DNA from: Macrostomum lignano
Lineage: Eukaryota
Direction: 5' to 3'
Assembly: GCA_002269645.1 (NCBI GenBank)
Contig: NIVC01004412.1
Location: 1 to 46,807, forward strand
DNA length: 46,807 nucleotides
A program made the translations under genes and the position numbers. The notes below the pieces were generated by a model, which was not told where the DNA came from, did not search any database, and saw nothing but the letters and a program-made list of their open reading frames with translations. Positions 1-46,807 of the stretch are shown piece by piece; positions within the stretch are counted from its first letter, which is position 1, and each line of letters opens with the position of its first letter.

Positions 1-10
1 TTTTGCTCAG

Positions 11-102
11 CGTCTCGGCGTGCATCCTAAGCGCACGAGTTTCTCATTGCCGATGCTGCTAATAATATCTCCGGCGACGGAGGCGGCGCCTACCTCTGCC
101 AG
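11..102 (+). CDS. TRANK1: TRANK1-like, first visible exon
   Basis: Acceptor ctcag at 6-10, donor gtaacg at 103. 3' part reads [24 protein letters not shown] and joins PCEK of the next exon (CxxC). Needs one extra base near 31, or an alternative acceptor at 30-31. Confidence 0.5.
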
Positions 103-3100
103 GTAACGCTGACATATTGAGACTAGTTAAACGAAACTGGAAGAAGTTTTGGGGGTTAGAGGAAGCCGGAAGTAGTTTTGGTATAGACGGAACCGGAAGT
201 AGTTTTTGGATAAACGGAACTTAAAGTAGATTTGGATTTGGGGATAAGTAATTTTGGGATAGAGGAAACCGGGATAGTTTCGGGATAGACGGAACCGGAA
301 GTAGTTTTGGGATAGAAGAAACCGGAAGAAGTTTTTTTGAATAGACGGAACCGGAAGTAGTTTCGGGGTAGACGGAACCGGAAGTAGTTTTAGGATAGAA
401 GAAACCGGAAGTAGTTTCGGGATAGACGGAACCGGAAGTAGTTTTGGGATAGAAGAAACCGGAAGAAGTTTTTTTGGATAGACGGAACCGGAAGTAGTTT
501 CGGGGTAGACGGAACCGGAAGTAGTTTCGGCATAGACGGAACCGGAAGTAGTTTTGGGATAGAAGAAACCGGAATAAATTTTGGGATAGACGGAACCAGA
601 AAAAATCCGCTTATTTCTGCAGCCGTGCGAGAAAAGCCTGGAGAAGCATCGCAACTTATCAAAGCGCGAAGAATTGCTGCGCTTTTTCGGCGCCCTGCTG
701 CACGAGGATCACAAGCGGCAGTTCAGCAAGTCGCACGCCGACCTCATTGGCCGATTGCTGCCGGACCTGTTGGAGCTGTTGTCGCAGAGCGATCTCATCT
801 CGGCCAGGTTCATAACTGACCAGCTGCTGAGTCCGGCCGCTCTGCTGGCTTGTTTACTACACGGCCTCATCACCCTGGACACCAACACGGCCGAGGACGG
901 CACTTTTAAGTGTTGGAAGTCCATTCACGTGCTGCTGAAGTGTTATTTTGGCAGCGCCGCGTCGGCCAATCCGACACGAATTTGAAACCGACGCTGGAGC
1001 ACGGACTGCGGCTGTACCTGGGAGTGCACACCGTTGAGGCTGTGGTGGAGGACGCCAGGCGGGGCAATGTTGCCGCATCCGCCAGGCTGCAGGTGAGTGA
1101 AACTGGGGACTGAGATCGGTGAATTTAGTAACTGGGGTGTGTTGAGATTCTATTGTTAGTATGTGAAATTCTCTTATCAGGATGTGAGATTCTCTTATCA
1201 GGATGTGAGATTCTCTTATCAGGATGTGAGATTCTCTTATCAGGATGTGAGATTCTCTTATCAGGATGTGAGATTTCTTATCAGGATGTGAGATCCTCTT
1301 ATCAGGATGCGAGATTCTCTTATCAGGATGTGAGATCCTCTTATCAGGATGCGAGATTCTCTTATCAGGATGTGAGATTCTCTTATCAGGATGTGAGCTT
1401 CTGATTGATATGTAAGATTTTCTGAATTGAATAAGAGATTCCTAAGTAAGTGATATAAGATTATCTGGATACAATGGTCTAACAGTTGAGATTTTCGGGA
1501 TATAAAGCCTCCAATTCCTCCAAACCAGGACCTGCTCATGTCTGGCTACCAGCGCGGCGACCAGACCAAGCGATTGGAGCTGGTGGACCTGCTGAGGCGT
1601 GCCGGCGCCCTGTGCGACCTGTCCGGCATGGAGATGTCCGAGCTGTCCAGCCAGCAGCGCCAGGGCTTCGCTCGCGACCTGCCGCAGCTGATGCAGCGCG
1701 GCCTGCTCGGCCCCGACTGTCTTGGCGAAAATCCTCTGCACAAGGCGCTCATCGTTGCCCTGGACATTGAGCCCGGCTACTTTGAACTGTTCGAGCACCT
1801 GCTCGGCCTGTACAAATCGGACCCGGAGTCCCACCCGCAGCTGGACCCCTTTCTGCGCGACCGGGACGGCAACACTCTGTATCACACTGCCGCCGCCACC
1901 CGGAGCCGTCACTCCATTGAGGCTGTGCGCAAAATTGCCGAACTCACTGATGCTAATCCGAATCTGCGAAATAAGGCCAGGCAGACCGCTCTGCAGGTGA
2001 GCGAGACTGCTGGGATTTGTTATTATCCTCATTTATCCCCATTGATAAATCCAATGTAGATTATCCCAACGGATGAATCAAAGGATGATAACTATCAGTT
2101 GCTAAATCCCACCGATCAGGATCCCATTGTCCCCAATGATTTATCCCACCGGTCGGAATCCTCACATTATCCCCAATGGTTTTCCGGCCGATCGGAATCC
2201 TTATTATCCTCGAAGGTTTATCCCATCAATCGGGATACTCATCATCATCAATGATTTATCCACCGATTAAAATCACCATTATCCCTAATGATTTATCCCA
2301 CCGATCGGAATCCTCATTATCCCCAATGGTTTATCCGGCCGATCGAAATCCCCATTGTCCCCATTAGCTTATCCCCAAAAGCTTGCAATAGTTGTCTGTT
2401 TAGATAACCCGATGGCATTGGACACTGCTCTCTCGCTCCCCCCCCCCTCAAGGCTATCTGCCGGTCCGTCCGCCGCCGCGACCGCGCCCAGCTGGTGATG
2501 CAGCTGACCCAGGCGGCCGCCAGATTCCCCGAGCCGGAGCCCGTCGACTCCCGACCAGATTTTGGCGCCGACGATGACGCGTCTGGCGACGAGAGCGACG
2601 CTGACAGCGGCAGCGAGGCCTCCGGCTCCATAGCGTCGGGGTCTGGCAAGCCGTCAGTTGGCAGCGATCTACCGTTGACGTCGAAGCAGCAGAAGCAACT
2701 GCAGAAGCAACAACAACAGCAGCAGAAGCAGCTGGACGAAAGTTTGCAGCAGACGCCGCAGTCGCAGTTCGAGCAGACTCTGCAGTGGTTCCACCGCCAG
2801 CTGGACCGGCTCACCAAGGACGACATTGTCGATCGGACTCGGAATGCCGTGCGCGCGCCGAACCGCGCGACATCGCGCCGCCGGAAGAGTCGGACGCCGA
2901 GGAAGAAGAAGAGGACGAAGCCGACGAAGAGAAGGACATTGTTGGCGGCAATGATCGGCAGACGTCACCTACGGACGAAGTTGTTGGCAGCGACGACGAG
3001 GCTGACGTTGAGGCGAGCGCGCTGATGGTGCGCGATGGAGCTGAGCTCGACTGGGAGATCGAATGCACGGTGAGGCTGGGGATGGGATGGCAGAGTTGCT

Positions 3101-6100
3101 TAACGGAGTGTCCGATTCTTGTATTAAGTCCCGGGTTCGATTCAGCGCGCGGAAATCTGTCTACTAGTAGGACACACGAGGTCCAACCCTCAGGGCACAG
3201 AGTGCGTACTTTTCTTGCCTAGAGACTAGGAGAGAGGAAGAGAGGAGATTAGAGAGAAGAGCGCTGAGAAGAGATAGAAATTGAGCGGGCCGGATTGCTA
3301 TTGTGAAGTTTCAAAGGACCGAGGGCCGGATAGAGAGGCTTTGCGGGCTGCATGTGGCCGGAGTTTGCCTACCCCTGCTGTACATGTTCTGTGCTATTGC
3401 AGTACACTTGGTCACCTTGCAGCGGTTCTATGAACTCGTACATGTATGTCTAAATAATAATAATTGATTACGCCTGCCCCAATTGGGCCAGATGTGCAAC
3501 CGACAGCTCAGCCGCAGCTATTGCACGGCGCATCTGAAGGCTGCGTCCGGCTGTTCAGTCCAAGGACTGGGGGAGGGGGGTCGCCACACACAGCCTCAAT
3601 TACCCAGCTAATGCTGGTGCACACTCTACAGCTGGGTGAACTGAAACAATGCAGAGTTAAGTGTCTTGCTCAAGGCCACAAATTGTTCCAAGTAGATAGG
3701 GAATCGAACCCCCGACCTTTCAGTGGTGAGTCCGACGCTACAACCCCTTTTAATGCCTAATATGCCTACAGGTGGAACTATGGAACGCTCTTCGGCGCCG
3801 TCGGAACACGTGGCGCCAACTGAGGCGCCGATTGGCTAGGCGCCTATTAAAACTGGCCAGCGGGCGCGGCTGGCGCTCTCTGGCTAAGCCGGTCCGCCTG
3901 CCGGAGTCGGCCGCCGGTCTGGGCTTGCAGTTCTACCAGACCAGCCTGGGCGGCCAGGCCAGCCTGCTGTGGGAGCGGGCCGTCACCTTCAGCCCGAAGC
4001 GGTCCGGTCCGCAGGGCCGAATTTATTGCGACGTGCTGCGCCTGTGGGCCATCGTGGAATCCTCGGAAGCTCTAGCCGAGGAGATCACCAGGGCGATCAC
4101 CGCGCACAAGCGTGGCGCCGCCTGCGCGCTTGCCCGCGAGTTGAACTCCGCAGCCGCAGCCGCCTCGGCTTTAGCCAGCGACAACGCCGCTAATGCTGGT
4201 CGCATCCTGCCGCGCACCTACAGTGTCGTTTCTGGCGGTGGCGGCGGGTCCTCCGACCTCGTCCGTTTCCAGCCGCCTGGCGCCTCCAAGGAGACCGAGT
4301 ATCACATGATGAAGTTCTATAGCTGGGACGCCAGCCTCATTGCCGATATTCTCACTGGCGAGGCGAGAATTGATCTGCCGTTCCGTGTCACTGAGCAGGA
4401 GCACGCTATCATCGAGCTGAGCTCCGAGTCTCCAGTGCTGCTCATTGGTCGGAGCGGCACAGGCAAGACAACTTGCTGCGTGTTTAGAATGTTCTCCGAA
4501 TTTTCCAACTATTGGCTGCAGGTCCGCTCGGAGGCCAACCCGATTATCCCGCGGCGCCGCCTGTACAGACTGGTGCGTTTGAGAGCTTTTATCATCAGTC
4601 GATCAGTGGGTCATAGATCAGTCACCAGTGGGTCATAGATCAGTCATCAGTGGGTCATAGATCAGTCATCAGTGGGTCATAGATCAGTCATCAGTGGGTC
4701 ATAAAATGAGGGTCAGTCATCAGTGGGTCATAAAATGGGTCAGTCATCAGTGGGTCATAGAATGGGTCAGTCATCAGTTGGTCAAAAAAAGAGCCAGTCA
4801 TCAGTGGGTCATAAAATGAGCCAGTCATCAGTGGGTCATAAAATGAGCCAGTCATCAGTGGGTCATAGAATGGGCCAGTCATCAGTTGGTCATAGAATGG
4901 GTCAGTCATCAGTGGGTCATAGAATGGGTCAGTCATCAGTTGGTCATAGAATGGGTCAGTCATCAGTGGGTCATAGAATGGGTCAGTCATCAGTGGGTCA
5001 TAGAATGGGTAGGTGTTCAGTGAGCCATCGAGTGAGTGCCTCATTAGTAATAGAACGGGCAGTCAGCAGTGGGTCAGAATCAGAGGGTCAGTTAGCAGGT
5101 GGGTCATTCATCGATTGGGTCGGTCATTAGTAGGTCATTTGACTAGTCAGCAATATGTCATGGAGGGAGTCAGCAACAGTGGTTCAGTGGGATGTCTGAA
5201 AAATGATAAATCCTCGAAGGTTGTCGCCCTCGAACTATCAAAGGTCGATCCCGACGCCGCCGACGATGGCGCCCAGTCTGACGAGGACGCGGACGCCGCC
5301 GATGACGCTGGCGACGCGGCCGGCTGCGAGGCCGACCAGCGGCACAGAGGCCGGCACCGCGGCCGCGTCAGGAACCGGAATCGCACAACCAACAGCGATG
5401 CCACCGACACCTACGAAGAGGAGGCCGCCGCAGTCGCGTCTTCAGCCGTCGACGTCGGTTCCGACAATGAGGACGCGCCGGAGCCGCAGTTCGACCATCT
5501 TCGCCAGCTGTTCGTCACTAAAAACCCGGTGCTGTGCCGGGAGGTCCGCAAAAACTTCTACGATCTGTGCGCCGGCCTGCGGGACGCCGAGCTGCCGGAG
5601 CCGGAGTTCGAACTGCCAAACCGGCTGCAGGTGGCCAATTCCGGTCATTTCCCCATGTTTGTCAGCTCCAAGCAGCTGTGGATGCTGCTGGACGCCAGTC
5701 TGCCCGGTCAGCCGTTCTTTCAGCGCAACGAGGACGGCAGTCTGGCCAAGAAGGTGAGCGTTTTGGCAGCTTAGTATGACAGCTTCTGGTCATACTAAAT
5801 CATAGGTCATTTGGTCATAACTGAACTGAAGGTCATCTAGATTTGGTCATAACTGAACTGAAGGTCATCTAAATTTGGTCATATCTGAACTTGAAGGTCA
5901 TCTAGATTTGGTCATAACTAAACTGAAGGTCATCTAGATTTGGTCATATCTGAACTTGAAGGTCATCTAGATTTGGTCATAACTGAACTGAAGGTCATCT
6001 AGATTTGGTCATAACTGAACTGAAGGTCATCTAGATTTGGTCATAACTGAACTGAAGGTCATCTAGATTTGGTCATAACTAAGATGCTGTTCATTTGAAA

Positions 6101-9100
6101 CTGCGGGTCATTGAGTGCATCGGTCATATTGAAGTAGTGGTCATTTGATGGTTCGGTCATATTGAGATGGGGGAGGGAGTTATTTAGTAAATCGGTCATA
6201 CTAGATCAGAGGTCATTCTGTACATCGCTCATACTGTGCTCGCAATTTTCCACGCTCAGGTGCCGAGCTGGGAGGATGAGGAGGCGGACATCGAGTTCCT
6301 GCTGGACTCCACCGCCGACGATCTGTTTGACGCGGCCAACTACTACGATGACGGCAACGCCGATGGCGGCGGCGTCGAAGGCGGTGCCGACGTTGCCGGA
6401 GCGGGCGGCGCCAACGCGGATCAGCAGAATCCGGCGCCGCAGCAGCTGGAGGACAGGCGGCGCGAGGTCACCTACGAGTTGTTCTCAACCAGCCTGTGGG
6501 AGAAGCTGCCCAGCAAGCTGCGCTCGGGTCTGCAGCCCAGCCTGGTTTGGACAGAGCTGGTGTCCTTCATCAAAGGCTCTGTGGAGGCCTTGAACTCGCC
6601 AGGCGGCTTCCTGTCGCTGGCCAAGTACCGCGAGCTCGGCAAGAAACGCGCGCCCGAGTTTGCCGATTCGCGCGAACGAGTTTACCGACTGTTTGAAGAG
6701 TACCAGCGCCTGCTGCGTGACCTGGGACTGTTCGACATGAACGACTTGGTGGCCTGTCTGTACCGCCGCCAGACCGTCTGGCTGGCCGAGTCAGCCGCTC
6801 CGTCGCCCGAAGAGGACTGGGCTCTGCACGCGATCTTTGTTGACGAGACGCAGGACTTCACTCAGGCCGAGCTGAGCCTCCTGCTCCGCTGCTGCCAGGA
6901 CCCCAACAGGATGTTCTTCACCGGCGACACCGCGCAGAGCATCATGCGTGGCGTGTCGTTCCGATTCACCGACTTGAAGACTCTGTTCCATCACGCTAGG
7001 CGGGGCCTGCAGTCGCAGGGCGCCACCGGGGCGCTACGCATGCCGGACGGGCTGCAGGTGCTGACGCACAACTACAGAAGCCACTCGGGCATTCTGGGCC
7101 TGGCCTCCTGCGTTATCCTGCTGCTGGGCCGCCTGTTCCCCAGCACGTTCGACCCGCTTGAGCCGGACATGGGCCTGTTCCCCGGGCCCAAGCCCGTGCT
7201 TATTGAGTCCTGCTCTGCCACCGACTTGGCCTTCCTGCTGCAGGGCGCCAGGCGCAAGAGCAACGCGCACATCGACTTTGGCGCCCATCAGGCTATTATT
7301 GTGGCCAGCGATGAGGCCAGGCGCTATCTGGTTGAGAATGTGCCCGAGCTGTCCATCGCCCTGGTGCTCACCGTGTACGAGTCCAAAGGCCTCGAATTTG
7401 ATGACGTGCTGCTGTACAACTTCTTCAAGGACTCGCCCGCCAGTGAAAAGGTTAGATTAGATATTGTTCTCTACCTACGAAACACTTACTTACTCTCAAA
7501 GGTTTTCCTTCACTCATTGTAATCTATCCGCTCTACCCAAATAAGTCTACCCGCTCTACCCAAATTAGTCTACCCGCTCTACCTAAATTAGTCTACCCGC
7601 TCTACCTAATAAATCTACCCGCTCTACCAAATTAATCTACCCGCTCTAGCCAAATTAATTTACCCGCTCTACCCAAATAGGTCTACCCGCTCTACCCAAA
7701 TTAGTCTACCCGCTCTACCCAAATTAGTCTACCCGCTCTACCCAAATTAATCTACCCGCTCTAGCCAAATTAATTTACCCGCTCTACCCAAATAGGTCTA
7801 CCCGCTCTACCCAAAATTAGTCTACCCGCTCTACCCAAATTAATCTACCCGCTCTACCCAAATTAATCTACCCGCTCTAGCTAAATTAATGTACCCGCTC
7901 TACCCAAATAAATCTACCCGCTCTACCCAAATAAATCTACCCGCTCTACCTAATAAATCTACCCGCTCTACCCAATAAATCTATTTCCCACAACCCTTCA
8001 CAGGATTGGCGGGTTGCAAGCGCAGTTCTGCGCGACTTAGTCAGCGAGGCGGCCTCCACCAATGGAGCGGGCGGCAGCACCGCCGCTACGCCCGGCGCCC
8101 TGCTGAAGCAGCTGGACCTTGCAGAGTACGCCAAGCGGTCCAGCCGGCCAATTGAGTTCAGCGCCGGCGAGCACAAGATACTTAATAGCGTGCTCAAGCA
8201 CCTGTACACGGCGGTCACCAGGGCCAGAGTGAACGTGTGGATTTTTGACGAAGATGTTGAAGTTCGCAAGCCGATGTTTGAGTTCTTCAAAACTATGCAG
8301 GTTAGCTCCAGCCCGTATGTGCCTGCGCTCAGATAGGCTACAGAGGGGGCACAATCAGCTACAGAGGGGGGGGGGCACAACCAGCTACAGAGGGGGCACA
8401 ACCTGCTACAGAGGGTTCACAACCAGCTACAGAGGGGGCACATCCAGCTACGGAGGGGGCACAACCAGCTACGGAGGGGGGCACAATCAGCTACAGAGGG
8501 GGGGGCACAACCAGCTACAGAGGGGGCACAACCTGCTACAGAGGGTTCACAACCAGCTACAGAGGGGGCACATCCAGCTACGGAGGGGGCACAACCAGCT
8601 ACGGAGGGGGGCACAACCAGCTACAGAGGGGGCACAACCAGCTACAGAGGGTTCACAACCAGCTACAGAGGAGGGCACAACCAGCTACAGAGGGGGCACA
8701 ACCAGCTACAGAGGGGGCACAGCCTGCTACAGAGGGTTCACAACCAGCTACAGAGGAGGGCACAACCAGCTACAGAGGGGGCACAACCAGCTACAGAGGG
8801 GGCACAGCCTGCTACAGAGGGTTCACAACCAGCTACAGAGGAGGGCACAACCAGCTACAGAGGAGGGCACAACCAGCTACCGAGGCGCAAACTACAGAGG
8901 TCCCTGGGCTGGAAGCTGGCTACAACAACCAATTTGTCAGTGTAGTGTCCTTTACTCGGCCTGAAATTCTCTATTAAAAATACAATACACTTTGACGCCC
9001 ACCTCAAGGTCGTTAACGTGGTTGCCACGGGCAGCGAGTCGCTTGAGCTGTCGCTGGAATGCGCCGACGGTTTCGCCGCCACCTCCAGTCCGGAGCAGTG

Positions 9101-12100
9101 GCGCGCCAAAGGCCACGAGTTCTACTGCAGGCGCCTGTTCGACCTGGCCGCCAAGTGCTATAATCGGTCAGGCGACGCCGATCTCAAACAGCTGGCCGAA
9201 GCTAATGGCAAGGCTTTGCGGGCTCTGAAACTCACCGAGCCGAAGCAGCAGCGCGAGGATTTCGTATCGGCCGCTAGGATCTATTTGAAACTCGGCTGGA
9301 TTGAGCAGGCGGCCAAGTGTCTTGAGCACGGCCGGCAGCCTCTGCTAGCGGCAAACCTGTTCCAGCTGTTGGGCCAATATAACCGCGTGTTCAGGGTGAG
9401 CGCGTGCATGGTGTGATGTCTGCACTTTTAGATGTGTATGGCCTAACACCCATGATAGCTGATGATGATTCTGGTAGATAGCGGATGATGATTCTGGTAG
9501 ATATCGGATGATGATTCTGGTAGATAGCGGATGATGATTCTGGTAGATGGCGGGTGATGATTCTGCTAGATAGCGGGTGATGATTCTGGTAGATAGCGGG
9601 TGATGATTCTGCTAGATAGCGGGTGATGATTCGGGTAGATAGCGGGTGATGATTCGGGTAGATAGCGGGTGATGATTCTGGTAGATAGCGGATGATGATT
9701 CTGGTAGATATCGGATGATGATTCTGGTAGATAGCGGGTGATGATTCTGGTAGATAGCAGATGATGATTCTGGTAGATAGCGGGTGATGATTCTGGTAGA
9801 TAGCAGATGATGATTCTGGTAGATAGCGGGTGATGATTCTGGTAGCTAGCGGATGATGATTCTGGTAGATAGCGGGTGATGATTCTGGTAGATAGCGCGT
9901 GATGATTCTGGTAGATAGCGGGTGATGATTCTGGTAGATGGTAGGCGAAGATTCTGGTAGACAGTTGATCCTAATTTTTTAATCGATTCAATAATTTAAT
10001 TTCCCATTCGATGCGACACTGCAGGTGTTCGACAAGTCGCAGAACTACACCCGGGCAGCCGAGGCGCTGCAGTTGTCCGGCCGGGCCGCCCAAGCTGCCA
10101 AATACCTGCTGCAGCACCGGCTCTACATTGAGGCGTTCGAGGCCCGGCAGCAGGCCAAGCGGGAGGCCGAGCAGCACTGCGCCGGCGACGCCGCCCGTCT
10201 GGAGGCCGAGCTGGCCAGGCTGCCCGACGACAAAGTGATCCTGCTGCGCGGCGCCAAGGCCTACAAGCGGGAGAACAACAAAGAGAAACTGGAGAAGATG
10301 GTGCAGTCGCTGCCGCTGGAGGAGCGGGTCATGTTCTTTGTTGAGCACAAAGAGCTGCCGTCGGCTGCGGCGGCCTACGCTGCCGAGAATCAGAAGCGCG
10401 AAGCCGCCGTGTTTATGTACGACCACGGCTACATCAAGGAGGCCTGGAAGTACGCCTCCGAGGTAAATGCTGGAGAGGGGGAATTCACGATGCTACATGG
10501 TGGAGCATTCTCGATGCTGGAGGGTTGGGAAGTACGAGAAGTATGGGAAGTATGCTAGAGGGTGGGGTGGGGAATTCTCGATGCTGGAGAGTGGGGAATT
10601 CTCGATGCTAGAGGGTAGGGAATTCTCGATGCTGGATTTTGGGGAATTCTTGATGCTGGAGGGTGGGGAATTCTTGATGTTGCAGGATAGGGAATTCTCG
10701 ATACCGGAGAGTGGGGAATTACAGTGCTGGATAGTGGGGAGTTACAATGCTGGAGGGTGGGGTATTACAAAATGTTGGAAGGTGGGGAATTCTCGATACT
10801 GGAGGGTGGGGAATTCCGATTCTGAAGGGTGGGGAATTCTGATGCTGGATGGTGGTGAATTCTCGATGCTGGAGGGTGGGGAATTACAATGCTCGATAGT
10901 GGGGAGTTACAATGCTGGAGGGTGGGGAGTTACAATGCTGGAGGGTGGGGAGTTACAAAATGCTGGAGGGCATTGAATTACAAAATACTGGAGGGTGGGG
11001 AATTCTCGATACTGGAGGGTGGGGAATTCTCGATGCTGGATGGTGAGGAATTCTCGATGCTGGGGGTGGGGAATTCTCGATGGTGGGGGTGGGGAATTCT
11101 CGATGGTGGGGAATCCGATGCTGAAGGGTGGGGAATTCTGATGCTGGAGGGTGGGGAATTCTCGATGCTGGGGGTGGGGAATTCTCGATGGTGGGGAATC
11201 CGATGCTGAAGGGTGGGGAATTCTGATGCTGGAGGGTGGGGAATTCTCGATGCTGGGGGTGGGGAATTCTCTATACTGGAGGGTGGGAAATTCTAGATGC
11301 TAGAAGGTGGAGCATTCTGGATGCTACAAGGTGGGGAATTCTCGATGCTACAAGGTGGGGAATTCTCGATGCTACAAGGTGGGGAATTCTCGATGCTACA
11401 AGGTGGGGAATTCTTTATGCTGGAGGGTGGGGAATTCTCGATGCTACATGGTGGGGAATTCTTTATGCTGGAGGGTTGGGAATTCTCGATGCTACAAGGT
11501 GGGGAATTACAATGCTGGAGGGTGGGGAATTACAAAATGCTGGACGGTGGTTCATTCAGCCGAGCCGTTTGCACTCCCGCAGGCCGACGATGAGCAGCTT
11601 CTATCGCAGTGCGCCACAGCTCTGGCTGAGAAGGCTTACTCGCACTGGGATAGAAAGCGGAACCAGGAGGCTCAAGACAAGGCCCGGGAGGCTCTGCGGA
11701 CGGCCGTCGGCAAGGCCGAGCTGGTGGCCGCTCACCAGGACGCCGCCTATTGCCGACTTCTGCTGGGCGACGCGACCCGGGACATCCGGTGCCTGCAGCA
11801 GGCCTTCGTGCAGATGCGCCAGATGAACTGCGAGATCGGCCTGGTGTTCATCTTGAATATCGTCTGCCAGGACAGCAGCATCCTCGGCGAGGATCCGGCC
11901 ACTCGGTCCGTGTGGATGCGCGAGCTGCTGCTGCCGCTGCGGATGCTGGGCGAACTCATCATCAATTTCAGTGATCGCTGCAAAAACCCCAACCTTAGCG
12001 TCATCCAGCGCACCTATCGCTTCCTGGGGCTCACTGAGAAGTCCCGCCTCATGGACCTGCAGCTGCGGCCTGCCGGCTACCCGCAGGCCAGGCGGCTGCT

Positions 12101-12173
12101 CTCTCTTGCCGGCCGGCCGCAAAAAATAAATAGTGTGGCCAGATCCGTAAGTGCCTGACTGGCTCACTCACTA

Positions 12174-12258
<85 letters not shown>

Positions 12259-12263
12259 TAGTC

Positions 12264-12318
<55 letters not shown>

Positions 12319-12323
12319 TAGTC

Positions 12324-12368
<45 letters not shown>

Positions 12369-12523
12369 CTAAGACAGACAGACAGACAGACAGACACTAA
12401 GACACTAAGACACTAAGACATACACACAGACAGACAGACAGACAGACACACTAAGACAGACAGACAGACATACAGACACTTAAGACAGACAGACAGACAG
12501 ACAGACAGACATACAGACACTTA

Positions 12524-12576
<53 letters not shown>

Positions 12577-12754
12577 CTAAGACAGACACTAAGACAGACA
12601 GACACACTAAGACACTAAGACAGACAGACAGACAGCCAGACAGACAGACAGACAGACACACTAAGACAGACAGACAGACACTAAGACAGACAGACATACA
12701 GACACTTAAGACAGGCAGACAGACAGACAGACAGATAGACAGACAGACAGAGAC

Positions 12755-12851
<97 letters not shown>

Positions 12852-12928
12852 CTAAGACAGACAGACACTAAGACAAACAGACAGACAGACAGACACTAAG
12901 ACACTAAGACAGACAGACAGACACACTA

Positions 12929-12984
<56 letters not shown>

Positions 12985-12988
12985 TCGC

Positions 12989-13021
<33 letters not shown>

Positions 13022-13054
13022 CTAAGACACTAAGACAGACAGACAGACACACTA

Positions 13055-13090
<36 letters not shown>

Positions 13091-13154
13091 TCGCAGACAG
13101 ACAGACAGACAGACAGACAGACACTAAGACAGACAGACAGACAGACAGACACTA

Positions 13155-13202
<48 letters not shown>

Positions 13203-13206
13203 TCGC

Positions 13207-13243
<37 letters not shown>

Positions 13244-13288
13244 CTAAGACAGACAGACAGACAGACACTAAGACAGACAGACAGAGAC

Positions 13289-13339
<51 letters not shown>

Positions 13340-13366
13340 TAGATAGACAGACAGACAGACAGAGAC

Positions 13367-13397
<31 letters not shown>

Positions 13398-13400
13398 GAC

Positions 13401-13435
<35 letters not shown>

Positions 13436-15782
13436 TAGATAGACACTAAGACAGACAGACAGACAGACAGTTTTAATCAATTTGTCGTGTCAATCGAGGT
13501 CAGTCCGTTTGGTTAATGGTTGGGCAGCTTTACTACATCTTATCTAGCGGTAGATACACAGTCAATCAGTCCATCTCCTTCCCCGCAATTGTCCGCACGC
13601 CAGGAGGTGAACAGCAGCGTGTCAATGTTCTGCGAGAATCTCATCAGCGATGCCCTGCCTCTGCTGTTCATGTTCCTGAAAGAGGACGCCCTGAGCCGAG
13701 CCTACTGCCCCAGCCAGTGCCAGGGTGACAACGCCTGCTCCAAGGCGCTGAGCATCGAGGTCAGCTCGAATCAGTGCGCCTACAAGCACGGCGGCAGATA
13801 CGAGACACCCGAGGAGTTCCGCGACATGGCCATGGCGGCCGGCTACCTGCTGCGCTTCGGCCGTCTGCTGCACCAGCACAGCATGAGCCGGTCCAACCGG
13901 CTGCGCGACGACTCCCAGCGGGCCACCGCCACCCGCAACTATGTGCAGCGCATGGAGGGCCGCTTCAAGTACAACGATTACGTCATCATGTACATCTCCA
14001 ATGTCTACCCGGCCAGGCCGCTGTACGAAACCCGACATCCGGTGATTCTGCCGGCTATCGGCGAGTTCCTAGTAGACATGGACTACTTCTGCGACAATCA
14101 TCTGCCGTCCGGCTACGGGGACCGGCTTTTCAAACTGCGCGACAGCCTCATCAACCGGAGCCAGCGAGCCGCCGCCGTTGCCGCTCAGGCCGCCCGGCAG
14201 CCGGCGCTGGAGCCGGACAGCCTGCCGGAGAAGCTGCGGCCATTTGTGCCGACTGAAGATTACTGCGGCATCTGCGGCATGCAGCTGCTGCGCGACGAGG
14301 ACGTCGAACTGGACCTGCCGCAGGCGTCTACCGGCTTCGGCTTGCAGGTAGGCTGGTTCTGTTGGCTGATCAGAGGGGGGGCACTGCAGATACGCCATTT
14401 GTGAGCCTCTAGCGACTAGGATTCCCGGTTGTCGCCCAGGGTCCCGGGTTCGACTCTTGGTCAGGACCGGTGTGAGCTCCTATCGGTTAGAATTTCATTT
14501 AGAGGACCCGGGTTCGAATCCCGGTCAGGGAACCGGTGTGAGCTCCTATCGGTTAGAATTTCATTTAGAAGACCCGGGTTCGAATCCCGGTCAGGGAACC
14601 GGTGTGAGCTCCTATTGGTTAGAATTTCATTTAGACGACCCGGGTTCGAATCCCGTTTTGGGAACCGGTGTGAGCTCCTATTGGTTAGAATTTCATTTAG
14701 AGGACCCGAGTTCGAATCCCGTTCTGGGAACCAGTGTGAGCTCCCATCGGTTAGAATCCCTGCTTTTCAAACCTGTCCCCAGATTCAGGAGTCGAACCTG
14801 AGCACGCTCAGTCGCTCGCTCACCCACAATACCGCTGTTATTGGTGAAGCCAGTGTGCAAGTGGCATGCCTTGTATTTATTGCGCCCTACCTGACCCCCG
14901 CGTCCGCAGGTCAAACTGCCATCGGTGTCCGCCCACCTGTCCTCGGATAATCACCTGCAACGCCTGAACGCATTCAAACGATTTTCCACCTTCATCGCGG
15001 ACTTCCTGGACAAGCAGCGGCACTGGGAGGCAAAAATTGACGAGATTGAGCAAATCTTGAAGACCAGGTCCGGTGTCGGCGAAGTTAGCGACGACGGCCG
15101 CGAAGGCGAAGGTGGTGGCGGTGGCGGAGGCGACGTCCTGCTAGAAGTTCTGCAGACGCGCCGAACCCAGCTAAAGTCGGACATCGACCGACTGGACAAG
15201 ACAATCGACACTGACATCGACAAGCTGGTGTGGGAGCGCTTCAACGTGCACAACAGGAGCCTCGGCCAGTTGAAGGGCAAATTTCACGAAAAGTTCGTTC
15301 GCTACTTTGCTCAACACTTGCCGAAGAATTTCAGCTTCAGCCAGCAGGGCTTTGCCGCTCCTCCAGAGGCTGCCCAGCAGCAGGCGGCTGGCGTTGGCGC
15401 CGTACCGCAAGGCCCCGGCGCGCAGCAGCAGCAGCAGGGCGCCACATTTGAAGACGACGACATGTCGCTGCAATTCGATGCCGACTATTACGACAACAAG
15501 TCATTCCACGGTGTCAAGGACGAATTTACGGAAGTTGTGCGTAACCGGAACCGCAACCGGAACCAACAGCATCGGTTTCAGCGGAGGAACAACTACGGCG
15601 GCGGAGGAGGAGGCGGCGGCGGCGGCGGCGGCGGTCGAAGATTCCCTGCTGGCGGAGGCGTAGGCGGTCGATCTGGAAGATACGGCGGCGGCGGTGGCGG
15701 CGGCGGTGGCGGAGGACCGCGCACTTTTCACAACAGCAATCGAGAACTGCCGCCAAGATTTCGCAAAGCGCAAGGCCAATAA
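11..15782 (+). CDS. TRANK1: TRANK1-like (TPR and ankyrin repeat protein 1 / LBA1): ankyrin repeats + UvrD-like SF1 helicase + TPR region; 13 exons, 5'-incomplete, about 2,490 aa in window
   Basis: Exons 11-102, 623-1092, 1529-1996, 2453-3069, 3772-4572, ~5220-5753, 6260-7450, 8004-8300, 9009-9395, 10025-10462, 11583-12146, 13604-14347, 14910-15782, all bounded by AG/GT and joining in frame after three 1-nt corrections. Motifs: WEIECT, Walker [82 protein letters not shown], recognised as TRANK1-family sequence. Confidence 0.9.
130..600. repeat. 27-bp minisatellite (TRANK1 intron 1)
   Basis: Unit approx gggatagacggaaccggaagtagtttt. Confidence 0.9.
623..1092 (+). CDS. TRANK1: TRANK1-like exon 2 (contains frameshift near 973)
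   Basis: ttatttctgcag acceptor, gtgagt donor at 1093. 470 nt = 471-1; frame of ORF 674-985 switches to frame of ORF 910-1113. Confidence 0.75.
1164..1400. repeat. 21-bp minisatellite (intron 2)
   Basis: Unit caggatgtgagattctcttat, about 11 copies. Confidence 0.92.
1529..1996 (+). CDS. TRANK1: TRANK1-like exon 3, ankyrin repeats
   Basis: ccag/gac acceptor, cag/gtgagc donor. [21 protein letters not shown] and [15 protein letters not shown] are ankyrin-type motifs. Confidence 0.85.
2030..2395. repeat. Degenerate tandem repeat (intron 3)
   Basis: Recurrent ttatccc...cgatcggaatcctcattatcccc. Confidence 0.6.
2453..3069 (+). CDS. TRANK1: TRANK1-like exon 4 (acidic and Gln-rich; frameshift near 2835-2862)
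   Basis: Polypyrimidine tract + aag acceptor, acg/gtgagg donor. 617 nt = 618-1; ends in the conserved LDWEIECT. Confidence 0.8.
3452..3750 (-). mobile_element. tRNA-derived SINE with MetaSINE-like core, in TRANK1 intron 4
   Basis: Minus strand: B-box GGTTCGATTCC (about 3704-3714), core gtggccttgagcaagacacttaactctgcattg...cagttcacccagctgta, and (TTA)n tail near 3452-3463. 5' head truncated. Confidence 0.65.
3772..4572 (+). CDS. TRANK1: TRANK1-like exon 5, Walker A of SF1 helicase
   Basis: cctacag acceptor, ctg/gtgcgt donor. GRSGTGKTT from 4447; MMKFY and IDLPFRVT segments. Confidence 0.9.
4600..5005. repeat. 22/27-bp minisatellite (intron 5)
   Basis: Core cagtcatcagtgggtcata. Confidence 0.9.
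5220..5753 (+). CDS. TRANK1: TRANK1-like exon 6 (alternative in-frame start at 5244)
   Basis: [14 protein letters not shown]...[19 protein letters not shown]...[10 protein letters not shown]; donor aag/gtgagc. Two in-frame AG acceptors are possible. Confidence 0.85.
5805..6080. repeat. 32-bp minisatellite (intron 6)
   Basis: Unit aactgaactgaaggtcatctagatttggtcat. Confidence 0.9.
6260..7450 (+). CDS. TRANK1: TRANK1-like exon 7, helicase motifs II-V
   Basis: ctcag acceptor, aag/gttaga donor. [27 protein letters not shown]. Confidence 0.92.
7523..7985. repeat. 23-bp minisatellite (intron 7)
   Basis: Unit tctacccgctctacccaaattag, about 20 copies. Confidence 0.92.
8004..8300 (+). CDS. TRANK1: TRANK1-like exon 8, helicase motif VI (not in ORF track)
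   Basis: ttcacag acceptor, cag/gttagc donor. 99 codons: [11 protein letters not shown]...[20 protein letters not shown]...[10 protein letters not shown]. Confidence 0.9.
8330..8900. repeat. 21-24-bp minisatellite (intron 8)
   Basis: Unit approx cacaaccagctacagaggggg. Confidence 0.92.
9009..9395 (+). CDS. TRANK1: TRANK1-like exon 9, TPR-like
   Basis: ctcaag acceptor, agg/gtgagc donor. [11 protein letters not shown]...AAKCY...AAKCLE TPR-like helices. Confidence 0.88.
9455..9960. repeat. 23-bp minisatellite (intron 9)
   Basis: Unit gatgattctggtagatagcgggt. Confidence 0.92.
10025..10462 (+). CDS. TRANK1: TRANK1-like exon 10, TPR-like
   Basis: ctgcag acceptor, gag/gtaaat donor; in-frame helical sequence with GC-rich codon usage. 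Confidence 0.85.
10465..11545. repeat. 24-bp G-rich minisatellite (intron 10)
   Basis: Unit atgctggagggtggggaattctcg. Confidence 0.92.
11583..12146 (+). CDS. TRANK1: TRANK1-like exon 11
   Basis: ctcccgcag acceptor, tcc/gtaagt donor; in frame. Confidence 0.82.
12172..13470. repeat. (CAGA)n microsatellite with CACTAAGA interruptions (intron 11)
   Basis: Directly visible, about 1.3 kb. Confidence 0.95.
13604..14347 (+). CDS. TRANK1: TRANK1-like exon 12 (includes YCGICG)
   Basis: cgccag acceptor, cag/gtaggc donor; in frame. Confidence 0.8.
14405..14760 (+). repeat. 66-bp tRNA-Glu-like tandem array (intron 12)
   Basis: About 5 units, each with ggttagaatt...cccgggttcgaatcccggtcagggaa; B-box motifs near 14447, 14511, 14577, 14643, 14709. 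Confidence 0.75.
14910..15782 (+). CDS. TRANK1: TRANK1-like terminal exon with Gly/Arg-rich low-complexity tail
   Basis: tccgcag acceptor, stop TAA 15780-15782. AATAAA at 15778-15783 overlaps the stop; another AATAAA at 16707-16712. Confidence 0.8.
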   Translation, partial: VKLPSVSAHLSSDNHLQRLNAFKRFSTFIADFLDKQRHWEAKIDEIEQILKTRSGVGEVSDDGREGEGGGGGGGDVLLEVLQTRRTQLKSDIDRLDKTIDTDIDKLVWERFNVHNRSLGQLKGKFHEKFVRYFAQHLPKNFSFSQQGFAAPPEAAQQQAAGVGAVPQGPGAQQQQQGATFEDDDMSLQFDADYYDNKSFHGVKDEFTEVVRNRNRNRNQQHRFQRRNNYGGGGGGGGGGGGGRRFPAGGGVGGRSGRYGGGGGGGGGGGPRTFHNSNRELPPRFRKAQGQ

Positions 15783-16084
15783 ATCTGCGACACTGACAGT
15801 TTAGCAGTGATCGACTGCGCTGAGGACTGCTGACTGAATGCTGGATTTGATGCTCCATTTAATGTCCTTTTCTTCCTGCACTGAGCCCGTGCGGCCAGGC
15901 CATTCTTTCATTGGTTTTTACTAATCTATGTTTATTTTTTATATCGATAATTCCCCTTTAACCCTACAGTATCTGCATGCTGCGTTTGCCCATGTTGAAG
16001 GTCAGCATGCGCCAGCTCCAGCGCTGCTGTTAAAAGGATGTAGTTTTGTGGGATTGTGGGTCCCGTCTGTATTTTCTGACCTCT

Positions 16085-16143
16085 CAGATTGTCTGTCTCA
16101 GTGTCTGTCTATCTGTCTGTCTGTCTTAGTGTCTGTCTTAGTT

Positions 16144-16198
<55 letters not shown>

Positions 16199-16302
16199 TG
16201 TCTGTCTGTCTTGGTCTCTGTCTCAGTGTCTGTCTGTCTGTCTGTCTGTCTTGTCTGTCTGTCTCAAGTGTCTGTCTATCTGTCTGTCTGTCTGTATGTC
16301 TC

Positions 16303-16337
<35 letters not shown>

Positions 16338-16340
16338 TAG

Positions 16341-16383
<43 letters not shown>

Positions 16384-16390
16384 ATGTCTC

Positions 16391-16421
<31 letters not shown>

Positions 16422-16424
16422 TAG

Positions 16425-16469
<45 letters not shown>

Positions 16470-16554
16470 TGTCTGTCTGTCTGTCTTGTCTGTCTGTCTT
16501 GGTCTCTGTCTCAGTGTCTGTCTGTCTTGTCTGTCTGTCTCAAGTGTCTGTCTA

Positions 16555-16597
<43 letters not shown>

Positions 16598-16600
16598 TAG

Positions 16601-16633
<33 letters not shown>

Positions 16634-16660
16634 TAGCGTCTGTCTGTTTGTCTGTCTGTC
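16085..16660. repeat. (TCTG)n microsatellite, reverse orientation of the CAGA family
   Basis: Contains TCTTAGTG, the reverse complement of CACTAAGA. Confidence 0.95.
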
Positions 16661-17304
16661 TTTCTCCGCCCGGCTGTCTCTTTCCTACTTGCCTGCTATC
16701 AATTCCAATAAATCTTTTTGACCTTCGTTGCAGACAGAATGAGTTTTGATTTCTCATCCGCTTTTTTCTATTTTAAACTTCTAGCTACTAGCTAGAAACA
16801 AAAGAGAAACAAAAGCAATGAAAGGGCAGCTGGTCGAGGCCCGGCTGTGCACTGCACCGGCAGTCTGAGTGGCCTCAACAAAGTTGCATAGTCGTCACGA
16901 TTCAATGTAAATATTTTCAGCTAATTGTTAATCTTTTAGCGTGTAATTAATTATCTTAGCGTTTATACGTTTAAATCGGTGCCAAGATTATGGTGAAGCT
17001 TATGCTAAAATGCCGATGCTGCTCTGCCTCTCATTCATTCATTTCCCAACTGTACTCTCATTTTTTCCGGTGTTTTCGCTCGTTGGTTTTTTGTGTTTCG
17101 CTCACTGTTGCGGTCCAACGTTGAATACCCCCTTCCCATTGAAGTTGTGCGCTAATTTCAATAAATAATATTTTTGTCTGGCTGGCTTGGCGTCAGGCTG
17201 ACTCGGCTGTAATAATCTCTTGTTTAATCCCTGTGCAGACCGCCGCTCTCTGACTCGCTTTTTCTATTGGACTAATCATGGGGCACGCACGCTTTCCTCT
17301 TTTG

Positions 17305-17925
17305 TCTACCCGCCACCATCTACCCGTCACCATCTACATGTCCCCATCTACCCGTCCCCCATCTACCTGTCCCCATCTACCCGTCACCATCTACCTGTCC
17401 CCATCTACCCGTCACCATCTACCCGTCCCCATCTACCCGTCACCATCTACCTGTCCCCATCTACCCGTCACCATCTACCCGTCACCATCTACCTGTCCCC
17501 ATCTACCCGTCACCATCTACCTGTCCCCATCTACCCGTCACCATCTACCTGTCCCCATCTACCTGTCACCATCTTCCTGTCCCCATCTACCCGTCACCAT
17601 CTACCTGTTCCCCATCTACCCGTCCCCCATCTACCTGTTCCCCATCTACCCGTCCCCCATCTACCTGTTCCCCATCTACCCGTCCCCCATCTACCTGTTC
17701 CCCATCTACCTGTCCCCATCTACCTGTCCCCATCTACCTGTCCCCATCTACCTGTTCCCCATCTATACCTGTCCCGCATCTACCTGTCCCCATCTACGTG
17801 TCCCCATCTACCTGTCCCTATCCGCTTGTCCCCATCTACCTGTCCCTATCCACTTGTCCCCATCTACCTGTCCCTATCCACTTGTCCCCATCTACCTGTC
17901 CCTATCCACTTGTCCCCATCTAGCC
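17305..17925. repeat. C-rich 14-bp-based minisatellite
   Basis: Units ccccatctacctgt / caccatctacccgt. Confidence 0.9.
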
Positions 17926-18300
17926 TACCACAGCAGCGTGAACTGGTGTACTCGCTCACTTTATGAGTGTCATTGACCTTTGAAATAAAAAGTTAATGCC
18001 TGCGTTGCTCCGTCCCTGTGCAGCAAAAAATCGTCGGGGGGGTTGGCGTAAATCTCCCCCTTGTAGTTTTGTTAATCAGCCCTCCCGTTCCTTGCTTTAC
18101 CTCTGCAAAACTAAAAAGACTTGTCTATGGCGGAACCAACCCTTCTACATGTAGTTCTTTCTAGCTGAAATAAACTTTTGAGCTCAAAGCGTTCGTCGAG
18201 GAAGATTCGTGCTCGGGGAATTTCCATTTCCATCGGCAACGGAGTTCGAACGAAGCAGCTCGGTGGAACCAGAGCTGAGCGGCTGTTTGAAGCAGCTGGA

Positions 18301-20809
18301 ATGCCATTTTGCCAGCCTGCCTGCTTTTGCTTTTTTCTGCTGCTGGCCTGCATGCTGATCAGCCCGACTCTGCAGCAGAGAAGGGCGCCGATCACCTGCT
18401 ACAATGCCACCAAATTTGCTGATCCCCGTGGCAACATGACCTGCGAGGATGGAGTCAACACCTGCTACGAATATGTGTATGGCTACCACGGAGTCAGCCA
18501 CTTGGTAGGGCGCTGCTCTGATCCCCTCGAATCCCTGCTCTCACTGCACTGATCCCCTCGAATCCCTGCTCTCACTGCACTGATCTCCTCAGACCCCTGC
18601 TCTCACTGCACTGATCCCCTCAGACCCCTGCTCTCACTGCACTGATCTCCTCAGATCCCTGCTCTCACTACACTGATCCCCTCAGATCCCTGCTCTCACT
18701 GCACTGATCCCCTCAGATCCCTGCTCTCACTGCACTGATCTCCTCAGATCCCTGCTCTCACTGCACTGATCCCCTCAGACCCCTGCTCTCACTGCACTGA
18801 TCTCCTCAGATCCCTGCTCTCACTGCACTGATCCCTCAGACCCCTGCTCTCACTGCACTGATCTCCTCAGACCCCTGCTCTCACTGCACTGATCCCCTCA
18901 GATCCCTGCTCTCACTGCACTGATCCCCTCAGATCCCTGCTCTCACTGCACTGATCTCCTCAGACCCCTGCTCTCACTGCACTGATCCCCTCAGATCCCC
19001 GCTCTTATCTAGTACATAATACGCTGTCTTGAAGAGAGCCTCAAAGCCCCTGCGCTAACGTATGTCGCGCCACCGACCGAATCCAAGCGCCGAGTGCCTG
19101 TGGGGTGCCTGCAGCGTCATCGGCAGCTGCAATTTCACCGGCTGCGGGCAGTACGGCTCGACAGGGTTGATGTAGTCGGCCAGCTGGAGTTGCCGACGGC
19201 GCAACAGATCGCTTAGGCGGACCAGGTCCGCGAGGCGGTGGAGTGCCGCGCTGGTGACTCCCTCGTCGCCGATCTTTTGAAGGCGGCCTCTGGTAGTCAG
19301 GAGGGTCTCAGACTGAAGGCAGTCCTGTGCAGATACTCGCGGGCGTCGGGAACCAGACCGCCGAGGTAGACGAACTGTTGAAATCGCAGCCTCGATGTCG
19401 TCTTCTGTGTACAGTTGAACATCAGGCCGACACCTCCATCCCCACATCCCAACTCGCAGCACTGATTCTCAATGATATCCCAGCTCACTCAGCACCGATC
19501 CTCACACTACGGACACCCCGCAGACGTACACGGCGGGCTGCGGCGGCCGGATCAAGGCCTCGTACAGCGGTGCCAACGGACCAGTGGATGAGTACATCTC
19601 CAACTGCCACGGCAAGGATCTCTGCAACCAGAAGCTGTGGAAGCGGCTGCATGCAGACTACCGCTTCTGCCTCCACGCCAAGGTCTCCCGGGTGGAGCCC
19701 ACCGAGTCCGTGATCTGCCCGCCCGGCGAGCACCGCTGCTTCTACGAGAAGTCCGCCTCCCGCCTGCCGGTGAGCCTCTGGACTTCTATATTGGCATCCG
19801 GGAGACATTGTTTGCTCGTAACATTGAAGGTCATGTTTTCTATTGAAATAAATGTTGGCCATGATCCCCTTAGACCTTAGTGACATTGTAGGTCATTTTT
19901 TCCAATGGGATAAGTGCTGGCCATGATCCCCTTAGTGACATTGTAGGTCATTTTTTCCAATGGGAATAAATGTTGGCCATGATCCCCTTAGTGACATTGT
20001 AGGTCATTTTATCCGATGGGATAAGTGTTGGCCATGATCCCCTTAGTGACATTGTAGGTCATTTTATCCGATGGGATAAATGTTGGCCATGATCCCCTTA
20101 GTGACATTGTAGGTCATTTTATCCGATGGGATAAGTGTTGGCCATGATCCTCTTAGTGACATTGTAGGTCATTTTATCCGATGGGATAAGTGTTGGCCAT
20201 GATCCTCTTAGTGACATTGTAGGTCATTTTATCCGATGGGATAAATGTTGGCCATGATCCTCTTAGTGACATTGTAGGTCATTTTATCCGATGGGATAAA
20301 TGTTGGCCATGATCCTCTTAGTGACATTGTAGGTCATTTTATCCGATGGGATAAGTGTTGGCCATGATCCTCTTAGTGACATTGTAGGTCATTTTATCCG
20401 ATGGGATAAATGTTGGCCATGATCCCCTTAGTGACACTGTAGGTCATTTTAGGATAACTGAAGGTATAATCTCATTGATTCAAGATTATTGTCATTCTAT
20501 ATTATTTTCCCTATCTTAAGGGGATTCTGCAGGTCGCGCGCCCCATCTGCCCCTCTGCAGTTTTTCAACGCCGGCTGCGGCCCCTGCCCGGCCTACACCT
20601 TCAACTGCACCATCTGCCACGCCGACGGGGTCTGCAATGCCACCTCTGGCGGCAGCATCCTGCACGATGACCCTCGGTCTGTGCAGGACTCCGCTGCGGG
20701 GATCGGTCCCGGCCTCGCCACCACCGCAGCGGCCGCCCTGGCCGCTCTGTGCTGCCGCCTGTTCGCCTCTGTGGTCCTAGTTCCTCATGCTCAATTCCCC
20801 ATTATCTAA
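18301..20809 (+). CDS. Two-domain Ly6/uPAR (three-finger fold) protein, signal peptide + predicted GPI anchor, about 232 aa
   Basis: Exons 18301-18504, 19524-19769, 20561-20809, both introns phase 0. Signal-like MPFCQPACFCFFLLLACMLISP; domain 1 ITCY...CED...CYE...GCGG...NCHGKDLCN; domain 2 FCL...CPP...CFY...GCGPCP...CTICHADGVCN; hydrophobic tail SAAGIGPGLATTAAAALAALCCRLFASVVLV; four N-x-T sequons. Confidence 0.8.
18535..19000. repeat. 31-bp minisatellite (Ly6 intron 1)
   Basis: Unit ctgatcccctcagatccctgctctcactgca, about 15 copies. Confidence 0.92.
19055..19400 (-). mobile_element. Degenerate 3' fragment of an RTE-like LINE ORF in Ly6 intron 1
   Basis: FQQFVYLGGLV and LRRRQLQLADYINPVEPYCPQPV parallel RFTYLGGLV and LRRRRLQLAGHVIRAEGYCPQPV of the LINE at 27762-28470. 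Confidence 0.7.
19855..20450. repeat. 55-bp minisatellite (Ly6 intron 2)
   Basis: Unit gccatgatccccttagtgacattgtaggtcattttatccgatgggataaatgttg, about 11 copies. Confidence 0.92.
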
Positions 20810-21400
20810 TTCCCCATTCCCTAATTCCACATTCCCTAATTCGCCACTCCTTAATTCCCCCATTCCCTAATTCCCCATTCCCTAATTCCCCAGTTCCTCA
20901 TTCCCCAGTCCCTAATTCCCCATCCCCTAATCCCCAGTTCCTCATTCCCCAGTCCCTAATTTCCCATTCCCTAATTCCCCATTTCCTAATTCCCCATCCC
21001 TAATCCCCCAGTTCCTCATTCCCCAGTCCCTAATTCCCCATTCCATAATTCCCCATTCCCTAATTCCCCATTCCATAATTCCCCATTCCCTAATTTCCTA
21101 TTCCCTAATTCCCCATTTCCTAATTCCCCATTCCCTAATTTCCCATTCCCTAATTCCCCATTCCCTAATTCCCCATTCCATAATTCCCCATTCCCTAATT
21201 TCCCATTCCCTAATTCCCCATTTCCTAATTCCCCATTCCCTAATTCCGATTCCCTAATTCCCCGTTCCCTAATTCCTCTTTCTCTAATTTTTTTATTGCT
21301 TTATTCCCTATTCCTCAACTCTCTATTCCCTAATTGCCCATTGCAAAGCTCACTATTCCTTAATTCCTCATCCTAAATTCCCTATGGATAATTTCCCGTC
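20795..21400. repeat. 15-bp CCCTAA-containing minisatellite
   Basis: Unit ttccccattccctaa, degenerating toward the 3' end. Confidence 0.88.
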
Positions 21401-21871
21401 ACAAATTCATGCTCCCCCAATGCTTCGCACAAAAAAATAGTTAAGTAGTAACATTCTGATTCCCCTCAGTAGATAGAGCTACTGAATTTCATTTGCTACT
21501 TAAACAAGCTTAGAAAATTTTCATATTCATAGCTTCAACAGTCAAAAGCCTACAGTATGCTTAGCCCATACTAGGTTTTTCAGCAAGGTTTTCCCTTCAA
21601 AAGTAACGAAAAAATTGATTTAGCTTGTAGCTGCCGGCGTAAACGCAGTCTTCACTACCACACTGTACTGTCTCGCACCTGCGCTAATGAACTCTCGTAC
21701 GCTCTTGTAATCAAAACTGTGCTCGACTGGGTCTTTTGGATTATTTTTAAAGTAAAAAGTGAAAGTGGAAAATACAAGCACCAGTCGTTCGCGGCATGAA
21801 TGACTAAACTGATGAATGATTTTTTACAATTGCCTCAAATTTAAAGTATTTCTCTGCAGTAGATTAAAAAC

Positions 21872-23490
21872 GGCGATCCTTTAGAAACTGTCTAATGGCG
21901 ATCCTTTAGAAACTGTCTAATGGCGATCCCTTAGAAACTGTCTAATGGCGATCCCTTAGAAACTGTCTAATGGCGATCCCTTAGAAACTGTCTAATGACG
22001 ATCCCTTAGAAACTGTCTAATGGCGATCCCTTAGAAACTGTCTAATGGCGATCCCTCAGATACTGTCTAATGGCAATCCCTTAGAAACTGTTTAATGGCG
22101 ATCCCTTAGTAACTGTCTAATGACGATGCCTCAGATACTGTCTAATGGCGATCCCTTAGATACTGTCTAATGGCGATCCCTTAGAAACTGTCTAATGGCG
22201 ATCCCTTAGAAACTGTCTAATGGCGATCCCTTAGAAACTGTCTAATGGCGATCCCTTAGAAACTGTCTAATGACGATCCCTTAGAAACTGTCTAATGGCG
22301 ATCCCTTAGAAACTGTCTAATGGCGATCCCTCAGATACTGTCTAATGGCAATCCCTTAGAAACTGTTTAATGGCGATCCCTTAGTAACTGTCTAATGACG
22401 ATGCCTCAGATACTGTCTAATGGCGATCCCTTAGAAACTGTCTAATGGCGATCCCTCAGATACTGTCTAATGGCAATCCCTTAGAAACTGTTTAATGGCG
22501 ATCCCTTAGTAACTGTCTAATGACGATGCCTCAGATACTGTCTAATGGCGATCCCTTAGAAACTGTCTAATGGCGATCCCTTAGAAACTGTCTAATGGCG
22601 ATCCCTTAGAAACTGTCTAATGGCGATCCCTTAGAAACTGTCTAATGACGATGCCTCAGATACTGTCTAATGGCAATCCCTTAGAAACTGTCTAACGGTG
22701 ACTTCTTAGAAACTGTCTAATGGCAATCCCTTAGAAACTGTCTAATGGCGATCCCTCAGATACTGTCTAATGGCGATCCCTTAGAAACTGTCTAATGGCG
22801 ATCCCTTAGAAACTGTCTAATGGCGATCCCTTAGAAACTGTCTAATGACGATCCCTTAGAAACTGTCTAATGACGATCCCTTAGAAACTGTCTAATGACG
22901 ATCTCTTAGAAACTGTCTAATGACGATCCCTTAGAAACTGTCTAATGACGATCCCTTAGAAACTGTCGAATGACGATTCCTTAGATACTGTCTAATGGCG
23001 ATCCCTTAGAAACTGTCTAATGGTGATTCCTTAGAAACTGTCTAATGGCGATCCCTTAGAAACTGTCTAATGACGATCCCTTAGATACTGTCTAATGGCG
23101 ATCCCTTAGAAACTGTCTAATGGCGATCCCTTAGAAACTGTCTAATGACGATGCCTCAGATACTGTCTAATGGCGATCCCTTAGATACTGTCTAATGGCG
23201 ATCCCTTAGAAACTGTCTAATGACGATGCCTTAGAAACTGTCTAATGGCGATCCCTTAGAAACTGTCTAATGACGATCCCTTAGAAACTGTCTAATGACG
23301 ATCCCTTAGATACTGTCTAATGACGATCCCTTAGAAACTTTCTAATGACGATCCCTTAGAAACTGTCTAATGACGATCCCTTAGATACTGTCTAATGACG
23401 ATCCCTTAGAAACTGTCTAATGACGATCCCTTAGATACTGTCTAATGGCGATCCCTTAGATACTGTCTAATGGCGATCCCTTAGACACTG
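21872..23490. repeat. 25-bp satellite array, about 64 copies, intergenic
   Basis: Unit cttagaaactgtctaatggcgatcc. Confidence 0.95.
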
Positions 23491-23965
23491 TCAAGCGGCA
23501 ATCCATTCTGACCTCGTCTTAAAAAGTCGGCTGTCGTGCCACATTCGACCAACCCAAGGCGCAGGCAGTGTACATGCCTGACGATTGGAAATTCGGTGCC
23601 GCTGTACACCCTGTGAGAGCGTGTGTGCGTGACTGCGGGCCTGTGTACAGCATTGGTGAGCTTGAATGCGCTCAGCAGTCAGCGGAACGGGGCAGAATTG
23701 CCTCAGCGCTGGCTGTGGGCCTAAATAAATATTTATTATATTTATGCTGAAAATGCCATCGCCTCTCTGTCTCCCAGCCTGCGCAGATACCTGATTCCAA
23801 GCTTCGCTTGCAGGTCTACGAACTAAACTACGAGACTACGAGTATAAAATGTTAATCTCACCAGAAAATGCAGTGGAAAAAGTCCCAGAAAAATTCTGCT
23901 CGCCTGGAAAAGCAACTCATAAAAATAGAATGATAGTCAAATCACCGAGAATCTAGTTTTAGATG

Positions 23966-23969
<4 letters not shown>

Positions 23970-24025
<56 letters not shown>

Positions 24026-24044
24026 CACAGACAGACAGACACTA

Positions 24045-24081
<37 letters not shown>

Positions 24082-24106
24082 CACAGACAGACAGACACTA
24101 AGACAC

Positions 24107-24177
<71 letters not shown>

Positions 24178-24189
24178 TACAAGACACTA

Positions 24190-24233
<44 letters not shown>

Positions 24234-24285
24234 TCTAAGACAGACAAACAGACAGACAGACACTAAGACACTAAGACACTAATAC

Positions 24286-24325
<40 letters not shown>

Positions 24326-24330
24326 GGACA
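23970..24330. repeat. (CAGA)n microsatellite with CACTAAGA interruptions
   Basis: Directly visible. Confidence 0.95.
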
Positions 24331-24645
24331 GACGTTGTGCTTTGCATTAACCTGCAATTTTGTCTGGGTTCAGGTATCTTAGAAAAAACAGAGCTCGAAA
24401 TTTAACGCAGTTTGTGTGCCAATTTCTATTCGAAATTGTCAGCGACGCACTGAAAAGCATTTAGCAATATTCGAGATGCTTACATTTTACTTTATTGAAT
24501 CCGAGAAAAATTTATTGTCTTTATTCAACAGCCAAATATTTTCGTTCTTGAAGTGCGAAGTATAGTTCGGAAATGTCAGACCATTTTTTCTTCTCTTGTA
24601 GGACTTGGCATTTTAGCTCGTAATTAATGCTCTGACCAGCTCGTG

Positions 24646-24652
24646 TATATAA
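24646..24652 (+). promoter_or_regulatory. Candidate TATA box of mucin-like gene
   Basis: TATATAA about 70 bp upstream of ATG 24718. Confidence 0.5.
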
Positions 24653-24717
24653 GGTGTTGAAGGCGGACTTCAGGCGCATGCTTCTAGTACTCAATATTGC
24701 TCAAATTTGGATTGGCA

Positions 24718-27186
24718 ATGAATGCTCGACACCTGCTGGCTGGGGGTAAGTAAACCTGAGCTTTGGCTTCTCAACGACAACAAGTATCTGTACGAGCACC
24801 TGCCGGTAACCTGCTTTAAATCCTAATTTTCCGATCCCCAGCCATCATTCTGGCGCTCCTGCAAGCTGCCGCGCCGAAAACTACCAGTGCTACGACAACA
24901 ACGGCTGGTACAAAAAACTCACCTACCAGTGCTACGACAACAACGGCTGGTACAAAAAGCTCACCTACCAGTGCTACGACAACAACGGCTGGTACAAAAA
25001 GCTCACCTACCAGTGCTACGACAACAACGGCTGGTACAAAAAGCTCACCTACCAGTGCTTCGACAACAACGGCTGGTACAAAAAGTTCACCTACCAGTGC
25101 TACGACAACAACGGCTGGTACAAAAAGCTCACCTACCAGTGCTACGACAACAACGGCTGGTACAAAAAGCTCACCTACCAGTGCTACGACAACAACGGCT
25201 GGTACAAAAAGCTCACCTACCAGTGCTACGACAACAACGGCTGGTACAAAAAGCTCACCTACCAGTGCTACGACAACAACGGCTGGTACAAAAAGCTCAC
25301 CTACCAGTGCTACGACAACAACGGCTGGTACAAAAAGCTCACCTACCAGTGCTACGACAACAACGGCTGGTACAAAAAGCTCACCTACCAGTGCTTCGAC
25401 AACAACGGCTGGTACAAAAAGCTCACCTACCAGTGCTTCGACAACAACGGCTGGTACAAAAAGCTCACCTACCAGTGCTACGACAACAACGGCTGGTACA
25501 AAAAGCTCACCTACCAGTGCTACGACAACAACGGCTGGTACAAAAAGCTCACCTACCAGTGCTACGACAACAACGGCTGGTACAAAAAGCTCACCTACCA
25601 GTGCTACGACAACAACGGCTGGTACAAAAAGCTCACCTACCAGTGCTACGACAACAACGGCTGGTACAAAAAGCTCACCTACCAGTGCTACGACAACAAC
25701 GGCTGGTACAAAAAGCTCACCTACCAGTGCTACGACAACAACGGCTGGTACAAAAAGCTCACCTACCAGTGCTACGACAACAACGGCTGGTACAAAAAGC
25801 TCACCTACCAGTGCTTCGACAACAACGGCTGGTACAAAAAGCTCACCTACCAGTGCTACGACAACAACGGCTGGTACAAAAAGCTCACCTACCAGTGCTA
25901 CGACAACAACGGCTGGTACAAAAAGCTCACCTACCAGTGCTTCGACAACAACGGCTGGTACAAAAAGCTCACCTACCAGTGCTACGACAACAACGGCTGG
26001 TACAAAAAGCTCACCTACCAGTGCTACGACAACAACGGCTGGTACAAAAAGCTCACCTACCAGTGCTACGACAACAACGGCTGGTACAAAAAGCTCACCT
26101 ACCAGTGCTACGACAACAACGGCTGGTACAAAAAGCTCACCTACCAGTGCTTCGACAACAACGGCTGGTACAAAAAGCTCACCTACCAGTGCTACGACAA
26201 CAACGGCTGGTACAAAAAGCTCACCTACCAGTGCTACGACAACAACGGCTGGTACAAAAAGCTCACCTACCAGTGCTACGACAACAACGGCTGGTACAAA
26301 AAGCTCACCTACCAGTGCTACGACAACAACGGCTGGTACAAAAAGCTCACCTACCAGTGCTACGACAACAACGGCTGGTACAAAAAGCTCACCTACCAGT
26401 GCTACGACAACAACGGCTGGTACAAAAAGCTCACCTACCAGTGCTTCGACAACAACGGCTGGTACAAAAAGCTCACCTACCAGTGCTACGACAACAACGG
26501 CTGGTACTAAAAGCTCACCTACCAGTGCTACGACAACAACGGCTGGTACAAAAAGCTCACCTACCAGTGCTACGACAACAACGGCTGGTACAAAAAGCTC
26601 ACCTACCAGTGCTTCGACAACAACGGCTGGTACAAAAAGCTCACCTACCAGTGCTACGACAACAACGGCTGGTACAAAAAGCTCACCTACCAGTGCTACG
26701 ACAACAACGGCTGGTACAAAAAGCTCACCTACCAGTGCTTCGACAACAACGGCTGGTACAAAAAGCTCACCTACCAGTGCTACGACAACAACGGCTGGTA
26801 CAAAAAGCTCACCTACCAGTGCTACGACAACAACGGCTGGTACAAAAAGCTCACCTACCAGTGCTACGACAACAACGGCTGGTACAAAAAGCTCACCTAC
26901 CAGTGCTACGACAACAACGGCTGGTACAAAAAGCTCACCTACCAGTGCTACGACAACAACGGCTGGTACAAAAAGCTCACCTACCAGTGCTACGACAACA
27001 ACGGCTGGTACAAAAAGCTCACCTACCAGTGCTACGACAACAACGGCTGGTACAAAAAGCTCACCTACCAGTGCTACGACAACAACGGCTGGTACAAAAA
27101 GCTCAATTAAGTCGGCGACTGAGCTGCGATCCACCTTCCTGTCGGTAGTTCTGGCGCTGGTGTTCAACTTTGCTAATACCCGCTGA
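24718..27186 (+). CDS. Mucin-like Thr/Ser-rich secreted or GPI-anchored protein, 53 x 14-aa repeat, about 790 aa
   Basis: Exon 1 24718-24745 (MNARHLLAG + g / gtaagt); exon 2 24842-27186 (cccag acceptor). Joined: MNARHLLAGAIILALLQAAAPK-(PTSATTTTAGTKSS)x53-IKSATELRSTFLSVVLALVFNFANTR*. Signal-like N-terminus and hydrophobic C-terminus lie in the same frame. Confidence 0.82.
24880..27105. repeat. 42-bp coding tandem repeat, 53 copies
   Basis: Unit cctaccagtgctacgacaacaacggctggtacaaaaagctca; 2226 bp / 42. Confidence 0.95.
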
Positions 27187-27395
27187 TTTGGCATCAGTTA
27201 AACAAGGATTGTGACAGGATGTGCAGTCAGTTCAGTAACATTTATATTTTTTGGATTCAAATATTCCTTACATCCTTCAAGATGTAGCAAAATTAAGTCA
27301 GTGATTATTTGCAAGTGCAATCAGACATACAAATACACGGGACAAATCTACTAAATCAGTTTTCGTAGCAAGCAAGAACCTCAGATTGAATAACT

Positions 27396-27401
27396 AATAA
27401 A
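27396..27401 (+). terminator. Candidate polyadenylation signal of mucin-like gene
   Basis: AATAAA 210 bp after the stop. Confidence 0.45.
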
Positions 27402-27761
27402 GGAAGTATACATAACATAATACTTCTCTTACGATTCTTGAAGAAAATGCCCTAGTTGCCGAAAGCAAATAATGTTGTTAATAAAGTACAAAATGTTGAC
27501 TAAAAGGAGACTGTAAAACCGAGATGGTAAACTCAAAGTTGAGCCCAGCGACGCCATGAGGGTCGTGTCGGCGTTTGTTGCATGTAGCAATGGTGGGGTT
27601 TTGCGACGGAAGAATGGAACCAGGCCATAGTCTAACAACAGATATTGATATGTGGAGGTCAACCGTTATAGAGTAAAGCGAATGGCGTAAATTTAATTGT
27701 TAAATTTAACTATTTATGGTTTGATTGCAGTTAAAAACGCTCAATTACCTTGTACATCAAG

Positions 27762-29545
27762 TAAGGTGAGCAGCAGGACGTCCTGAACAGGTTGGGGGCA
27801 GTAGCCCTCGGCCCGGATCACGTGGCCCGCCAGTTGAAGTCGCCGCCGGCGCAGGATGGTGGACGGGCGCTGCAGCTTGGCCCGATCGTACAGGGCCTCG
27901 GCCCTGACTCTCTCGTCAGTTCGAAAGGCCGCACGGAGCAGCCCTGAGTGCCCCGAGTCCAACTGTCGCTCCAGCGTAGCCATAAGCGTCCACGTCTCGG
28001 CGTTGTAGAGCAGGACGGTTTCGACCACCGCCTGCCACAGCCGAGCCCTCTGGCGGTCGCTCTGCGCTTCGACTGGAGTACGGCTGGGATCAAATGGAAG
28101 ACCGCCCAGGCAAGTCCTCTGCGCCGCTGGAGGTCCTCCTCCACGTGACACCAGACCGCCGAGGTAGGTGAACCGGTGGTAGCGTGCGAGCTTGATTATC
28201 TGCCCGCCTGATGTTTTCCGAGCGAACAGCACAATGTCCTCCGTGGGGACTGGTCTGGTGCAGAAGTCCTCCTTAGCTGGGAGCGGCGTGTCCAGTGGGA
28301 GTGCAAAACTGGCGTGCAGCGGCGACGCGGGTGCGTTCACGATGCTGGCGAAGAAGTTGCGCAATTTGTTCCTGCGCTCCTCCGGGGTGTCGCCGGCCAG
28401 GTTCAGCGCCACGCGCTTTTTTCGCCCCGTCAGAGTCTGGACGGCCGTCACCACTTCGCGGCTCTTCACGTCAGGGCCGGCTGCAGTGATGGATCTGACG
28501 GCGTCGTCGACAGTTGGCCTGCTACCGCTCGTCTAGAAGGCACTCAAACGCGTCTTCAGCGTCGCGTGTGGGCCGCCGGTTTCTGCGGAGTCGCTCGATA
28601 TTGAGCCGTGCTTTCCTGATAGTCGGGTCGCTCTGCCAGACAGGCAGCGATTTTTGCGCTGGCCGCATCAGCGTGACTGTCTGCTTCGCGGTGGCTCTAA
28701 CGGCGGTGCTGATGTCGGAATACTCCGCTTCGCGCTGGTCTCCAAGCGCGGTGACGAAGGCACCCGCGAATTGACGCTTCACGCGGGTGTCCAACAGAGC
28801 GCGATAGTAGCGCCGTGGCCGCTGCTTTGGCGGTCGGTAGAGCTGGTCGCGGAGCTGCAAGTCGCAGAGCAGAAGTCGATGGTCTGACCGAAGAGCCAGT
28901 GGAGCCATGGTGTCGCAGCTGGTGTTGGTGACGCTGCGGCGCTCACGAGTGCGAACCAGCGCATGATCGAGTTGCGCCAGTCTCCTCGTAGCGTTCCGCC
29001 CGCGTGCGTTCCGTCGCCTTCTCTTGCAGCCCGCAAAAGTGACCAGGCGGGCAAGGGGCTTGCGGAACTGGGTGTTTGCGGACACCAGGTCCAGCCGGTC
29101 AAGCAGGTTCTCCAGTGCATCGGTGTTGGCGTTCTCGCGTCCCCCGACAAAGGGCGAGCGCTCGGACCTCCGCGGGACTGCGTTCAGGTCTCCGAGCACC
29201 GCCAGCGTGTCGCGGTTTGGCACCTCTTCTAGCTGCCCAGCCAGGAAGTTGAAGAAGGTACGAGCCTCCTCGGGGTGAACAGCGGTGGGTGCATACACGC
29301 AGAGCAGCCGAATGCAGCGGCCACGCAGGCGCAGGTCGACCCGCATCAGTCGCGGGGACAGCGAGATGCAATGCACGCTCTGCACGCTCTGCGACACCGA
29401 CCCGGCCGCGGTCGTTTGCCGGCGTATACAGGAGGCTCCAGCCGGCTCCGAGGTCCTCAGAGTGGAGCCCCGGCTCAGCTACGATAGAAACCTCCTGCAG
29501 CCTGATGAAGTCCAGCTGTAGGTCGTGGGCCATCATAATGCGACA
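27762..29545 (-). mobile_element. RTE-like non-LTR retrotransposon, internally deleted copy (APE endonuclease + C-terminal region, RT core missing)
   Basis: LDFIRLQEV, LLCVYAPT, VLGDLNA and QLDHALV are APE motifs. After RKTSGG the sequence jumps to RFTYLGG...LLYNAETW...RRRRLQLAGHVIR. Frameshifted. Confidence 0.85.
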
Positions 29546-29634
29546 CCAAGGGGCTTTCAGAGTTCGGACCACTTCAAAAAATATACTACAGTTGTCCTTG
29601 GATAAACGATTAGAAGAAACACAAGCGAATATCT

Positions 29635-30990
29635 CGGCTGGAGCCTCCTGTATACGCCGGCAAACGACCGCGGCCGGGTCGGTGTCGGCGTGCTGATCGA
29701 ACCGCGCCTCCAGCAGAGCGTGCATTGCATCTCGCTGTCCCCGCGACTGATGCGGGTCGACCTGCGCCTGCGTGGCCGCTGCATTCGGCTGCTCTGCGTG
29801 TATGCACCCACCGCTGTTCACCCCGAGGAGGCTCGTACCTTCTTCAACTTCCTGGCTGGGCAGCTAGAAGAGGTGCCAAACCGGAACACGCTGGCGGTGT
29901 TCGGAGACCTGAACGCAGTCCCGCGGAGGTCCGAGCGCTCGCCCTTTGTCGGGGGACGCGAGAACGCCAACACCGATGCACTGGAGAACCTGCTTGACCG
30001 GCTGGACCTGGTGTCCGCAAACACCCAGTTCCGCAAGCCCCTTGCCCGCCTGGTCACTTTTGCGGGCTGCAAGAGAAGGCGACGGAACGCACGCGGGCGG
30101 AACGCTACGAGGAGACTGGCGCAACTCGATCATGCGCTGGTGCGACGCCATGGCTCCCCTGGCTCTCCGGTCAGTCCATCAACTCCTGCTCTGCGACTTG
30201 CGGCTCCACGACCAGCTCTACCGACCGCCACAGCAGCGGCCACGGAGCTACTATCGCGTGAACGCATCGTGAACGCTCCCGCGTCGCCGCTGCCCGCCAG
30301 TTTTGCGCTCCCACTGGACACGCCGCTCACAGCTGAGGAGGACTTCTGCACCAGCGCAGTCACAACGGAGGACGTTGTGCTGTTCGCTCGGAAAGCACTA
30401 GGCGGCGAGGCGCTCGGTCCCGACGAATTCCTCCCAGGTCACAGGCGTCATGAGCTGCGTGTCCCTGCGCCCACCGAGTGGTCCGTCGCACATATCGTGC
30501 CAATTCCGAAGAATGCAGGGACAACGCGGAAAGAAGACCACTGCGGGATCTCGCTGATGTCCTGCACCGCGAAGCTCTTCAATCGGCTGCTGCTCGATCG
30601 CCTGCAGTCAGTGCTGGACCGTCACTGCGGTACGAGCAGAACGCATTCATCAGTCTGCACTTAATATTGTCTTCGTTGACTTTTGACTCGGTGTTCATAG
30701 TCTTCCTTCCCTTCGTCCTTTGAGCCTACCGGGTCCCGCAGCAGCTAATCGACGCTGTCATGGCACTGTATTGCGACACCCGAGCTGCTGTGGTGACGGT
30801 AGACGACCTGTCTGACCTGTTCGACCCCTCATCAGGGGTTCTGAAGGGTGACACGCTAGCGCCGTTCCTCTTTGTGTTGCTGCTGGACTGAGTGCTTCGG
30901 ACCGCGACACTGCCCATGCGCCGCTCTCAGGCTCAGGGGCATAGCCAAGGGGGACACCGGAGACGCTAACATCGGCGATAGATTGATGCA
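29635..30990 (+). mobile_element. RTE-like non-LTR retrotransposon, second defective copy (APE + fragmented RT)
   Basis: Same APE motifs; RT pieces EWSVAHIVPIPK, CGISLMSCTAKLFNRLLLDRL and GVLKGDTLAPFLFVLLLD*, with deletions and a stop. Confidence 0.85.
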
Positions 30991-31545
30991 TGTCTCCCCT
31001 GACGTGAATCCTGGCTACGCGCCTGCTCAGGCTCTGCGGCGCGCCATCTGACGCGCCCTGCTCTACCTGTTACCTTGCATTCGGGGCTGCCTATTTTTGT
31101 TGCTGTTGTTGTATATAGTGGTTCCTTGCGGCCCGCAAAACATTTTTAAATAGGCTTTAGTTTAAAACAAAGTTAATCTTGTTAAAGTAGTTTTTATGAG
31201 CTAAAGTGATTTTAAGATGGCAAATTTTAGTTAAAAAATCTTAAATACATTGAAAATTTGTGCGAAGAACTGACTAAAGAGTAGTATTTTAAAATATTAT
31301 ACAGATGATTTTCTGTATATATACCATTCTAGCTATAGCACGTGTGTTGTGCTTATAGTTAGCAAATCAATACATTGAATGGTTTGTTTATATTGTTTGC
31401 ATCTGTAACTGTTTATCATTTCGCATTAAGAACCTACTGTTGTAGCAAATAATTAACCGCCGACATAAAAAGGTGTTTCTTTCGCAGGTTTCCTAAACCT
31501 TCTAGTTTTAATTAAACCGTGACAGTAAAAAGTCAAATCCAACAA

Positions 31546-31679
31546 ATGGAGAATCAATGGGAGCTAGATAAAGAAAATGTTCAACACGCAAAAGGAGGAA
31601 GGTCGGTAGAGCAATTAAATTTAAGTCTTGCCCAGAGTCACTCTGAAGACCACCAAAAATATTTAAAAAACAAAAGACA
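31546..31679 (+). CDS. BUB1: BUB1/BUBR1 exon 1 (KEN box at 31570-31578)
   Basis: WELDKENVQ resembles the BubR1/Mad3 KEN1 motif; donor gtaagt at 31680. Confidence 0.85.
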
Positions 31680-34600
31680 GTAAGTTATTCTGCTTTTCTT
31701 ATACTAATCCTTTTTTTTGTAAGACCTTGAGTTATGTCAGGTTTGGACATATCATGACACTATCCAGGCGCTATCATATTGATTAATTGGTCTAAAATTT
31801 GCTAAAATGATTCATTTGAATCACTTAGGCAAATGTGTATCTTATGCTTCAATTAAGTGATATAATTTCTTTAAAATTAGGCCCCTATTAACTAATTAAA
31901 GCATTTATGTATATTCTACAATACAATTTTAACCAAAACAATATTTTAATTTATTAATATTCATAAACCAATTCAATATAGAAATATCCACCTTAAATTC
32001 AACTTAAGGCATTGAGTTTTAATTCTATTTTCAATTCTAAATTTGATATTAGATTTCCTACATTGGGCTGAACTTGAGCTTAAAGTCTATTTAATGCAGT
32101 TTCAATGGTAATAGTCCAATTGGTGATTGCCATTATTTTGTAAGATGCTTTTTCAAGGAATTTATAAAGCTATAGTCAGAATATGTATATTTGCCTCTTT
32201 ACTAATCTATGTTAGTTTGAACAATTTATAATACAGTTTAACTAGAAAATTAAATTGTATTCAACAATAAAATATTTGACATATTAATTATTAAATTAAT
32301 AATAAAAAGTTAATTATTATCAAGATATAATATTGACAGATGTAAAGGTTTCCCAATAGATATTTAGACAGACATTCAAAACAATAGTCTATAAGGCCTA
32401 ACTTTTAACAAAATTGACCTGCTTTAACCATCTTTTTAGTAAATATTTATGCAACTTTTGGGCATCAAATAATATTCAACTTATCTACTAAAGTAAACAT
32501 CTTTTTGAGATACATTGATTTAAAGATTGCTTAGCAATATTCTGATTAGACATCACTTTTCTATTGACTGAAATTGTTTCAACTATAGTAGCCTACAAGT
32601 AGATGCTAGTTTAAAAATGCTTTAATTTACTTTTTATGCATGTCTTAGCTTTAAAATGATACCTTAGTACCACCACAAAAGATAAATCTGATGTTGAGAT
32701 ATTGACATTAAACAATGCTTTGCGCAAACTTATATTCAAAAACTTTATTGATTTTTTATCAATATTTGTTCAGCTACTGTGTCCTTGTTTTTAATCAAAT
32801 ATCATCATTATATATTCTAGTCATCTACAAGGTGTATCAGAAAAGTTTTAGGACTGTCTATAGCACAGCTTTTAGGTGCACTGTCAATTCTTTGATTTGT
32901 TGCACACTCAGTCCTTGTATAAATTTATTATAAAGTAAAGAGTAAGCCTCAACCTTTTAGCAATTTCTTTAGTAAGCCCTTTTGACGTTTCAATAATTGA
33001 TCCCTTGTCTTGACTTAATTACTTTTACTTAGCAGCAAGACTTTGCAGGGTGGTCCATAGGCACAGCAGGAAGGTGAGTGTTGCCTATTCTTCTAGCCTA
33101 TGAAGCCCTAGCAAACAGGCAAAGTTGTAGGCTAGTTAGGATGGTGCCTATTGAGGTAGCCATGGCCCATAAAGATCATGACAATGGTGCAAATATCTTT
33201 CCATTTTGGTTTGGAAGGACATTCTTGAGCCTGCGAGAGGGGCACAGAACTGCAGTGTATGATTATCAGCAGATCTAACAATTGATGACCATAGAAGGGA
33301 TAGAGCCAAGGAAATAGCCAGAGCCATTACTCTCAGCAAGGGTGTCTGCCAACTATAGTTCCCTAGAAACTCAGCGTACCCAGCTAGGATCCACTTCAGA
33401 TGACAGTATTGTTGCTACTAGCCAGGTTGAGCTGCTGGGTGCAGTCAGCGACTATTTTGAGGAGTTCTTAGTCATGAGGCAAAGGGCCTATAAGGCTGCT
33501 TGGCTATTAGAATAGATGACAATAGTCTTTCCTCTTGTACTTTTTGTATTTAGCTCTGCAGCCTAGGAGTTGATAGCAGACTTCATTCTGGAAAGGGACT
33601 GTAGAGAGTCAGTGTGCTAGGCATTAGACCCCAGGGCTAGTGTTGTAGCTGTCTTTGATGAATCCATCCATGTAACAATTTGGACCTCATGGAAATTTCA
33701 GTGGTTGTAATGCATTATAGCATCCCATGAGGGGATATTATGGTGACTCTTATAGCTCAAAAGAGGTTGAGGAGAGTTCACTATCAGATAAGATATGGAG
33801 CCTATTGCCATTTCTTGTAAGTCTATGAATGCAGTCTTTTGTAGTGCCTAAGGTATCTTTTGTAAGCTGAGACATACATATAGACATGACTGAAAATTGG
33901 AGTTTTTGATAGAAAACAAGGACATAGCAGCTAAACAAATACTGATAAAAAATCTGTAAAGTTTCCAAATGTGAGTTTGCACAAAGCAATGTTTAGTGTC
34001 TCAGCATCAGCGTAGTCTTTTGTGGTAGTTGAGGTATCATTTTAAAGCTGAGACATGCATAAAAAGTAAATTGAAGCATTTTAAACTAGCATCTGCTTGT
34101 AGGCAGATGAAATTGAAACAAGATTAGTCAACATAAAAGCAATGTCTAATCAGAGTGTTGCTAAGTAATCTTTGAATCAATGTATCCCAAAAAGATTTTT
34201 ACTTCAGTAAACAAATTAATCTTATTTGATACCCAACAATTGCATAAATATTTGCTAAAAAGATGGTTGAAGCAGGTCAATTTTGTTAAAAGTTATAGAC
34301 AATTGTTTTGAATGTCTATCTAAATATCTGTTAAGAAACCCTCACATTGTTGAAAATTTTAAATCTGCCCTGTTATTAAACTGGCTATTACCAAAATGGC
34401 TATTACTAAAGTGGATTATATTTGTTTCAATTTGGGCTCCATTGAATTTAACTTTTGGAACCCCCTAATAAATTTTTATAAAATTTATATTCATGCTTCA
34501 ATTAATTTACATAGAAAATTCTACAATTAAACCCCCATATTTTTATATTAAACACATTATAATATAGAATTTTATGTTTTTTTCTAGGCAGAGCAAAAGT

Positions 34601-37600
34601 TTCATGTATGTATTCTTTGTACTCTTAGAATAACATAAAAATCTAATGAATCTATATTATATTGAAAGATAGACCTATATTGTAAAATTGTTGTTTCATT
34701 TCAATTTATCAATTGTATGGTTTTTACTTATTAACAATGATAATAGATGCCAATTATGTTAAAAATAATTGTTTGTATATTGCTTTTATTAGAATAGAAT
34801 TAGAATAGAAAATATAAATAGTAATTTCTTTTGTTATAATAAAATAAATGTTTTTCTAATATTTGATATTTATTTATTTATTTATTGTATAGCATAACAT
34901 TTGTTATGATTTTATTTTAAAAACTTTTACTCATTATAATTTTAATGTTTGTTATAAATATTCTTTTGTGTATAAATATAATAGAAGACTAGTTTTAGTC
35001 AGATCTGGCATATTTTACATGGGTTAATAGTTTGGCAGCGTGTGTTAGCTGCTTCAAGATTATTTTGTTGCATGTGAGATTGCTAGAAAATGAGCAAGGT
35101 TGCTAGTATAAATAATAATATAAAATATAGCTTTTTGCAGCCCACTTGGGCCTACACACATTGAATTTAATGCACAATACATTTATTTTATTACTGCATT
35201 GGGGCTATTTAGTGCTGGGGCAAATGATAATATAGAAGTATATGGGAAAACTAAATCAATGAGAATATAGAATAAAAAAGTATTTAGAATAAAGTGAATG
35301 CTTTTAAGGTACTGCTATAGGCTAATAAAAATATTATAATATTATGCATTATACCAGTACTGGTGTTGTAAAAAAACTTGACAAAACAGGGCTATTCACT
35401 AAAAATCACTCTAGTATAATGCATATGTAAAAAAACATTTTTTGGGTCTGTTAATTAAAATGCAGGCAGAGTGCCAGCTCAGTCCAATGTAGTCACCATT
35501 GGCCGCCACAACTTTTTACAGTTGCAGCTGGAAGCTGAAGCAGACTTTGGCAATGTAGTTAGTAGGCAAATTTGTCCACTTCTCTGTCACACTTGCTTTG
35601 AGAGAGTCAAAATTGGGGTGGCAAATGGTGCAAGCCTTGGACTCTACTTGTGCCTAGATGACAAAGTCTAGTGGGTTTAAATCCGGTGACTGCGGTGGCC
35701 AGCAGGATTTGTCCCAGAATGACATGTTCTCAGCCAACCAATTCTGCTCGATATTGGCTATGTGCAAATGCGCCCTGTCTGCTATAAAATGTAAGGCTTA
35801 CCAGCCGTGATCCTGATGACCCACAGAAGCACAGTTTCCTGCAGAACAGTCTTGTATGCAGCTGCATTGAGGCGATAGCCCTGCGCAAATCACACAGGCG
35901 GTATGACTACACCATTGGAGGCCACAAAACCAAGCATCATGACTGAGGTAGGGTGCTTGGTGGTGGGCATGCACCAACCTGCTCTGTCATCATTGCTGAA
36001 GCTAACAAATCAATCGTTCTGCTTATTAAAAATTGTTATTAAAAATAAGTCTTTTCATCCGAGAAAATCAAGATTCGACCCCCCGAACTCTTCAAGCTAT
36101 TCAGCAATTTTCTTAAGCGCTCCTGACAAACCTCTCGCTGCCAATCAGTCAGCAGTGGCCGTTCTATTCGACGGAGAGAAGTGCCACCAGCCTTCTTCAA
36201 AGCTCTGGACACAATTGATTTGCAAACTCCAGCCACCTTGGCCACGTCGGACATTTTGGCCAGTGGGTTCGCGGTGAAGATCTGCTTGAGTTCTTTCAAG
36301 TCCAATTTTGCAGGCCTTCCAGATCCTGGCTGTCTCTCCAGGCCTTTACCTTCTTCCAGCCGCCTTCTGATGTCATAAACTGCCTGACTCGACTGATGCC
36401 AATTGAATGGGCAATGTCTGTCACTGACATGCCCGCGTCAAGCAGACCTGACACTCTGTAACTTCTGGCTTCCATTTTTGTGGGCTATGGTCAAGTGTGG
36501 AAAGTTTTAGTAGCCACTGACTCTCAAGTTTATGCACGTTAAGGTGGCACCAGAATTTATGCTGAAAAAGGTCATGCAATCTTTTTATGGTGAAAGTCTA
36601 AAGTGTTTTTTTGCAACCTTGGTATATTATAAATAATGTTGTTATTTTTTATTAGTAAAATTAACTTCAAATTAAATGTAATTAAAAGTTGCATTTTATC
36701 AATTGTTCCTATCAACATTATTATCTCTAAAGCTATGACTATCTATTATATATTTTGAGTATAGATATGTTGCAACATTTTAGCTTGTAACTCATATAAT
36801 TGCAGTATATTACATTCAAACTGAAAATATGTTTATTCTATATAAGTTTAACACTCTTATTGGTTATGAAAATTCCAATAAGATGAGTAGATATGACAGT
36901 CGAATTTAAGGTTTTGATAAAGTGGGGTTAGCGATTTTTCCCCTGGCTGTTCCCTGGTTTCTCCAAGTTATGCAATACTTTCTGGCTGTGATTGGCCCAG
37001 TTTTGAAAATGATAGGCATTAATTTCAATCATCTCGCACGATGTGGATCTTTTCCTAGCGCTTTGATTAGCCGCCGCATCTTTACTTGGAAAGGAGACAG
37101 AAAATGCGTCTACAATTGATTTGCAAAATCTAACTGATGAAAAAGGTTATGCAACATCCCAATGACCTGCAAACCTTCGCGGCTATGGAGTTGATTGGCT
37201 AGATTTAAAAATCCATAATCTCAGAATCGCCTGGGGGCTTATGCCAGTCAAAGAACTGGGATTCGAGTTCCAACTGTCCTTATTGGTCCAGCTGGTCACT
37301 GGGCGCCATTGGAGGCCAATCAGCGGCGCGGCAGCCTTCCCACTCTGAAGTCTTCAGCACGCACCGGCGTCCAGCAGACTGTAGCTTCTGGAGTTCTATT
37401 TGCCGAGCTCTCTTTTCTTAGCCGTGTCACTCAAAGTTTTTTGGGGCCTGAAAAGCATGGCTAAAGGCGTCAGCTTCAGTTCGGATACCCGCTTCAAGTC
37501 GAAGTCGGGCGCTGTCGACACCGCTGCCGCGGCGGGAGCTCCGGCTAGCGACGAGTCGGACGAGGAGGAAGCGATGGACGCCGACAGCGATGATCAGGCG

Positions 37601-40600
37601 GTGGAGGCGTCGGCGTCACCTAAAAGGAACGGCAGGCGCGGCGTTGGCGGCAGCGGAGCTGGCGGTCCATCGCGTCATCAGCGCCTGCAGCGCAGCTTCT
37701 CTTTGGTGCCGGAGCGCTTAGGCCGCTCAGGCCTGGGCGGCTCTTTCCAATCGCAGCGGCGCATGCAGTTCTGCGAGGCCGCTATGCAAGCTCTGCTAGT
37801 AGCATTAGTGGCCGTCACTTTTCCCTTCTCTTTCCTGGTCTGCCTGAAGGTCATCGCCCAGTACGAGCGGGCCGTGGTGTTCAGATTCGGCCGGATCCTG
37901 AGCTCCGAGGCCAGCGGCCCGGGCCTGGTGTTCATCATGCCTTGCATGGACAGCATCAAGCGGGTGGACTTGCGCACTATGACATTCGACGTGCCAACCC
38001 AGGAGGTGCTGACGAAAGACTCGGTCACGGTGGCGGTTGACGCCGTTGTCTATTATCGAATATTCGATCCGGTGATGTCGGTGGTCAACGTGGAGGATTC
38101 GAATCGCTCAACGAAGCTGCTGGCGCAGACTACGCTGAGAAACGTGCTGGGCACCGTCAGCCTCTACGAACTGCTGGCAGGTCGCGACGAGTCGGCAATG
38201 GTGATGCAGGAAACTCTTGACGCCGCCACCGACACCTGGGGCGTCAAGGTTGAGCGCGTTGAAATCAAGGATGTCCGCCTGCCAACTCAGCTGCAGCGGG
38301 CAATGGCCGCCGAGGCGGAGGCGGCCCGCGAGGCTCGGGCAAAGGTGATCGCGGCTGAGGGCGAGCAGAAGGCCAGCAAAGCGCTGAAGGCGGCCGCCAT
38401 CGAGCTGTCGGAGTGTAACGTGGCCCTGCAGTTGCGCTACTTGCAGACTCTGTGCAGCATCTCGGCTGAGAAGAATTCCACCATCATTTTTCCTTTGCCT
38501 ATCGAACTGTTGAAGTACTTTCAACAGCAGCAGCAGCCGTCGCCGGGACCAGACGGCGATAAGGATGATAGTGAAAGTGGTGATGAGGCGCCGAAGAAGC
38601 CCAGGTACACTGTGACGGATGCTGATCGGCGCCCTCATCTGCTGCAGCCGCACTGCGGCGGCTCACCTTCGAGCTGCAGCCGGCCCGTGACCGTCAGCTC
38701 GCCTAGTCGCAGTGCTTCAAGGACTAGCTTCGGCTCCGGCTGTTGAACTGAAAGGGGCGTCCTAGGGCGATTTCCTGGCACGGGATCTAACTCTATAGTA
38801 TAATAATTACTAATTATGCACTGTAAAGAACTTGTGACTCTTCGCGTTAGTCGCCGCAATGACGATTCTGCCTTTATAAACTGATTAATGTCTCCGAAAG
38901 TTCGAGTTTTATACTAAGTTTTATTGTTACTTCATCGATTCGGGAGGTTCCCTCATTGTTGCAAAATTATCCTGAGTACCTGTACTATGTATTGTAGATT
39001 TTTTATTGATATTTTAGTGGCGTATTTAGTGGCGTATCCTTAACAGGCGTAACTTTCCTTATATTATGTAAGTGCGTTTTGCTCTTAAAATTGTCCTTGA
39101 TGTCCTTGATTGATTCGGAAAAAGTACACTGGGCAATAAAATGTGGCTTCTTGTGTTGCCTCCGCTAATTGTAAACGAGAGTTTTGGCTTGAGCTGGAGT
39201 TTACTGCTGAGTCCGTGCAACCCCCGGTTTTGAATAGCCGTCTTCAACATTTTTATTACGAAGTGAAGCCCACTTCGATCAAAGGTGCGCCGCCACCGAC
39301 ACTTGCATCTTAGAACTGGCCTAGTGGAATCAGAAATGACCCGGCCGCTCATTAATTATCCAGCAGTGCTACCGCGCTATGGGGAAAGAAAGATGTGGGG
39401 CGAGCTGGGGCGGTGCCGCCAACAAAGTAATAGATATAGGACATAATGGCAGCGCGTCCAGCTGACTGACTGACTGACTGCCATGCATCTTTCATGTCTG
39501 CTGGGAGGAGTAAGATGGAGATAGTTTGGATGCTGGGCAGTTGGTTGGAGGAGGGGGGAGGCTGGACGACTTGGCCCCATCTGGTTTGAAGCGCAGCAGT
39601 TCATCAAAGTCTGCGCACTGGTCATGCTTGCGCTCTGCTAAAATAACTTTTATTTTCGATTGCTGTCTTGCTCGCCATTTTTTCTGTCTTCTAAAAAACT
39701 ATTTTACTGCCAACTTTTCCGATTCCAGAGAGCTGGAGCTGGCAATCAGGTCCTATTCGGGAGACGATCCGCTTCTGCCTTACATTGAGTGAGTCCGCTA
39801 TTTGTTCTGCTTTTTGGTTTGTCAGGTTGGGTTTCCAGGTCGCGTCCACTCTATGATTGAGTTGTCCGGTTGGGTTGCCTATCTATGATTGAGTTGTCCG
39901 GTTGAGTTGCCTATCTATGATTGAGTTGTCCGGTTGGGTTGCCTATCTATGATTGAGTTGTCCGGTTGGGTTGCCTATCTATGATTGAGTTGTCCGGTTG
40001 GGTTGCTTCTCTATGATTGAGCTGTCGGGTCGGGTTGCCTCTATGATTGAGTTGTCTGGTTAAGTTGCCTCTATGATTGAGCTGTCGGGTCGGGTTGCCT
40101 CTATGATTGAGTTGTCTGGTTGGGTTGCCTCTCTATGATTGAGCTGTCGGGTCGGGTTGCCTCTATGATTGAGTTGTCTGGTTGGGTTGCCTCTCTATGA
40201 TTGAGCTGTCCGGTTGGGTTGCCTCTCTATGATTGAGTTGTCCGGTTGGGTTGCCTCTATGATTGAGTTGTCCTGTTGGTTTGCTACTCTATGGTTGGGT
40301 TGTCGGGTTGGGTTGCTACTCTATGGTTGGGTTGCCTCTTTATGATTGATTTGTCGGGTTGGGTTGCCTCTATGATTGAGCTGTAGGATTGTGTTGTCTT
40401 TCTATGATTCGGGTGTCGGGTCGGGTTGCTTTTACTCAACTAACAACCAAACTTACATTTACCCAGCTACGTCACCTGGACCGAGGAGAACTACCCCAGC
40501 GGAGGCAAGGATAGCCAACTGTACGACCTGCTCAAAAAGTGCATTAAAGCGTTTTCTCAGGACAAGCGCTACCATCAGGATGCCAGATACATTAACATCT

Positions 40601-41996
40601 TCATTGCCTTTGTGAGTCAGACGTATCTACTTTAAAACTGTATTTATAAATTTCCGCAATTTTCAGTATTTCAAGTAAGCAAAGCACTTTTAACAGTTAT
40701 TCTGTAAGCATTCTTTTTCACTGTCCAGCTTCTTTCCAAGCGTGAAAGGCCTCGCAGACTTTCAGCAGCTTCATCTCAGCTGGGCCGCTGCCATCTCAGT
40801 TTCCTTCTATTTTCTATTTTCCAATTCCTGACGCCATAAGCGCCTGAGGCTGTGATGAGGCTGAGGTGGCCGTCTCAGTGGAATTGCTTCTCAAACTCTT
40901 TATGTATATAATAAGAAGCTTGAGGAGCCGCTGCTTCTCCCGCAGCCGTTTTCTCCGCTAAGCTGCGGGATTAATGCGCCTAGCCTGGGCCTGCTTTCAG
41001 AGGCCACTTTCTTAGAAATGGGAAATAGATCCCGTTTTCGGGGAGCCAGGAGGCTTCTCTATTCGCTTCTGCGCCGCTCTTCTGGTTACGCAATCCGATG
41101 CCAGTCTGTCACGTAGCTGCTGCTGCCGGCCCCGCCTAGCAACTGCTGTTGGGAATTGGGGAATTCGGGCCGCGATGGAACTTCGATTGAAGCTTTGAAA
41201 TTAAATTCTTCCCTCCTCACAGTTTGAGCACTGAGCAGACGGTTCGTTTTTTCAGCCTCCTACCCATCTGCCAGCCCCCCACCCCAGCCCTTCTTGATTG
41301 CCGAGGCCACGCAGCGGCAATTGCGATTTTGAATTCTTCAATTTTAAATACGCTTTTTTCCGAGATTGACTCAGGTGAAAAACTGTTATTACGCTCGTGT
41401 TGCACTGGAGTTGTGCTTTAATACAATGCTGGAATTATAAATTACTGCCTGGTTCCCCTCCGCTACTTTCTACTTTACCCTCCGCTACCCCCTCCATTGC
41501 TTCTTACTTTGCCCTCCGCTACCCCTCCATTGCTTCTTACTTTGCCCTCCGCTACCCCTCCATTGCTTCTTACTTTGCCCTCCGCTACCCCTCCATTGCT
41601 TTCTACTTTACCCTCCGCTACCCCCTCCATTGCTTTCTACTTTACCCTCCGCTACCCCCTCCATTGCTTTCTACTTTACCCTCCGCTACCCCCTCCATTG
41701 CTTTCTACTTTACCCTCCGCTACCCCCTCCATTGCTTTCTACTTTACCCTCCGCTACCCCCTCCATTGCTTTCTACTTTACCCTCCGCTACCCCTCCATT
41801 ACTTTCTACTTTACCCTCCGCTACCCCCTCCATTGCTTCCTACTTTACCCTCCGCTACCCCTCCATTGCCTTCTAATTTTACCCTCTCCATTGCTTCAGT
41901 GTTCCCCAGTAAACCGTACGTGTTCTCATCTCTTAAAAGCAGAGCTTTTGTGCTCAGAAAAGTTGTCAAAAAGCATATTATATTGCTGGAGTGCCG

Positions 41997-42064
<68 letters not shown>

Positions 42065-42083
42065 AGAGAGAGGGAGAGAGAGA

Positions 42084-42155
<72 letters not shown>

Positions 42156-45100
42156 CTGCTTAACAAGGCTGGCAGCGGGGTCCGAACTGCGGAAGAAAGT
42201 GACTAAATTTTTTTGTGGGGCTGGCGATGGCGATCTGGATAGTAACCAAAGCAAACTGGCTTTTCTTAGTTTTCCCTCTTTCTTTTTTACTCCCCTTAAA
42301 AATCCCTTTCAAGTTGAAGGCTCTTTTCTGCCCGGCCACGCGTCTTCGGGGACTGCGCGGCCACTAGGGGGGAGGAACTGGAATTCATCACTTTACCGAG
42401 CTTTCCACTGGGGCTTCCAGGCTGGAAACCCGCCCGATCGCTCTCGCTGCACTGCCTCTCTCCGTTTGAACTGGCTGGCCTCTGATGCTACCTGTTTCCT
42501 TATTTAACTCATCTCCAGTCTCCCTATGGCTCATCATCTCCAGTCTCACCGTGTCTCATTATCTCCAGTCTCACTGTGGCTCATCATCTCCAGTCTCACC
42601 GTGTCTCATCATCTCCAGTCTCACTGTGTCTCCTCATCTCCAGTCTCACTGTGTCTCCTCATCTCCAGTCTCCCTGTGTCTTCTCATCTCCAGTCTCACT
42701 GTGTCTTCTCATCTCCAGTCTCACTGTGACTTCTCATCTCCAGTCTCCCTATGGCTCATCATCTCCAGTCTCCCTATGGCTCATCATCTCCAGTCTCACT
42801 GTGTCTCCTCATCTCCAGTCTCACTGTGTCTCCTCATCTCCAGTCTCACTGTGTCTCATCATCTCCAGTCTCACTGTGGCTCATCATCTCCAGTCTCACC
42901 GTGTCTCATCATCTCCAGTCTCACTGTGGCTCATCATCTCCAGTCTCACTGTGTCTCCTCATCTCCAGTCTCACTGTGTCTCCTCATCTCCAGTCTCCCT
43001 GTGTCTTCTCATCTCCAGTCTCCCTATGGCTCATCATCTCCAGTCTCCCTATGGCTCATCATCTCCAGTCTCACTGTGTCTCATCATCTCCAGTCTCACT
43101 GTGTCTCCTCATCTCCAGTCTCACTGTGTCTCCTCATCTCCAGTCTCACTGTGTCTCCTCATCTCCAGTCTCACTGTGGCTCATCATCTCCAGTCTCACC
43201 GTGTCTCCCCATCTCCAGTCTCACTGTGTCTCCTCATCTCCAGTCTCACTGTGTCTCCTCATCTCCAGTCTCACTGTGTCTCCTCATCTCCAGTCTCACT
43301 GTGTCCACACTGCCGATATGTTGAGTAAACAACTTTACCAAGGCGAAATCTGTCAAGAATGTCTCAATGCACTGTGTTTATGTTAGCACGCAAGCTTGTT
43401 CAAGCCACGGCCCCTGTCTGTCTCTCTGTCCCAAGTTTTAATCAAAATGGGTTCCGAAGAAACTTATCTATTTTTTTCTCTCAACTCCCCCTAGGGCTCG
43501 GCTTGCCTGCCCGACCGCAGACTCTGCAATTCTGGAATCGCAATCCCAGTTGGCCCAGGCGCTTTAGGCTCTAGTGCAGTTCTGAGCTCTCTCCTGGGTG
43601 GCCGGATGCAGGGAGGGGCGAAACTGAACAAGTAAGAGCGGAACAGAATCATTTGTTGGCATTTCCGCTCTCCTTATCTTCCCCTACATCTTCCTGATCC
43701 CCGTGTTGCATCCCCTCTTCAGGGTAGGATTAAGTCGAGGGAGACTGGGCAGCAACATTGTTGTGTTTGAGTCGATCCTGATCGATGCTCTCTCTCTACT
43801 GTATATTTAAGCCTTTAATACTTCAGCATACGGCTATTAAAAGTCTACAGCTGAGACATCATCCTGCGCACCTACCCGTTTCTTTGGGGGGGGGGGGTTG
43901 GATTTTTCTCCCTCAAGATCGGCTGGGGCTTGACCGCGCCACCCGCTCCTAGCCGCTTGAGAGAACCGGCCCTGACGGGACCTTTCTTTTTGGCAGGGTT
44001 TCCTTTTTTCCCTGGAAAGATTTATTCGCTAAGGTCAAGCAGGTTTTTTCTCGCTTTTCTACTCTTTTTCTGTTCAAACCGAAAGAAGATCGAAAGCCAG
44101 CTTTCGTCGGTTACGGCCGGCCGGCACGCGACTCGGGAGGGTAGCGGAAGTGCGCGATGCCAGCTACTAGTGTAGGGCCCATCTCCCCTCACCCGTCTCT
44201 AACTCAGTTTGCCTGTCTGCCTCGACCCCCCCTCTGCCCGTCATATCGGAGAAGCTGCTCCAGCTGCGTCGCCGTCCGCTTCCACTTCCACTAACCCGTC
44301 TTGTTGAACCCGTCAAGTGAAAGCGCGTCGGCGAGATAGAAGGGAAAAGGGGGGCTCGGCGAGCGCCTGTCAGTTCCTTCTCTTCTCCGGCGTTGCCTCT
44401 TCAGCGGGTGCCCTGCGCCTGGGCTGAGGAGAACTCACTGGCCGTTTGAGGCGGGGGGCGAATGGAGCGGTTTTTGGGTGCCGCCCCTGCTGATTGATAT
44501 TGAAAATGTCATCTCTGGCTGCGCTGCTGTCTCCTGTGTGCCGCCGCCCTGTCACCCGCCCCCTCTTTTTGCGACAGTTTTTTTTAGGTCTAACAATTGC
44601 CTCATCGCTGAGCTCAAGCTCGGTGCGATGCGGTTCTATCGATTACTGTGACAGACAGTCAGACAGGCAGACAGACAGACACTAAGACAGACAGACAGAC
44701 AGACACTAAGACAGACAGACAGACACTAAGACAGACAGACAGACACTAAGACAGACAGACAGGCACTAAGACTGACAGACAGACAGACAGACACCAAGAC
44801 AGACAGACAGACAGACACTAAGACAGACACACAGACAGACAGACAGACACTAAGACAGACACACAGACAGACAGAAAGACACACAGACAGACAGACAGAC
44901 AGACAGACATGCAGACATACGTCAGTAGGCAGAGAGAAAAGCCCCATATACAGACATCGCATCCGCAGCGACGCCACACCGTCACACATGTAGGTTTTGA
45001 ATTCACACAGGCTGTTAAAATTAAATCCCTTTTGCTTGACAAATTAATTTGGCCTCGCCAGCTTGCTCTGTATTCATTTGTTGACAGAGCTCGGCTATCC

Positions 45101-46462
45101 ATATTCACTAATTTGGCAGGTTTTGTGTTAAACATCCGAGCAGAATTCTGGCTTACAGTCCCGCCAACTTACTTAGAAAGGGTCAACTGGATTTAGCTGG
45201 GCATTCTGTCCTGCAAATCTGTGTCTGAAACAGGCTCCGCTTAATACCGGCCTGTCCCGACAGAAGATTTATGACCGAGTCGGCTTACGGCTTATCCCCC
45301 TTGGCTGGGGTTGCGACCTTTTCGCTCGGAAAAATTTGGTAGAGAGAAAAAGTTGAAACTCCCCGATCCCCTTGCTGGTGTAAGCCGACTGACTTATCCC
45401 AGTCGCGATCCCAGCCAGTCCACCGTAATCCGCCCACTAGAAATTTGGATTTCATTCATTTTGTCGGTCCCTTGCCGCCCAACTTTCCATCGATTTCGCG
45501 CAGTAAACACAGTCGAGGTTGAGGTTTTAAAAGGCGGCGTCTGCCAGGGATTTTGGACTTGCATCCGGCAAAATCCAGAATTCTTGGCTATCGAATTCTG
45601 GCTCTTTTAGCATTGATACTCGATTCGTGAACTTTTCACTCGTTGTTTTTGTACGGCTTGTGGAATGCTCGGCTGAAACGGGTGGCGGACTGGCATTATA
45701 GTCTGGGGCGTTTCTGTGTGATCTAATACGTCTGTCTGTGTCTGTCTGTCTGTCTGTCTTAGTGTCTGTCTGTCTGTCTTTCTTTGTGTCTGTCTGTCTG
45801 TCTGTCAGTCTGTCTTAGTGTCTGTCTATCTGTCTGTCTGTCTTAGTGTCTGTCTGTGTGTCTGTCTGTCTGTCTGTCTATCCGTCTGTCTATCTGTCTG
45901 TCTGTCTTAGTGTCTGTCTGTGTGTCTGTCTGTCTATCCGTCTGTCTATCTGTCTGTCTGTCTTAGTGTCTGTCTGTGTGTCTGTCTGTCTGTCTGTCTT
46001 AGTGTCTGTCTATCTGTCTGTCTGTCTTAGTGTCTGTCTGTGTGTCTGTCTGTCTGTCTGTCTATCCGTCTGTCTATCTGTCTGTCTGTCTTAGTGTCTG
46101 TCTGTGTGTCTGTCTGTCTATCTGTTTGTCTGTGTGTCTGTCTGTCTTCTGTCTGTGTCTGTCTCTACTAATCTGAGCTTTTGTCTCTACGTAAGCACAA
46201 TATAATTATAAAACACACATGTCTACGCACGCTGACTCGGGTCTCTCATCACTGCGTCGCAGGCTGAACTCGAAGAGTCCAAAGCGGCAGTCACCTACGA
46301 TTTCATGTTTCACCGCGGCATCGGCACCATGGTGGCTTATTTCTGGTACAGCTACGCCCTGGCTTTGGAGCGCAAGGGAGACCTCAAGGCCGCTGGGGAT
46401 AAATACGAGCACGGCATCCGGTGCCAGGCCCAGCCGCTGGACTTCCTGGTCGAAAAGTTCGA
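31546..46462 (+). CDS. BUB1: BUB1/BUBR1 (Mad3/Bub1) spindle checkpoint protein, N-terminal KEN box + TPR domain; 3'-incomplete
   Basis: Exons 31546-31679, 39729-39788, 40467-40611, 46263-46462 (phases 2,2,0,2) join in frame: [19 protein letters not shown]...[72 protein letters not shown]...[19 protein letters not shown]...[15 protein letters not shown], matching the Mad3/BUB1 homology region 1. Confidence 0.9.
32335..34350. repeat. Long diverged inverted repeat (arms about 32335-32800 and 33900-34350), foldback-like element
   Basis: e.g. aacttttaacaaaattgacctgct at about 32400 versus its reverse complement at about 34270-34293; arms align over about 450 bp, roughly 80% identical by eye. Confidence 0.85.
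35360..36622 (-). mobile_element. Decayed Tc1/mariner DNA transposon, maT (DD37D)-like
   Basis: Pseudo-ORF from ATG 36475: HTH region, [38 protein letters not shown], with stops and frameshifts. Weak terminal inverted repeats (gttgtaaaaaaac / gttgcaaaaaaac) flanked by TA; about 1.26 kb. Confidence 0.8.
37194..37320 (+). promoter_or_regulatory. CCAAT-box cluster upstream of nested stomatin gene
   Basis: ATTGG at 37194, 37282 and 37308; CCAAT at 37316; followed by a GC-rich stretch. Confidence 0.45.
37457..38746 (+). CDS. Stomatin/band-7 (SPFH) family membrane protein, intronless, 429 aa, nested in BUB1 intron 1
   Basis: Hairpin membrane segment [22 protein letters not shown], then [100 protein letters not shown]. 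First in-frame ATG is at 37457. Confidence 0.93.
   Translation: MAKGVSFSSDTRFKSKSGAVDTAAAAGAPASDESDEEEAMDADSDDQAVEASASPKRNGRRGVGGSGAGGPSRHQRLQRSFSLVPERLGRSGLGGSFQSQRRMQFCEAAMQALLVALVAVTFPFSFLVCLKVIAQYERAVVFRFGRILSSEASGPGLVFIMPCMDSIKRVDLRTMTFDVPTQEVLTKDSVTVAVDAVVYYRIFDPVMSVVNVEDSNRSTKLLAQTTLRNVLGTVSLYELLAGRDESAMVMQETLDAATDTWGVKVERVEIKDVRLPTQLQRAMAAEAEAAREARAKVIAAEGEQKASKALKAAAIELSECNVALQLRYLQTLCSISAEKNSTIIFPLPIELLKYFQQQQQPSPGPDGDKDDSESGDEAPKKPRYTVTDADRRPHLLQPHCGGSPSSCSRPVTVSSPSRSASRTSFGSGC
39729..39788 (+). CDS. BUB1: BUB1/BUBR1 exon 2
   Basis: ttccag acceptor; [19 protein letters not shown]; gtgagt donor. Confidence 0.88.
   Translation, partial: RAGAGNQVLFGRRSASALH
39845..40420. repeat. 30-32-bp minisatellite (BUB1 intron 2)
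   Basis: Unit ctatgattgagttgtccggttgggttgcctat. Confidence 0.9.
40467..40611 (+). CDS. BUB1: BUB1/BUBR1 exon 3
   Basis: tttacccag acceptor; [13 protein letters not shown]...[15 protein letters not shown]; gtgagt donor. Confidence 0.9.
41440..41880. repeat. 32-34-bp C-rich minisatellite (BUB1 intron 3)
   Basis: Unit ccctccgctaccccctccattgctttctacttta. Confidence 0.9.
41999..42152. repeat. (GA)n microsatellite
   Basis: Directly visible. Confidence 0.97.
42505..43310. repeat. 25-bp minisatellite (BUB1 intron 3)
   Basis: Unit atctccagtctcactgtgtctcctc, about 32 copies. Confidence 0.93.
44650..44910. repeat. (CAGA)n microsatellite with CACTAAGA interruptions
   Basis: Directly visible. Confidence 0.93.
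45730..46165. repeat. (TCTG)n microsatellite with TCTTAGTG interruptions
   Basis: Directly visible; opposite orientation to 44650-44910. Confidence 0.93.
46263..46462 (+). CDS. BUB1: BUB1/BUBR1 exon 4
   Basis: gtcgcag acceptor; FMFHRGIG...GIRCQAQPL; gtgagt donor. Confidence 0.9.
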
Positions 46463-46519
46463 GTGAGTTGGCTGACCTTTATTTGTTCACTTGTAATCTA
46501 TTGCATTGTGTGCTAAGAT

Positions 46520-46606
46520 ACTACCTGTGCTATCTACCTATTTATCTATCCATCTATCTACCTATTTATTTATCTATCTATCTATCTATCTACCTATCTA
46601 TCTATC

Positions 46607-46637
<31 letters not shown>

Positions 46638-46645
46638 CTATCTCC
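46520..46645. repeat. (TATC)n microsatellite (BUB1 intron 4)
   Basis: Directly visible. Confidence 0.9.
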
Positions 46646-46807
46646 CATGCGGCAAGCGGCCAGCCGTATTTCCCCGTCGGGAATTAAGCGTCCATCCCGA
46701 TCCAATCGGCGTTTCGCCCTCAAGCACGGGCGGTGCCCCACCAGAGCGGGAGATGCCTAATTATTGCTTGAGCCGGGCGTGTGCGCTGCAGGGCTGGGGC
46801 AGCTGGG

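What the first reader, a model, noticed from the sequence alone, without database searches (positions are those of the whole stretch)
103..14909. All 12 TRANK1 introns are phase 0 and sit at proto-splice sites
Seen: every junction falls between codons (cag|ccg, cag|gac, cag|gct, acg|gtg, ctg|gtt, aag|gtg, aag|gat, cag|gtc, agg|gtg, gag|gcc, tcc|gag, cag|gtc). Eleven of 12 upstream exons end in G (8 in AG) and 11 of 12 downstream exons start with G. Both Ly6 introns are also phase 0, whereas BUB1 shows 2,2,0,2. Established: phase 0 is normally about half of animal introns, and the (C/A)AG|G context is associated with intron gain. Inference: lineage-specific mass intron gain, or selection for fully modular in-frame exon skipping. 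The first four junction phases depend on the frameshift corrections.
Basis: partly seen in the sequence, partly recalled or inferred. Interest (0 to 1): 0.7.

Follow-up and report, generated by a model that had tools for sequence, protein, structure and literature searches.

The report
Twelve phase-0 introns in flatworm TRANK1
A flatworm TRANK1-like helicase gene really does have all 12 visible introns lying between codons, but this is mostly what young introns at AG|G sites in a GC-rich coding sequence give, plus some luck, so it is a modest curiosity.

Summary
For every intron the best splice pair is phase 0, and codon usage supports the reading frame on both sides of each one.

Caveats:
- There is no cDNA.
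- The I5 acceptor is ambiguous, though it is phase 0 in all top models.
- Exons 2 and 4 each carry an apparent one-base frameshift.
- The window cuts the gene's 5' end, so at least one more splice of unknown phase lies upstream.

No intron position is exactly shared with seven orthologous loci (coral, oyster, sea spider and four unnamed eukaryotes).
- I3, I4, I8, I10 and, on a weak alignment, I11 fall inside uninterrupted exons of every alignable relative.
- I7 and I9 sit 4 and 6 codons downstream of two old, widely conserved phase-0 introns whose own sites are unoccupied here.
- I6 is 2 codons from an oyster intron.

So lineage-specific intron turnover is supported. Selection for exon skipping has no support.

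In this coding sequence 67% of AG|G sites are already phase 0. Conditioning on each junction's own context gives P(12/12) of about 0.001. Other genes in the window show mixed phases. This is ordinary biology with a mildly unusual outcome.

The parts
31..102 (+). Exon 1 (partial; the gene continues upstream of the window)
   Evidence: The frame is open from the TAA at 28-30 to the donor. There is no in-frame ATG. Codon-usage score is +12.1 against -9.5 and -30.3 for the other frames.
103..622 (+). Intron 1, phase 0, CAG|GTAACG...CTGCAG|CCG; 27-bp tandem array at 131-601
623..1092 (+). Exon 2 (470 nt = 3n+2; frame switches at about 940-965)
1093..1528 (+). Intron 2, phase 0, CAG|GTGAGT...AACCAG|GAC; 21-bp array at 1143-1402
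1529..1996 (+). Exon 3 (ankyrin-like region)
   Evidence: Weak Ank and Ank_2 hits below Pfam's cut-off. Aligns to L001.
1997..2452 (+). Intron 3, phase 0, CAG|GTGAGC...CTCAAG|GCT; 38-bp array at 2106-2374
   Evidence: The site is uninterrupted in L001 and L002.
2453..3069 (+). Exon 4 (617 nt = 3n+2; frame switches at about 2845-2865; ends in the conserved motif DWEIECT)
3070..3771 (+). Intron 4, phase 0, ACG|GTGAGG...CTACAG|GTG; the only intron without a tandem array
   Evidence: WE(V/I)(E/D)CT|x is uninterrupted in L001, L002, L003, L004, L005 and L007.
3772..4572 (+). Exon 5 (P-loop GRSGTGKTT)
4573..5219 (+). Intron 5, phase 0, CTG|GTGCGT...; acceptor ambiguous (5150, 5219 or 5243, all phase 0); 27-bp array at 4594-5010
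5220..5753 (+). Exon 6 (acidic linker, then the conserved block [10 protein letters not shown]...LDASLPG)
5754..6259 (+). Intron 6, phase 0, AAG|GTGAGC...GCTCAG|GTG; 32-bp array at 5809-6080
   Evidence: The site is uninterrupted in L001-L004 and L007. The oyster has a phase-0 intron 2 codons upstream.
6260..7450 (+). Exon 7 (UvrD-helicase core, 397 aa)
   Evidence: PF00580 E = 1.3e-8; 176 homologues
7451..8003 (+). Intron 7, phase 0, AAG|GTTAGA...TCACAG|GAT; 23-bp array at 7520-7983; 4 codons downstream of the old FFKDSQ| intron
8004..8300 (+). Exon 8 (UvrD_C_2-like block [18 protein letters not shown])
8301..9008 (+). Intron 8, phase 0, CAG|GTTAGC...CTCAAG|GTC; 21-bp array at 8337-8885
   Evidence: The site is uninterrupted in all seven loci.
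9009..9395 (+). Exon 9
9396..10024 (+). Intron 9, phase 0, AGG|GTGAGC...CTGCAG|GTG; 23-bp array at 9454-9961; 6 codons downstream of the old G(K/Q)| intron
10025..10462 (+). Exon 10
10463..11582 (+). Intron 10, phase 0, GAG|GTAAAT...CCGCAG|GCC; 24-bp array at 10467-11550, starting 4 nt after the donor GT
   Evidence: The site is uninterrupted in L004 and in L002 and L003.
11583..12146 (+). Exon 11
   Evidence: Codon score +134; almost no detectable homologues.
12147..13603 (+). Intron 11, phase 0, TCC|GTAAGT...CGCCAG|GAG; (AGAC)n at 12176-13470
   Evidence: The aligned region is uninterrupted in L002-L004, but identity is only 13-22%.
13604..14347 (+). Exon 12
   Evidence: Codon score +243.
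14348..14909 (+). Intron 12, phase 0, CAG|GTAGGC...CCGCAG|GTC; 66-bp array at 14443-14798
   Evidence: Only 4 frame-preserving pairs exist and all are phase 0.
14910..15782 (+). Exon 13, with stop TAA at 15780-15782

Best explanation
This is a real, spliced TRANK1-like gene (ankyrin region, UvrD-type SF1 helicase, divergent C-terminal region) in a free-living flatworm related to Macrostomum. Its exon-intron structure has been largely rebuilt in its own lineage.

At least five introns (I3, I4, I8, I10, probably I11) sit where all sampled orthologues have continuous exons. Two others (I7, I9) replace old, widely conserved phase-0 introns and lie 12 and 18 nt downstream of them. These are 'near intron pairs', meaning intron relocation, or loss followed by a nearby gain.

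New introns are fixed preferentially at (C/A)AG|G(T) sites. In this GC3-rich coding sequence such sites are mostly an NAG codon followed by a GNN codon, which is phase 0. The all-phase-0 pattern is therefore mainly a by-product of codon usage and protosplice preference, plus two inherited phase-0 introns, plus roughly 1-in-100 to 1-in-1000 luck. It is not a designed or selected property.

Shown: the junctions, the frames, the lack of shared positions, and the phase distribution of AG|G sites. Inferred: that the unshared introns are gains rather than repeated losses elsewhere, that I7 and I9 are relocations, and that the phase pattern has no function.
For: - All 12 introns are GT-AG and the best junction for each is phase 0.
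- Frames are confirmed by codon usage.
- Exact exon maps of annotated relatives give mixed phases: oyster 1,0,2,0,2,0,1 and sea spider 0,1. Phase 0 is therefore not a family trait.
- Junction-spanning alignments are continuous in relatives at I3 (L001), I4 (6 loci), I6 (5 loci), I8 (7 loci) and I10 (L004).
- L002 has single open frames of 1089 aa and about 1000 aa covering our E3-E7 and the C-terminal region.
- The old phase-0 intron CAG|GT...AG|GCN at FFKDSQ|A is present in 7 loci, and the one at G(K/Q)|(F/Y) in 4 loci. Both sites are uninterrupted here.
- 91 of 135 AG|G sites in the coding sequence are phase 0.
- The context-conditioned probability of 12/12 is 1e-4 to 1.4e-3.
- Other introns in the window are 0,0,2,0,2 and none has an AG|G junction.
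- Published background: phase-0 excess, the (A/C)AG||Gt protosplice consensus and stronger exonic signal at new introns (PMC3488318); near intron pairs less than 32 nt apart arising by intron migration or tandem duplication (PMC2891723).
Against: - There is no cDNA, so every junction is a prediction.
- After conditioning on junction context the pattern is still nominally unlikely (about 1e-3), so a phase-biased process is not excluded.
- The species tree of the unnamed relatives (L001-L004) is unknown, so 'gain here' rather than 'several losses elsewhere' rests on parsimony across a coral, an oyster, a sea spider and four unnamed eukaryotes.
- No flatworm TRANK1 orthologue could be examined.
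- I1, I2 and I12 could not be compared, because the C-terminal half has almost no detectable homologues.
Confidence: 0.55

Rival explanations
1. A burst of intron gain by a mechanism that targets AG|GT sites and is itself biased to phase 0. Candidates are reverse splicing of excised introns into nearby mRNA sites followed by recombination, or staggered-break repair. The phase monopoly would then be a direct signature of the mechanism.
For: - Six of 12 downstream exons start with GT, although only 4.8% of codons in this gene do (p about 9e-6).
- Eight of 12 junctions are AG|G, against 0 of 5 in the other genes of the window.
- The residual probability after conditioning on context is about 1e-3.
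- I7 and I9 look like an old intron removed and an intron reappearing 12-18 nt away, which is what reverse splicing predicts.
Against: - The introns share no sequence with one another.
- Intron ends show no similarity to the flanking exons.
- Matches between the two ends of an intron do not go beyond the ordinary AG|GT consensus.
- GT enrichment at +1/+2 is part of the known protosplice consensus (PMC3488318).
- The sample is one gene.
Confidence: 0.2
2. Model artefact. Some of the predicted junctions are wrong because they were chosen by reading open frames, and the true set of phases is mixed.
For: - There is no transcript evidence.
- The I5 acceptor is ambiguous, and the I1, I8 and I11 splice scores are low.
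- Two unexplained frameshifts show that the sequence or the model is imperfect.
- An unseen upstream splice could be phase 1.
Against: - For every intron, alternatives in phase 1 or 2 that keep both frames open score lower. For I3 and I12 none exist, and only one or two do for I2 and I7.
- Frames on both sides are fixed by codon usage.
- For I4-I9, frames are also fixed by homology running right up to the junction.
Confidence: 0.12
3. The introns are old and were lost independently in all the relatives examined. TRANK1 would then have started with many phase-0 introns.
For: - The two demonstrably old introns of the family are both phase 0.
- Relatives differ a great deal from one another in intron positions, so loss is common in this family.
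Against: - None of the 12 positions is shared exactly with a coral, an oyster, a sea spider or four other eukaryotes.
- I4 and I8 would need six or seven absences.
- Strong exonic AG|G(T) context is the published mark of young rather than old introns (PMC3488318).
Confidence: 0.08
4. Selection for fully modular, in-frame exon skipping. All internal exons are kept symmetric (0-0) so that any of them can be skipped without breaking the frame.
For: Nine of 11 internal exons are multiples of 3 in length. The other two are 3n+2 only because of the apparent one-base frameshifts.
Against: - The window contains no evidence of alternative splicing.
- Several exons carry parts of the helicase core (P-loop in E5, motifs in E7 and E8). 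Skipping them would destroy the enzyme.
- The pattern is largely accounted for without selection.
Confidence: 0.05

Closest known systems
Protosplice-site model of intron gain and the general phase-0 excess (Dibb and Newman; reviewed in Rogozin et al. 2012, PMC3488318)
   Same: Junctions are (C/A)AG|G(T) in 7-8 of 12 cases. The introns are lineage-specific with strong exonic signal. Phase-0 excess follows the phase distribution of AG|G sites in the coding sequence.
   Different: Here the excess is total (12/12), while the AG|G sites themselves predict about two thirds. The review itself notes that protosplice sites alone do not fully explain phase-0 excess.
Near intron pairs, intron migration (Lehmann et al. 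2010, Drosophila, PMC2891723)
   Same: An old conserved intron position is empty and a novel one lies less than 32 nt away. I7 is 12 nt and I9 is 18 nt from their old partners. I6 is 6 nt from an oyster intron. The coding sequence between the two positions is retained.
   Different: This is a different phylum and the comparisons are deep rather than between sister species. The direction and timing of the move cannot be shown, and no trace of tandem duplication was found.
Introner elements, transposon-borne introns (Micromonas, Aureococcus, dinoflagellates and others)
   Same: Many introns have apparently been added to one gene in one lineage.
   Different: The 12 introns have no sequence similarity to each other and no shared termini. 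Each carries its own private tandem array.
TRANK1 (TPR and ankyrin repeat-containing protein 1) family
   Same: UvrD-type helicase core, P-loop, the WE(V/I)ECT, FFKDS and LYTA(V/I)TRARVNVW motifs, an ankyrin-like N-terminal region, and best named hits TRANK1-like.
   Different: The C-terminal ~500 residues tested (exons 11-13) have almost no detectable relatives, even in a search of 1.84 billion proteins. Compared with L002-L004, about 400 residues are missing between the C..Y.H and CGICG motifs (read by eye). The gene has two apparent frameshifts.

Membership tests
TRANK1 family (identity of the gene) | UvrD/SF1 helicase core with a Walker A P-loop | tested here: met
   PF00580 E = 1.3e-8, above Pfam's cut-off. 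GRSGTGKTT is in exon 5.
TRANK1 family (identity of the gene) | Best named homologues are TRANK1 or TRANK1-like | tested here: met
   Gigantopelta, Saccostrea, Haliotis, Pycnogonum and Desmophyllum TRANK1(-like) at 44-52% identity over exon 7.
TRANK1 family (identity of the gene) | N-terminal ankyrin repeats | tested here: inconclusive
   Ank E = 0.0012 and Ank_2 E = 0.0088, both below the curated cut-offs.
TRANK1 family (identity of the gene) | TPR region after the helicase | tested here: inconclusive
   No Pfam TPR hit in exons 9-11. These exons align only weakly to the TPR-like region of relatives.
Recently gained introns at protosplice sites | Exonic context (C/A)AG|G | tested here: met
   Eight of 12 are AG|G, 7 of 12 are (C/A)AG|G and 6 of 12 have |GT. 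All are well above the codon-frequency expectation.
Recently gained introns at protosplice sites | Position absent from orthologues of other lineages | tested here: met
   Met for I3, I4, I8 and I10, and weakly for I11. Not testable for I1, I2 and I12.
Recently gained introns at protosplice sites | Presence/absence difference between close relatives or within the species | not testable with these tools
   No close relative of the source genome could be reached.
Near intron pairs (intron migration) | Old conserved position empty and novel position less than 32 nt away in the same gene | tested here: met
   FFKDSQ|A is phase 0 in 7 loci; here the sequence reads [10 protein letters not shown]|DW. 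G(K/Q)|(F/Y) is phase 0 in 4 loci; here it reads GQYNRVFR|VF.
Introner elements | Introns are copies of one repeat family with shared ends | tested here: not met
   All-against-all blastn of the 12 introns gave no cross-hit at E < 1e-3.
Introns made by tandem duplication of an AGGT-containing exon segment | The intron's 5' end resembles the start of the next exon, or its 3' end resembles the end of the previous exon | tested here: not met
   Local alignment z-scores were -1.3 to +1.6 for all 24 comparisons.

The most novel reading that the evidence does not exclude
A free-living flatworm lineage has undergone a recent burst of intron gain and relocation. The process inserts at AG|GT sites and lands between codons more often than the available sites predict. 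The new introns were later inflated by private minisatellites. TRANK1 would then be a caught-in-the-act example and an entry point to the mechanism of intron gain in animals.
Probability: 0.15. Interest if true: 0.6.

Novelty: new member of a known kind. Interest (0 to 1): 0.3.

Why it matters
Clear cases of animal genes whose intron set was largely rebuilt in one lineage are scarce, and they are the raw material for working out how introns are gained. This gene offers several candidate young introns, plus two apparent relocations of old introns, in one locus.

It is also a worked example of how codon usage alone pushes new introns into phase 0. A striking 12/12 should therefore not be read as selection without a genome-wide control.

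If the genome-wide control showed phase 0 among new introns well above the phase-0 share of AG|G sites, the finding would become more interesting.

Tried and rejected
- **C-terminal homologue search.** A search with exons 8-13 found only one weak hit, from a pelagophyte.
- **Exhaustive HMMER search.** Exons 11-13 against 1.84 billion representative proteins gave one hit at E = 1.3e-5 over 40 residues. The conservation of I11 and I12 therefore rests on a weak MAFFT alignment, and I12 is unresolved.
- **HMM from relatives.** A model built from the three large 3' exons of relatives, searched against the six-frame translation of the window, gave significant hits only to exon 10 (full-sequence E = 7.6e-05); everything else had E > 1.
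- **Introner hypothesis.** Rejected, because the introns share no similarity.
- **Tandem-duplication origin.** Rejected, because intron ends do not resemble the flanking exons.
- **Phase 0 as a TRANK1 family trait.** Rejected. The oyster paralogue has phases 1,0,2,0,2,0,1.
- **Micro-introns to explain the two frameshifts.** In exon 2 a 26-nt GT-AG piece (929-954, phase 0) would restore the frame, but it is very short. In exon 4 no candidate has a credible splice consensus, so a one-base indel in the GC-repeat around 2850-2865 is more likely.
- **Reaching the source genome or its upstream sequence.** Exact-protein look-ups failed twice.
- **Synteny with Macrostomum lignano.** Within 10 kb of the M. 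lignano Band-7 orthologue there is no TRANK1, BUB1 or Ly6.
- **Identifying assembly GCA_029979725.** A paper search for this accession, the source of the closest relative L001, found nothing.
Full report
**What the region is.** Window 31-15782 (+ strand) holds a large split gene. Stop-free frames with strong GC3 codon bias alternate with repeat-filled spacers. The central exons carry a UvrD-type helicase core (PF00580, E = 1.3e-8), a P-loop (GRSGTGKTT) and weak ankyrin hits upstream. Exon 7 finds 176 homologues, and the named ones are 'TPR and ankyrin repeat-containing protein 1(-like)' from molluscs, a sea spider and a coral, at 44-57% identity. The single-exon Band-7/stomatin gene at 37457-38746 has its best full-length matches in Macrostomum lignano (66-68%), followed by many other flatworms. 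The source is thus a flatworm, but not M. lignano itself.

**Gene model.** I rebuilt 13 exons and 12 introns (coordinates are in 'parts'). All introns are GT-AG, with donors such as GTGAGC, GTGAGT and GTAAGT. Acceptors are CAG nine times and AAG three times.

I enumerated every GT/GC...AG pair that keeps both flanking frames open and scored each with a generic splice matrix. The best pair is phase 0 for all 12 introns. For I3 and I12 no phase-1 or phase-2 solution exists at all, and I2 and I7 have only two and six respectively, all low-scoring. I5 is the one soft spot. It lies in a hypervariable acidic linker, and acceptors at 5150, 5219 and 5243 are all possible, but each is phase 0.

A codon-usage log-odds test trained on the conserved exons supports the assumed frame in every exon. 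This includes the 24-codon exon 1 and the segments after the two frame switches. Because phase depends only on the local frame at each splice site, the 'frameshift corrections' do not really affect the phases.

**Flaws in the model.**
- Exons 2 and 4 are the only internal exons whose length is 3n+2. Sliding-window codon scores place the frame switches at about 940-965 and about 2845-2865. Each needs one extra base.
- In exon 2 a 26-nt GT-AG piece (929-954, also phase 0) would repair the frame.
- In exon 4 nothing looks like an intron, and a one-base indel in a GC repeat is the simpler reading.
- Exon 1 has no in-frame ATG and an in-frame stop at 28-30. The gene therefore starts upstream of the window, and at least one more splice, of unknown phase, exists.
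- No transcript data were available.

**Is 12/12 more than chance?**
- At 50% phase 0 the probability is 2.4e-4.
- This coding sequence is GC3-rich. AG|G sites are mostly an NAG codon followed by a GNN codon, and 91 of 135 such sites (67%) are in phase 0. That gives 0.67^12 = 0.008.
- Conditioning each junction on its own exonic context gives 1e-4 to 1.4e-3.
- The other introns I could model in the window are Ly6-like 0,0 and BUB1 2,0,2. The genome is therefore not all phase 0, but the direct comparison is weak (Fisher p = 0.07).
- The pattern is nominally unlikely, but it is the sort of thing a scan of many genes will occasionally turn up.

**Exonic context.** Eleven of 12 junctions have G at -1, 8 of 12 have AG, 11 of 12 have G at +1, and 6 of 12 have GT at +1/+2. 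All are far above the codon-position frequencies of this gene. They match the published (A/C)AG||Gt protosplice consensus and the published observation that new introns carry more signal in the exon flanks (PMC3488318). None of the five junctions in the neighbouring genes is AG|G.

**Are the positions old or new?** I fetched seven orthologous loci:
- L001, the closest relative at 57%, from an unnamed NCBI assembly.
- L002, a TARA metagenome scaffold.
- L003, an unnamed contig.
- L004, probably a stony coral, because its product closely resembles the Desmophyllum protein (by eye).
- L005, the oyster Saccostrea echinata.
- L006, the sea spider Pycnogonum litorale.
- L007, the coral Desmophyllum pertusum.

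For the three annotated proteins I mapped the protein exactly back onto its own DNA. This gives exact intron positions and phases: oyster 1,0,2,0,2,0,1; sea spider 0,1; coral 1,1, where the two coral 'introns' are tiny. Phase 0 is therefore not a family trait.

Alignments spanning the junctions, together with the open-frame structure of the loci, show the following:
- **I3:** site continuous in L001 and L002.
- **I4 (WEIECT|VELW):** continuous in six loci.
- **I5:** continuous in L002-L004. L001 and the oyster have introns 10-14 codons away, and the oyster's is phase 1.
- **I6:** continuous in five loci. The oyster has a phase-0 intron two codons upstream.
- **I8:** continuous in all seven loci.
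- **I10:** continuous in L004, and also in L002 and L003 by alignment.
- **I11:** continuous in L002-L004, but on an alignment of only 13-22% identity.
- **I1, I2, I12:** not assessable.

L002 covers our exons 3-7 with one 1089-aa open frame, and the C-terminal region with another of about 1000 aa. This gene therefore has roughly three times the intron density of that relative over the same stretch.

**Two relocated old introns.** An intron at FFKDSQ|A (CAG|GT...AG|GCN, phase 0) is present in all seven loci. One at ...G(K/Q)|(F/Y) (phase 0) is present in L001-L004. In the window gene both sites are uninterrupted (…[10 protein letters not shown]|DWRV… and …[10 protein letters not shown]|VFDK…). 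I7 and I9 lie 4 and 6 codons downstream, after residues that still resemble the start of the relatives' downstream exon. These fit the definition of near intron pairs, in which an old and a novel position lie less than 32 nt apart and the old one is empty. In Drosophila such pairs have been attributed to intron migration or tandem duplication (PMC2891723). Two independent random gains falling that close to the two conserved sites would be unlikely, about 0.3% by my rough count. I therefore read I7 and I9 as relocations of old phase-0 introns.

**Mechanism checks.** The 12 introns share no sequence with each other, so they are not introner-type elements. Intron ends do not resemble the flanking exons, so no trace of tandem-duplication origin remains. 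Eleven of the 12 introns consist mostly of one private tandem array (5945 of 8296 intron nucleotides). The Ly6-like and BUB1 introns have private arrays too, so this is a property of the genome and not of young introns. M. lignano is reported to have 15% simple and tandem repeats (PMC5730564).

**Verdict.** 'Mass gain' at genome scale cannot be judged from one window, and 'selection for in-frame exon skipping' is unsupported and unnecessary.

The most likely account is protosplice-site-biased intron turnover in a GC3-rich gene, two inherited phase-0 introns, and some luck. A truly phase-biased gain mechanism remains possible, at about 0.15-0.2, and would be the interesting outcome. It needs a genome-wide comparison of new-intron phases with AG|G site phases, plus cDNA.

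Noticed in passing
window 131-601, 1143-1402, 2106-2374, 4594-5010, 5809-6080, 7520-7983, 8337-8885, 9454-9961, 10467-11550, 12176-13470, 14443-14798; also 18513-19005, 19875-20451, 39850-40430: Almost every intron in the window, in TRANK1, the Ly6-like gene and BUB1, is filled by its own private tandem array (periods 4-66 bp). Some arrays start within 4-60 nt of the donor. In TRANK1, 72% of intron sequence is tandem repeat. Only intron 4 has none.
   Followed up: partly
window about 940-965 and about 2845-2865: There are two apparent one-base frameshifts in TRANK1 exons 2 and 4; both exons are 3n+2 long. They could be assembly indels, a young pseudogene, or, for exon 2, a 26-nt GT-AG micro-intron at 929-954.
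   Followed up: partly
window 1-102: Exon 1 has no in-frame ATG and an in-frame TAA at 28-30, so the gene is cut by the window edge. Candidate acceptors are at 30-31 (which would be phase 1) or 38-39 (phase 0). Many Macrostomum genes are trans-spliced (PMC5730564), so this could be a spliced-leader acceptor.
   Followed up: no
window 7433-7450 / 8004-8015 and 9375-9395 / 10025-10036: The sites of two old, widely conserved phase-0 introns (FFKDSQ|A and GK|F) are uninterrupted here. The gene's own introns 7 and 9 lie 12 and 18 nt downstream, forming near intron pairs.
   Followed up: yes
window 37457-38746 (+): An intronless Band-7/stomatin-like gene of 429 aa. Its best full-length hits are Macrostomum lignano at 66-68%, then trematodes and cestodes. 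This places the window in a flatworm other than M. lignano.
   Followed up: yes
window 28952-29383 and 29713-30144: A head-to-head inverted duplicate, 432 nt and 99% complementary, of a LINE-like apurinic endonuclease open frame (weak PF03372 hit). More diverged arms lie further out (28204-28345 / 30264-30405).
   Followed up: partly
window 24881-27105: A 42-bp unit repeated 53 times at 99% identity. Its period is a multiple of 3, so it is open in several frames on both strands, giving mechanical ORFs of 566-793 aa. Probably not a gene.
   Followed up: no
window 12176-13470, 16090-16665, 23969-24333, 44653-44909, 45730-46164: The same (AGAC)n/(TGTC)n microsatellite recurs five times on either strand across the window, including inside TRANK1 intron 11 and the large BUB1 intron.
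   Followed up: no
window 18300-20806 (+): A Ly6/uPAR-like three-finger gene with three coding exons. It has a signal peptide, two cysteine-rich domains and a hydrophobic tail. There is no Pfam hit. Both introns are phase 0, with non-AG|G junctions (TTG|ACG, CCG|TTT).
   Followed up: partly
window 39724-46463 (+): The BUB1 N-terminus (Mad3_BUB1_I, PF08311), with introns in phase 2, 0, 2 and GA|GTGAGT donors. One intron is 5.6 kb long and holds several different tandem arrays. The gene runs off the window end.
   Followed up: partly
window 11583-15779: The ~500 residues tested from TRANK1 exons 11-13 have strong coding signal but essentially no detectable homologue among 1.84 billion representative proteins. 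Compared with relatives, about 400 residues appear to be missing between the C..Y.H and CGICG motifs. The protein ends in a Gly/Arg-rich tail.
   Followed up: partly

Follow-up and report, generated by a model that had tools for sequence, protein, structure and literature searches.

The closest described counterparts of the locus reported here are the same-strand nests of Drosophila and mammals, in which the long 5' intron of a host with several exons contains a small intronless gene, the same arrangement that we find in this flatworm. In Drosophila, 71% of the nested genes are antisense to their host; furthermore, 71.5% of the same-strand internal genes of D. melanogaster are intronless, and the same-strand intronless configuration is over-represented among same-strand nestings (PMC5174743). 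In mammals, nested genes prefer long 5' introns and the two orientations are nearly balanced (PMC11694760). The general rule invoked by the first-pass annotation of this DNA, that most nested genes are antisense, stands for Drosophila (71%, PMC5174743), but it applies only weakly to mammals, in which the orientations are broadly similar (PMC11694760). Since same-strand internal genes are typically intronless, the arrangement described below is the expected form rather than an exception, and the nested gene, which is intronless, on the same strand and in a 5' intron, belongs to an ordinary and tolerated class of nesting. Unlike the Drosophila and mammalian nests, it has a spindle-checkpoint gene as its host and it occurs in an organism that possesses SL trans-splicing and operons, an additional candidate route of expression (PMC8629364).

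Both genes also resemble well-known human ones. Human stomatin (STOM), encoded by a multi-exon gene, is colinear with the internal part of the nested protein and shares with it the hairpin proline, the cysteines, the SPFH core, the coiled-coil and the STI(I/V)FPLPI motif, whereas the coding sequence of the nested gene is a single exon. The trematode relatives found in databases carry the name "mechanosensory protein 2" in their source records, a likeness to the MEC-2-type stomatins of Caenorhabditis elegans. Unlike human STOM and MEC-2, the nested stomatin has long acidic low-complexity tails (~100 aa at the N-terminus and ~75 aa at the C-terminus) and two motifs peculiar to flatworms: M(A/P)xxVSF(S/A)SDT, located N-terminally, and (S/G)FSLVPERLG, which precedes the hairpin. 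In human BUB1B and yeast Mad3, the N-terminus carries a KEN box followed by the TPR-like Mad3_BUB1_I domain, and the same order is found in the host gene. Here, we describe this locus in a window of 46,807 nt, the whole stretch of Macrostomum lignano DNA that was analysed (contig NIVC01004412.1); the comparisons below treat it as coming from a flatworm close to M. lignano.

The Host Gene and Its First Intron

Four host exons, all on the + strand and all in frame, with GTRAGT donors and CAG acceptors, were joined into a product of 180 aa. Exon 1 (31546..31679) contains the ATG and the KEN-box segment ending in KNKR, with the donor CA/GTAAGT, and lies in an AT-rich block, its GC3 being 0.33 vs 0.63-0.78 in exons 2-4. 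Intron 1 (31680..39728, +) is 8,049 nt long and includes the AT-rich block, the stomatin gene and a decayed Tc1/mariner-type transposase remnant (35519..36437, - strand), which is frameshifted and gives weak helix-turn-helix and DDE_3 matches. It is followed by exon 2 (39729..39788), with the acceptor ttccag/A, at precisely the coordinate previously given for it, and the donor /GTGAGT; by exon 3 (40467..40611), which encodes the Mad3/BUB1 homology region 1; and by exon 4 (46263..46462), in which the TPR-like Mad3_BUB1_I domain continues before the gene leaves the end of the window.

The product of this join (180 aa) is colinear with residues 20-189 of human BUB1B/BubR1 across the exon 1/2 junction, KEN box included (WELDKENVQ vs WELSKENVQ in human BUB1B), with an E-value of 7.9e-32 compared with 8.9e-24 for BUB1 and 2.1e-23 for Mad3. 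The Pfam domain Mad3_BUB1_I (PF08311) is recognized at 2.1e-36 (125 bits vs a cut-off of 31.4) on a 179-aa join that is one residue off the final 180-aa model. Judged by its N-terminal KEN box and its best matches, the host, of which only the first 180 aa lie within the window, is BubR1/Mad3-like. The features that tell BUB1, BubR1 and Mad3 apart, a GLEBS motif and a C-terminal kinase or pseudokinase domain, would, if present, lie beyond exon 4 and thereby outside the window. Its earlier identification as BUB1 is correct as to the family, but it is not BUB1 proper.

The stomatin gene has the orientation of its host and lies wholly between host exons 1 and 2. The same-strand nesting proposed in the first-pass annotation is borne out, as the flanking exons have canonical splice sites, keep the frame when joined and encode a product colinear with BubR1; according to this homology model of the host, the nesting is in the first coding intron of a spindle-checkpoint gene of the BUB1 family.

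Architecture of the Nested Stomatin

The reading frame of the stomatin appears in the ORF listing as 37400..38746 (+), a form that depends on a bacterial-code TTG start; the first ATG is at 37457, and this start is confirmed by conservation, since the 13-residue start peptide is identical in both of the M. lignano relatives described below. The coding sequence thus runs from ATG 37457 to the stop codon ending at 38746 (+), in a single intact exon of 429 codons plus stop, with a GC content of 0.62 and a GC3 of 0.74. It encodes, in order, an acidic N-tail, a hairpin, the SPFH core, a coiled-coil, a tail motif and an acidic/Ser-rich C-tail ending in SFGSGC.

Pfam Band_7 (PF01145) is matched by residues 132-303 at 3.8e-38 (131.7 bits vs a gathering cut-off of 23.6), and the chains of human stomatin cryo-EM structures match residues 101-353 at 1.4e-98 (phmmer). 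The latter match comprises the hydrophobic hairpin with its proline (TFPFS), the aligned cysteines, the SPFH core, the helix and the tail motif. In particular, the 27-residue hairpin segment aligns to human PCGWILVAFSFLFTVITFPISIWMCIK, conserved proline included; IMPCMDS corresponds to ILPCTDS in human, which places a cysteine at the human palmitoylated positions and makes palmitoylation putative here; and both the C-terminal coiled-coil helix (19 residues) and the STIVFPLPID-type oligomerisation motif (12 residues) align with human stomatin. On these features, the nested protein is a long MEC-2/stomatin-like protein of the Stomatin subfamily of SPFH/Band 7 proteins. Like human stomatin, it is expected to assemble into SPFH oligomers anchored in the membrane, the predicted homo-oligomeric cages or rings being based on a core identity of ~65% to the chains of the human stomatin 16-mer structures. 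The first description of this gene, as an uninterrupted 429-aa ORF with GC-rich codon usage, the stomatin signature blocks and acidic extensions at both ends, is in agreement with all of these data.

Relatives and the Origin of the Intronless State

The nearest relatives of the nested stomatin are two M. lignano proteins, P0001 (BOX15_Mlig033788g2) and P0004 (BOX15_Mlig013819g1), whose identity to it is 66-68% along the whole protein and 93% in the core. They begin and end with the motifs seen in the nested protein and, like the nested gene, have a single-exon coding sequence. P0004 is likely its orthologue, because the two share a tail motif of 10 residues and show the lowest dS (0.94). In the core, the comparisons with P0001 and P0004 give a dN of 0.05, a dS of 0.94-1.66 and a dN/dS of ~0.03-0.06, values which indicate that the gene, besides being intact, is under strong purifying selection, in line with the earlier suggestion that the copy is functional.

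A neighbour-joining tree places the long stomatins in a flatworm clade, whereas the short M. lignano stomatins, whose genes consist of at least 5 exon blocks over 12-13 kb, group with the stomatins of other animals. A single-exon coding sequence was found in all of the long-stomatin clade members tested across flatworms (8/8), namely in M. lignano (two genes), Schistosoma mekongi, S. rodhaini, Clonorchis (two paralogues) and Spirometra, and a second Schistosoma assembly has a contig that encodes the S. rodhaini protein as well. The distribution of this character indicates that the intronless state is ancestral to the flatworm-wide clade and is not the mark of a recent retrocopy; any retroposition must predate the split between Macrostomorpha and Neodermata. 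The clade itself likely originated by ancient retroposition or by wholesale (cDNA-mediated) intron loss from a multi-exon stomatin. As intronlessness is ancient, it says nothing on how the gene reached the host intron and cannot date the nesting.

A comparison of 10-kb flanks found the nesting common to none of the relatives. Neither a BubR1 exon nor any other shared gene was found within 10 kb on either side of any relative, no host gene was called around their loci, and flanking DNA does not align between species. In fact, the P0001 and P0004 loci differ from the window in the absence of BubR1 exons within 10 kb, in the lack of synteny and in their unalignable flanks. The nesting would, on these comparisons, be a later, lineage-specific rearrangement. 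A protein search for M. lignano BubR1 gave no match, so that M. lignano may contain an unannotated nested copy.

Putative Transcription Signals of the Nested Gene

Eight CCAAT/ATTGG boxes, including GGCCAATCAGCG at 37314-37325, are clustered at 36859..37320, some 140-600 nt ahead of the ATG, where the density of the window as a whole would predict 0.68 (P = 6e-7, Poisson). They form a putative promoter of the NF-Y type. A CCAAT box lies ~240-290 nt upstream of the ATG in 7 of the 8 comparison loci, the exception being the M. lignano P0004 locus (L002); in the window, boxes are located at -263 and -298. All these boxes are motif matches. Downstream, the hexamer AATAAA occurs at 39135..39140 (+), 389 nt past the stop codon, with another 593 nt separating it from host exon 2. 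It is the only canonical signal on the + strand in this interval and the candidate poly(A) signal for the nested gene. Both the upstream cluster and an AATAAA near 39134 had been noticed before and are recovered here. The presence of the CCAAT cluster and of a lone AATAAA suggests an independent transcription unit.

We consider it probable that the locus contains a selectively constrained, single-exon stomatin nested in a BubR1-like intron, with its own transcription unit, an ancestral intronless state and a later nesting. The stomatin would be expressed from the CCAAT-box (NF-Y type) promoter ~140-300 nt upstream of its ATG and would end at the poly(A) signal ~390 nt after the stop, while the host polymerase would have to read through the whole unit, which would then be removed with the intron. 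An inner gene without introns would offer no competing splice-site pairs, which is why such same-strand nestings can be tolerated. The conflict that is left would be cleavage of the host transcript too early, at the inner poly(A) site; most likely it is averted because the two genes are active in different cells, BubR1 in dividing neoblasts and germline and the stomatin in differentiated cells.

Alternative Explanations

The first-pass annotation had interpreted the gene as a functional retrocopy. That a processed copy of an intron-containing parent was inserted into the BUB1-family intron in this lineage would agree with the intronless coding sequence, with the existence of multi-exon stomatin paralogues in M. 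lignano, and with a nesting that is common neither to M. lignano nor to trematodes, so that either the gene or the host exon has moved. The parent, however, was already intronless, given that all 8 clade members tested are; introns were absent before the gene arrived in the host intron, and the retrocopy reading finds little support in this comparison. Multi-exon M. lignano stomatins do exist, as a search for an intron-containing parent would require, but they are only ~72% identical in the core to the nested stomatin and belong to a different clade. The missing poly-A tract and target-site duplication, already noticed, are confirmed: no A-run follows AATAAA 39135 or occurs anywhere in 38747-39728, and the only flanking direct repeat (15 nt, 14/15 matches, at 37367/39454) has no adjoining poly-A tract and is at chance level, ~0.2 such pairs being expected by chance according to our estimate. 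These absences speak against a processed copy of an intron-containing parent; if the parent was already intronless, they carry no information. Moreover, a CCAAT-rich upstream region, similar to that of the relatives, is present, while an RNA-mediated copy would normally lose its promoter. For these reasons, we regard a lineage-specific retrocopy as unlikely. That the ORF is instead a transcriptionally silent or decaying copy, intact by chance, is extremely improbable, since at a dS of ~0.9-1.7 the core is still 93% identical (dN ~0.05), the termini are conserved and there are no frame disruptions.

Two further alternatives concern the relationship with the host. The KEN-box exon at 31546 could be a relic, or belong to another transcript, with the working BubR1 mRNA beginning downstream of the stomatin, and its very different composition (GC3 0.33), in an AT-rich and transposon-bearing block, would fit such a view. 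However, the open frame of exon 2 has no ATG upstream of 39729, a terminal AUG supplied by the SL and joined at 39729 would be out of frame, and the window contains no other KEN-box exon; exon 1 itself has an uninterrupted reading frame, a perfect GTAAGT donor and the right phase, and its KEN-box segment aligns with human BubR1 and runs smoothly into exon 2, so that the absence of a true nesting appears distinctly unlikely. Host-dependent expression would mean that SL trans-splicing at 37421/37422 and cleavage at AATAAA release the stomatin mRNA from the primary transcript of BubR1, in an operon-like, co-regulated manner. Such expression is conceivable because SL trans-splicing affects ~30% of M. 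lignano genes (PMC8629364) and a pyrimidine tract followed by AG (CTCTCTTTTCTTAG, 37409..37421, +), resembling a 3' splice or trans-splice acceptor, or else a pyrimidine-rich initiator, lies 36 nt upstream of the ATG (CTCTCTTTTCTTAG/CC), on the same strand as the host. The site, though, ends in TAG, whereas the enriched motif, [T/C]TNCAG, ends in CAG; the M. lignano relatives, which stand alone without any host, have no conserved counterpart of it upstream; and a strong CCAAT cluster lies just upstream. Furthermore, a transcript cleaved at the inner poly(A) site would have its host exons 1 and 2 separated. Fusion with the host would not result from this route, as the join of host exon 1 (end 31679) to 37422, worked out by hand, is out of frame with the stomatin ORF. 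A host-dependent, operon-like origin of the mRNA is, in our opinion, correspondingly improbable. Its strict form, in which the stomatin has no autonomous transcription and is freed from the BubR1 transcript by SL trans-splicing at 37421/37422 and intronic cleavage/polyadenylation, is slightly more improbable still; were it true, a membrane-scaffold gene would be made from the intron of a checkpoint gene, at its expense or in step with it, as an intron-embedded operon-like unit.

Conclusion

For the annotation of this genome, the locus needs two gene models, one for a stomatin with a single exon and one for a BubR1-like host whose first intron spans 8 kb, and annotating the nested stomatin locus as a fusion or a pseudogene would be wrong. 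The nesting in itself would gain interest only if transcript data linked the two genes or showed interference between them in neoblasts. What concerns the family as a whole is that long, MEC-2-like stomatins lack introns throughout their flatworm clade, from Macrostomum to trematodes and cestodes, which points to a single ancient event, either retroposition or a cDNA-mediated loss of introns.

The Host Gene and the Nested Stomatin Gene

Stop-to-stop translation of the plus strand reveals a KEN-box segment at 31546 and Mad3/BUB1-type segments at 39729, 40467 and 46263, with no further KEN-box exon elsewhere in the window. These segments were modeled as four plus-strand exons: exon 1 (31546-31679), the first coding exon, running from the ATG to the donor CA/GTAAGT, exon 2 (39729-39788; acceptor ttccag, donor GTGAGT), exon 3 (40467-40611; cccag, GTGAGT) and exon 4 (46263-46462; cgcag, GTGAGT), all with splice sites fitting the M. 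lignano consensus of GT[G/A]AG donors and CAG acceptors (PMC8629364). The joined exons encode 180 aa in frame, and exon 2, placed at 39729 in the first-pass annotation, is reached from 31679 by a canonical, in-frame junction (ttccag/A at the acceptor). Exon 2 cannot begin the protein, because the open frame upstream of 39729 has no ATG; a start in which the terminal AUG of the Macrostomum spliced leader (SL) is joined to 39729 was rejected as out of frame.

The 180-aa product aligns unbroken to residues 20-189 of human BUB1B/BubR1 (7.9e-32), better than to BUB1 (8.9e-24) or Mad3 (2.1e-23), and Pfam recognizes Mad3_BUB1_I (2.1e-36) on a 179-aa join differing by one residue from the 180-aa model. 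By similarity, the host N-terminus is thus BubR1/Mad3-like, the rest of the gene lying beyond the window; the host had been called BUB1, which stands for the family but not for BUB1 proper.

Intron 1 (31680-39728, plus strand, 8,049 nt), the longest host intron inside the window, contains the stomatin gene (37457-38746, plus strand), an AT-rich block and a transposase remnant, so that the same-strand nesting described earlier is borne out by the exon model. Host exon 2 begins just 982 nt after the stomatin stop codon.

The ORF listed at 37400-38746 (plus strand) begins at a bacterial-code TTG, and its earliest ATG, at 37457 (context aagcATGG), opens a frame of exactly 429 aa plus stop. This start codon is correct, as P0001 and P0004, the nearest proteins in the database, have an identical 13-residue N-terminal stretch. 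The protein has one Band_7/SPFH domain (Pfam, 3.8e-38, residues 132-303) and in a phmmer search against PDB sequences residues 101-353 match human stomatin at 1.4e-98. The matching stretch includes the intramembrane hairpin and its proline (TFPFS), an alanine/glutamate-rich helix and a 12-residue tail motif, and the cysteines beside the human hairpin, as well as ILPCTDS, align with cysteines of the window protein. The uninterrupted reading frame with its stomatin blocks, the GC-rich codon usage (GC 0.62, GC3 0.74, resembling host exons 2-4) and the acidic extensions, seen as acidic stretches in both tails, all agree with what the first-pass annotation had reported. The window holds no second stomatin fragment.

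Sequence Surroundings

The AT-rich block (31000-36900) has a GC content of 0.24-0.42 vs 50-60% in the remaining window. Host exon 1, situated at the start of the block, has a GC3 of 0.33, compared with 0.63-0.78 in host exons 2-4 and 0.74 in the stomatin gene; a local mutational regime and a recent rearrangement are both possibilities for the block. The transposase remnant in intron 1 is decayed, of Tc1/mariner type and on the minus strand. Host introns 2 and 3 consist mostly of tandem arrays (39850-40430, 41455-41886, 42508-43305, 44650-44917 and 45730-46164) built of 32-, 34- and 25-nt units or of GACA/GTCT-type microsatellites. The microsatellites recur in M. lignano loci and in the introns of the gene at 1-16000 (plus strand). 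This large multi-exon gene has introns full of tandem repeats; its product is a UvrD-like helicase bearing the P-loop GRSGTGKTT (Pfam UvrD-helicase, 1.2e-08 for 6236-7519), and resembles TRANK1-type proteins.

Several unassigned ORFs occur at 18178-19886, past the helicase gene but before the repeats, among them a Cys-rich one of 124 aa (18178-18552) that has no Pfam match. A long repeat of great regularity (minus-strand reading ELFVPAVVVVALVG...) occupies 24816-27194. Both of its strands contain ORFs of 750-790 aa, which, judged by eye from their translations, are taken to be a repeat artefact and not a gene. Immediately upstream of host exon 1, 27741-30664 contains two inverted, near-identical LINE-type fragments with an endonuclease/exonuclease/phosphatase domain (28522-29397, minus strand; 29690-30664, plus strand). 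The window contains no tRNAs and no Rfam families at gathering score.

Relatives and Constraint

The window stomatin is best matched by two M. lignano proteins, the sole hits with 100% query coverage: P0001 (BOX15_Mlig033788g2, 432 aa) and P0004 (BOX15_Mlig013819g1, 411 aa), with identities of 66 and 68%, respectively, over the full length and 93% each in the core. The window protein itself is absent from the collection searched, so the window comes from a Macrostomum-like flatworm without an entry there. P0004 is the probable orthologue, because it has a 10-residue tail motif in common with the window protein and the lowest dS. Nei-Gojobori comparisons with both genes gave a dN of 0.05 and a dS of 0.94-1.66 in the core (dN/dS about 0.03-0.06), and looser constraint in the tails (dN 0.54-0.66, dS above 1.2), although the termini are conserved. 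A dead copy would not remain 93% identical in the core at such divergence; core dN/dS, core identity and conserved termini together argue for the functional gene that had been proposed.

Origin of the Intronless State

The first-pass annotation had regarded the gene as a retrocopy inserted at this site. Genomic loci of its relatives, in which a called gene length of (aa + 1) x 3 was taken as a single coding exon, do not support this reading. Single-exon coding sequences were found for P0001 and P0004, Schistosoma mekongi P0015, S. rodhaini P0018 (also present on a contig from another Schistosoma assembly), Clonorchis sinensis P0020 and its paralogue P0065, and Spirometra P0028. In a neighbor-joining tree of the core, the long intronless stomatins, including the window protein, form a flatworm clade, while short multi-exon stomatins cluster with those of molluscs, nematodes, insects and fish. 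The intron-containing paralogues that had been sought are among the latter: in M. lignano, the short stomatins P0062 and P0067 occupy 12.5 and 13 kb, with no fewer than five tblastn exon blocks, and lie outside the long clade. Throughout this MEC-2-like clade (loci L001, L002, L003, L006-L009, L011 and L012) the coding sequence is a single exon, and the long proteins have in common an N-terminal VSF(S/A)SDT and, ahead of the hairpin, (S/G)FSLVPERLG. No description of such a clade was found in the literature searched, and a search on the M. lignano gene identifiers gave no result.

Since all clade members tested are intronless, this state is inherited and silent on the route into the BubR1 intron. 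The simplest reading is that every intron was lost in one ancient event, close to the root of the sampled flatworms, by what could be retroposition or cDNA-mediated conversion. Around the gene, the search for a poly(A) remnant or target-site duplication, neither of which had been seen previously, again gave chance-level repeats only. These comprise an 18-nt pair at 38221/39288 (blastn E = 0.33) and a 15-nt direct repeat flanking the stomatin unit on both sides (37367-37381, GCGTCCAGCAGACTG; 39454-39468, GCGTCCAGCTGACTG; 14/15 matches). By our own estimate, chance alone would give about 0.2 such pairs, and the repeat, which has no adjoining poly-A tract, was judged coincidental. The lack of both hallmarks is expected whether or not the copy was retroposed here.

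Expression of the Nested Gene

The CCAAT cluster noticed upstream of the gene comprises eight CCAAT/ATTGG boxes in 36859-37320 (one being GGCCAATCAGCG) vs 0.68 expected (P = 6e-7), and ends 137 nt ahead of the ATG. The window gene has boxes at -263 and -298, and seven of eight comparison stomatin loci have one some 240-290 nt ahead of the ATG; the exception is the P0004 locus (L002), with its nearest boxes at -449, -393 and -73. The AATAAA signal, located at 39135, is the only one on the plus strand in the interval from the stomatin stop to host exon 2, and it lies 389 nt after the stop. Because of this cluster and the lone AATAAA, the motif matches favor stomatin as an autonomous transcription unit.

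A minority possibility is host-driven expression, in which the stomatin mRNA would be trans-spliced out of the host transcript at the acceptor-like CTCTCTTTTCTTAG, 36 nt upstream of the ATG. SL trans-splicing is indeed common in M. lignano, affecting 30% of genes (PMC8629364), but this site ends in TAG vs the preferred CAG and is not conserved in M. lignano. The M. lignano SL sequence does not occur in the window. Joining host exon 1 to 37422 is out of frame, with a stop arising within some 10-15 codons (the frame for exon end 31679 was derived by hand), so that no host-stomatin fusion protein is predicted; the SL terminal AUG spliced to 37422 is likewise out of frame.

Distribution and Significance of the Nesting

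By tblastn, for which the window served as positive control (four of four host exons recovered), no BubR1 exons were detected within 10 kb on either side of the M. lignano, S. rodhaini and Clonorchis stomatin loci, or in the 2-kb flanks of the S. mekongi locus, and the gene calls at relatives' loci include no host gene. In tblastx, nothing is common to the window and these loci beyond simple repeats and the coding sequence of stomatin; the 5' and 3' stomatin flanks have no alignable non-coding conservation with M. lignano. The BubR1 N-terminus found no match at E <= 0.001 in a 5.8-billion-protein collection. The synteny comparison called for earlier was made from the stomatin side, and no nesting is seen at the relatives' stomatin loci. 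On this basis the nesting looks specific to this lineage, although M. lignano may carry an unannotated extra copy.

In Drosophila, 71% of nested pairs lie on opposite strands, and introns are absent from 71.5% of the internal genes on the host's strand, which has been read as selection against mis-splicing (PMC5174743), and in mouse and human both orientations are of broadly similar frequency and long 5' introns are preferred (PMC11694760). The window stomatin is likewise intronless, on the same strand and in a first intron, and its nesting is therefore a typical tolerated configuration. Stomatin within BubR1 is a further instance of a well-known arrangement.
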